Source: Euglena gracilis (lineage: Eukaryota). Taken from it: DNA of 64,000 nt. The notes under the pieces are model-generated. The model was not told where the DNA came from. It searched no databases and worked only from the letters and a program-made list of their open reading frames with translations. The stretch is taken from contig CP154954.1 in NCBI GenBank assembly GCA_039621445.1, positions 10,187,521 through 10,251,520 of the forward strand. Reading direction: 5' to 3'. Both the position numbers and the translations under genes were made by a program. Positions 1 through 64,000 of this stretch are shown here, piece after piece; position 1 is the first letter of the stretch; the number at the start of each line of letters is the position of its first letter.

Positions 1-349
1 GGCTGGCTCGCTCCGGGGGTTTTGACGCACTTTTTTGTTTTTTGCCGGCCTTGGAATTGTGTTTTGGTACGTTTGCCGGAGCGCGGGGAACAAGCATGGG
101 GGGGATAGGGTGGGTCCAATCACGCCGCCGGCCAACGAACGCAGAAAGGAAGGCGTGCCTGGGGATTTTGTGCAGGCCTGTGCAGGTGAAGGGAAAGTGG
201 TTTGAAGAGGAGGGAAGGGTCACAAGTCCCCACCGAACTTGAAGTGGGGATTTGTCTGGCCAAGTTGTGTCGCGATGAAACGGGAGAGGGGATCACGCAA
301 ATTTCAATGGAGCGATTTATCACAGCTACGGTTGGAACAAAGAAGGATG

Positions 350-2400
350 GTTGATGCGCAATTTCGCACATCAACCACTGCACAGTTCCCCCGAAGGACG
401 GCTACAAATACCTGTGAATTCACTACTGAAAGTGATGCGGCAGACACCGTTATTTTTGGACTAAAGATGAGCTCGGTTTGCGCAAATGCGCACAGCGACC
501 ACGTGTGCGCATTTGCGCAAACCGACCTCATGCCCATTTGTGAAAAGGGATGCGATCAAATATCGTGGAACGTGAACGTACCTCACTGCCCAGAGCCTTT
601 TAAAACAACAATAACTGGAAGAGCTTACGACGCAGCTGTGCGTTGAAAACAGACAGAAATGCACTGAAAAAAGCACATATATCAGTGTCAGGTCGGAATA
701 AAAAAGAGGTTGGTTTGCGCAAATGCGCACGTGGTCGGCGATTACACATTTTCAAACACCGACCACGTGTGTAAAGGTGCACGTCGTCGGAGTGCAAAAT
801 GGGCACACCATGACGACGTGCGCATTTACGCACACCGACCACGATTGTAAAAAACCCGTCAAAAACGACCCCAAACACCACGTGCAATGGCTCCTTCGGT
901 GTGCAGCTTACTCAGCTGCCGAACACTCTCTTCAACCGAGAGGCTTTTTTAGGGTCGATTCTGGCCCAGTGACAGGTCCAGGTCCATTTGGAGACTGTAG
1001 ACCTCTGGTGAGTGGCCTGCCGCTGGCACGTCCTGGCACACGTGCAACGGCGCAGCTTGGGCAAGGGGTGGCCCTCGAAAACCCCTGCCACTTGCCCCTT
1101 GGTTTGCGTTTTGCTGCACCAGTCACGTCAGGTGATGACAGGGGTCGCACTTAAGCATCCAAAAGGCCGTTGTTTACCCTCCAGTTCAGCAGCAGGCACC
1201 GAGGTGGCATTGTTCTCCCCCACAACCGGGACGGCAGACTGGGGGGACGGGCAATCTGCTGGTCCATGGAAACAATGGAAAAAGGGAGCGTCTTAAATGT
1301 AGCCACAAAACTCGTCGTTTTGGAGGGAAAGAATATTTAATGTTTGCACCTGGTTGGGTTGCGTGAAAGTAATGGGATTTAACACCCGGATATTGTGTAA
1401 CCCCCCCCCCCCCCAAATAACCTGGCGGGGTGCCAAGTTACTGGAACCAACTTTTTTGCCCCTCCCCCCGCCAAGTTATTCGGCCCCCGCCAGGAGTTGG
1501 GACCCCGCCAGGTTATTTGGGGGGGTTTACAAAAACTGGTGCGTTGCATGTTTTCTGAGGAAAAAAAATGAGCCATCCATTGCGGGAAAAAAAGGAAAAA
1601 TGATTCTTGGTCGAGGAGACAGGAGGATTACACACATGTCGTTTTGAAATTCTGGAAGTCGTTGTTTTTTTCAGAAAGGTGTCTAACAATCACGGGGGGT
1701 TACACGTCATCAATTCCTCCCGCAACTCCCAATTGATGACGCGAAAACGACCTGTCGTATGGGTTAGAGATAAGACATGCAAACTTGTCCTTGGAGAGGA
1801 CAAACTTTCTCCTGCCATACAGTGTGTTCTACTGCATGTTTCGCAAAATGCAAAAACCAGAATTTTTTCATCGCATAATTGTTTCAAAAGTTTTGTGTCC
1901 ACAGTGGTCGGTGTGCGCAAATGCGCACGTCAACTGTCAAGGATGAAGAGAACTCCATAATATGGAAGTCAAACAAAGGTGCATTTACAAGCTACCGTTC
2001 TTTGTCACACATTGCAATCGGTGCCCATTCAAAATCCCTGGACAAATCCTACTGCTAGAGCCAAGAAAAGGCAGGGTTTACGTTTTATGTGGTAGTATAA
2101 AAATGTGGAGTACATTTCACAAATTTCACGTGGTTGGTTTGTGCAAATGCGCACATCAACCATTCACATATTTGCACACCCCAACCACATGGATATTTTA
2201 CGTAAGTGGTTGGTGTGCACATTTGCGCACATCGACCACTTATTTGTTTGTAAGTGGTTGATGTGCGCATTTGCGCACATCGACCATCAACAAATGGCAC
2301 AAGTGGTCATTGTGCGCAAATGCGCACACCAACTACTTCCACAAAATACAAATATGGTTGGTGTGCGCATTTTGCGCACATCGACCTCATTTCATAAATT
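350..2400. repeat. Cluster of TGCGCAAATGCGCAC-like motifs in both orientations, probably subterminal repeats of a decayed DNA transposon
   Basis: Many copies, e.g. near 478, 505, 715, 1914, 2140, 2215, 2262, 2312 and 2362; no transposase ORF recognised. Confidence 0.5.
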
Positions 2401-2539
2401 TGTGTCATGTGAGCGTTTCATCGCTAGACACACATTTTGATCCGTCTGGCAGCTCAGAGTTTTGGAAAGGTTTTTTTCGCCACAATCGTCGCCCAATTTA
2501 CCTTCAAATCACATTGTTCAAATGGTGGATAGTCGGTAC

Positions 2540-3921
2540 CAGGCACCTACGGCCGACCAGGGCCGACCAGGGCCGACCAGGGCCGACCATGGCCGACCAG
2601 GGCCGACTATGGTTTTCAGGACCCCCGTAGGTGGGGGTTCCGACCAGGGCCGACCAGGGCCGACCAGGGCCGACCAGGGCCGACCAGGGCCGACTTGCAT
2701 GTGGTTGGCCGACCGAAGGGGAATGGATGAAGGAATTCGGCAGCTTTCCCTCTGGAACAAGCACCTCTGATGATGCTGGGTGATGCAGGGCGATAATGGG
2801 CGATGCTGGGTGATGCTGGATTTTTGGAGACAGAGGTGGGGTTCCGATGCTGGGCGATGCTTTTTTGGATGGCTGAAGTGGGGTCCATATTTGGGCCTAT
2901 ACTGCTGGGTACACCCTCCCTCCCCCGCAGACCACTCCAGCATGCCCTTCATGTCTGCCCATGCCTCTGCCTCTGCTGCTGTGCTGGACCTCTCTGTCCC
3001 CCTCGGGGAGGTGTGTGACTCCCCTGGAGCCGAAGGTATCGTGCCCCTGCTGCATACCTGCGTACAGACTCCACATTGGTGCTTGTTTCGTACCTGAGTC
3101 GACGATGTTCCTCCCTGGCTCGTCTGGCCTTCCCTGAGTGACTCCCTGGAGTGGATGCTTTGGTGGGAGAGGGAGGTTAGGGGGGAATCTTAAGTTGTGG
3201 GATAAACGGGCGACTGTAGTTGCGGTTGTAGGGATGTGCATGATCATGTGCATCCGTGGATGCTTTTAGGGCATTTGAATCCGAGGATGCTTGTAGGGGT
3301 GTGCATACTGCGCCTTTGGAAGGATTGGCATCCAACGAGCCGCGAACTTAATACACAAAGTCGCGAGTTGGATGTCGAGGAAGGTTGGCTGGAGGCCAAG
3401 AAGCGGGACCCCCGGGAAGTGTGACCCCCAAAGGGCTTTGCTGACCAGCGTCCTCTCCTTCAGTGGAGGAAGCTGCGTGGTCGGGAGAAGCACGACTGGC
3501 AGTGGTTGCTGCTGCTGGAGAGGCAGCGGTGGGACCAGCTGGAGGAGCTGCGGGTGCTGGAGGGTGAGGTGGTCGTGTTTGCAGTACCCTTCCAGTGCCC
3601 CTGCTGTATTTGTGTGCCTGAATTTTGGTCTTCGGTTATAGGGTATTATTGGATGGTTCTAGGGTGATGCAGGGCGATGCAGGGCGATGCAGGGCGATGC
3701 AGGGCGATGCGGGGCCCAAAGGGGTGGGTGACCGAAGGTGCTTGCCAATGGAGGCCTTATGGGGCACTTCCTTTTGATCTTGGCGAGACAATTCAGAAAA
3801 TCATTGCATCCCTTCACATTTTTTCTGTGGCAGATACCCCCACCTATGGCCGACTATTTGCCGACCAGGGCCCACCAGGGCCGACCAGAGCACCAAAATG
3901 GGAAGTGACCATAGGTGCCTG
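2540..3921. mobile_element. Non-autonomous hAT-like TIR element with internal GGCCGACCAG decamer repeats
   Basis: TIR CAGGCACCTA...TAGGTGCCTG; perfect 8-bp TSD GTCGGTAC at 2532-2539 and 3922-3929. Confidence 0.85.
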
Positions 3922-4367
3922 GTCGGTACCTTTCAAACAGGTGTGCAACGCCCGGCAGTCACAGGCAGCAGGGACACACCAAAACACATCGTCACAACAG
4001 CCAGGGTGCACAACCCACCTGTTTTACAGACAACAACACCAATCTGTCGCTCCTGACGTATCAGAAAGGATCGTCAGGATGACAGTTTGAGACCTCCCTG
4101 TTTCCTACCCTGTATTGTGAGGTGTGAACCTGACACATTGCTGTTTCACCAGGTGCTTTCGGCGGTTCAAGAATTTTGTAAAAAAAATGTCGATTTGCAC
4201 AATTGCGCACATCGACAAATAAAAAACCCTGAAGTGCGAGTTTGGCCGCCTAAGTGGGTGTCGGACCCCCCCCCCCAGGGACAACAAAGAACCTCTCACA
4301 AGGGGACCCCCCCGCGCCCCGCCCCCCCCCCGCCCCCCTCCGGGTCCCCAACCAAAAGCCTGACCCC

Positions 4368-4761
4368 ATCCGCTGCTCTGACCTCGACGCTGTGCTGCAG
4401 TCCCTGCGCCTCGGACTGACCGCGGAGGCCATCGCCCGCCTCGTGCGGCCGCACACCCCGAAGGGCCGCCAGCTGCGTGTGGTGGAGTACCTCGGGCAGG
4501 CCATGCCTTTCGCAGCCATCCCCCCGTGCAACCTGTGGCCCACCAGGCCCGGGGGTTTTTCTTAAAAAAAAGTTGTTTGTTGTTGTTGTTGTTGTTGTTG
4601 TTGTTTTAAAAAAATGTTGTGGTTGTGGTTGTGGTTGTGGTTGTGGTTGTTTGACCCTCGGGAGGGTGGACCCCCACCCTCTCCCCCACAAGGATACGCC
4701 TGGGAAAGACGTCTGTGACACGCAGTTCGTCCCCACGGAGGTGTCGGAGGAGGCCGAGTGA
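4368..4761 (+). CDS. Last two exons (4368-4493, 4708-4761) of a gene starting upstream; possible degenerate EF-hand-like C-terminus (CCAR1-like, tentative)
   Basis: Removing non-conventional intron 4494-4707 (CAGGCCATGCCTT pairing with AAGGATACGCCTG, +4/-6 register) gives IRCSDLDAVLQSLRLGLTAEAIARLVRPHTPKGRQLRVVEYL|DVCDTQFVPTEVSEEAE*. Confidence 0.7.
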
Positions 4762-5798
4762 GCCACGTCGGGTGTCCCCCCCCAAGCGACGCTCCAGCCC
4801 ACACGGCCACCACCCCTGCTGCTGCCGAGAGGGTTTGCTCAATACCCCGTGGCAGCAACAACTCACCCCCGACTACACCAACGGCTGGCAGCAGCATCCG
4901 TTTCACGCCACATTTCTGTCCTGTTCCGGGGATTTCCGCCCGCCCCCATCGCTGTCGCCTGCGTGCAGGCTTCTCCCCATCCCATCCGGTGTTGTGGCGG
5001 ACCCTCTGGCCCACCATCCCCTCCATGCCCATTCAGTGTGTTACCGTTCAGGCCAGGCGGCCCATCAGGCCACGCCAAGCAAGCGCTTGGTACGTTTTCC
5101 CGCATTTGTGCCGCGTTGGGCCAGGGCAGATTTTGTGTCAAAAATGCTTTTTTTTGTATAATTGGAGGTTTTTTTTGACAACTTTGCAGTTTCGATTCTT
5201 TGGAACCTGGTTTGACCCCCAGTCGGGCCCAGTTCCAGCTGGGGGACCCCCATGGTGGGGGGGGGAGAGGGGGCAGCCTTTTTCCAGCCAGCCGAAATTT
5301 TCCAGCCTCTGAGCTGGACCCCCCCCCCCCGGGACCTCAAACGACGCCCTGTTGTGGAGTAACAAGAGAACATGTATGCCAAATGCCAACTTGGCACATG
5401 CAAAATTCTGCATTCCATAATCTGGACTTGGGACAGGGCCGACACGAGAGGACAGCCCTCCTGTCCTCCCTGTCTGCCCCCTCTCCCCCACACAGCACGC
5501 CACCCTCATGTGCAGCTGGTCTCCGGGTGCGTAGGTTTTGGACCGCACCACTGCTTCCCTTCTGTCCACCGTGCACCCCCCCCCCACACCAAGGAAAGAG
5601 TATCCCCAACTTTTCAATTGCAAAAAATTTATTCACAAATAATTTTATTTTTTTTGGTTTTAATTTTTGGCTGTCCAGGTTTGGCAATCCATCACCTCAG
5701 TATGGGCAGTGACTGGGCAACAGCGTTCTTTAATATCTGCCCGCCGCTGCTCCGCTGAGAGGCGGTGGTGCGGCGGTGCCCCACCACTGGGGCCCCGA

Positions 5799-20270
<14,472 letters not shown>

Positions 20271-21169
20271 GGTCGGGCCCTTGTTTGGTCACTGCCAGAA
20301 GCTCACCCGTCACACTTTCCGGAGGTGGAGGGAGTGTGTTTTGCAATTAAATCAGACAGTCAGGGAATTCTGAAAAAAAAGAAAAATCGAGCACCGGAGG
20401 GCTTCCACCAGTTGACCTTGGCCGTATCACCCCAATTACGTTGAGACCCCGTTGTACCCGCATGGGAGGAAAAGCGATGTTGCTTTGCACATTTGCAAAA
20501 GGATCCACTTTAAAGCCTCCTGTGCCAGCCTGCTCGGAGCCGGAACATGTGGTGTAATTGTGATATTATCTCTCCTGCCCCCCCCCCCAATAGAAGCACG
20601 GGTGCGCCTAGGACCACTCGGGGCAGACAGAAATGTTTGTGGAAAGGATGCCCGGCACCATACCACACAGCAATAGGAATAATCCCCCACAAAAGCGCGG
20701 GGCCGCGACAAGCACAAGGTCCCCCAGCCACCAAAGGCGGCGGCCTGATACAAGCGCACCCCCCAATTGAAGGGATTTCTCAAGGAAATCAACAAAATCG
20801 CCCAGGTGGAGTCCAAATAGAAGCGCACTTCCCGCTGCCGGAGGCGGCAGCCCGCTATAACCACTTGAATGGTCAATTACGCGAGTGCACCCTGAGGCCT
20901 TCACAGTGTGCTCCTGAAAATGCGGGAAGAGGTGGTGGGGGGGTCGACCCCCCCCCACCCACCATGAAGGGGGGGGGTCGACCCCCCGCAAATACGGAAG
21001 CCTGACTGGAATCAATACCGTGACCCGAATCAGAATCACTGGCATCCTCACAACAGCAACAAAGGAATATTTCCTTGCCGACGCAAAAAAAAAGTATATG
21101 GTGACAATCTAGACGGTCCGAACACCCCCTGTTCATTGGGCAAGGGTGTTCATTGGGCTTGGGGGGGGG

Positions 21170-21707
21170 TATGTATGTATGTATGTATGTATGTATGTAT
21201 GTATGTATGTATGTATGTATGTATGTATGTATGTATGTATGTATGTATGTATGTATGTATGTATGTATGTATGTATGTATGTATGTATGTATGTATGTAT
21301 GTATGTACGTACGTACGTACGTACGTACGTACGTACGTACGTACGTACGTACGTATGTATGTATGTATGTATGTATGTATGTATGTATGTATGTATGTAT
21401 GTATGTATGTATGTATGTATGTATGTATGTATGTATGTATGTATGTATGTATGTATGTATGTATGTATGTATGTATGTATGTATGTATGTATGTATGTAT
21501 GTATGTATGTATGTATGTATGTATGTATGTATGTATGTATGTATGTATGCATGCCTGTATGTATGCATGTATGCATGTATGTATGTATGTATGTATGTAT
21601 GTATGTATGTATGTATGTATGTATGTATGTATGTATGTGTGTATGTATGTATGTATGTATGTACGTACGTACGTGCGTGCTTGCGTGCGTGCGTGCGTGT
21701 GTGCGTG

Positions 21708-21763
<56 letters not shown>

Positions 21764-21979
21764 TATGCATGAATGTATGTATGTATGTATGTATGTATGT
21801 ATGTATGTATGTATGTATGTATGTATGTATGTATGTATGTATGTATGTATGTATGTATGCATGCATGTATGTATGCATGTATGCATGTATGTATGTATGT
21901 ATGTATGTATGTATGTATGTATGTATGTATGTATGTATGTATGTACGTACGTACGTGCGTGCTTGCGTGCGTGCGTGCG

Positions 21980-22053
<74 letters not shown>

Positions 22054-22452
22054 TATGCATGAATGTATGTATGTATGTATGTATGTATGTATGTATGTAT
22101 GTATGTATGTATGTATGTATGTATGTATGTATGTATGTATGTATGTATGTATGTATGTATGTATGTATGTATGTATGTATGTATGTATGTATGTATGTAT
22201 GTATGTATGTATGTATGTATGTATGTATGTCTGTATGTCTGTATGTATGTCTGTATGTATGTATGTATGTATGTCTGTTTGTGTGTCTGTCTGTGTGCAT
22301 GTATGTTTGTATGTATGCATGTATGTCTGTATGTATGTATGTCTGTATGTATGTATGCATGCATGCATGCATGCATGCATGCACGTATGTATGTATATGT
22401 ATGTATGTGTTTGTTTGTATGCATGTATGCATGTATGTATGTATGTATGTAT
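21170..22452. repeat. 1.3-kb compound (TATG)n/(TACG)n/(TG)n microsatellite with an internal block duplication
   Basis: Direct reading; explains the long HTYI/MYVC pseudo-ORFs. Confidence 0.95.
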
Positions 22453-22707
22453 AAACTCTTGAAAATGCTTGAAAATGCCTTAAACAATTGGCACTGGTAG
22501 TTTTTCTCCGACTGAACAAATATCAAAGTGCAAAATCTCGAGCCAAATCCAGGAAGAAAAAAATGATTTCTGGCATCGCTGGAACATTATCTGCCCAACC
22601 AAAATTCAAAAAATGCTTTTTTTCCTTTTTTTTGGAAAACACTTGGACTTGATTTTGGAAAACATTCAAAATCAAAAAAGTTGGTTGGATAGCCCTTGGA
22701 CCACCAT

Positions 22708-23149
22708 CAGGCTTTTGCTTAAGGACCCCCGGGGGGGGGGGTACTGGCTAGCCAATCGGCTAGACACTGGAAAAAGTGGACTAGCTAGACCCCCCCTCCC
22801 CCCCGGGGGGGGGGGGTCCGGGGGTCCCCCGGACTGGAAAAAAATTTTTCCTCCGGCGCTGCGCGCCGGAGGAAAAATGAGGTTTTTAATAGGTTTTTGG
22901 CTGATTTTGTTCCAAAAATTTCCAAAAATGGCCAAAAACGGGCATTTTTGGCCATTTTTGGGGGTCCCAAAAAAAATTTTCGGCGCTTCGCGCCGGTCAC
23001 TGGAAAAATTTTTCCCACTAGCTAGCCCTGCTAGCAGACCCCCCCGGGGGGGGGGGGGGTCTGCAAGAAAACCCACTAGCCAAATTTGGACTAGCTGCAG
23101 TCCAGCCCCCCCCCCGGGGGGGTACTGCAATCCCTTAAGCAAATGCCTG
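22708..23149. mobile_element. hAT-like MITE
   Basis: TIR CAGGC(T/A)TTTGCTTAAGG; perfect 8-bp TSD ACCACCAT at 22700-22707 and 23150-23157. Confidence 0.9.
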
Positions 23150-25153
23150 ACCACCATGGAAAATAGCGCCTTGGAAAGCCTTCGAATGCCTTAAAAAATC
23201 TTTAAAAATACCTTAAAATTTTGGGGGAAAATAATAATGCCTGCTCCTGGCAAAGAGCAAAAGACGTGTGAACGGTTGTCTTGCACGGCTTTCCACACGA
23301 CGGGGTCAGTCCAGGGGAGGAAAGGTCTCTTTGCCACCCGAGATTGCGCGACTCGTGGCGGCTGAGGGCGTGTGGAAGGCCAGGCGCGCTGGAGGTGCAG
23401 TCGGCGCTGGCGGTGCAGACTGGAGGGGGGAGAGTCCCTGCCAATGGCAGAGGCACGACCTCGGGAGGGAGAGACCGCCAGGGTGGGCCGGCGGAGAATG
23501 GGACGCCAAAAATGATCCACAGTTTCACCATTTTTTTATTGGAAAAAAAATTGAAACACAACAAAAGGTTTGCTCGCGCCCCATCGGTTTTTACAGATCG
23601 CCGTGAGCGTGGAGGGCACTTGGAAGCCTGATGGGGAGACTGGGCCACCCACGGTGGAACTCGACCCCACTCCCCGGGTTCACATCGAGAAAAACATGCC
23701 TGAGTTGGGAATGCAAAAGAAGCACTTCTGTCGATTGGGGTGGAGATTTGTGATCAGAAATTTACAAAATGATCTACAATACATTTTGTATGTTGAAAAA
23801 AAATAAGCTAGAAACAAGACGCATCAATTAGGAAACTTTACAAAAATTGGTTCCGGACTGAACGTTTTGGCCACCTAATAGATAAGTGCTGTTAGCAAAT
23901 CGTCAAGAAACAGAACGCATGTATGATTAGGAACCAAAGGTTCGAAGTTTTCTATTTCTGGCGAAAAACAGGTGTCAGCTGAAAATTGGATCCCAAATCA
24001 GAAAATTATATTGAATCGAAATTATTTCTAAGCAAATCTCTCAAAACCAACACATGCATGCACAACAAAACCTTGCAAAAATAATCAACACAAAAAAACA
24101 GTTTGAAAAACAGCGTCTTATAACAAATGATATACCACAATAAACTGTGCAACCATGAGCCTGGTGGAGGGGGGGGGTCTGTGGTCCAATGGGGAAAAAA
24201 GAACAATAGACACCTTAATTACCAAAGAACCCTGAACCTTTGTGTTGATTGTCAATAAGACAATGCAAGGTGAAAACCTGGGGTTAAGAAGGGGAGACTA
24301 CATCCACGAGACATACGGAGGCTGGTCCTCAGCCTCTATGGTCCCTTTCTGGAAAATGGCATCCCCCACGCCTGGGCAGCGGGCAGCGCGTCCCACCCTG
24401 GGGATGGAGGCGACCGAGGCGGAATGCAGCAAGCGTGCAGGGGCGTGCGAGGGGCCGGCACATCCCCCGGGGCACCGCACATGACTGGGAGTATGACTGC
24501 GCACACCGCACATGACACCGCACATGACATGACACTGCACACATGACACCGCACATGACATGACACTGCACACATGACACCGCACATGACTGGGCGTATG
24601 ACCGCGTGACCCCACGGCAGCGATTTTCTGGCGAAGGAGGGGAAGCAAGCCGACAACCCCACTGCTTTGGGGCATTTCTGACCAATTCAGGGGGACACGC
24701 AAAAAAATGAAATGAATAAAATGCCCTCAAAAATGAGTGGAGAGTGAGGGTTGGGGGGGGGGGGTGGGGGAGGTCCTGGGGCGCGGGGGATTCCATTTTG
24801 AAGCGTTCTAGAGAATTGATGGTGTTCCTGAAAGCGAAAATTCTGAAAGCGAAAGTGGAACCATCCAACAGGCCACAAAGTGCGGTGTGCCCAGAACTTC
24901 AAAGAAGATGCAGCACAAATCATGCGCACAGGTGCTGCCTATTTAGTTTATTTATATAAAATAAAATTGATTTATATAAAATAAATATAAAAATATACAA
25001 TAAAAAAATATGTATATATATTATAAAATAATTAATATTAAAAACTTATTACCCGCCCCCCCCCCCCTGTCGTACGACCGGGTTCCTGCAACCTGGGACC
25101 GGGGGGTGGTCGTTAATGAGGGGCGGTTGTACGACAAGGGGAACCACACCAGC

Positions 25154-26296
25154 GGGAACCACACCAACCACACAAGGTGAGTGTATGTCCCTACAGCGCT
25201 GGAATTACACCAGAGTTGCTCACCCGGCCAGGCGGAGCAACAAAAGAGCACTGGTTTAAGGGGTACCTGGCCACTCACCACACAGCAAGCTGGGCCAGAA
25301 GCGAAGTTTGTGCCGGCCATAAACAGACAAGAAGCCTTAGTGCAACTAAGGGGGACCACCCACGCAAGCCGTGGGGCCACGTACTCACGTGGCAACCAGA
25401 AGCGGTGACCACACACCATTTGTGACGATTTTAGGTGGTGTGTTGCAGTGGTGGGAACGTCGCCAAAGCGAGGGCGCCAAAGCGAGGGTGCCCAAGGCCC
25501 TGAATAGCCATCGCTTTGGTGTCCGGGTGCCCCAGAGGGCCTTGACCAGCCCACCCGGGTGCCCCTGGTTGCCTTGACCAACCCGGCCCACCCCTGTGGC
25601 CAGAAGAGAAAATGGGAGGAGTGAGGGGAAGAAAGTGGGACCCCCGCGGAGACCAGCAGCGGAAAACGCGACTCCGATGCCTCTGTAGGGGGGCATGGCC
25701 GCTTCGTGCGACCGCCTGGGGGATATGGCAGGGGGGCCTTTGGGCTCGCCGGCCTAGTAGGAGCACACCCCCAGCAACCCAACCCGAAAGGGGAAGTCAG
25801 CAGAGAGGGATCCACCCACGAGGCAGAGGACCGCCCAAACCAACCCCAGACAGGGCATGGAGCGCGGGTACCAGTATGTAAGGAACTACTGGTACCCAGC
25901 GGCACACTACCCACCCGCCAACTGCCCTAAGGCCGAGATTTGGTGACCCGGGTTTACCAAAGCCACGGGACCGTGAGGCCACACCGGAATTTTTCAAGTC
26001 ATGGTGTTGTGCCTGCACCATGCATCCCCCACACAGAAAAGTGGGAAGAGGGCAGGAGGCAAGAGCAGCACTGGGGCGCAAGGGTGTAGACCCACCCACG
26101 GGAACCACACCAACCACACAAGGTGAGTGTATGTCCCTACAGCGCTGGAATTACACCAGAGTTGCTCACCCAGCCAGGCGGAGCAACAAAAGAGCACTGG
26201 TTTAAGGGGTACCTGGCCACTCACCACACAGCAAGCTGGGCCAGAAGCGAAGTTTGCGCCGGCCATAAACAGACAAGAAGCCTTAGTGCAACTAGG
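25154..26296 (+). mobile_element. Two direct copies (25154-25351, 26100-26296) of a structured ~200-bp repeat flanking ~750 bp of unique sequence; SINE/LINE-tail or TRIM-like
   Basis: Near-identical copies; further copies at 46411-46608 and 49518-49616. Confidence 0.75.
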
Positions 26297-26719
26297 GGGG
26301 GGGGCAGGTAATATTAAAATTAAATATTACTTATTTTCACTTTGTTTTAATCTATCTGGTTATTTCAATTTATTTATTTATTTTATCAATTTATTTATGT
26401 CATATTTTTATGGTTTCTGTGATTTTTTTTAATCAAAAAAAGAAATTACTTGAAAATAGGCTTCAGATACTATAAAAAAATACAGGTCCAGCCCCCCCCC
26501 CCCCCCGAGCACTGCCCCTTCGCCGCGGGGGGGGGGGGGGGGCATGTCACAGGGTCCAGGGGTATAGGGCGGCACACCCAACACGGATAGTGCCGGGCAG
26601 GGGCAAAATGCCACCTTTATGGGAACCTCTTTGTGCTTCTGCTATGGCAGGCACCATGGTCCAAGGCACATTCCCACGTTGCGGGGAGGTACATGTCCCC
26701 ATAGGGTTGAAAGGCCTCC

Positions 26720-29700
26720 ATGGCGGCAATTTCCGAGGTTTTCTTTACATCGCTCTTTTGCTTGCAACCTTGTTTTCCATGCAGGGGGAAATGCCCGATT
26801 CAGGTAGCACTGACCGCTTCCCGGTTATTGGTCCAGGAACAAACGCAATCTTTGCCATTCTCCCAAACAAAATCACTGGAATCGTGGAAATTCGCCGGTG
26901 AAGCGTCCCACGGGCGGCTCCCTCCAGAACATTGATGGTTCAGCGAGGTCAAACTGCACACTGCTGCCCGCAAAGTGGTCAGGGTTGGGTGGGGGGAGGA
27001 GGTCCGATATGGCCCGGAGTAACCCTAGCCCGCGTCGTCAGCCCACCCGAAAAACGCCCCGATTTCGCCCGAATTTTCCGATTTTGCCGTGAAAAAAAAA
27101 ATCCCGGGAAAATTGCGGGTCCCAAGGTGTTCTGAAATAGTTATGGGGTTGTTCCACCCTGCCGATGCCTTACGGGTTCCCCTGAACGGTTGGGAGCCCG
27201 AAAAAAAGGTTGCGCGGTGAAGGAGGTTCACGGTTATCCGTAAACATTCAAAAACAGAAGTTTACGGAGACCTTGAACTTGTTTACGGTTTCCCGCGGAC
27301 TTGTGCTGCTCCCCTCTTGTTTGTGAATGGGACCCGAACCTTGTCTCCAACCACCAGGAGCTGTGGTTATAGCCCTTTTGACCAGACATTAATTTTAGTG
27401 TGGTTCACAAAATACGTGTGAACCACAAATTTTTTTTTGGTGTCCACAGGTGAACCACAAAAAAATTTTTGGTGTCCACATGTGAATCACAATTTTTTTT
27501 TTGGTGTCCACAAGTGAACCACAAAAATTTTTTTGGTGTCCACAAAAAATTTTGTTGCCCACAAATCTTGATTGAGTATCGGAAAAAAATTAAGTTTTAC
27601 AACTAAAAGCGGATTGATCTTGAAAGACCTCAGCCAAATTGTCACCTTGGCTCCGGCTCAAACCATAAATTGTGGCAGCGAATCACACCCCCAGGCTTGT
27701 ATGGGAATCTCGGAGGGGGGGGGTGGGGGACCCCCCTCCAACATCAAATTTTTGGTCACCGAATCTCCTCAGTTTCCGGGTCGAAAAAATCGAAAAAATA
27801 GAAGCAAAGGGGTGTGGGGGGGGGGGTATGGGAGGGGGTCGCTGACCTCTTAACCTTTCAAAAAATTGCTGTAAGTAACCGTAAATTGCAGGGGTGTATT
27901 TTCAAATTATGAAATTTGCAATGCCAGTCTTTTCGGACATCCATTACGTGCAAGTCCCATAAAGAGCTCAACACTATTCAAACCTGGTACCCCCCCAGTT
28001 TCGGAAGGGGGGTCCCCCACCCCTCCTCCTCTGCGGAGGAAAAAAAAATCTTCCGGCGCAAAGCGCCGGGTGTGTATTTTAGGACCCTCTTGAGGCTCAA
28101 TATGAAAATTTGCACTCAAATGCATGGGTTCCGGGCCAAAACCGGGGGGGGGTGGGGGGGGGGCGGCGGGGGGGGGGTCGAAAACACACACATTTTCGGT
28201 TCAAAAAAAGTTCTTCCGGCTCCGGGAAACATCGTTTCGGGCAAAATTTTTTTCGATTTTTTTTCGAATTTTTCGACCTTTTTTCGACCCAAAAATGGCT
28301 AAATCAAAACAGGCCAAAACTGTCAAAATGGCCCAAATTGGCTGAAAAATGGCCGTAACTCGGGCTGGGCGGTGAGTTGCAGGAAATCAAATACCTTTCC
28401 TTTGACTCCCCACCATTTTCGAGAACTTTTGGGGAAATCGATTATTTGACTCAAACGTTTGGTGTCCACATGTGAACCACAAATATTTTTTTGGTGTCCA
28501 CAGGTGAACCACAAAAAAAATTTTGGTGTCCACAGGTGAACCACAAAAAATTTTTTGGTGTCCACACGTGAACCACAAAAAAAATTTTGGTGTCCACAGT
28601 GAACCACAAAATGTCAACCTTGGTGTACCACACTAAATGAATGTCTGCTTTTGACCCAGCCCCCACCCCATATGTCCAATGCAACGTCTGAACATGGTCA
28701 CGGGTTTCCGTAAACTTGCTTTCTGAAATTATTTGTTATCGGTGCATCCCTTCCTAGTGGGGGCTTCTTAGAGGAGATTGAGCATGGAAAAGAAGCGTCT
28801 GCAAAGGAGCGAGTTAACCAAAAAAGTGTAAAGAAGTGTGTCAGGGTGCATCGGGTATGCCCTTTTCGTTTTTTAAGTGCACAACTGCATGACTCCGTGA
28901 CGCCCCTAAGTGCACAACTCCGTGACGTTCTTGAACAGCGCCGAATTCCTATCTGTCTTTAGGCTTCCCTTTTTTTGAAAGACCAATTGCCCGACCAACA
29001 GCTTTTAAAGGTTGGTGACGCTCCGGAGGAGGGGATTTCTTCGTCTGCCCCTGCTGTACGCGTTTTGGTGTGACGCGTGCACCACGTCAAACTCCAGCAG
29101 CCAAACTCACACTCAACACGCAGTTGGCCTGTTCCTTTGTGCATTTGCGCAAAAAAAACGGTGTTCGTGAAAGTCCCGTTTTTTTTTTCGGACCCGAAAA
29201 GCGGCCCCCAAAAGTGCCCCCCCCCCCCCCCCGGGCTCCAGGGGTGGGTAACTTTGGTGGCGGCCGCTGGCCGACCACCCGTGGTTGGGGGGCCACCGTC
29301 CTCTGCTGCCAACCCGCCAAAGGACGACGAGCCCCCACGCTTCCTCTACCTTGTCCAGGGCCGGACCTTCGCGGAGCAGTTGCGGTACTCCGACAACGGA
29401 GACGCGCTCTGCCTCACGTGGGGCAGCCCGGTCTCCTTCTGCGTGCACCGGCGTGACTGGCGTGAGAATTATTAACCAGTGATTTGCCAATTGGGGATGG
29501 GGGATGAGATGAGTCCCGGCTTGACCCCCCCCCCTACAGGGGTTTTGGCATCAGTTTAAAGAAAAGCTCATTCTGGTTATCCCACGATGAAGCTACATTG
29601 CTACACAACTTTTTTTTGAGGTTCCTGAATATCCCCACCTGCTTTCAACCAAGGTTGAAGTTGCCTCAGGCAAAAACAGAGCGTAACCCCTTTCCACGAC

Positions 29701-32700
29701 CTCCTGCTGCTGACAATTTTGCATGATAGGCATCAGGGCATCCATTCTCCCACTCCAAAGTTTCCATCTTGCCAACCTCTTTTTGGGCACAAATGTCAAT
29801 ACCAGTCCTTTCCAACCTCCCACTTCCTTGCCTGTCAGAAAGCTTGCACCACACATTGTGGTGCCGTTTTACCGGCGTAACACGCCAGCCACCGTGCGGC
29901 CGAACACAACGTGGACGTCAGGGCGCAACGTCCTGTGGCAGATGGCGGTGAAGCTGCCGCGGCGGTACGAGTATTACCGCAGCCGTCCCGCTTCCTGATT
30001 GAAGTTCTCAGAACCATCGGATTCCGCCAAAATATGTCCTCTCATCGAACGTGGGAAAGGAAATTAATGAATCCCCCCTCCCCGAAAACAAATGAATGTA
30101 TCGCTGCCCGGAATCTTTGCTGTGTGACACAAGGAGGGTTTGCTGCACTTTCATCTAAGTGTTTTAGGAATCATGACTGTTGGTTGGAGACCAAGTTGGC
30201 ATCCACAACTTGCTCACAGATCAGCTTTCTTTATGGTGGGGCGGCTCTGTTGTTTTCATCGACGACGATGTTTCCATTTCTGGAACCTCTGATTTCGAGC
30301 GACTGTTGCTGCACTGGCACCCAGGCATGTGCTGTGGTTGTCACACACTCACATTTAAAAGCAACAAAAATATAAAATTCGAATAAATATAAATTTGAAT
30401 ATTTGAATGAAAAATTGAATTGAATTGAATACATATATAAATGGCAGGTCCCAACTACATGGCCCTCCGGAGGGGGGGGGGCATGTAGTTGGATCAGGAG
30501 GGTCCAATTTTTTTTTGCGTTATTGATGGAATAGGGATAAAGTTAGGATTTTGTCCTAACTTTAGGCCTAACTTGTACACCTAACACTAGTCTATAAGTT
30601 CGGCCTTAAATTACACCTGACTCCTAAACGAAAACCCATTCCGCCAATAATCCAAAAATTTTCCCCGACCCCCCTGATCCAATTATATGGACCCCGGGGG
30701 GCATATAGTTTGGACCTGCCGTATATTAATATATAATACAAATACAAATATAAATATAAATATGAGTATAAATATAAATATAATATAAATGTAAATGTAA
30801 ATATAAATATAATATAAATATAAATATAAATATAAATATAAATATAAATATAAATATAAATATAAATATAAATATAATATAAATATAAATATAAATATAG
30901 AATATAAAAAAAAATATAAATACAAATACACATAAAATATGCATAAAAACATAATGTACATATAAAAATAACATAAAAAAAACATAAACATAATTTTGAA
31001 TATTAAATTTGAATAAAAAGGCCTATGCTTTCCTGTGTCGTTGCGTTTGTGTGGGCCCCCCCCCCCCCCCCCCCCCCCCCCGTCACCCCCACCAACGTCC
31101 CCAAAAAAACTTCCCACACCCCCCCAAACCATCACCCCCCAAATTTTTTTTCTCAACATTCTTGTAGCCAACTGCTGGCTGACTGGTGCGATGCAGGGAT
31201 ATTTCCCCTCAATTTCACATTTGACGCGTTCTTTTCTGTTTTCAACGCCCCACACCCCCGACGACGCCTTGCGCCTTGCCGCCTCAGGGGTGTTTCTTCT
31301 TGCATTGAACATTTTGAAGCGCCTTTTAGCACCTTCAGGCACATGCCTGCTATCGGCCCGCCATTGGGGTTCCAGGAGCCGCAGCCCAAGTACCACCATG
31401 GCCGCTGCTGGGAGGGTCGGGTAGGTCACGTGTGACCTTCCTGTGACATTCTTGTGACATTCCTGTGGCATTCCTGTGGCAGGGAATTTCTTAAGCCGGA
31501 GGGCACCCCCCCCCCCTGGACCCCGGGGGGTCCAGCCAGCCAGCAGCTCAAATCCAGCCAGCAGCCCGAATTCGGGCTGGGAGCCCCCCCCCCCGGGGGG
31601 GGGTCGAGTGAAGTAAAGTCGGGTCCAGCCCGGCCGGAGGCCGGGCCAGCCGGCCGCAGGCCGGGCCAGCCAACTAGGCTACCAGCACACCTATCCCTGC
31701 ATTTTTTTTCCTCATCACATGTGCATAAGAATGTGTGGCAGTAAGTAGGCTGTTCCTCCAGTCCTGGCTCTAGCATTGAGTAGGCAAAAATCTTTTAGAA
31801 AATTTTGTTTTTCATCGGTCCAGCCCAGCCCAGCCCAGCCCCCTCCAGCCCCAGACCCGCCCCTCCCCCCAATCACTCTGGGGGGGTCCAGCCAAGCAGC
31901 TCGTTTCCAGCCAGCAGCCTTTTTGCCAGCCGAGGCTGGATCCCCCGGGGGGTCCTTAAGAAATTCTCTGCCTGTGGCATTCCTTGATATTCGTGCAATG
32001 AACCATTTTTTCACACAAATTTCAAGGTGCATGCAATTATTGGTCCATTTTAGGTTTGTGGTGGGTTTCCAGTTATTTGTTGTTTTGTTTGGTGGTGTTT
32101 TTTTTTTTTTCTTAGGCTGCTGGGAAGGATTTCAAGTCATTGTTGTTATACACTGTTTAATATAACATTTTCACTTTTTCAGAAAGGTTGTTGCCCAGAC
32201 TTTCATTCAGTGCGCCGCGGAAAATTTTTTCTTCTGCGCCGTGTGCGCCGCGGCACCGGAAATTTTGTGACCGCGTGCGCCGCGGAAGATTTCTTTTGTG
32301 TGCCGCGTGCGCCGCGGCAGCACCGCGTGCATACAATGTGCGGCGAGAACGTCATTGGTGCGCTGCAGGAACGTCGCTGGTGCGCCGCGGGTGCGTTGTT
32401 GGTGCGCCGCGGCAGCGTTTCAGGTGCACCGCGGGTGTGCCGTGGCAAAAATTTGTTTGTGCGTCGCGTGCGCTGCGGAAATTTTTTTTGTGCCACGGCA
32501 GACTTCGCCACGGCGCACTAAATGAAAGTCTGTTGTCCCCTGCATTCAAATTTGACAGTTTTCCTAATTGTCAGAACCGAATATGCATAAGTATGTGCTT
32601 TCTTTTTTCCTTGTTGTATTATTTGTTGTAATTTTTTTCGAGAACCCACATAACCTTCCCGTCTGTCCCATTGGTTCTTGACAGGGATGGGAGGATTTTG

Positions 32701-33134
32701 CAGTGTCAGAACCTCCAGGCTGGTGCCATGCTCCAAACCCATTCCTTCCCCCACACAATGAGTCGGAGGTGCTCCAAATCACCGCCTTCCACGCCTATGC
32801 GAACGCATTCCATCACGACGTCTTTTTCAACTCCCTAGTATTGTTCGTGCTGGGCATTTCTCAGGGGTTGTGTGTGCGCGCGCGTGTGTGGTGTGTGGTG
32901 TGGGGGTGCAAGCGTGTGTCCATACGTGCGCGCACGTGTGTGCGCGGGCGCGTGGGTGGGATGGGTTGGTGGCTGGGTGGCTGGTGGTGGTTGGTGGTGT
33001 GTGGTGCCAACCACCCATGCTGATGTCTTACCCTGTATTTGCGGGTTCCTCAAATTCGCATTTACTCCCAAGACACACGCACACACACAAACACACACAC
33101 AACCACAGACAGACAGACGCACACACACACACAC

Positions 33135-33208
<74 letters not shown>

Positions 33209-35371
33209 GCGCTCATTGAGCCACATATGTTTGGACGACCCCCACACCCAAGCCTTTGCCCAGCCCGGCTGCGCCGTACTACGATGGGATGGACCACTTC
33301 AGCTGGTGGGCCTCCCAGCTGTACGCATCGTACCTCGCCGCCATTTTCCACCCGAAAGAGGTCTTCGGCTTCCCGCGCGTCGCCAGTGGCAACTGGTTTG
33401 TCGGGAAGTACCCCCAGCAGTGGGACCAGGCTGCGTTTGCAATAAGCGCCATTGAGTGTCAACCTTGTGCGTACCCCTCCTCAGTAGGCCGAGATGGCTT
33501 TTATGTCTAAGATTTCATTTCCGGTCTGATTCTTCAAAAAGGGTTCAGTTGTTTGTTCGATGTTTGTTTCATCGTTCGCGAGGCTTGCTGACCACTATCA
33601 GGCTGAATTTTACGCGATAATATCCAGCGGTGCCGACTCCACCCCGGGGGGGGGGGGGGTGGCTACCTGGGCAGGCACTCCAAGGCACCTAGATCCGACC
33701 CCCCAGGGGGGCACATGGCCAAAGTGCCTGGGCACTTGACCAAGGCACTTCGGCACCGCAGGCACAACCCAATTTTTCAAACTCCAAAAGACCATCCAAA
33801 AAGCACATTTTTACGTAATTTCTGACTTTTGCGCATTTTTCATTTTATTTTACTGCCCTTTTGGTACCAGATATTTTTTAACCAAAATATGCTGTTTTTT
33901 TTTGGAAAGAAATTCAAGCTTATGCCATGCTGGATTTCCTTTCTTGGGTGTGGCAGGGGGGTATATTATTTTTGGGCAGCCGAAGTCCCGGGCCAGGGGG
34001 CGGTATTGGGGGCACAGTCTCGACAAAATGCCGGAAAACAAAAATGATGGAAAACCACTCAGTTTTTCCCATCATTTTTCCCCGTAATTTTTTTAGCCCT
34101 TTTGGAGGAACCACGTTCACTGGTGGTTGACTTTCACACACAGAAGGACAGGGATGTGACATATGGTTTATTTTAGGGGTTGAATTTTTTATTGGAAAAC
34201 CACAAAAAGAAAAAACCCAGAAAAACATTTCGACATCATTTTTTTTTTTTTGGAATTCTGAGCTGCTTTTTCTGCCGAAAATTTTTGAAGCAAGTGGGAA
34301 AATTACCACCATTTTCCGTGAATCCCCATTGTTGTTTTTTTCAAAGTCTAAATTTTCCTTCATTTTCCCCTTCATTTTTCCCGCCTTTTTTGTCCGGACT
34401 CATATTATTATATTATTCATATCATTTCGGGGGGGGGTATATGATTTGGGTGGGACTTACTTTTTGGCCTACAACCAGCAGGCATCCCCCCCTTAGGGCA
34501 CCCCTTCCAGGGGGTTGATCAAATTCAGCCTGCTCGCCATGAGAACATTGCCGGTTTCAAGTTTTGAACCGTCTTTCCACTGGAGGTCAACAAACGGCAA
34601 GCGCTGCTTGACAGAGACCTTGGTGTGATGAACGAGCCCTTTATCCGCGATTGTAAACTGTGGGCATTGCCACGTACCTTGGGATATGTTGCACCTGACC
34701 AAGGATGTCGATTTCACAGGTGTCATCAAAGCACTGAAAACTGGGGAAACGGGGAAACAGAATTGGTAAGTGGAGGAATAAAGTCTGGAAAAGATAAAAA
34801 AAATAACGTCCTAAGCAAATGACGTCCGAAAAAAGAGTGAATGCTCTACCGTTCAGGTAATTTTGAATAGATTGCAGTCTCAAAATATCAAACTATCAAC
34901 CCCTAATCCAAAAGATTGAAAAAAAATCCACAAAAAGGATTAAAAAAACGGTGCAAAAAATGGTTCCCGAATAAACTGTATTTTGGATTGTGTTTTTTTT
35001 GAGGGTGGGGCGGGTGCTTCCCCCCCCTTGTTGTCACCTGCATTGCCGGCCCATCAATTTGGGCCGGCGCCCATTTGGCCCAGCCCCAGGAATGACCCCC
35101 CAGGCCGGAACCTGCTTTCTTCCGGGGGAGGCCCCGCAACGGATCAGCCTCCCGCCCACCAGTGCCCCCAGGCCGCGTCCCCGACGCCACCTTCCGCGGC
35201 CGGCACTGGCGGGGCTTCGAGGTGCGGGCCGTCGCCGCGCAGCGGGGGCCGGGCCCCCCGACCCGGTCCCACGCCGTGCCCCCGGCCACGCTGCGGCGGT
35301 TCCTGACGCTGGACACGCCCTACTGGCGGCGGGTCCGCAGCGTCCGGGAGGAGGCCCTGGGGCCGCTGTGA
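26720..35371 (+). CDS. Multi-exon DxD-motif (GT-A-like) putative glycosyltransferase; start uncertain
   Basis: Possible anchor RGFLYIALLLATLFSMQ (~26730). Exons near 29300-29430 (RFLYLVQG...ALCLTWG), 29900-29977|30252-30323 (PNTTWTSGRNVLW...YEYY|VFIDDD...FERLL), 31348-31415, 32755-32842 (AYANAFHHDV), 33273-33428 (PYYDGMDHFSWWASQ), 34628-34680 and 35200-35371 (DTPYWRR...GPL*). Confidence 0.65.
27410..28612. repeat. ~31-bp GGTGTCCACAGGTGAACCACAAAA minisatellite in two blocks (27410-27560, 28458-28612) separated by an insertion
   Basis: Direct reading. Confidence 0.75.
30443..30720. mobile_element. MITE with GGCAG termini next to an (ATAAAT)n tract
   Basis: TIR GGCAGGTCC...GGACCTGCC; related to 54978-55473. 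Confidence 0.7.
31480..31970. mobile_element. CAG...CTG MITE
   Basis: TIR CAGGGAATTTCTTAAG / CTTAAGAAATTCTCTG; direct repeat CCTGTGG; homologous to 35624-36086. Confidence 0.85.
32196..32532. mobile_element. MITE with internal GTGCGCCGCGG repeats
   Basis: ~22-bp TIR CAGACTTTCATTCAGTGCGCCG; degenerate TSD TTGTTGCC/TTGTCCCC. Confidence 0.8.
33599..34532. mobile_element. Putative TIR element
   Basis: 12-bp TIR CAGGCTGAATTT/AAATTCAGCCTG; no TSD retained. Confidence 0.55.
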
Positions 35372-35623
35372 CCGCACTGTTTGCCGCGTGCTCTCGTGCC
35401 GCCTCTCACCGCAACAACTTTCTGCCGTATGTCTTTGCGTGCCTTGCCACAGGGGGGGATATCCAAGTTGCATTGTTTGCATTCTTTTTGCATTATGAAA
35501 ATTTTCGCAAACGCGCATATTTTTTTCAATTTTTTTGCATATCCTGCCTTTCCTTTTTTTGGGGGCATTTGTACAGGCAAGTTTCCCCACGTTCAGACAA
35601 CTGGAAATTGCACACCTCACATT

Positions 35624-36086
35624 CAGAGGATTTCTTAAGCCGGAGGGTACCCTACCCTCCCCCCCCCCGGGGGGGGGTCCAGCCAGCCAGCAGCTCAAAT
35701 CCAGCCAGCGGCCCAAATTCAGGCTGGGAGCCCCCCCCGGGGGGGGGGTCGAGTGAAGTAAAGTCGGGTCCAGCCCGGCCGGAGGCCGGGCCAGCCGGCC
35801 GAAGGCAGAGCCAGCCGGTCGCAGGCTGGCCAGCCAACTGGACTGCCCAGGTCACCTATCCGTGCATTTTTTCCCCCCTCACCACAGCTTGCTCCATCAC
35901 AGCCCCCCAGCCTTGATCTAGCTCCATCCACCAAAATGTCGAAATTGACAAATTTTTTAGAAGATTTTGTTTTTTTTTCACCGACCCAGCCCAGCCCACT
36001 CCCCCTCCCGCCCCGCCCCCCCCCCCTCCCCCCCCTACCCTCCCCTCCCCCCCCTACCCCCCTGGGGGTCCTTAAGAAATCCCCTG
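35624..36086. mobile_element. hAT-like MITE
   Basis: TIR CAGAGGATTTCTTAAG / CTTAAGAAATCCCCTG; TSD CTCACATT/CTCACTTT (7/8). Confidence 0.85.
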
Positions 36087-36328
36087 CTCACTTTTTTTTG
36101 GACCAATTTCACATTAACAGCATAATGAAGTATAAGTGGATGCAACTGGATGAAAACACATTTTCCTTTGATGTCGCACTCAGGGGAATGTGATATTTTT
36201 GTAAGTCTTCTCCAACAGAAAAGTGTACAGCTCCTAAAGGAAATTATATGACACTTGCTTTTTTTTTACGTTTTTTTCATTCTTTTTGCATTATTTTTTG
36301 CATTTTTTGCCCTTTCTGCCCTTTTTTT

Positions 36329-36360
<32 letters not shown>

Positions 36361-37264
36361 TTGCTTTTTTTTGCATTGGATATTTTGAGGAGCCTTGTTG
36401 CATTTTCTTTCCATTTTTGATCAGAGGACACAAGGATGCTCCAGGGGCCGGTGGGCTTCAGAGGAAAGGAAGTTGATTATCTCAACTAGGCTCCCATCTC
36501 CCTCTCCCATCCCGGGAAGTTGGCCTCTGGTCCTCTACTTACCTGCCCCCTTCTCAAGGCACCAGCCTTGTCTAAGGGCCATCCTCTGTTCTCACCCATC
36601 TCTTGAGAGGTCATCTTTTCTAACAAAAAACCTTGAATATTACGACGTCTCATGGTCTTTTGAATTGACCAACCTTACCCGCCCCCCCCCCCCCCCGGGC
36701 AATTAACGCCCCCGGGCAATTGACGCCCCCGGACAATTGTCACCCCTGGCTGTGCCGGCCAAATTGTCACCCCGGGAAATTGTCACCCCCCTCCGTGCTG
36801 CCCGATTTGTCACGCGACAATTGCCCGGGGGGGGGGGCGGGTAATTTCGTAAGATTGATTGGTTTTTTTTTGAATCCTAATGCCTTGCACAAGTTGCACA
36901 ATACCCCCAAAATTGAGTGGCTATCTCTTTCTTCGGCGCAGAGTGGTGTATTTTTTTTTCCAGAGGTTCCCCCCACCCCCCCCGTCCAAGCACCATCCCT
37001 TGGTTCACACCCATCTTTTTCGGCCGGTTCTTTGACAGTGGTTGGGAGGGGGGGGCACCAGCCTGGAAACATACCTACAGCCTCGGGGGAGTCTTCGCCC
37101 AGATTGACTTGGTCCCAGCGTCTTGGACTCTGACAAATTTCGTTGCGGCTGTGCCTGCCAGCTTGACGGAAGCCGGCTCCCCCACAGGAGTCCGGGGATG
37201 TCTGTCTCCCCCGACCAGGTCTTCCCATACAGCCCCCCCCCCCGCCACACCCCAGGGCCGGCGG

Positions 37265-38810
37265 ATGTTCAATCCGGTGGAGGCCCTCCACCGCCCGGCC
37301 CGCCCCATGCCAGGGCTGGTGTGGCTCAAGCGCCTGTGGGATTATTGTGCTGTGGCTGAAGTGTGACTGGGTGCGACTGGGCGTGTGATTGGGCGTGACT
37401 GGGCGTGTGACTGGGCGTGACTGGGCGTGTGACTGGGTGTGACTGGGCCCTGACCATACCATTGCTTAACACGGGGTGGTGACTGACGTGTTTTTTTTCA
37501 CGGTGACTGACTGGTTTTTTGGCCAAGAGCCCCCCACCCCCGGGGGGGTGGGGGGGGTGGGGTAGGCCCGAAAAAAGAGAAAGTGGCCGGCCTGGCGCCG
37601 AGGGCGCCGGAATTTTTTTGAATTTTTTGAGACTTTTTGACAATATTTCATTGCCTCCTGAAGAGTGGCCGATCCCCCCGTGGGGGGGGGGTTAAGTGAC
37701 TGACTGGTTTTTTGGGGAAAAAAGTTGACTGGTTTTTTCAGATTGGAAAGTGACCCCCCCCCCAGGGGTCACTAAGCAATGGTATGGCCCTGACTGGGTT
37801 TCGGGACAGATATTTTTTTTTATTTTGGGTGGGTGGGTGGGTCAAGCCCCACTCCAGGGGGGTGGTCGGGCTGAGTGGGTTATCTGCCGGAGGCGGGGTT
37901 ATTCTCAATTTTCAGCACAAAGCGCCAAAATACTTTTTTTGGACCCCTTATTGACCTCAAAAGTGGGTTCCACCGAGCTCCCCCCATCCTGGGATGACTA
38001 TGGGCGTTAGGTGCGTGTTGTGGTGTGGGTCAAGCTGTGAAATGACTGGAGCGTGACTGGGGCGTGACTGGGGCGTGACTGGAGCGTGACTGGGGCGTGA
38101 CTGGAGCGTGACTGGGGCGTGACTGGAGCGTGACTGGGGTGTGACTGGGGCGTGACTGGGGCGTGACTGGGGTGGGTGACCGGACCTCGGGTTCTGGGTG
38201 ATCACAGGTGCGTGGCGGGGGTGGCGGCGGGGGACGAGCCCGACCCCGAGCCGGAGCCGTTCGGCCCCGTGCCCCAGTGGCAGCGGCTCGCCGCCTGCCC
38301 CGGCCCCTGCCGCCTGCCACGTTGCTGCCCTATCCCAAACTGGTGGAATCTTGGGTTGTTGACGTCCTGGACGGCGGTGGGCTAGATTTCAAGGTCTGTG
38401 GGTATTGTGGTGTGCAGGCGGCCAAACTCGCACTTAAGCACTACTTTTTGGTCGGTGTGCGCATATTCACACATGTCGGATATTTTGATTTTGCGTTACA
38501 AGAATTTTGAGCGAGAGGAAGCACGACTCGACAAATCCGAGTAAATTGTCATTTTTGCCCCTGGCTCTCCTGGAATTTACGTGTTTTTTTTTCTGATTTT
38601 GTTTTGTGGTCGGCATGGCATAAAAAGTCGTGGACCTATTCCCCAAAAGTGAAGAAATCAAACACAAAACCTCAGTACCAACACCCACATTTTCTGTCTG
38701 ACAACGTGTGCGGCTGGAGGAGCCGGTTGGGGGTCCCCTCCTCCGCCCCACGCGGCGCCCCGCAGCTCCTCCCCCTCCGGCAGTGATGCCCCGTCGCTCC
38801 TCAGCGATGC
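37265..38810 (+). CDS. Exon-like segments of an unidentified gene
   Basis: GC3-rich stretches MFNPVEALHR...WLKRLWDY (37265), GDEPDPEPEPFGPVPQWQRL (~38210) and WVVDVLDGGGLDFK followed by GT (~38350); joins unresolved. Confidence 0.35.
37455..37786. mobile_element. hAT-like MITE (CATACCATTGCTTA family)
   Basis: Perfect 14-bp TIR; perfect 8-bp TSD GCCCTGAC at 37447-37454 and 37787-37794. Confidence 0.9.
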
Positions 38811-40389
38811 CCCGGTGTGTGGCCCCCCGGTCCCTCTCAGAGTGCTGGGACTGGTTGGGTTCTCGCGCTCATCCGCATGTGTTCGTTTGCGATGGGCCGA
38901 CCCAAAAGTTTGTCGGGTGCAAGGCATTGCAAAACTGAATGGCATGATATTCTGTTTGCGTACGTCACACCGTGCATATGTTAGGGAGCGTAGAAGTCGG
39001 CAAACTCGAGGATTGATCAACACCGGGAAGCAGGAATAGGGTTCTTAAATAGCCCAAAAATTGTTCGCTCGATCGCTCGTTCTCTTTTCAGAACCCTGAA
39101 CAGCCCCCTGTGCCCTACACCAGTGGCCCATTCAATCCCGTCCGCCCTCGCAACTGCATGGTGTGCACCGCCCGTCGTTGCTGCCCAATTCTCTACTCGA
39201 TACGTGTGGGGTTTTGATCGGTGTTGAGGCAATTTTTTTTGATCCCCTTGGGTTCAATAGCAGACCTCTCCTTGGTGTGTATCGGCAAATAATATCAAAT
39301 AATATCTGTGTATCGTGTGTATCGGCAAAACAAAAGTGTATCGGCGTGTATCGGCAAATTTTTGAATCTCTCAATCCAAGAAATCCCTCCGGATGTAAGG
39401 CGCTTGCTGGACGATGCCAACAAGCAAATTGACGGAGCAACGTTGTTGTATGCATGTTGTAAGCCCCCCTCCAAAAATAAGACCCCCCTCCCGACATTGG
39501 GAAGGGCAAGGATGGTGAAAATTTTCCCTTTAAAATAACAAAAACCCAATGTCATACACAAAACAAGATGAAGTTTCAACATTTTCCAGATTTTTGAAGT
39601 ACCAAAAAAAAAGGAAAATGTCAATTTATACCAATTTACACCGCTGAGGGAAGCGCCGAAGGGAAAATTTCAGTGTTCTTGGAGACCTGAAAAGTTATTT
39701 TTTTTCGGGTCCAGATCGGTCAAGAAAACATCCGAAAGTCAGATCCCCCCAAACTAACATCCCCCCCCCCTGGAGGTTTCCAGCAACAGACCCAAAAATA
39801 AGACCTGGGGCCTGTTTTTTTGGGGGGGATCATGTGCCAAAAGCCATGAATCTAAAATAGTAATAATAAAAAAGGCAAAAGAAGGATGAGCCTTATCAAT
39901 TGGCGATGCGGAAATCTTTTCTGAAGTTGAAATTTTGTGTATTTATATCATTTATTTGTATATTTATATCTAATCATGTGTATGGTTTATGCTCCAAATG
40001 AATGTTTATGCCCTAAATGGTGATCGCCAACACCTAGTTGGGGATGGTTCGCCCCCCCCCCCACCCCTGACTGTGGCGCAGGACACCCGGGCCTCCGGAT
40101 TCCCAACCTCCACCCCAGTCACTGGCTCCTCCCCGGCAAGGCCGTCCTCCCATCCGACGCCCCCACCCCCTGCCCGTGCCGCCTCCTCCCCGTACCCATT
40201 CCCAACTGTGTCGGCGAAAAGCTCCGCCCAAGTCCCCTTTTCGTTTCGGCTGGAGAATTGGGGAATGGGGAGCTTGTACGCGGCCCCAGCGGCAAGGTCC
40301 AACCGCCAGCCGACTTACAGGTGGTCGACAAGCGTATCGATTTGACCCACAGGTCTAATTTGATTCTCTTGCACGTGCGCGCGCGCGCG

Positions 40390-40454
<65 letters not shown>

Positions 40455-40778
40455 CACACACACACACACACACACACACCCACACACACACACACACACA
40501 CCCCCACACACACACAACAACACACACACACACACAGAGAGGAGAGAGAGAGAGAGAGCGGCGAAGTTAGGGGGAGAGAGAGAGGGAATGACGGATGGAG
40601 ATGTTGAGATTGTAGAGAGAGCAAAGAGAGAGCATGAGAGAGAGAGAGGGAGAGACGAGAGAGAGAGAGCAGAGAGAGAGAGGAGAGAGAGAGAGAGAGT
40701 CGGAGAGTATTGGGTACACCGCAGGGTGCACGAGTCTCCCTGGCCTCGGCTCTAAGTTTCCAATTTTTTTGTTGTTTA

Positions 40779-42657
40779 AACGGGAAACGTGGTCAACCCA
40801 CAACGGGTTGAGGAGGAGCCGGAGCTCGCCCGTTTTTCTCAGAACGGGTCTGTCTCCCCTGCTTTTTTCAGAGCAGGTCGGCCCCCACGGCTCGTGCCCC
40901 GCGGCAGAAGCAAGGTCAAGCTCACCGACGCGGCATTCAAGACAGCTGTGGTCTGGAGAGAAGGGCGCTGGGGGACTCCACTGATGAGGCCCACCCCCAG
41001 GCAGCCCGGGCCGAAACCACCGAAGTCCCAAGTGGAAGAAGAGAGAGCTACACGGGAAACCGTGGTCACCCCACAACGGGTGAGGAGGAGCCGGAGCTCG
41101 CCCGTTTTTCTCAGAACGGGTCTGTCTCCCCTGCTTTTTTCAGAGCAGGTCGGCCCCCACGGCTCGTGCTGTGCGGCAGAAGCAAGGTCAAGCTCACCGA
41201 CGCGGCATTCAAGACAGCTGTGGTCTGGAGAGAAGGGCGCTGGGGGACTCCACTGATGAGGCCCACCCCCAGGCAGCCCGGGCCGAAACCACCGAAGTCC
41301 CAAGTGGAAGAAGAGAGAGCTACACGGGAAACCGTGGTCACCCCACAACGGGTGAGGAGGAGCCGGAGCTCGCCCGTTTTTCTCAGAACGGGTCTGTCTC
41401 CCCTGCTTTTTTCAGAGCAGGTCGGCCCCCACGGCTCGTGCCCCGCGGCAGAAGCAAGGTCAAGCTCACCGACGCGGCATTCAAGACAGCTGTGGTCTGG
41501 AGAGAAGGGCGCTGGGGGACTCCACTGATGAGGCCCACCCCCAGGCAGCCCGGGCCGAAACCACCGAAGTCCCAAGTGGAAGAAGAGAGAGCTACACGGG
41601 AAACCGTGGTCACCCCACAACGGGTGAGGAGGAGCCGGAGCTCGCCCGTTTTTCTCAGAACGGGTCTGTCTCCCCTGCTTTTTTCAGAGCAGGTCGGCCC
41701 CCACGGCTCGTGCCCCGCGGCAGAAGCAAGGTCAAGCTCACCGACGCGGCATTCAAGACAGCTGTGGTCTGGAGAGAAGGGCGCTGGGGGACTCCACTGA
41801 TGAGGCCCACCCCCAGGCAGCCCGGGCCGAAACCACCGAAGTCCCAAGTGGAAGAAGAGAGAGCTACACGGGAAACCGTGGTCACCCCACAACGGGTGAG
41901 GAGGAGCCGGAGCTCGCCCGTTTTTCTCAGAACGGGTCTGTCTCCCCTGCTTTTTTCAGAGCAGGTCGGCCCCCACGGCTCGTGCCCCGCGGCAGAAGCA
42001 AGGTCAAGCTCACCGACGCGGCATTCAAGACAGCTGTGGTCTGGAGAGAAGGGCGCTGGGGGACTCCACTGATGAGGCCCACCCCCAGGCAGCCCGGGCC
42101 GAAACCACCGAAGTCCCAAGTGGAAGAAGAGAGAGCTACACGGGAAACCGTGGTCACCCCACAACGGGTGAGGAGGAGCCGGAGCTCGCCCGTTTTTCTC
42201 AGAACGGGTCTGTCTCCCCTGCTTTTTTCAGAGCAGGTCGGCCCCCACGGCTCGTGCCCCGCGGCAGAAGCAAGGTCAAGCTCACCGACGCGGCATTCAA
42301 GACAGCTGTGGTCTGGAGAGAAGGGCGCTGGGGGACTCCACTGATGAGGCCCACCCCCAGGCAGCCCGGGCCGAAACCACCGAAGTCCCAAGTGGAAGAA
42401 GAGAGAGCTACACGGGAAACCGTGGTCACCCCACAACGGGTGAGGAGGAGCCGGAGCTCGCCCGTTTTTCTCAGAACGGGTCTGTCTCCCCTGCTTTTTT
42501 CAGAGCAGGTCGGCCCCCACGGCTCGTGCCCCGCGGCAGAAGCAAGGTCAAGCTCACCGACGCGGCATTCAAGACAGCTGTGGTCTGGAGAGAAGGGCGC
42601 TGGGGGACTCCACTGATGAGGCCCACCCCCAGGCAGCCCGGGCCGAAACCACCGAAG
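40779..42657 (+). repeat. 272-bp tandem array, ~6.9 near-identical units, retrozyme-like
   Basis: Period of 272 confirmed by motif positions; each unit carries a hammerhead ribozyme. Confidence 0.95.
40948..41020 (+). ncRNA. Type III hammerhead ribozyme (first of 7; others start at 41220, 41492, 41764, 42036, 42308, 42580)
   Basis: GTGGTC cleavage strand, stem I TGGAG/CTCCA, core CTGATGA, stem II GGCCC/GGGCC, GAAACCAC closing stem III. Confidence 0.92.
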
Positions 42658-43427
42658 CCAAGCACGAGCGGCGCTGTCCGCGGAGACCACCCTAAACCAC
42701 CTCTGCCGGGCACGGAGACTGCCATCCTGCCCGTCATGCGGTACCAGAGACGAGGTGTACCACGCCGACGGGGCCCTGGGGTGTGGGGGCTCCCATTTTT
42801 CTGGAACACCTGGAAAAATGGACTGGCGAGACCCCCCCCCTCCCCCCCCCCCCCATGGGGGCTTGGGGGTCCTCCCGACTGGAACAAATTTTTCTTCCGG
42901 TAGCTGTGCGCGAGGTGGAAAATGAGGTTTTAATGTGTTTTTGGCTGATTTGGTCTAAAAACCCTAAAAAATGTCCAAAAATGGTCAGTTTTGGCGTTTC
43001 GGGGTGGGGTCCAATAATTTCGTGCCCGTCATGCGGGTACCAGAACGAGGTGTACCACGCCGACGGGGCCCTGGGGGGTGGGGGGCTCGCCGGCGGTGGC
43101 ATCCCCGGGCCCCCGGGCCCTGGCGCGGGGTCCGGGGGTGGCGTGAAAGGCGTGCGGAGCCCATGGGGGGAGCGCCGCCCCCCCAGCACGCACGCACGCA
43201 CGGGGACCGCCACACACCCACCAGCAGGCAAGGGAGGGGGGAGGGGGAAGGGGCAGCCCAGCGCGCCAGACAGACGGGCAGCCACCGGAGGACCGGAGGC
43301 CAAGGGAGGGGGGAGGGGGAAAGGGAAGGGGCAGCCCAGTGTGCCAGACAGACGGGCAGCCACCGGGGGACAGGAGGCCAAGGGAGGGGGGAGGGGGAAA
43401 GGGAAAGGCAAGGGAAACCCACGTGGT

Positions 43428-43565
<138 letters not shown>

Positions 43566-46063
43566 ACCAGGCTATTGCTTAAGGACCCCGGGGGTCCATG
43601 AGCTAGCCATTTTGCTGGACACTGGAAAAAATGGACTGGCGAGACCCCCCCCCCCCAGGGGGGGCGTTGGGGGTCCTCCCGACTGGAACAAATTTTCTTC
43701 CGGTGCTGTGCGCGGAGGTGGAAATGAGGTTTTAATGTGTTTTTGGCTGATTTTGGTCTAAAAACCCTAAAAATGGCCAAAAATGGGCAGTTTTGGCGTT
43801 TCGGGGGGGTCCAAATAAATTTCGGCGCTTCTAACATAGTAGTAATCCTGTGGTGCACCTTTGGGGTTGGCCATGGGCTTCGTAATACTTGCCCGCCTGT
43901 GTGCAGAAGGGGGGGGGCAATTGCACGGGGCTGCTGGATCAAACCGGCCGTCGACTTCTGCCCTCTTTCACGGACGTCTGTTTTCCGCCCTGCGCGTATG
44001 CCGCCCGCCCTCTTCCCCGCCGACTGCAGGGCGGCCCCCAGTCCCGCGCCGGCCGCCAACGCTGGGGCCCAGCCCCCCCACCCCCCCCCCCCCCCCCGCT
44101 GGCCGGCCGCCGCGGCGCCGGTCCCCCCGGAGGCCAGACCTCTCTGTTGCGGCCCGGGGTGCCCCCTAGGGGTGGTCCCCGGGGGGAGGGGGGGGGTGGG
44201 TGTGGGGGGGGCCGGCGGGGCCCCCCCCCCCCCCCCGGCTGCCTGGGGGGTCCCCCCAGGGGGGGTGGGATACTTTCGAGGCCGAAGGCGCCAATTTTTT
44301 TTGAAAAAGGTGCTATTTTTGGCATTTTCGCGATTTTTGGCCATTTTCGGGGGAAATGGAGTGGGTCCCCTGGGACCCCCCCTGGGTCCCCCCCAGGGGG
44401 TGGGTGGGGGGGGGGGACCCCCACCATCTTAAAAATGCCCCTGATTGCGGCCCCAGGGCTGTGCGGGAATCCTGCCATTATCAATGCCACCCCCCCTTGG
44501 GGGGTCTCTGCTTGGGTCGGGTTGAATTCGGTACTGTCATCAGTTGTCCCCCCCCCCCCAGGGGGAAACACCTGGGCTGCACGGGAAAGCCTGGTGGGAG
44601 GGTCATCCACCCAGGAGGTGGGGGGTCGGACCCACGACCCATAAGTTAGCCCAAGTGGCCAGCCCTCCCTCTGCAAAGTGCGGCTGAGAATTTTTTCAAA
44701 AAATGGTGGTTTGGGGGTCTTGGTGTTGGCGCGTTCTTTTTTTTGAGATGGTTGTTTGTGTGTTTGAAAGAGGTTTTTTTTTTGGCATTTGTGCAACGTG
44801 GGATTCCGAAGTCCAGCCTACCTTTGGCCCAGCATCCAGCAGCCGCCACCCTCCCCGTCCCCCCTGGGGAGCCAAACCAGCCCAAATCTCTAGCTCCAGC
44901 CCAGCAACCCCATGGTCTCAAAGAGATGTCCGCAGAGGACTGCCTCTACGCTGTACTTTCCACGGACACCTCAAAAAGCATTGCTGGAGGACTTCCCGAG
45001 CCCCATTAAGTGTGCACACTGAAAAGGTACCTGTTTGGATAGATGGGATTTCCCCTGCTGTTTTTTTCTTTTCCGGAAGTCGCCAATTTCTGCAACCGAC
45101 AAATGAGTTGACTAAGAGACGAAGACAGCTGCTATCGTTGTGGATGGGGAAGAGAGATAAGATTGGTTCCACAAATTTGGTGGCCAAAATGGTACAAATA
45201 CCTCCAGCAAAATCCTCACCGACCTATCACCATAGAACCTGTCACCTTTCTCTGTATTTTTATCGAAATTTCGACTTTTTCTCACCGAGAACGGATTTTG
45301 AAAGCGAAAAAGATGAGGGACCTCATTTTCAAGGGCTAGGTAGTGGACTTCCGCCTCAGCATCTATCTCTGTACTCGATGACCTGTCATCTAACAAATTC
45401 TTCTCAAAATTTGACACTTTCTCAGCAAGTGGAAATTTGAAGGGGAAAAGTTGGAAGAACGGGACCGCCACAAGCGCGGGGTCTACGACAAGCGTACCTC
45501 CCTTTTCGATGGGGAGGAAATCAACAAAAAAACTACACAGGTGGGGACCAAATAGAATCGCACCCCCTGCCGACCTGCCCCCGCCCCTCCAAATTAGGTC
45601 CCCATTCGTGAGGGAGACCAACTAGAGGGGCTGAGCGACTACCCTCCGTTCCACTTATTTTTGTGTGACATCATTCCACAGTTTTCGCGTGGTGAAAAAA
45701 ATGATTTTTTTTTGAGAACTATATCGGGGCTTAGTCGGGTGCCTACCCCACGGGGGGGGGTGCTAGGCAAGCATCCCATAGCACCCGATCCGACTCCCGA
45801 TACCCCGGGGGGTAGGGTTTTGGGGGGTGCCTGCCCCTAGCAGGCACCCCCCTCCGACCCTGGCGCCGGGGGTCCGGAAAAGGCCATTTTCAATGAAAAT
45901 TTTCTGGGTCCCCCCCCCCGCCCCCTATCCCCCCCGGGGGGGGGGGTGCCTGCTAGGGGCAGGCACCCTATAGCACCCACCCCCCTCCCCCCAGTTGGCA
46001 AGCACAAGCATGGTGTGTGTGTGTGTGTGTGTGTATGGGCGTTCATGTGCGTGCGTGTGCGCC

Positions 46064-46095
<32 letters not shown>

Positions 46096-46237
46096 TGTGT
46101 GTGTGTGCGTGTGTGCGTGTGTGTGTTTGTGTGTTTGCAGGGGGAGAGAATCCCCACTGGGCCCTCTCATTCAGCCCAAGCTCCGCCCCCTCGGTCCTTC
46201 GCTGTGCAGGCCCCTGGAGCCCCGGGCCCTCGGCGCG

Positions 46238-48880
46238 ATGGAGGAGGACGAGGACCTCTTCTCCATCAGCTCCAGCTCCTCGTGCTCCACCCGGTACGAC
46301 GACGGCTCCGTCCTGCAGTCCATCGGTGTGGTTGGGCCAGGGTCCTGGGTCAAGGGCATACAATTGCTTAACACCTGTCCCACCCCACCCCACCCCCCTG
46401 GGGGGTGACTGGGAACCACACCAACCACACAAGGTGAGTGTATGCCCCTACAGCGCTGGAATTACACCAGAGTTACTCACCCGGCCAGGCGGAGCAACAA
46501 AAGAGTACTGGTGTAAGGGGTCCCTGGCCACTCACCACACAGCAAACTGGGCCAGAAGCCAAGTTAGCGCCGGCCATAAACAGACAAGAAGCCTTCGTGC
46601 AACTAAGGGGGGTGACTGACTGGTTTTTTTCAGAGTGACTGACTGGTTTTCTGGCCAAGAACCCCCCCCCCCCGGGGGGTGGGGTAGGCTCGAAAAAGAA
46701 AAAGTGACTGGCCTGGCGCTGAAGGCGCCGGATTTTTTTTGGATTTTTTGAGACTTTTTGGCAAATGCTCATTGCCTCCTCCTCATCATTCAAGAATGGC
46801 CGATCCCCCCGGGGGGGGGGGGGACTGTGACTGACTGGTTTTTGGGAAAAGGATTGACTGGTTTTTTCAGAGTGGAAAGTGACCCCCCCTCCCCCTGGGA
46901 GGTCGCTATGCAACGGTATGGTCAAGGGTTCCATGAGTAAGGTGTCTGATTGGGGTTCAGGTTGGGGCTCCGCCAGACCCTAGACCACTCTTTCCTGTGC
47001 TCCATCACAATTTTGAAGTTTCTTCCATTGCTTCTTGTGGATAGTTTTCTGTGCCCCAAGGTTGGTTTTTTTGACTGATTTCTTGGCAATTTCTTTCAAA
47101 CTGAAAAGTTGTGCACCTGGGCGAAAAATTGCTTTATATGTGGCTGACCACCCCTGCATTAGGGAGTCCAGACCCTTCCCCACAATGTTTTTGTCAAACC
47201 CTGACAAGGAGCGTTCTGAGAAGCACTTGGTATCATGGATGAGAGGATGGCATACTTTTCGAGTTCAATATCATCTGTGCCACATGTTCCTCCTGTTCTC
47301 TTTGCAAGTGGCGTGAGAAACTACCTATAAAGGCAGTTTGGGTCAAAGACTATTATTGGGACAAGACACAGTAGAAAGGCAGTTTGCGCATTCTGCAGTT
47401 CACGGAAAGTCAACATTTTGTTAAGGAATACTTACTGGGAGCATTGGAGCTCTCATGCTCTTTTACCAGAAATACCACACAGCAAACAAGCAGTCACCCG
47501 GGGACAGTCAAAACTCCTGCATTTGCCCCTCGCCGCCCTCCTCAGGTCAGCTCGACGTTCCCCAGTGCGAAACGGTGCCGGGCAGCCTGCCCCCGGGCGT
47601 GCCATTCTCCCCTCCTCGCCATCCCCTGGCGGCCGAGGTCCCGGCGCGGAAGACCGCGGACGCGGCCACCCTCACCGACCTGCCGTCCACCATCGACAGC
47701 GCGACGCTGACCACGCGCAGGGCAGACCCTCGGCCCACAGATGCTTCCACATGGTCGCCAAGCCACGGACCCAGTCTCTGTGTGGGCGGGGTTTTGAGCG
47801 TGAGTGGGTGCGTTTGGGTTGTCGGATTCCCACTCCCCTGGTCCAGCTTGCTGGTGATCGGGGCAATAATGTTTTTTGAATGTTTTAGGGTGGATGAGTC
47901 CAGGTGCCGCCTCCCTGGGTCACCAGATGGAAAACCCCCTGGGCAGCAAGTGAATAGAAGTGAATACATGCCAAGTGAACTTGTGCTCTGAATGCTGGAC
48001 GCACATTTACAGGCTCCTCATCCCGTTTTGTGGAATTTTGAGTGGGTTATTGTGAAATAGTGTGCTAGAATAAAGCCCAGTGACGCCAGTGAGTGTTCTC
48101 GTCTCCTTTCGGCTGTGAAGATCTAATCAAAATTTGAACCAGGATTTTGGGCTTCATCCTGAGGTGGTGAATGGCGTACTTCACACAGCTCACCTGATTT
48201 TTAACTTTTTACTCCCAGTCCACAAAGTTTTTTTTTTTGCATTGCCTGCCCTCCCTTTTCGGCATGCTGGAAAAAAGAGCAGTCGATGTTTTTTGTTTCC
48301 AAGTTTCACGTGCGTGGGACTCCTGACCTCGCGCTGTCTGTGCCGGTGGCCTGCCTCTGGCAGCGCTGCCATGCGCCACGCTGCAGCGGACCACCTTTGT
48401 GCCGGTGCACGTCAGCCCCCCACCGCCACGCCGCCCCTACCGGCAGGTCGCCGTCGATTTGCGCGAGGGCCACACGGGCGAGGAGCTTACTCTGACTGAC
48501 AGTGTGCCCGTTCTTTGCATTCGATGTGGCCCCGATTGCATGCCCCCTCCAATATATGTGTGTTTGTGTATTTTTTCATGTGTTGTGTGTGTGTGCATGG
48601 ACACATAACACGTAACCATGTGTACACACAAAGGTATGCCACCCCAACAAAAATATATGTTGTGTGTGTTGCGTGTTGCGTGTTTGTGTTGTGTTGTGTT
48701 GTGTTGTGTTGTATTGTGTTGTGTTGTGTGTTGAGTGTGTTTCGGTATTGTTGCAGGCCTGGACTGTACGCTGCCGACAGACCTGAACACCACCGTGGAG
48801 TACCCACGGGTCGGGGCGGCCGCCCCCGCGCCGCCCGCGGAGCGCGTGGCCACCCGGGAGGTCGGGGCGGGACCCCCCTG
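46238..48880 (+). CDS. Exons of a low-complexity protein, either a separate gene or the N-terminus of the downstream GTPase
   Basis: [14 protein letters not shown]...LQSI joins [11 protein letters not shown]... (47546) across a phase-1 GT-AG intron; further exon-like segments near 48331-48500 and 48757-48860. Confidence 0.5.
46357..46920. mobile_element. CATAC-family MITE carrying a nested ~200-bp retroposon-like insert (46411-46608)
   Basis: Perfect 8-bp TSD GTCAAGGG; nested insert flanked by a GGGGTGACT duplication. Confidence 0.9.
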
Positions 48881-48984
48881 AGCGAGGCATCGACGTTGGC
48901 ACGGCCGGGATTCACCAACTGGTGAGGACCACAGGACCCCATCTCAAAATTGGATAAATGCTGCTGTTGCAGGCATGCAGAAGC

Positions 48985-49281
48985 CAGGTGTTTTTTTTTT
49001 AGTCGTGGACCCCTGGGGGGGAGAGGGGGGAGGGTGGATGGGTCCGGCCGAGCCCCCCCCCCCCCCCCGGGGGGGATTCCCCCCAGGGGGGAGTGGGTTA
49101 TACTTTTCGGCACCAAAGGCGCCGAAAATTTTTGAAAACAGTGCTATTTTTAGCATTTATGCGATTTTTTGGCCATTTTCGGGGAAAATTCAGTGTCCCC
49201 GGGACCCCCCTGGGGGGCCCCCCAGGGGGTGGGTGGGTGGGTGGGGGGGACCCCCTCCCCCCCGGTCTTAAAAAACCCCTG
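48985..49281. mobile_element. hAT-like MITE
   Basis: CAGG...CCTG ends; perfect 8-bp TSD GCAGAAGC. Confidence 0.9.
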
Positions 49282-49772
49282 GCAGAAGCCCTCGGGGCTC
49301 TCTGAAACTGTGCTGGGGCCAGGAAGTTCGCACCTCCCTTCCCCAGGGGGGGTATGGGCCAACAGGGGGAGGGGTCGGAAGACACACGGGGTCGGGCTTT
49401 GCGGTAGGTGGATATATGTAGCATCCCCTTGGGTGCCGACAATGGCCATGGGCAAGGATCAGTGGGCTGAATCGGCCGGCTTTTGAACCCCCACCGGGGG
49501 GGGTGCCTGCCCGGGGGGGTGTAAGGGGTCCCTGGCCACTCACCACACAGCAAGCTGGGCCGGAAGCGAAGTTAGCGCCGGCCATAAACAGACAAGAAGC
49601 CTTAGTGCAACTAAGGGGATGCCTGTTATGTTAGAGGGGCCTGTTATGTTAGGGGGGCCTGTTATGAGCAGGCACCCCACCCCACCCCACCCCTCCACCT
49701 TGGGGTTGGTGACCAGACGCCTGGGAGGGGCAGTCCGGACCTCCCTTTGCAGGGGGGGCCCGGCTGAGTTGC

Positions 49773-52700
49773 ATGGCCGGCCCAGCCGAGCCGGGGCCAG
49801 GCTGTAGTTTAGTCGGGTGCCGACCCCACCCCGGGGGGGGGGGGGGGGCCTGCCTGGGCAGGCACCCCAAGGCACTCCAAATCCGACCCCCGGGGGGAGG
49901 GGGCGGTAGTGGCTGCCTGGGCAGGCACTCACAGGCACTCCGGACCCCCCCCCCGAGGTTGGTAAAAAAACAGCCTGGCCGGGACCCTCCCACCAGCTGG
50001 ACAAGGATCGTCTGCAGCGCAGCCTCGATCGCTTGAAACAGGCCTTCCCCAAAAGCTCCACCAGACAGGTGCACCGCTTGGGTTAGCGCTGTGAGACTCT
50101 TTGTGGCTTCCCCACCTCTCTCTTTTGTTCTGAACAGGTGCTCTATTGTGTTCCCTGTTTTTTCCTCTGTTTCAATCTGCCTTTTATTTGAGTGAACTGT
50201 CCGTACTGGCAAGGGAGCCACAACTGGTGTCGAAATTTCCCAGCCAAGCTGTTCAAAACCACTCCAAGTCAACCATCCCCGCAGGTGAATTGTGTGCTGT
50301 TCGGCCGGCAAGGCAATGGCAAGTCCAGCCTCATCAACAGTATTTACCAGACTCTCACTGGCAGCTCTGCCCGTTTATGTGACGAGGTGGCGTCCCTCCT
50401 TGTCCAGCCTTGAGACACACACGCGCGCACGTACGCACACGCGCACGCACGCACGCATGCGTGCCCGCAAGCCACAGCTGTGTTGTTCAGTCAACAGTGC
50501 AATCTGATCAGAGTACATAGTTTAAAAAGATCTGAACCATTATTGAACAGTTCAAGTATACTCATCTGCTGCCTTTTTTGAGACAGATGATGAGCCCTGT
50601 CCATTACGGCATAGGCCAAAATTCGCGAGCAGAATATGAAAATTTTCAACAGTATGGGACGATTTCCAGGAATCAAGCCCACCCAAACAATATACAACGC
50701 TGTGTGCCCCAACTCAGCCCCCCCCCCCGGGTCTTCCCGGGGGGGGGTCAAAAAGAATCCTGGTTTGGACTTTCCAACGTGACAGGGGGTCCAGGTGGCA
50801 AATGAAAACAACTGACACCAGTCTGTGGTGTAAGATGTGGTTGGAAAGAGGTTTGCCGTAGCGGGGCCACTTGGGGCTTTTCTTGGTGGCGCCAATTGGT
50901 GGAGGGGCGTCTGGGGCCAGACCCCCCGGGGGGGGGGGCACCTGAGGCCCGAGGTATGGGTTTCGCACAAATCACCGAAAATTTTTTTGGGAAACGCCTC
51001 CAAATGACCCCATTTTTTTGGCGGGCTGACCTCTCTGTGGTCCCGGGCTTGGTGGATAGGTGCTCCCCCCCCCCCCCCCCGGGTCACAAAACAAAGTCTG
51101 GTCTCCACCAGGGCTCTCCGGGAGATTTTGGCCCCCCCGGCTTGTTGCCGCTGGCTGAATTCTCAGGTGATGGTTTCCTGCCCCACACCACGTCGCTCCG
51201 TTTCGGCGCTTCAACGTGGCAAATCTCGGCCAGGTGCCTTGTGGACTTCCTTCTCCAGGGCGCCGGGGACGCCTCCAAGACGGTCCGGTACGCGCTGTGC
51301 GACCTGCTCTGCCAGGAGGGCGCCGCCCCGCTCAACCTGTTCGACACCAAGGGACTGGCCGATGCCGGCCATGCTGCTGTTTGGCCGGGCTGTGTGTTGG
51401 GCGTTGCCGAGCCTGGCCAGTTGCTGCATTTCAACTATGACTTGGCTGGTGCATTTCAAGTATGACAGTCCGACACGGTAGATATTTATGTGTAATGGCA
51501 AGACGAAGACACACTGGCTGTGATAAATGGTCAAATTTAAAGTTGATTTCATGGAAGTATATATACATATATAGTATACATAGTATATATATATACTATA
51601 TATGTATACTATATATATACATATGTAGTATACATAGTATATATATATATATATATATATAGTATACATAGTACATATATATATAGTATACATAGTATAT
51701 ATATATATATATATAGTAGATATATAAGTATTTAGCTGCCCAATTTGCTGGTTTTGTCCCCAAACAACAATCCACCCCCCCCCCCATTATTAGCCCCGCG
51801 GGAGGAGGGCAAAACATGTTGGTGTTTTTTTTTTTGGATGGATGATAAAATTTTTCGCAGAAGTGTTTCATGTTGGGAAAAATGACAATTTCGGGAAATT
51901 TGGATGGTACACAAAAAAATTGGAATAAGGTAGCGAAAGCATTTGGAGGCCACCCAAAAAAGTTTTGTTTCCCCACAACAGTCATCAAAATTGCACACAA
52001 TGATGTGTGCCACTTATAACAAGGATTTGCCTTCAAACATCCTGACACATGAATAACTCATTAAACAAAGAAGGGGTGGTGGCCAACTTGTTCACGCCAT
52101 CCTCAGCCTGGAAAACAAAATGTGACCGATGAACAGAAGCATGCCACCGATGATGCTGCCACAAATAAATTGCTCTCCCGCATCCTGAGGGGGAAGTTCA
52201 AGCCCAATCACAGTATGAACAATCCCAAATGGTGTGTGGTGCGAATGTTGTAATTCCGTGTGGTGTGTGTGTGTATATGCGCATATGTGTGTAAGGTTGT
52301 GTGTGTGTGTGTGTGCCTGTTGGTAGATGTTGTACAACCCAAAACAGTGCCTCACCTCCCACTCTGTTATGTGTGTCCGACGTCATATGCAACCCCAGGG
52401 TTTAATATGGAAAGCTCAGGATTTGTTGGGAGGGTTCCTCCACCCCCCTCTTTGACCAGTGGACACCCAGACCAGCACACATCAATTGTTAAAGACACGC
52501 AAACGACAAGACGCTGGACATCCAGACCGGTATTCATCAGTTGCGGAAACACGCGGATAGCACGTCGCACTCGTCATGCACCGTGCCGCAGCTGTTCCAT
52601 TCGCGGCCGGTGTGCCGCAATGGGTTTGCCTCCCTCCCCCAGGTACGACGCGTACGTGGTGCCGCAAGTGCCTCTGAAGGTGGACGCCGTCGTGTACGTC

Positions 52701-54704
52701 CACGCCTTCGGCGCCGCGTTCGCCTACCGCCTCGCCGCCGCCGTTGCCCGCCAGGCGAAGGCCCAGGGCATCACCATTGTCCCTGTCATCACATGCTACG
52801 ATTTGGTGGAGCGGTGTGTGTGTGTGTGTGTGTGGGTGGGTGGGTGGGTGGGTGGGTGGGTGGGTGGGTGGGTGGGTGGGTGGGTGGATGTGGGTGTATG
52901 TGTATGTGTGGGTGCGGGTGTGGGTGTGTGTGTGTGGGTGTAGGTGTTGTCTGCAATGTGCGGGGCCCAAAGGGGTGGGTGACCGAAGGTGCTTGTACGT
53001 GTGCACATGTGTACTTGTGTGGTGTGTGCGCGCGCGCGTGTGTGTGTGTTTGCGTATGCGTGACTCTGAAGGGTGCTGTTTGTCTCCTCTATCTCCTCTT
53101 TCAGGCCGCCTGGTTTTGTGAAAAGGATGCCTTTGGGGGTTTTCCTTTTGGGTTGTGACAGTTCTGCTTTTGTGCTTTCCTACCTTGACCTTTGTTTTTG
53201 CAGGCCTCAGGATCTCCAGGTGGAGGTGGAGACCGTGCTTCATTGCATGAGCCACCAAGCCTTTAGGGTGCCCAGGGGGGAGCGCATCCTCTCCGTTTCT
53301 TTTCTATTTTTTTTTTAAAATTTGGCAAAGTTTGCGGGGTTTATTTTTGCTTTTTTTATGTCTTTTGGGGGGCAATTTTAGAATTCTGCTGAGATACTCA
53401 CCCACCTTGAGAATTTTTGCATTTTGGACCGAATTTTCCCTTGAGAGTGTGGCCTCCTTGAGGATTTTGGTCTCCCCCGGGGCTAAAATTCTGTCTTTTT
53501 GTGTTCTCTGTACATATTATATACATGATATGATGTGACATGATATGATATGATACCATATGATATGATACGATGTGATATGATATGGTGTGATATGATA
53601 TGATATGATATGATATGATATGATATGATATGATATGATATGATATGATATGATATGATATGATATGATATGATAATATGATATGATATGGTATGATATG
53701 GTATGATATGATATGATATGATATGATATGATATGATATGATATGATATGATATGATATGATATGATATGATATGATATGATATGATATGATATGATATG
53801 ATACGTACGATATGAGATATATATGATAGAACATGCATATATGGAATATATCATATGTATGATAAATATGTATGTGCACATGGATATTTACATACATACA
53901 TATATCTTGTATATATCATATCGGGCAGGGGGTTTTTGGCTGCGGCTGTCAGCAGTGGCACAGCGGGGACCTGCTCCAAGGTGTTCAACACCCACCCCTT
54001 CTGCCTCGCCAACCTCTCCGCCCTCCGCACCAAGTACCCCGCCCCGGGCCTCCTGGAGGCCCACAGGCAGGATGCGGCCCCGTCCTTCATTTTTTCCCCG
54101 GTACTCGTTTTCGTTCCCCAAAAGCATACCACCACATGACATGTTTTTATGAATTTAGTTTGATTTGGACCATTCCTTGCCTGTGGATTTTCCTTTTGCC
54201 CATCAATTATCAGACCGTATAATAACCTCATTCTTTTGTTGCCATTGCGATCATATTGCCGTATGTAACCCCCAAATGTGAAGCCCCCGCCCCCCAACAA
54301 TATAAACCCCCTCTCAGGGGGTTTGTTTTGCCGCCCAAATATAAAGCTCCCCCTCCCCCCTGACGTGGAGCCAGACATTTGTGTTCTTCACCAAAAAGTG
54401 GAAAATTTTGGGTGGATACAACTTTTTTTTTCCACCAGAAATACTCCATTTTGGAGAAGAATTGCACATTTTCGCGAAAAATAGGAAGTACACAACGAAA
54501 ATTTGGCATAAAATTGGTATTTGGCCACAATTGAAAGCTGCTGAAGGTCGTAGAGGCCACCCGCAAAAGTTTGATTTCCTCCCCCGAATATGAAGCCCCC
54601 CCCCATTTTAAGCCCCGCTGAGGGTCTTGAAATCCCGTCCAAATGTAAAGCCCGGGTGGGGGCTTTATATTTGTGAGTTTACATGTATATTCATGTGCAT
54701 ATGC

Positions 54705-54735
<31 letters not shown>

Positions 54736-54757
54736 CATGTATGTGTATATGTGTATG

Positions 54758-54803
<46 letters not shown>

Positions 54804-54913
54804 ATGTATATTTGGGGCTTTATATTTGGGGGTTTACATGTATATGTATATGCATATGCACATGCACATGTATATGTATATGTATATGTATATGCATATG
54901 TATATGTATATGC

Positions 54914-54978
<65 letters not shown>

Positions 54979-55548
54979 GCAGCCATAATCTACATGCCCC
55001 CCCCGGGGGGCCATGTAGTGTTTCCAGGGGGGGGGGCATTTTTTTTTTCGTTAATGATGGAATAGAGTTAGGTGCGCGACTTAGGCTTAGGGTTAGGCCT
55101 AACTTGTACACCGAACACCCGTCTATAAGTTAGGCCTAACCCTAACCCTAAATCGCGCACCTAACCCTATTCCATCATTACCGCAAAAACACTATTTTGA
55201 CCCCCTGGATAATCTAACCCCCCCCCAAATAACCCCCCCCCCCCGGTGTGTTATTTGGGCACCCGAACTGGAGCCCCAGGGGCGGTGTGTTATTTGGGGG
55301 GGTGTTATTTTTACATGGAAAACCAAAGGAAAACAGGGGGGGGTGTTATTTGGGCGCTCGAAATCGGCCCCCGAGGGGGGGGTGTTATTTCGGGGGGGGG
55401 TGTTATTTGGGGGGGTGTTATTTGGGGGGGGTTTACATGGCCCCCCCGGGGGGACATGTAGATTATGGCTGCCATGTATATGAATATGTACATGTACATG
55501 TGTGTATGTATGTGTATGTGTATATGTACATGTATATGTATATGTTTG

Positions 55549-55580
<32 letters not shown>

Positions 55581-55583
55581 CAC

Positions 55584-55676
<93 letters not shown>

Positions 55677-56285
55677 CATATGTATATGAAAATGTATATG
55701 CATATGTCTGTGTATGTGTATGTATATGCACATGTTTGTGCATGTGCATGTATGTATGCATGCACACATATGCATGCACACACCTTTTATCTTTTCCCCT
55801 GTTCTGTCACCAGTGCGTTTTTAAATTCTCTATTAAACTGCATCACCCCAAGATGTTTCTCAATTTTGAGTGATGCTTATCAAAAATGCTGGCAGGGTGC
55901 CCATTCTGGCGCAGAATTATTTGCGAAGGGCACGGTGGTGGATCTGGTGTCTCAGCTGATGACCAGGGTTTGGTATAATATGGTGGATCCGTTAGAGGGG
56001 GGGGGTTCCCGTGAACCGGAAGGGGATTTGGATTAGGTACCCGGGACCGCCTCCAAAAAGCTCACATTTTTTGCGCTGATAGTTTTTTTTTTTGCATTTT
56101 GGCAAGTTTTTTGCCAAAATGGCTTTTCTGGAGGCAAATTTTTTCTCAAAAAACAGTCACCTAGACCGACTGTCCCCACCCCTTCCTTGACCGGAGGCGG
56201 GGTTTTGACCCCCCCACCTTAAATATTGAATCCTGCTGATGACCTTTGGCCAGCAGCACCAACGCGCCAACGGTTATGCCACAGA
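49773..56285 (+). CDS. Multi-exon P-loop GTPase, IFI44-like
   Basis: Exons 49773-49794, 49983-50068, 50285-50386 ([17 protein letters not shown]1), 51259-51363 (LFDTKGL, G3), 52643-52813 (VITCYD, G4-like), 53204-~53247, ~53948-54063, ~55895-55960 and 56241-~56285; several GT-AG joins are phase-consistent; ends uncertain. Confidence 0.75.
53525..53805. repeat. (ATATG)n microsatellite
   Basis: Direct reading. Confidence 0.95.
54978..55473. mobile_element. MITE with GGCAG termini inserted in an (ATATGT)n tract
   Basis: Perfect 19-bp TIR GGCAGCCATAATCTACATG; microsatellite on both sides. Confidence 0.85.
55961..56240 (+). other. Non-conventional intron that is a MITE with a perfect 8-bp TSD
   Basis: TSD CTGATGAC on both sides of CAGG...CCTG; splicing gives QLM|TFGQ in frame. 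Confidence 0.85.
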
Positions 56286-58474
56286 CAAGCCATTTGTATA
56301 CAAGACCTCTGGCGGTGACCTCTCCTATTTTTCAAGAAAATATTTTTGCTTGAAAACTGTCACAGTGAGGTCCCCAGCTGTGTCAATTACCACTCCTCCC
56401 CCCCTTATTGTCCCTGGGTCCCTGCCGACGGAAGCTTTTTTTTTGTCTGGTCCAATTATCCCTAATTGCCCCCCCCCCTTATTGTCTGATCCGGTTCCGG
56501 GGAGCAGGTTAGTGGGACAACAGGAGGGTGGGGGTGCCATTGTGGCTTATCTTAAGAAGTTTTCTGGTGTTTTCCCGTTCGAGCAAAAGTGCTGTTGTTT
56601 CAAGAAGGTTTTATGCCAAGCGGCAACCCTCCCCACACCCGAGGGGTCGTTGGTCATTTACCGGGTGGGGGGGGGCAGTCGCGACGTGTTTCCCATTTTT
56701 TGGGGGGTTCCACGGCCCCCGGGAACTTGCCAGATTTTTGGTCGACCTTTGTTGGGTTCTGGGAGGGTGCGTGCTTATTGTTAGGAAAGGGGTTAAAATT
56801 AGGATTGGCGAACCGAAGATTGGGCCGATTTAGGGATGAGGTTTTGCTGGAAGTTTGGTTCGAAAGGTTTTCCGGCCTCCTTTTCTGCCCAATGGAGCCT
56901 AAATTATTCCTGATCTCCTACAAATCCGGCAAAATCCGGCAAAATCTGGCAAATTCGGCAATTCCAGCAAATCCAGCAAATCCGGCCCGCCAGTCACCAT
57001 GACCTGAATTGGGCCCCATCCCTTGCAATGACCCGGAACAAGTTCTCCCAGTGTGCCCCCCCCCCCACCCCCCACCAGACCAGCCTGACGGCATCGGCCA
57101 CCGGCGGCCCAAAGCACCCGACTGGACCAGAGTGGAGGAGGGGGGAGGGGTTTTGAAGGGGCGCACCTTTGGGAGGGTGCACCTTGGCGTGGGGGTCTGG
57201 GCTTCTGTTTCAGACGTGGGGGAGGAGAGGCAGGGACACCTGGAGAAAAGCCACCCCTCCCCAATGGTCTGACCGGGGGTTGACAGAAATGCATGAGAAG
57301 CCCTGAGGGCCGACTTCTTGATCGAAGAATATCTCACCAATTTTCTCCAGGGAGTTCAGCCCATTATCCATGAGGCAATGATTGACAAAAACTTCAAAAT
57401 TCTGCAACATATCGTGCACTATTTTTCTGGGCATATTCTTTTCATATTTGTGGACAGCATTTTCCTGGGACATATTCCATTCTTTTCATAACTTCGGAGT
57501 TCGATGATCTGATGCAGTGTTCATTACCCATGTGCATTTCATTAGAAAAGGATCATTCTGTACCTTAGTTTTCCCACCCAACAGAAAAAATGTGAATAAA
57601 TACGAAGGTCTTTTGCATTTATTTTGCAGGCATTTATTTTCGGTTTTGTCCTCCAAATTTCATGCAGCATGTTTTTCTAATTTAAGTGTGGGAGTCTTTA
57701 GTCATTTTCATTTATTTATTTTTGGTAAAATGTCAGCTGTCTGGATTGACGGGTTTGATGGGTTTATGACATCCGGGGGAGGTGGGCTTGGCCTGCGCGA
57801 GGTCACAACCTCGACTGCCGCATGATGTAATTACCAACCCCTTGCCGACCCCCTCCACCCTCCCCTCGTGACTGTCCCCGGCCACCGTGCCTGGCACCAC
57901 TCGTGCCTCGAAGTTGCAGCCTCCGCAATGCAGATTGTCTTATTCGCCTCCCGGACCAAGGATGGGTATTGGATATTGACCCATATCGTCAGCCTTATTG
58001 ACGATCTTGAATTTATCAGGTCCCGAAAAAGTATTGTGAAATATCGGCTTTATTGGGGGGGAGGTTCTGCTGGTTTGTTGTTTTTTTGGGCGATTTTGGG
58101 ATTCTCCAAATCAGAAAAATTAGGATATCGGAGCACAAAGTGGTCATATCGGTTTTATCGACTTTTATCGAGGATATCGGGGGGTCAATCTATCCAAATT
58201 TATCGGGACCCCACCTAAACCCAATATCAATATGCATCCTTCCCAAACCCCTTCAGCCACGGTTTGTGGGATTAACCCCCCCAAGGTTAGACCCCCCCCC
58301 AGAGAAAATTAATCTCCTGACCGAGCGAAAATCCAGAGGTAAGAATTATCGAGTTTATGGCGTTCATTTGTTATAAATAAACAAATGAATGTGAATATTT
58401 CACCTGCGCCATCATATTCCTGAACCTCTCTGCAGGGCGGCCAACCCCCGCCTGGTGTGGCCGGGCCAGTCTCC

Positions 58475-61400
58475 ATGGGCCCCATCAAGGACATCCGCTT
58501 CCTGGCGCTGGAGGAGAGTCCTGGGGCAACAGGCGTAGTGGCCGGACCGTCGCTTGGGGACGCCGCCTGGATTGGCTCGATGGCATCCGGGGGCTCATCT
58601 TTCGCATTGGCTTGTCAAACCGATATACGAACAGCCGACCCCTTTCCCTGTTTCAACGAATACATCTGGCAGCTTTGATGTGTTTGCTCGCCCTGTACAA
58701 TTTGCTCCTGCTCCCCAACATATGAGATAGATTACCAGTCCATCGAGAGGCTTTCTGATACTCATTTTGAATTTACTGATTCATTTTTTTTCTGCCCCTG
58801 GAATCCTTGTGGTCTCAGTGGCCTGCATCTCCCACCCACCCGCCTTCCCTGCGCGCTGCTGTCCGCCACAGATTGTCATCGACGTGTGCCGTGCATTCAC
58901 CACCGCTGCGTATGCTTTCTCCTCCGGGGCAGAGCGGATCCTTCTGACTGGGGCAGGCAACAGCTCTCAGATTTTCCCCGCTTCATTTCCCTCCTCCCTC
59001 TCATGACACATCAAATACCCTCGTATTTCACTCCCCACCTTGCATTCTCCCTGCATGTTTTTTTTAACTTTTGAGCCTACGTTAAGCTTTCCCCACCAGA
59101 CATTTATCATCTGGAAAATTGCCGCAGCACAGCTGTCACCTGACTTCAGAAATGGTCAGTGGTTTCCCCCGTGCAAAGTATTGTGGTGGGTGGAGCAAGG
59201 TATTGAGTGAAATTTGGTTTGGTTCCTCCCTTTATGTCCAACGACGTGCAATATCAGCCCTCTGAAAAGGGCGGGGGGAGGTGTTGTAGGACATGGGGTT
59301 CTGACCAACAAGATGTCCTTCGACCAGAGGTCGGTCGTTGGACAAAGGGTCAAAAAAGCGCCCACGGACTCGGGGAAGTTCCCTCCATCCCCTCCAAAGG
59401 TCCTTTTTTTTCTTTCATTTCGGCGCGAATTTCCGGTTTTCGAAAAGCATTCAGAAACACACAACACATGCAAAAATGAACCCTGCGATACCGACCCACT
59501 GTGTGCCGCACACGGTGTACACGGTATACGTACATCTCTCAAACCCCAAAATAGCCGACATTTCCGTGTGCATTTGTTCCGACCCAGTTTCCCCGCAAGA
59601 CACACGGTGTGTGCCGATCCTCATGTGGAGCGTTGAGCAGTGGCCTCTGGCAACGGTGGACGAGGCCCTGGCGCTGCGGCAGAGCGTGCCCGGCTCGAAA
59701 ATCATCGGTGAGGCCCACGGCGCCGTTTACTGACCATTGGGGGCCAATTTGAAAACGGCTAACTGTTCGCTGAGTGTTGCTTCTGTGCCAATGGCTCATC
59801 CGCTGATTTCCCACCGCCCCACAAAGAGCAGAATGAGTGATTCTATGTGTTTCAAAAGGGGGAGACTGGTTTTTTCCCCCTTTTATACTTCAATTGTCTG
59901 CCGTGGCAAAAATGCAAATGTGCTGTGTGCTCCCTGTGTTTTCCGGTGTCCCCAAATTTCAATGAAAGATTTGGTGTGCAAACATACAAATACCACACCG
60001 ATGCATCCCCCTCCAATTGAGCATTTCGTTGTGGACTCCTTCAATGAGAATTTGAGAAATCCCGAGAAATGAAGGCGAATTGCAGGAAAATGTCGAACGA
60101 CAGCAACCATATCTACACAATTGACACCTATGTATGCAATTTTTTCCTGGAACGCTGTTAAATTGGTGCATTTTTTCCCCTCCAAAGTGAGCCTCTTCCG
60201 TCTCCTTCCCAGTTTGGAACGAAGCAACAAATTTTGACGTCCTAGTCCAAATTCCAGTGACCTCACACATCCGGCGACACCCATATTTTAGGCACCAGTT
60301 TTCCCTCTGGCAGGTTGACGGGTACCTAAACTTTAAAACCAGATAGGTCCAAGCAGGTCCGTCCCGCAGGTCCATGTCTTGCCCGGAGGCGACACCCCCA
60401 CCTACAGCAAGCATTTACAGTCCGGACAAAATATCGTCACCAGCACCGCAAATGAACAAAGCACGCGGGGGAGGGGGGTATTGCGCGCCTTGGACCGCCT
60501 TTCAGGCAGGCGACAAAACAGCTCGCGTGGGCCCAAAGCGACAAACGTGATGACTTCCCGGGGTAGGTGACAAGCTCAAAGAACCCTCAAAGCCCAACAA
60601 AATTGGCCAGATAAAAAAGGGATAAAACTGCAATTCCCCATCCCCCCGTGATAATATCCCCTGAGGTTCATATGGGCACTCGGCCAAGACACATCCGCGC
60701 CGAAACCTCAAACAGGTGCCGGGAGCCCCCAAAAAACTTTTTGGGCACTTTTTGGCCCATGATCAGGCAGGCACCGACCACCCGGGAGGGGGGAGGTCGG
60801 CCTTGCCATAAAATTCAGCCTGGCAGGAACGGTGTCATCCGCCACGTTAGCCAAGACCAGCCCCCGAAACATTTGATTGCCAGCCACCCCCCGGATAAAA
60901 TGTCCCCTGGACAACCTGTGGTGGCAACTGCTGCAGTGGACTTTTCAGCACCCCCCCGGGGACAATAATTATGCAAACCTATCTGATTTTTTCCATATTT
61001 TCTCCCGTAATTTTTTGTCCAGTGCACCTTTCCTACGCCGGTTGGGGGAGCCACTCTCAGGGGCAGTCAAATTTCATACACAAATACACAGGGTTATGTT
61101 ACGTTGTTGATTCTTGGGGTTTATTTTGAAATGAAAATTACCTACCCCCCCCGGGAAACTGTCATGCCCGAGAACCTGTCAGGGTCCCGCCCGGGAAACT
61201 GTCAGGGTCCCCGGTACCGGCCAACCTGTCAGTATAGGAAGTTGTCAGGGTCCCCGGTACTGGCCAACCTGTCAGGGTCATTTTTCATTGACTTTCTCTT
61301 GAAATGCCCTACCCGGGAAACTGTCAGGGTCCCGCCCGGGAAACTGTCTGTCAGGGTCCCCGGTACCGGCCAACCTGTCAGTATAGGAAGTTGTCAGGGT

Positions 61401-63310
61401 CCCCTGTACTGGCCAACCTGTCAGGTGACAGTTTCCCGGGGGGGGGGGTAGGTACAAGAATCATCACCAGAAGTCCATTTTGACCATTTTTTTGGGATTT
61501 TTGGAATTTTCGAGTTGGAATACTGCAAGAAAATATTCATTGTAGGTGAAAAAAAAGCTCGTTTTTTTCGAAATCAAAAATTTCCCGTGGTTTTTCCCAC
61601 CTGTAGTATATTATCCGTGATCTGGTACCCCCCCCCCCGTCTCAGCACCCCCCCCCCGGTTTTCTACAATCATCTTCTCGCGGAGACTTATTTTGCGTGT
61701 TTTTTTTTTCGGAAATTTTGAAATTTTAGAAACGTCTACCTGAATTTTGCGTCCAAATGCCTGTAAGTCCAACAGTGGACCCCAAAAGAATTTCGCGCCG
61801 CATTTTTTTTTTGCAGTCAAATGACCTCCCTTTTTCTGCAACACCTCCTGGTTCTTACCCATACTTTGGAAAATTAAGCAACCCCCACTTCTTTCCCCCC
61901 CCCCCCGATGCCCAACGACCCCCTATGTCCAACGACCCCCCCCAGTCGGAGGACACAGGTAACCAGTTGTTGGACATAGGGGGGGTACCCGCTTTCAGAC
62001 CATCATTTCCGTTTCTTAGACAGATTGAGGCAATTTTTGTTTGCACCCTCCAGCCAACCAGGGCGGACCACAGGTGACTGCCCTCCAGCCCCCCCCCCAC
62101 TCCTGGTGCCTGTGTGAGCCGATGCAAACGGTGCCGTGCGACTCGTCGGCGGCCTCCCGGTGGCCACTTTCGACCTCTGGAACTCGCCGGTGCAGGTCAA
62201 GGCGGCCGACCTGCGGGGCTGCACACTGGCGCCCCGCCGCCCGCAAACCCGTCGCCCGCGCCGGGCGACGTCAGGCGCGCGACGGGTCACATGTGTACGT
62301 ACATGAATGGCCCGAGTGATAATGCCGTGCCACTTCGGGTATTCGGGATAACGGAATCACCGTGGAGTGGCACATGTGTGTCCCGGTTAAACGTCTCGGC
62401 TGTTCGCCAGGAACCGTTCGCACATCTTTGTGTCAGTCGCTGTCTCTTTGCAAGTAAAGCACAATGCCCCAATGCAATTGCACGCTGGACGCTGTAACAC
62501 TTGGGGCGGGTATCTAAGATGGCAAATGCCAGCCGTCAGCAACCGCCAGTCAAACCTGTGAAAGGCTCTGCAGTTCATCAGTTTCTGTTTCCTGCTGCAC
62601 TGGAGAACTTCTTTGTTTGTTTGTTGACCCTGGTGACCCGGGTTGGGCTCTACCTCTCCCTTTGGGGGCCGGTCCTTGTGGAGACCCGAAACAAAAGGCA
62701 ACTGTTTTGAATGCTTTTCTGGGCTTTTGTTTTTCTAATTGTCCTGAAAACAGCAAATTCTGCGGTCCGCATCCCACCCCCTGCTGAATGCCACCGTCGG
62801 GAAGGGTTGTGTTTTTCCTTCGGCATGATTTCTTTGGGATCCCAAAGTAAATCCGAAGAGTGTGCCTCCAAAGCTCTTGCACGCCCCAACGGGTTGCTGG
62901 TGTTGGGAATGCCCCCCCCCCCGCGGATCAAATAGAGCAGAAAAAGAGAATATAAAAAAAACAGTTTATTGAAATAATTGAATTAATTTTAAATAATTTA
63001 AAATTGCTAAAATGAATTTAAACAAGTTGCAAATAATAACTAATAAATAAATTTAAATAAAAATAAAATGGAAAAAAAATTAAAATTAAAAATAAAGTTG
63101 AAAAGTTGAAGTTAAGTCAAAACCATCAATGACCAAGTTCTTCACAAATCAAAAAAGGGGGTGGGCAGCCCTTGCAGTGGGCGGCGGGGCGGGACCGATC
63201 CAGCGCACGACGGCGGGCACGCAGGGCGTCGTCCGGGCGGCCGGCGCAGCGCTGCTGCTGACCGCCTCGTTCGCCGTCGCCACCGCCACCGCGCGCCACG
63301 TGTTGCAGTA
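58475..63310 (+). CDS. comB: 2-phosphosulfolactate phosphatase (ComB) family protein; C-terminus probably beyond the window
   Basis: Exons 58475-58539, 58871-~58949 (IVIDVCRAFTTAAYAF), ~59650-59712 (TVDEALAL...IIGE), 62145-62227 (VGGLPVATFDLWNSP) and 63197-~63310 (QRTTAGTQGVVRA...ASF); motif order matches ComB (VIDVLRA, GE.GG, FD.GNSP, TTNGT). Confidence 0.85.
61143..61452. mobile_element. MITE with internal CTGTCAGGGTCCC repeats
   Basis: Inverted ends CTACCCCCCCCGGGAAACTGTCA / TGACAGTTTCCCGGGGGGGGGGTAG; related sequence at ~63843-63960. Confidence 0.75.
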
Positions 63311-64000
63311 CGCGGCCGCCTCGTCCGGCCACTGCCACCGCTGGGCTACTGTGGCTGGCCGTGTTCTGAGTAGGACCCCACAGTTTCCGGGGGGGGGGGG
63401 GTACCCCAAAAATATGAAAAATGAAATGGCAATTAAAAAAAATGAATTTTAAAGAATTTGAAATTGAACTTAAAGTGAAGAATAATAACGCCCACCTGTG
63501 AAATAAAAGTTCAATAAAAAAAACTCCCACCTGGGGGTCGTTAAGCAGCGCCCTGTTAAGGACCACCCTGCATTGAATGGAAGATTTGTTGAACCCAGCC
63601 AATCAGTTGAGCCCACCACCCGACGCTCAGCGCCAGCTGGCCTGTTTCGACCTATCCCCTTTTCGGGTGACTGCCGGGTCCGCCCCTATCGATTCCTGGG
63701 AGACATGGGAATTCCGGCCGCCCTGTGGATGATGCACGGAGGTCTCCTCCGCCACGTCCGCTCATTTTTTGGGCTTTTGATTCAAAACCACAAACTTGAA
63801 ACTGTACTTTTGGAGCCGTTGTGAACCCAAATTTCTGTGGTTCCTACCCCCTCCCGGGAAACTGTCACCTAAACCCCGTACTCTATGACCTGTCACCTCA
63901 GGGACCTGTTACACAACAAAAGCCCCCCTGCCTCCCCGTGGGAAACTGTAACCTGACAAGTAAGCGAGCACAGAGGCAGGCATGCCAGACTCCCCCCAGG

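What the first reader, a model, noticed from the sequence alone, without database searches (positions are those of the whole stretch)
40779..42657. Tandem array of seven type III hammerhead ribozymes: a retrozyme-like system in a probable euglenid
Seen: each 272-bp unit contains GTGGTC^TGGAG-loop-CTCCA CTGATGA GGCCC-loop-GGGCC GAAACCAC. This is the full conserved core (CUGAUGA, GAAA, GUC site) with three perfect stems. Predicted cuts fall after 40953, 41225, 41497, 41769, 42041, 42313 and 42585. Units are almost identical and the array stops 5 nt after the last ribozyme. Established: retrozymes are non-autonomous retroelements whose tandem hammerheads release monomers that circularise; animal tandem forms typically use type I and plant LTR forms type III. 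Inference: transcription yields six 272-nt monomers, and the array is an integrated rolling-circle reverse transcript. I do not know of a type III tandem non-LTR form in euglenids, but cannot verify novelty.
Basis: partly seen in the sequence, partly recalled or inferred. Interest (0 to 1): 0.95.

Follow-up and report, generated by a model that had tools for sequence, protein, structure and literature searches.

The report
Tandem hammerhead ribozyme repeat, retrozyme-like
A 272-base DNA unit repeated seven times head-to-tail carries a complete self-cutting hammerhead RNA motif in every copy, and near-identical RNA turns up in environmental RNA libraries, so it looks like a genome-encoded source of small, probably circular, RNAs of a known general kind in an unusual combination of features.

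Summary
A 272-bp unit is repeated 6.9 times at 40780-42657, and all 7 copies carry a full type III hammerhead: GUC cleavage site, CUGAUGA, GAAA and three perfect 5-bp stems. Shuffled controls never produced such a motif. Rfam names Hammerhead_3 as the best family, but below its gathering score (24.1 against 48.5 bits), because both capping loops are unusually long (17 and 15 nt). These loops are strongly complementary to each other, which suggests either a stabilising pseudoknot or an on/off switch.

No ribozyme was found on the other strand. The array has no LTRs or target-site duplication, and the window holds no reverse transcriptase or any recognisable gene. Contigs that close on themselves (272+30 and 275+30 nt), 96-99% identical to the unit, occur in a probable RNA run of the organism and in a wastewater metatranscriptome. 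Contigs from root and leaf-litter metatranscriptomes also match, and the root contig spans the unit junction.

Best reading: a genome-encoded, retrozyme-like hammerhead repeat whose transcripts cut themselves into 272-nt monomers. Circularisation and retrotransposition are inferred, not shown. The euglenid origin could not be tested. It combines a type III ribozyme with a short, LTR-less, GC-rich tandem array, a pairing absent from the published retrozyme classes I read.

The parts
40780..42657 (+). Tandem array: 272-bp unit, 6.9 copies, GC 63.6%
   Evidence: TRF; unit comparison; GC
40948..41020 (+). Hammerhead 1 (73 nt); predicted cut after 40953
   Evidence: descriptor scan; motif search
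41220..41292 (+). Hammerhead 2; cut after 41225. Helix III 41220-41224/41288-41292, C17 41225, helix I 41226-41230/41248-41252, loop 1 41231-41247, CUGAUGA 41253-41259, helix II 41260-41264/41280-41284, loop 2 41265-41279, GAA 41285-41287
   Evidence: Rfam Hammerhead_3 at 24.1 bits, E 0.0017 in a 101-nt search
41492..41564 (+). Hammerhead 3; cut after 41497
41764..41836 (+). Hammerhead 4; cut after 41769
42036..42108 (+). Hammerhead 5; cut after 42041
42308..42380 (+). Hammerhead 6; cut after 42313
42580..42652 (+). Hammerhead 7; cut after 42585; the array ends 5 nt later
41231..41279 (+). Loop 1 (17 nt) and loop 2 (15 nt), mutually complementary: 7 perfect Watson-Crick pairs CUGGGGG/CCCCCAG, about 12 pairs with bulges, duplex -22.8 kcal/mol. 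Candidate pseudoknot or conformational switch; the same holds in every unit
   Evidence: 37 of 20,000 loop shuffles give a duplex as stable
41152..41225 (+). Hairpin domain just 5' of the cleavage site. It holds nearly all the sequence variation seen among the array units and the environmental RNA contigs; the predicted hairpin is kept in all four forms
   Evidence: variant table; folds at -24.2 to -28.3 kcal/mol
41306..41319 (+). 14-nt purine tract GGAAGAAGAGAGAG. The two ends of the array fall on either side of this tract; the 26 nt missing from a whole number of units contain it
   Evidence: read; significance unknown
41311..41354 (+). 44-nt segment (56 nt from 41299 in one contig) also present, with 5-8 differences, in longer RNA-library contigs (902, 922 and 1597 nt) that continue into sequence not found in this window

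Best explanation
The array is a genome-encoded tandem repeat in which every 272-nt unit carries one functional type III hammerhead ribozyme on the + strand. Inferred mechanism: transcription across the array gives a multimeric RNA. Each hammerhead folds (helices I, II and III of 5 bp each around the CUGAUGA/GAA core) and cuts after GUC, releasing 272-nt monomers with 5'-OH and 2',3'-cyclic phosphate ends. A host RtcB-type RNA ligase then closes them into small, branched circular RNAs, as shown for animal retrozymes. The long complementary loops 1 and 2 either form a Watson-Crick pseudoknot that holds stems I and II together in the active fold, or form an alternative extended hairpin that switches the ribozyme off in the mature RNA. 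Shown here: the motif, its statistical significance, its restriction to one polarity, and the presence of unit-length head-to-tail sequence in RNA libraries. Inferred: cleavage, circularity, and any spread through reverse transcription by an RT supplied in trans. My confidence that it is a genuine hammerhead is about 0.9, that monomeric or circular RNA forms in vivo about 0.7, and that it is retrotransposed about 0.4.
For: All core nucleotides and three 5-bp stems are present in 7 of 7 units. No equivalent motif appeared in 38.4 Mb of shuffled window or in 20,000 shuffled units at stems >=5 bp. Hammerhead_3 is the top Rfam family, with the whole core aligned (24.1 bits, E 0.0017). The loop 1-loop 2 complementarity exceeds composition chance (37 of 20,000 shuffles); such pseudoknots are reported for about 40% of hammerheads of all types and matter for fast cleavage (PMC3088659 passages). 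No ribozyme family matched the minus strand or the rest of the unit. Closing contigs of 302 nt (272+30) in run X7 and 305 nt (275+30) in wastewater metatranscriptome X15, a junction-spanning contig in root metatranscriptome X17, and a 250-nt contig at depth 51 in leaf-litter metatranscriptome X16 are all 96-99% identical to the unit, and none has a difference inside the hammerhead. The monomer folds better than shuffles (z -2.05 linear; z -2.4 circular, 65% paired and branched). Unit size and copy number match tandem retrozymes (PMC7229834 passages).
Against: The Rfam score is half the gathering score, and the family was missed entirely in the whole-window and 2.1-kb searches. The minimum-energy nested fold of the ribozyme segment is not the hammerhead (-30.6 against -17.6 kcal/mol) and is no better than shuffles (z +0.6). 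No covariation evidence exists: the only relatives found are 96-99% identical and invariant in the ribozyme, and the collection scans gave only unrelated hammerheads. Contigs cannot tell a circle from a tandem multimer, nor give strand or RNA ends. The RNA status of X7 is a guess, and DNA carry-over in RNA libraries cannot be excluded. Only one array was seen. No TSD, LTR, PBS or RT was found, so nothing here shows mobility.
Confidence: 0.6

Rival explanations
1. It is an ordinary satellite or tandem repeat that happens to carry an active hammerhead. It is transcribed and self-processed, but amplified only by DNA-level mechanisms (unequal crossing-over, replication slippage), with no reverse transcription and no function for the RNA.
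For: Five internal units are 100% identical and the edges are more diverged, as expected from DNA-level homogenisation. There is only one array in 64 kb. No TSD, LTR or RT was found.
Against: Fragments of the unit occur in other, longer RNA-library contigs whose flanks are absent from this window, which hints at other loci. Near-identical unit-length sequence was assembled from three metatranscriptomes of three studies, which is unlikely for a silent single-locus satellite of a rare eukaryote. The classical 'satellites with hammerheads' of newts were later re-read as retrozymes (PMC7229834 passages).
Confidence: 0.25
2. It is an endogenised DNA copy of an RNA replicon: a viroid-like or satellite circular RNA of about 272-276 nt that replicates RNA-to-RNA (asymmetric rolling circle) in a protist or with a helper virus. 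It would have been captured into the genome once by reverse transcription, like the carnation retroviroid CarSV.
For: Closing contigs of 272-275 nt occur in environmental RNA libraries (wastewater, with supporting contigs from root and leaf litter), with clustered sequence heterogeneity. Thousands of orphan circular RNAs with a ribozyme in only one polarity are reported from metatranscriptomes: 10,181 ribozyme-bearing circles, of which 3,434 are symmetric (preprint 10.1101/2022.07.19.500677, passages). The fold is branched and 65% paired, like such agents.
Against: There is a ribozyme in one polarity only. The same leaf-litter library also holds contigs that match the organism's other transcripts next to the unit fragment, so the host lineage itself is present there. 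The unit is found with all sampled words in 14 runs carrying five organism labels, including three DNA runs marked as possible sources of this DNA, which fits a fixed genomic element.
Confidence: 0.1
3. The hammerhead look-alike is inactive: a chance or decayed motif locked in the more stable loop-loop hairpin, so the repeat is just transcribed repetitive DNA.
For: The alternative nested fold is 13 kcal/mol more stable than the nested hammerhead fold. The Rfam score is below gathering. There is no covariation.
Against: The complete core plus 15 perfect stem pairs never arose in the shuffles. The loop pairing is compatible with all three stems if it forms as a pseudoknot. The ribozyme is invariant in all relatives seen, while the neighbouring domain varies.
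Confidence: 0.05

Closest known systems
Non-LTR (tandem) retrozymes of animals: newt satellite 2, coral, mussel and axolotl repeats (Cervera & de la Pena 2020, PMC7229834; passages read)
   Same: Short tandem units within the 150-450 bp range, many copies head-to-tail, one hammerhead per unit in one polarity, no LTR and no coding capacity, and a predicted self-paired small RNA of 170-400 nt.
   Different: Those carry type I hammerheads, often with a weak helix III that acts as a dimer, and have GC below 50%. Here the ribozyme is type III with a stable 5-bp helix III, and GC is 63.6%. The host looks like a repeat-rich non-animal eukaryote, but it was not identified.
LTR retrozymes of flowering plants (Cervera et al. 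2016, PMC4918200; passages read)
   Same: Type III hammerhead, GC above 55%, non-coding, branched RNA.
   Different: Plant elements have the ribozyme inside ~350-bp LTRs, 2 to at most 4 hammerheads spaced 400-1000 bp apart, a tRNA primer-binding site, a polypurine tract and 4-bp TSDs. Here there are 7 hammerheads 272 bp apart, and no LTR, TSD or recognisable PBS.
Pseudoknot-stabilised hammerheads (Perreault et al. 2011, PMC3088659) and the type III variants with pseudoknots in HDV-like circular RNAs (PMC7761336)
   Same: Watson-Crick pairing between the loops or tails of stems I and II.
   Different: The potential pairing here is unusually long (7 perfect pairs, about 12 in all) and lies between two large loops. 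It could equally act as an off-switch. This was not tested.
Orphan viroid-like circular RNAs with a ribozyme in one polarity from metatranscriptomes (preprint 10.1101/2022.07.19.500677), and the retroviroid CarSV
   Same: Size class, hammerhead type III, branched fold, presence in environmental RNA libraries. CarSV also has a DNA form.
   Different: Here a chromosomal tandem array is the evident template. CarSV has hammerheads in both polarities (as stated in the preprint's introduction); this unit has one.
Tandem hammerhead copies noted in Chlamydomonas, Selaginella and oomycetes (mentioned in PMC5680766; the cited 2010 survey is not held)
   Same: Hammerhead repeats outside flowering plants and animals, regarded as putative retrozymes.
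   Different: Only a one-sentence mention was available to me. Unit sizes, ribozyme type and RNA evidence for those cases could not be compared.

Membership tests
Hammerhead ribozyme, type III (Rfam RF00008) | Conserved core: C3 U4 G5 A6 N7 G8 A9, G12 A13 A14, the A15.1-U16.1 pair, and H17 at the cleavage site | tested here: met
   CUGAUGA, GAA, A/U closing pair and GUC are present in 7 of 7 units
Hammerhead ribozyme, type III (Rfam RF00008) | Three helices around the core, with helices I and II capped by loops and helix III open | tested here: met
   5/5/5 perfect base pairs; loops of 17 and 15 nt; helix III is closed by the other 199 nt of the unit
Hammerhead ribozyme, type III (Rfam RF00008) | Score at or above Rfam's gathering threshold (48.5 bits) | tested here: not met
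   24.1 bits, E 0.0017 in a 101-nt search; no hit in the 64-kb or 2.1-kb searches. The alignment shows the loss comes from the loop insertions, not from the core
Hammerhead ribozyme, type III (Rfam RF00008) | Stem covariation among homologues | tested here: inconclusive
   Relatives in 4 runs show no change in the ribozyme. The 7 loci from the collection scans are unrelated hammerheads
Hammerhead ribozyme, type III (Rfam RF00008) | Mg2+-dependent self-cleavage at H17 | not testable with these tools
   Needs in vitro transcription
Non-LTR (tandem) retrozymes | Tandem units of about 150-450 bp, each with one hammerhead, and no LTRs | tested here: met
   272 bp x 6.9 copies; no bracketing direct repeats
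Non-LTR (tandem) retrozymes | Type I hammerhead (used as the defining criterion in preprint 10.64898/2026.07.22.740005) | tested here: not met
   Type III topology
Non-LTR (tandem) retrozymes | Low GC (<50%) | tested here: not met
   63.6%
Non-LTR (tandem) retrozymes | [quoted passage not shown] | tested here: inconclusive
   Self-closing contigs in a probable RNA run and in one metatranscriptome, plus a junction-spanning contig in another; contigs cannot prove circles or RNA ends
Non-LTR (tandem) retrozymes | Many dispersed genomic copies; coexistence with an autonomous RT element (Penelope-like) | not testable with these tools
   No genome is held. Within the window there is one array and no RT among the 150 longest ORFs that passed a low-complexity filter, of 303 ORFs >=100 aa
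LTR retrozymes of plants | Hammerheads embedded in ~350-bp LTRs that flank a 600-1000 nt region, with PBS, PPT and a 4-bp TSD | tested here: not met
   No LTRs or TSD. A 14-nt purine tract exists (41306-41319), but I recognised no tRNA-complementary site
Avsunviroid-like or retroviroid circular RNAs | Self-cleaving ribozymes in both polarities | tested here: not met
   Descriptor scan: 0 on the minus strand. Rfam short-stretch searches of the whole unit on both strands gave only noise at E>1

The most novel reading that the evidence does not exclude
This is the founding example of a third retrozyme architecture: short, LTR-less, GC-rich tandem units with a pseudoknotted type III hammerhead, living in a protist (possibly a euglenid). 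Its small circular RNA would be abundant enough to be assembled from wastewater, root and leaf-litter metatranscriptomes. It would then give a cellular DNA origin and a host to part of the thousands of orphan 'viroid-like' circles that carry a ribozyme in only one polarity, and would link the plant (type III) and animal (tandem) retrozyme lineages.
Probability: 0.35. Interest if true: 0.65.

Novelty: new variant of a known kind. Interest (0 to 1): 0.5.

Why it matters
Retrozymes are currently divided into two classes: plant LTR elements with type III hammerheads, and animal tandem elements with type I hammerheads. An element that combines the animal-style layout with a plant- or viroid-style ribozyme, in what seems to be neither a plant nor an animal, bears on two questions. 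One is where retrozymes and hammerhead viroids came from. The other is whether ribozyme type and mobilising machinery are really coupled. It also shows that an apparently 'viroid-like' circular contig in environmental RNA data can have a chromosomal template, which matters for reading metatranscriptome surveys. If the RNA circularises efficiently, a compact 73-nt ribozyme with a designed-looking loop-loop clamp could be useful for making circular RNA.

Tried and rejected
1. Whole-window and 2.1-kb Rfam searches found nothing. This turned out to be a filter and insertion effect, because a 101-nt search recovers Hammerhead_3.
2. No genome is held for the window, so copy number, dispersal and an RT partner could not be examined.
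3. The scan's earlier findings held nothing for this genome or sequence. The hammerhead notes from other genomes did not bear on this case.
4. Scans of metagenome and viral contigs used a pattern that fixed only the core and inner stem pairs. They returned 7 loci, all unrelated hammerheads without similarity to the unit, so there was no covariation data.
5. Pfam was run on 10 long ORFs and then on the 150 longest ORFs that passed a low-complexity filter (of 303 ORFs >=100 aa). The only match was a low-complexity Atrophin-1 hit in 2 of 150, so there is no RT and no gene to place the organism.
6. A short euglenid spliced-leader tail motif, recalled from memory, gave 2 one-mismatch hits against 0.15 expected, and 1 of 100 shuffles reached 2. 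This is not evidence either way.
7. The flanks of the longer contigs that share 41311-41354 were sought in the window: 0 hits.
8. The bacterial-type promoter/terminator scan is irrelevant to a eukaryote and was ignored.
9. I considered a second, permuted hammerhead around GGGAAACCGUGGUC (41326-41339). I rejected it because there is no second CUGANGA box.
10. I considered a tRNA primer-binding site at TGGTCACCCC or TGGAAGAAG. I rejected it by eye because the implied acceptor stems would start with C or A. This was not tested with a tool.
Full report
**1. The observation**

Tandem Repeats Finder reports one array at 40780-42657 with period 272, 6.9 copies, 99% matches and no indels. Cut from cleavage site to cleavage site, the five internal units are identical. 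The unit 40954-41225 differs at 41170-41172, and the first ~50 nt of the array carry a few changes.

Every unit contains GUGGUC/UGGAG-(17 nt)-CUCCA-CUGAUGA-GGCCC-(15 nt)-GGGCC-GAA-ACCAC. The pattern CTGATGA..GAAAC occurs 7 times against 0.19 expected.

I wrote a descriptor for type III hammerheads: CUGANGA, GAAA, U16.1/A15.1, a non-G at position 17, and three stems. On both strands of the window it finds exactly these seven sites, each with 5/5/5 perfect pairs, and nothing else even at 3-bp stems.

In 300 dinucleotide shuffles of the window (38.4 Mb scanned) there were 0 hits with all stems >=4 bp and 9 with >=3 bp. In 20,000 shuffles of the unit there were 0 hits at >=5 bp and 1 at >=4 bp.

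**2. Is it a hammerhead by the curated model?**

Rfam gave no match at gathering scores on the whole window, and none at E<=10 on 2.1 kb. On a 101-nt stretch, where the filters are laxer, Hammerhead_3 (RF00008) is the top family at 24.1 bits, E 0.0017. All core positions and the stems are aligned, and the score is lost in two long loop insertions. The gathering score is 48.5 bits, so the formal threshold is not met.

The rest of the unit and the minus strand give only noise at E>1, and the descriptor finds nothing on the minus strand. The ribozyme is therefore present in one polarity only.

**3. The loops**

Loop 1 (AGAAGGGCGCUGGGGGA) and loop 2 (ACCCCCAGGCAGCCC) can pair over 7 perfect and about 12 total base pairs, with a duplex energy of -22.8 kcal/mol. 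Only 37 of 20,000 composition-preserving shuffles do as well in energy; 575 of 20,000 reach a 7-bp perfect run.

Because of this pairing, the nested minimum-energy fold of the 73-nt segment is an extended hairpin (-30.6 kcal/mol) and not the hammerhead (-17.6), and the segment folds no better than shuffles (z +0.6). Two readings fit.

- **Pseudoknot.** It would clamp stems I and II in the active fold. Perreault et al. 2011 report this for about 40% of hammerheads of all three types and show it is needed for fast cleavage (PMC3088659, passages). Type III variants with pseudoknots are also mentioned for HDV-like circles (PMC7761336, passage).
- **Alternative inactive conformation.** It would protect the mature RNA from re-cleavage. 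That avsunviroids behave this way is my recollection, not something from a call.

An unrelated metagenomic hammerhead (L003, L004, L006) has the same architecture: 17- and 16-nt loops with 6+3 complementary bases, and 82 of 20,000 shuffles as stable. This shows the layout recurs.

**4. Surroundings**

The array lies between CA/GA microsatellites (40390-40699) and an ~800-bp duplicated block that is entirely downstream. No direct repeats bracket it, and no target-site duplication is visible. The window contains no other copy of the unit; the best stray blast match has E 0.12.

Ten long ORFs have no Pfam family. Neither do the 150 longest ORFs that passed a low-complexity filter (of 303 ORFs >=100 aa), apart from a low-complexity Atrophin-1 match in 2 of 150. 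So the window has no reverse transcriptase and no gene that places the organism. Rfam found no RNA genes at its gathering scores.

The two array ends fall on either side of a 14-nt purine tract (41306-41319). The 26 nt missing from a whole number of units contain this tract. I cannot say whether that is meaningful.

**5. RNA evidence**

The 272-nt unit is held with all sampled words in 14 runs under five coded organism labels, and partly (0.22-0.52 of words) in six metatranscriptomes from wastewater, leaf litter, root and soil. I laid four runs on one unit.

- **X7** (RNA by guess) has a 302-nt contig that wraps around the unit (272+30).
- **X15** (wastewater metatranscriptome) has a 305-nt wrapping contig (275+30), with 6 substitutions and 3 inserted bases.
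- **X17** (root metatranscriptome) has a 248-nt contig that spans the unit junction.
- **X16** (leaf-litter metatranscriptome) has a 250-nt contig at word depth 51, and a minor variant in which 31 nt at the junction are replaced by 7.

A contig of unit length plus 30 is what a k=31 assembler gives for a circle or a tandem multimer (the k value is my recollection). The data cannot separate the two, nor give strand or ends.

All differences lie in 41134-41201 plus 41324. None lies in the hammerhead where it is covered; X17 lacks 41246-41273. When the variants are applied in a script, the hairpin 41152-41225 is kept in all four forms (-24.2 to -28.3 kcal/mol), with the changes inside its stem. 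That is weak support for structural constraint.

Longer contigs (902 nt in X7; 922 and 1597 nt in X16) share only 41311-41354 (from 41299 in one contig), with 5-8 differences, and continue into sequence absent from this window. So fragments of the unit exist at other loci. The leaf-litter sample also contains a relative of the host itself, which favours a cellular origin over a free agent.

The monomer is stably folded: -117.2 kcal/mol linear (z -2.05), and -112.2 kcal/mol circular, 65% paired and branched (z -2.4).

**6. Mechanism**

Most likely, read-through transcription gives multimers, each hammerhead cuts after GUC, and 272-nt monomers with 5'-OH and 2',3'-cyclic phosphate ends are closed by an RtcB-type ligase. 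RtcB closed animal retrozyme RNAs in vitro at >80% and ~30% for the two RNAs tested, against 1-3% self-ligation (PMC7229834 passages).

Whether the circles are then reverse-transcribed by an RT supplied in trans and re-integrated as tandem cDNA, as in the retrozyme model (PMC4918200 passages), is not addressed by any result here.

**7. Comparison with what is known**

By the published dichotomy, LTR retrozymes have type III ribozymes and occur in plants, while non-LTR tandem retrozymes have type I ribozymes and occur in animals (preprint 10.64898/2026.07.22.740005, passages; PMC7229834). This element matches neither.

- It has the animal layout: a 272-bp unit, 7 ribozymes, no LTR.
- It has a type III ribozyme with a stable helix III, and 63.6% GC.
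- Plant type III repeats have at most 4 hammerheads, 400-1000 bp apart (PMC4918200).

Perreault et al. note that repeat-associated eukaryotic hammerheads are overwhelmingly type I. However, tandem hammerhead copies in Chlamydomonas, Selaginella and oomycetes were already mentioned as putative retrozymes (PMC5680766, passage). The 2010 survey behind that sentence is not held, and supplements were closed, so I cannot say how similar those cases are.

Full-text searches found nothing on natural ribozymes in euglenids: Euglena + hammerhead ribozyme (9 papers), Euglen + retrozyme (1 paper) and Euglen + self-cleaving (29 papers, 15 listed). I judged these from titles and abstracts only.

Metatranscriptome mining has reported 10,181 ribozyme-bearing circular RNAs, of which only 3,434 have ribozymes in both strands (preprint 10.1101/2022.07.19.500677, passages). 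The present array shows one way such one-sided circles can arise from chromosomal DNA.

**8. Verdict**

This is a genuine, complete hammerhead array, correctly spotted. It is retrozyme-like in layout, and RNA-library evidence is compatible with unit-length circles or multimers. It is a new combination of known features, not a new kind of system. Retrotransposition, circularity, in vitro activity and the euglenid host remain untested. Interest 0.5.

Noticed in passing
window 41100-41150: Two adjacent hairpins inside the unit have near-identical U-rich loops (stem-UUUUUCUCAGA-stem and stem-UUUUUUCAGA-stem). This looks like an internal duplication of a small structured module.
   Followed up: no
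window 41311-41354 versus contigs of runs X7 and X16: A 44-56-nt piece of the unit (the purine tract plus ACGGGAAACCGTGGTCACCCCACAACGGG) recurs with 5-8 differences in 902-, 922- and 1597-nt RNA-library contigs whose flanks are not in this window. It may come from a larger element that shares a module with the repeat.
   Followed up: partly
window 43232-43405: A 78-bp G/A-rich tandem repeat (2.2 copies). Its first 18 bases match the loose end of the 1597-nt leaf-litter contig that abuts the unit fragment, so this repeat and the unit may be neighbours at other loci too.
   Followed up: no
window 42830-44440: An ~800-bp direct duplication just downstream of the array (42842-43022 versus 43646-43824, 81-88%). 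The region 37.5-46.5 kb is also studded with C-run/G-run palindromes of the type CCCCCCCCCCCCAGGGGG (9 copies).
   Followed up: no
window 21169-22452: A very long (GTAT)n microsatellite of 321 copies. The window also has (GAAT)43, (ATATG)64, (ATGTAT)n arrays and several dinucleotide runs, and is extremely repeat-rich.
   Followed up: no
window 27417-27545 and 28458-28637: Two arrays, about 1 kb apart, of a 32-bp unit (GTGAACCACAAAAATTTTTTTGGTGTCCACAA and a permuted form).
   Followed up: no
whole window: No Pfam family in the 150 longest complexity-filtered stop-to-stop ORFs, apart from a low-complexity Atrophin-1 match in two. No Rfam family at gathering score, so no tRNA, rRNA or snRNA. All 64 kb appear gene-free or have exons too short to detect.
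   Followed up: partly
L003:4881-4948, L004:2669-2736, L006:2523-2590: Three overlapping metagenome contigs (98-99% identical) carry a single type III hammerhead with 17- and 16-nt loops that are complementary over 6+3 bases. This is the same large-loop, loop-pairing architecture as here, in an unrelated sequence of 41-45% GC.
   Followed up: partly

Follow-up and report, generated by a model that had tools for sequence, protein, structure and literature searches.

Where the non-conventional introns of euglenids come from has been an open question since the 1990s. Spliceosomal introns derived from transposons, termed introners, were reportedly described by Huff et al. in 2016. Among DNA transposons, hAT elements have CAG-like ends. 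Knock-in mutagenesis in E. gracilis demonstrated that a non-conventional intron needs CAG and CTG together with spacers of 3 nt at the donor side and 5 nt at the acceptor side (PMC12501133); the same report, which has an E. agilis table of 649,158 junctions, puts the non-conventional share of E. agilis introns at ~70% and, in 2025, still called the origin of these introns unclear and offered "MITE-like elements" as a guess. A MITE origin has been proposed, and "TSD-like" repeats noted, for euglenid non-conventional introns (PMC11282704), and 8-nt direct repeats flank a gapC intron that one strain of E. agilis gained recently (PMC4770533). The accessible text of the literature on these introns contained neither the equation of 3 + 5 with an 8-bp TSD nor families starting at CAG nor a named superfamily, and the text that literature searches reached neither spelled out "3+5 = 8-bp TSD" nor reported hAT in Euglena.

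The introners of Micromonas, Aureococcus, dinoflagellates and others are described as having TIRs and TSDs, as landing in exons and as leaving mRNA length unchanged, with the TSD supplying part of the removed sequence (10.1101/2022.06.06.494994), and in all of these respects they resemble the locus analysed here. In introners, however, the spliceosome cuts and the TSD supplies GT or AG (10.1101/2022.06.06.494994), whereas the present locus belongs to the euglenid system, which is non-spliceosomal or at least non-GT-AG, and the fit in Euglena comes from the constant distances, 3 nt and 5 nt, at which the cuts lie from the ends of the element itself.

The window, by which we mean the whole 64-kb stretch of DNA that was analysed, holds the E. 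gracilis nuclear gene EG_transcript_5013 (37265-57827, + strand), encoding a P-loop NTPase of 680 aa. Its transcript-derived protein, P0002, was found via the exon at 52602-52811 and placed with exact peptide seeds and enumerated junctions. This gave 23 exons in the window, separated by 22 introns, of which 10 are GT-AG, 11 non-conventional and one not resolved. Pfam searches with single exons of the gene returned P-loop matches only, all weak and sub-threshold. In the coding region, the initial annotation had described a CAGG...CCTG element between two copies of CTGATGAC, and this arrangement was confirmed: the copies lie at 55956-55963 and 56236-56243 on the + strand and enclose an inserted element of 272 bp (55964-56235, +).

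The reading of this element as a non-conventional intron was likewise borne out. P0002 is continuous across the site and lacks the element, none of the 11 possible cut registers has GT/GC-AG borders, and RNA coverage stays within the exons on either side, namely an upstream exon for aa 637-652 (55914-55960, +; peptide mapped to 55914-55964) and a downstream exon for aa 653-675 (56241-56310, +; placed by protein mapping and RNA depth). RNA reads (X21) join the end of the preceding exon to 55914 (n = 27), and bin depths of 5.75 and 12.0 in the same data, compared with 41 at 56298, are consistent with coverage of the two short flanking exons only, with the element uncovered. At position 56298, A and G alleles both occur in RNA, with G in 27/41 reads. 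The joint 55960/56241 was absent at read level among the 15 joints listed, there being 135 further joints. Together these observations support the conclusion that the focal element is a spliced non-conventional intron; its exact cut positions are ones that we infer, because all 11 registers are equivalent and give identical mRNA.

One of the 11 registers, 55960|56241, has the published code of 3 nt + CAG...CTG + 5 nt, and it delimits an intron of 280 nt (55961-56240, +; 3 + 272 + 5). In this register, positions 1-5 of the left CTGATGAC copy are the last 5 nt of the upstream exon and positions 6-8 are the 3-nt intron spacer, while positions 1-5 of the right copy are the 5-nt intron spacer and positions 6-8 the first bases of the downstream exon. 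As had been claimed, removal of 3 nt on the left and 5 nt on the right thus amounts to one copy of the 8-bp repeat, and the reading QLMTFGQ, which is present in P0002, is restored with T|G (Y|R) at both junctions. The downstream exon opens with GAC, which agrees with the purine, A, C consensus. In its borders, CAG/CTG register, paired ends, Y|R junctions, R-A-C exon start and junction repeats, the focal intron is like the euglenid non-conventional introns described previously (Milanowski et al. 2014, 2016; PMC12501133).

The ends of the focal element pair over about 12-13 bp, G-U pairs included. In the centroid fold, the 12-nt stretch that opens with the A of CAG (from 55965) pairs with a 12-nt stretch whose last base is the T of CTG (56234), and the terminal stem has a run of 13 with G-U pairs, with a whole-fold z-score of only -2.3. 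As inverted ends they are weak, with 4 perfect bp and Watson-Crick pairing at 9/15 terminal positions; the short TIRs of hAT elements are given as 10-25 bp (PMC3942097).

The exact direct repeat at the focal intron is longer than the 8-mer. It comprises 10 nt, GCTGATGACC, at 55955-55964 and 56235-56244, and takes in the first base of CAG and the last base of CTG, so that a TSD of 8, 9 or 10 bp is equally compatible with the focal intron alone. The bare count of the 8-mer in the window is unremarkable (3 versus 1.38 expected, with 16/100 shuffles reaching 3); the placement of both copies against CAG and CTG is unusual. One could argue that the repeat is merely a long case of the short direct repeats common at splice sites, which are found at 84.4% of E. 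agilis introns (PMC12501133) and range from 0 to 6 nt at the other non-conventional introns in the window, but at a background identity of about one third an 8/8 match is expected about once per 7,000 introns, and 10 exact nt is the longest repeat among the 15 non-conventional introns mapped. A chance repeat of this kind is hardly credible, and the results of the window-wide search described below also speak against it.

That search revealed a class of elements with the same anatomy. Among 348 CAG...CTG pairs in the window with at least 11/15 complementary ends, the numbers with exact flanking repeats of 5 to 12 bp were 0, 0, 2, 5, 0, 0, 0 and 0, respectively, and two further CAG...CTG pairs had a 7/8 flanking match. 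First-order Markov simulations of the window gave an 8-bp match in 0/100 cases, compared with the five observed. When all 64 end trinucleotides were tested with a complexity filter, 8-bp matches were found only for CAG (three) and CAT (two). The complexity filter was used instead of a TRF mask at score 30, which removed 3/5 of the true 8-bp matches; an 8-mer scan without the TIR filter and an all-trinucleotide control without masking were dominated by microsatellites and a 272-bp tandem array.

Several of these elements belong to families. Family A is represented by an element at 22708-23149 (TIR 14/15, 8-bp TSD ACCACCAT) with relatives at 19836-20097 (91%), 43568-43831 and 42810-42995, likeness being 91% and 79%. 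Family B consists of two copies (89%), one at 31480-31970 (TIR 14/15, 7-bp repeat CCTGTGG) and one at 35624-36086 (TIR 14/15, TSD CTCACATT/CTCACTTT, 7/8), and the homology of the second to the first runs exactly from CAG through CTG. Family C, with CAT...ATG ends, has three copies at 80-85%: one at 37455-37786 (TIR 14/15, 8-bp TSD GCCCTGAC) within intron 1 of the host gene, one at 46357-46920 (8-bp TSD GTCAAGGG) within a GT-AG intron of the same gene, and a third, decayed copy at ~17921-18270. A CAG...CTG element at 48985-49281 (TIR 11/15, 8-bp TSD GCAGAAGC) lies in the intron that follows aa 403, and its relative at 44172-44425 is 79% alike. Two longer CAG...CTG elements, of 1382 bp at 2540-3921 (TIR 13/15, 8-bp TSD GTCGGTAC) and 1265 bp at 27383-28647 (TIR 12/15, 8-bp TSD CTTTTGAC), contain 10 ORFs, all 10 with 0 Pfam matches, and no transposase domain was found in them. 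The weakest case is the CAG...CTG pair at 44257-44384 (8-bp repeat GGTCCCCC), within the host-gene intron that is not resolved, because its ends are low-complexity G/C runs; it was removed by the complexity filter. An ORF and composition screen of 5000-37000, which spans the elements at 22708, 27383, 31480 and 35624, yielded no convincing exon, and an Rfam scan of 49000-64000 gave no match at gathering score. The commonest MITE in the window, at 61145-61448, has a TA duplication rather than one of 8 bp.

In these families the homologous stretch is bounded by CAG or CAT on one side and by CTG or ATG on the other. The sequences flanking it are unrelated, and the 8-mer differs from copy to copy. 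Four elements of the class (37455, 44257, 46357 and 48985) lie inside introns, and the repeat signature therefore comes from insertion and not from selection for exact splicing. These findings bear on a double-strand-break repair scar as the source of the focal intron, in which a staggered break of 8-10 nt would have been filled in and filler DNA captured, with CAG...CTG marking the survivors able to splice. Milanowski et al. 2016 gave this reading for the gapC intron (PMC4770533), and it would suit a focal element that is unique in the window, single-copy by depth and flanked by a repeat of 10 nt rather than 8. Against it, the same ends and 8-bp repeats occur on multi-copy families, also in introns without splicing selection, the lengths of the repeats concentrate around 8 bp, those of 5, 6 and 9-12 bp being absent, and the target sites share a motif, which together make break repair improbable.

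An RNA route is still less probable, and we give it very little weight. According to this explanation, an excised circular intron was reverse-spliced, or its cDNA recombined, at an identical microhomology of 8-10 nt. Non-conventional introns are indeed excised as full-length circles (PMC11282704, PMC12501133), the circle junction would re-create the 8-mer, and a homology of 10 nt suits a microhomology event. However, the homology in families B and C and between the elements at 49798 and 33599 stops at CAG/CAT and CTG/ATG, with the 3-nt and 5-nt spacers excluded, the flanking 8-mer differs from copy to copy, and no donor copy of the focal element was seen in the window.

The element at 49798 lies in a second non-conventional intron of the host gene, which has the same anatomy as the first (intron 49795-49982, +; element 49798-49977). 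It has a perfect 8-bp TIR, CAGGCTGT/ACAGCCTG, and flanks of GCCGGGGC and GCCGGGAC that match at 7/8. Its relative at 33599-33711 (+) is 88% alike over 84 nt, with unrelated flanks and homology that opens exactly at CAGGCTG. The focal element and this one are two exon-splitting elements seen in the window, which is too small for a census. CAG/CTG stand in register in 4/15 mapped non-conventional introns. In the 13/15 mapped introns other than those of these two elements, identity in the 8-nt window was 36/104, a background level like that of neighbouring windows (31/104 and 37/104), so these introns are without a footprint. A blastn comparison of non-conventional intron ends with the window revealed relatives for the aa412 intron only. 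Inside the intron after aa510 there is an in-register match of 7 nt, possibly due to chance.

Multiple related copies were thus found for families A, B and C and for the element at 49798, and none in the window for the focal element: when the 272-bp element was compared with the 64-kb window by blastn, all matches were to poly-T or low-complexity sequence. Over the 3' part of the element, DNA depth was 94.6, compared with 76.4 in the flanks, while true repeats reach 3.7e4 and 8.4e5, indicating that the focal element is single-copy by DNA depth (at a likeness of at least 95%). Because it is without a relative in the window and has a depth like its flanks, its membership in a mobile family is argued by analogy only, and that it arrived as the family members did is likewise presumed from their example. 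A contig about 2-2.3% divergent from the window also has the 3' part of the focal element, and both alleles are expressed. Given this divergent haplotype and the missing relatives in the window, the description of the insertion as "fresh" was not supported.

The target sites of the class give some indication of the kind of transposase that may have been involved. In small samples, A was found at position 7 in 10/20 half-sites (P = 0.011), 6/20 half-sites ended in AC (P = 0.0007), with TGAC occurring four times, and 3/10 full sites matched nTnnnnAn (P = 0.017); the focal 8-mer is among the sequences that match. The hAT element Hermes makes 8-bp duplications of the form nTnnnnAn, many of them GTnnnnAC (PMC2803484), and the target preference of the class, with ...TGAC favoured, A at 7 and T at 2, resembles that of hAT. 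The exon consensus published for the downstream side of non-conventional introns, a purine in 55/55, A second in 43/55 and C third in 30/55 (PMC4770533), is the same as positions 6-8 of a hAT-type target. With the hAT superfamily and its MITEs (Hermes, hobo, Ac/Ds), the class in the window has in common an 8-bp TSD, nTnnnnAn and possibly short TIRs. Unlike hAT, family C has CAT ends and two window copies have 7-bp repeats, and, unlike hAT MITEs, the focal element is without relatives in the window and its TIRs are poor, those of families A-C being 14/15.

The same mechanism could have operated with a transposase that is not hAT but P-like, Merlin-like or of an undescribed superfamily with 8-bp duplications. 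For E. gracilis, Merlin was the one type of DNA transposon making 8-bp duplications that we found on record (PMC8101967), and the CAT...ATG rather than CAG...CTG ends of family C, the two 7-bp cases and the ORFs of the two long elements, with no hAT transposase among them, would also fit a different enzyme. All Merlin ends described there start with GG after a duplication of 8-9 bp (PMC8101967), whereas the repeats in the window adjoin CAG or CAT directly, and the target preference (A at 7, T at 2, often ...AC) agrees with Hermes; a non-hAT enzyme is therefore a serious but doubtful alternative. For the focal element itself, Merlin identity was considered and no register places GG...CC ends beside the repeat (the repeat adjoins CAG, or AGG if it is taken as 10 bp). 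The Merlin reading was rejected because the ends are not GG. The original hAT-like assignment is based on TSD length, end motif and target preference, and no transposase turned up among the ORFs that both long elements contain; from these likenesses we infer the transposase and superfamily behind the focal element.

We propose that the focal intron is probably explained by a transposon insertion with an 8-bp duplication that is removed by non-conventional splicing. A 272-bp non-autonomous DNA transposon with CAGG...CCTG ends, of a class that would be hAT-like in its 8-bp target duplication, CAG-type ends and target preference, would have entered a coding exon of the P-loop NTPase gene and duplicated the 8-bp target CTGATGAC. 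In the pre-mRNA both element ends would pair, and euglenid non-conventional splicing would cut 3 nt upstream of CAG and 5 nt downstream of CTG. Since 3 + 5 = 8, the element and exactly one duplicate would be removed and the pre-insertion frame (QLMTFGQ) restored, and the insertion would therefore be silent and kept as an intron with no mark in the mRNA. The idea that the splice register equals the TSD length and makes the insertion seamless remains the best reading; the class with 8-bp TSDs favours it, and the focal repeat of 10 nt and the background identity at the 13 other introns do not.

A more general proposal, which we offer tentatively and regard as falling short of probable, is that most euglenid non-conventional introns come from hAT-like CAG...CTG elements. 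The 3-nt and 5-nt offsets would then exist to delete one 8-bp TSD, Y|R and R-A-C would represent transposase target preference rather than a splicing signal, and the cutting machinery may have evolved together with the element's enzyme or descend from it. The window provides concrete objects for this discussion, in the form of CAG...CTG families with 8-bp TSDs that occur as introns in exons and elsewhere, and the hypothesis is now testable genome-wide on existing assemblies and intron tables. The 3-nt/5-nt rule is given an arithmetical reason, in that both spacers together equal one duplication, and the exon consensus at non-conventional introns is suggested to be a target-site preference. In sum, this reading would extend the "introner" principle to a second, non-GT-AG splicing system.

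Used as a query, the neighbouring exon at 52602-52811 identified the 680-aa protein EG_transcript_5013 (EukProt name) at 100% identity, indicating that the window comes from the nuclear genome of Euglena gracilis. With exact peptide seeds and an enumeration of possible junctions, this host gene was placed at 37265-57827 (+) with 23 exons and 22 introns, including 10 GT-AG introns, 11 non-conventional introns and one that was not resolved. The initial annotation called the product a GTPase, which is plausible but not established, as Pfam returned only sub-threshold P-loop matches for the host protein. Because the protein reads uninterrupted across the focal site, 280 nt (55961-56240) must be missing from the mRNA. 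In raw reads from the RNA-seq run X21, the previous exon was joined at 55914 by 27 reads, and the two bins of 274 nt containing the focal element (55964-56235) had mean depths of 5.75 and 12.0, compared with a depth of 41 at 56298, a pattern that agrees with coverage of only the 47-nt and 70-nt exons. A read joint 55960/56241 was not seen among the X21 junctions listed. The introns just upstream are filled by long microsatellites, (ATATG)n and (ATGTAT)n, at 53514-53828, 54683-54978 and 55474-55721, and for this reason read mapping covered only the stretch from 55783 onward.

Analysis of the focal intron showed that the flanking repeat described initially is real, with copies of CTGATGAC at 55956-55963 and 56236-56243 separated by 272 bp that start with CAGG and end with CCTG. 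The full exact direct repeat, GCTGATGACC, is 10 nt (55955-55964 and 56235-56244), longer than the 8-mer first noted, and extends one base into CAG at the left end and one base into CTG at the right end, so that a duplicated target of 8, 9 or 10 bp would fit the focal intron when it is considered by itself. Eleven cut registers yield an identical mRNA; none has GT/GC-AG borders, and only 55960|56241 places CAG at +4 to +6 and CTG at −8 to −6. This register has T|G at both junctions and a downstream exon opening with GAC, and its length (3 + 272 + 5 = 280 nt) equals the CAG...CTG stretch plus one 8-mer. The focal ends pair over 12-13 bp, G-U pairs included (complementarity 9/15). The Y|R junctions, paired ends and downstream exon start match class features described in passages of PMC4770533, and knock-in mutagenesis in E. 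gracilis, as outlined in PMC12501133, found the 3-nt and 5-nt spacers necessary. In its splicing features the focal intron does not stand out from the known class to which it belongs; its unusual trait is an insertion footprint kept intact.

If CAG...CTG represents transposon ends and the 8-mer a target duplication, the signature should recur outside exons and on repeated families, and it did so in the window. Among the 348 CAG...CTG pairs with a spacing of 40-3000 nt and terminal 15 nt complementary at 11/15 or more positions, exact flanking repeats of 8 bp occurred in five and of 7 bp in two, with none of 5, 6, 9, 10, 11 or 12 bp; two additional pairs matched at 7/8. Matches in the 8-nt register were bimodal, with 14, 4, 2 and 5 pairs showing 5, 6, 7 and 8 matches, respectively. 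First-order Markov simulations gave no 8-bp match in 100 runs, and 7/8 was reached by six pairs in total. When each of the 64 possible end trinucleotides was tried under a complexity filter, 8-bp matches were found only for CAG (three) and CAT (two), and lowering the threshold to 9/15 admitted the focal pair, raising the 8-bp matches to six. Flanking repeats were GTCGGTAC for the element at 2540-3921, ACCACCAT at 22708-23149, CTTTTGAC at 27383-28647, GCCCTGAC at 37455-37786, GGTCCCCC (low complexity) at 44257-44384, GTCAAGGG at 46357-46920 and GCAGAAGC at 48985-49281. Repeats matching at 7/8 flank 35624-36086 and 49798-49977, and two members of the CAG...CTG class, 31480-31970 and 13369-13514, carry 7-bp repeats. 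All class-level evidence comes from one 64-kb window, within which it independently supports the proposal that the splice register is explained by the length of the duplication.

Several of these elements have relatives. The 22708 element resembles 19836-20097 (91%) and 43568-43831 (79%), the 31480 and 35624 elements are 89% alike, and the 37455, 46357 and ~17921-18270 elements, with CAT...ATG ends, are 80-85% alike. The alignments show homology running from the first base of CAG or CAT to the last base of CTG or ATG, between flanks that bear no relation to one another and with a separate 8-mer for every intact copy, indicating that the elements are mobile families bounded at CAG or CAT. Spread via spliced RNA is disfavoured, since both spacers (3 nt and 5 nt), which the homology excludes, would travel with such RNA. 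Nor were the repeats at 37455, 44257, 46357 and 48985 made by selection for exact splicing, as these four elements lie within host-gene introns. A ~200-bp segment, 95% alike at 46411-46611, 25154-25354, 26100-26301 and 49518-49618, is nested in the 46357 copy and missing from its other family members, representing an element within an element.

A second intron with a footprint follows aa 412 of the host protein (49795-49982, 188 nt). Its CAG/CTG are in register, and its element has a perfect 8-bp terminal inverted repeat (TIR), CAGGCTGT/ACAGCCTG, is flanked by GCCGGGGC and GCCGGGAC, and is related to 33599-33711 (88% over 84 nt), the homology starting exactly at CAGGCTG. This intron is therefore one copy of a repeated element, placed so that it splits an exon. 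Of 15 mapped non-conventional introns, 11 from the host gene and four from the next, only 4 had CAG/CTG in register. For the 13 introns other than the two bearing footprints, identity in the 8-nt window (36/104) was at the background level given by neighbouring windows (31/104 and 37/104), so that they are either old or of other origin. The non-conventional intron after aa 510 (51364-52150) has CAT...ATG in register instead of CAG...CTG, like the ends of the 37455 family; its 7-nt in-register match, ATGCTGC, between intron +5 to +11 and exon +5 to +11, lies beyond the 8-nt window and may be due to chance.

The description of the focal insertion as fresh went beyond the evidence. A contig from the DNA run X1 spanning 56162-57215 differs from the window by 24 substitutions and 18 gap letters over 1050 nt and retains the last 74 nt of the focal element, with one change (56231), and the right repeat. 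The exon variant of this contig, 56298 G (A/G), was present in 27 of 41 X21 RNA reads, indicating that two haplotypes ~2% apart are both expressed; the focal element is thus present in at least the haplotype differing from the window. The haplotype pair was seen in the DNA runs at 56162-57215 and 58451-58892, and 58892 T/C was found in 41 of 62 X21 reads. No relative of the focal element was found within the 64-kb window, and its 3′ part had a DNA depth (94.6; copies of at least 95% identity) similar to that of the flanks (76.4), whereas true repeats in the same mapping reached 3.7e4 and 8.4e5.

The window also holds other repeats. The commonest MITE in the window, a very high copy MITE-like element at 61145-61448 in an intron of the neighbouring gene, has TA flanks on both sides, a TA duplication unlike the 8-bp class, and a 20-bp perfect TIR consisting of a C-run then GGGAAACTGTCA. 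Its summed contig depth was ~8e5 versus ~50-100 for single-copy DNA (two DNA runs), and unaligned read ends with unrelated flanks occurred at both borders in 4/4 runs. A second high-copy repeat lies between the genes at 57975-58248 (summed depth 3.7e4 in X1 and 2.3e3 in X2). Inside a 3677-nt GT-AG intron of the host gene, a 272-bp unit is repeated 6.9 times in tandem at 40780-42657 (99% alike), with (CA)n (40390-40536) and (AG)n (43433-43563) on either side. The next gene, EG_transcript_21163 (58435-63326, +), belongs to the 2-phosphosulfolactate phosphatase (ComB) family (Pfam E = 4e-33). RNA reads show the unaligned end ATTTTTTTTC ahead of 58435, presumably the end of the Euglena spliced leader, in which case 58435 would be a trans-splice acceptor only ~600 nt past the stop of the gene before it. 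Junction reads (52 and 29) support the first intron of EG_transcript_21163, 58540/58871, which allows a GC-AG reading but has paired ends CGG/CCG.

Comparison with the accessible parts of published work showed that a MITE origin of non-conventional introns has been proposed (PMC3935182). PMC4770533 describes direct repeats at intron junctions, as well as an 8-nt repeat in a gapC intron recently gained by E. agilis, which it interprets as break repair. "TIR (usually CAG and CTG)" and "TSD-like" repeats are the wording of PMC11282704; the 3-nt/5-nt rule and 84.4% "slidable" introns are given in PMC12501133, and spliceosomal introners keep mRNA length unchanged via their own duplication (10.1101/2022.06.06.494994). 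In the literature surveyed, outside which lie supplements and subscription papers that may bear on the matter, we found nothing equating 3 + 5 with the length of the duplication, no families of Euglena repeats that combine CAG ends with 8-bp duplications, and no link to hAT.

hAT elements have TIRs of 10-25 bp and 8-bp duplications (PMC3942097), and passages of PMC2803484 give the Hermes consensus as nTnnnnAn, with many GTnnnnAC. Among ten target 8-mers, counted as 20 half-sites, position 7 was A in 10 (P = 0.011), AC ended six (P = 0.0007) and TGAC occurred four times; 3 of the 10 sites matched nTnnnnAn in full (P = 0.017). Merlin, which in E. gracilis makes 8-bp duplications according to part of PMC8101967, was ruled out since its ends start with GG, unlike the elements in the window. 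Pfam matched none of the 10 ORFs contained in the two long elements (2540-3921 and 27383-28647), and no transposase emerged from them. The hAT origin claimed initially agrees with the Hermes-like target preference and duplications but exceeds the evidence, and hAT is our best guess for the superfamily. In PMC4770533, the exon downstream of non-conventional introns begins with a purine in 55/55 cases, followed by A in 43/55 and C in 30/55. Since in the insertion model these bases are target positions 6-8, this consensus may reflect target preference rather than a splicing signal.
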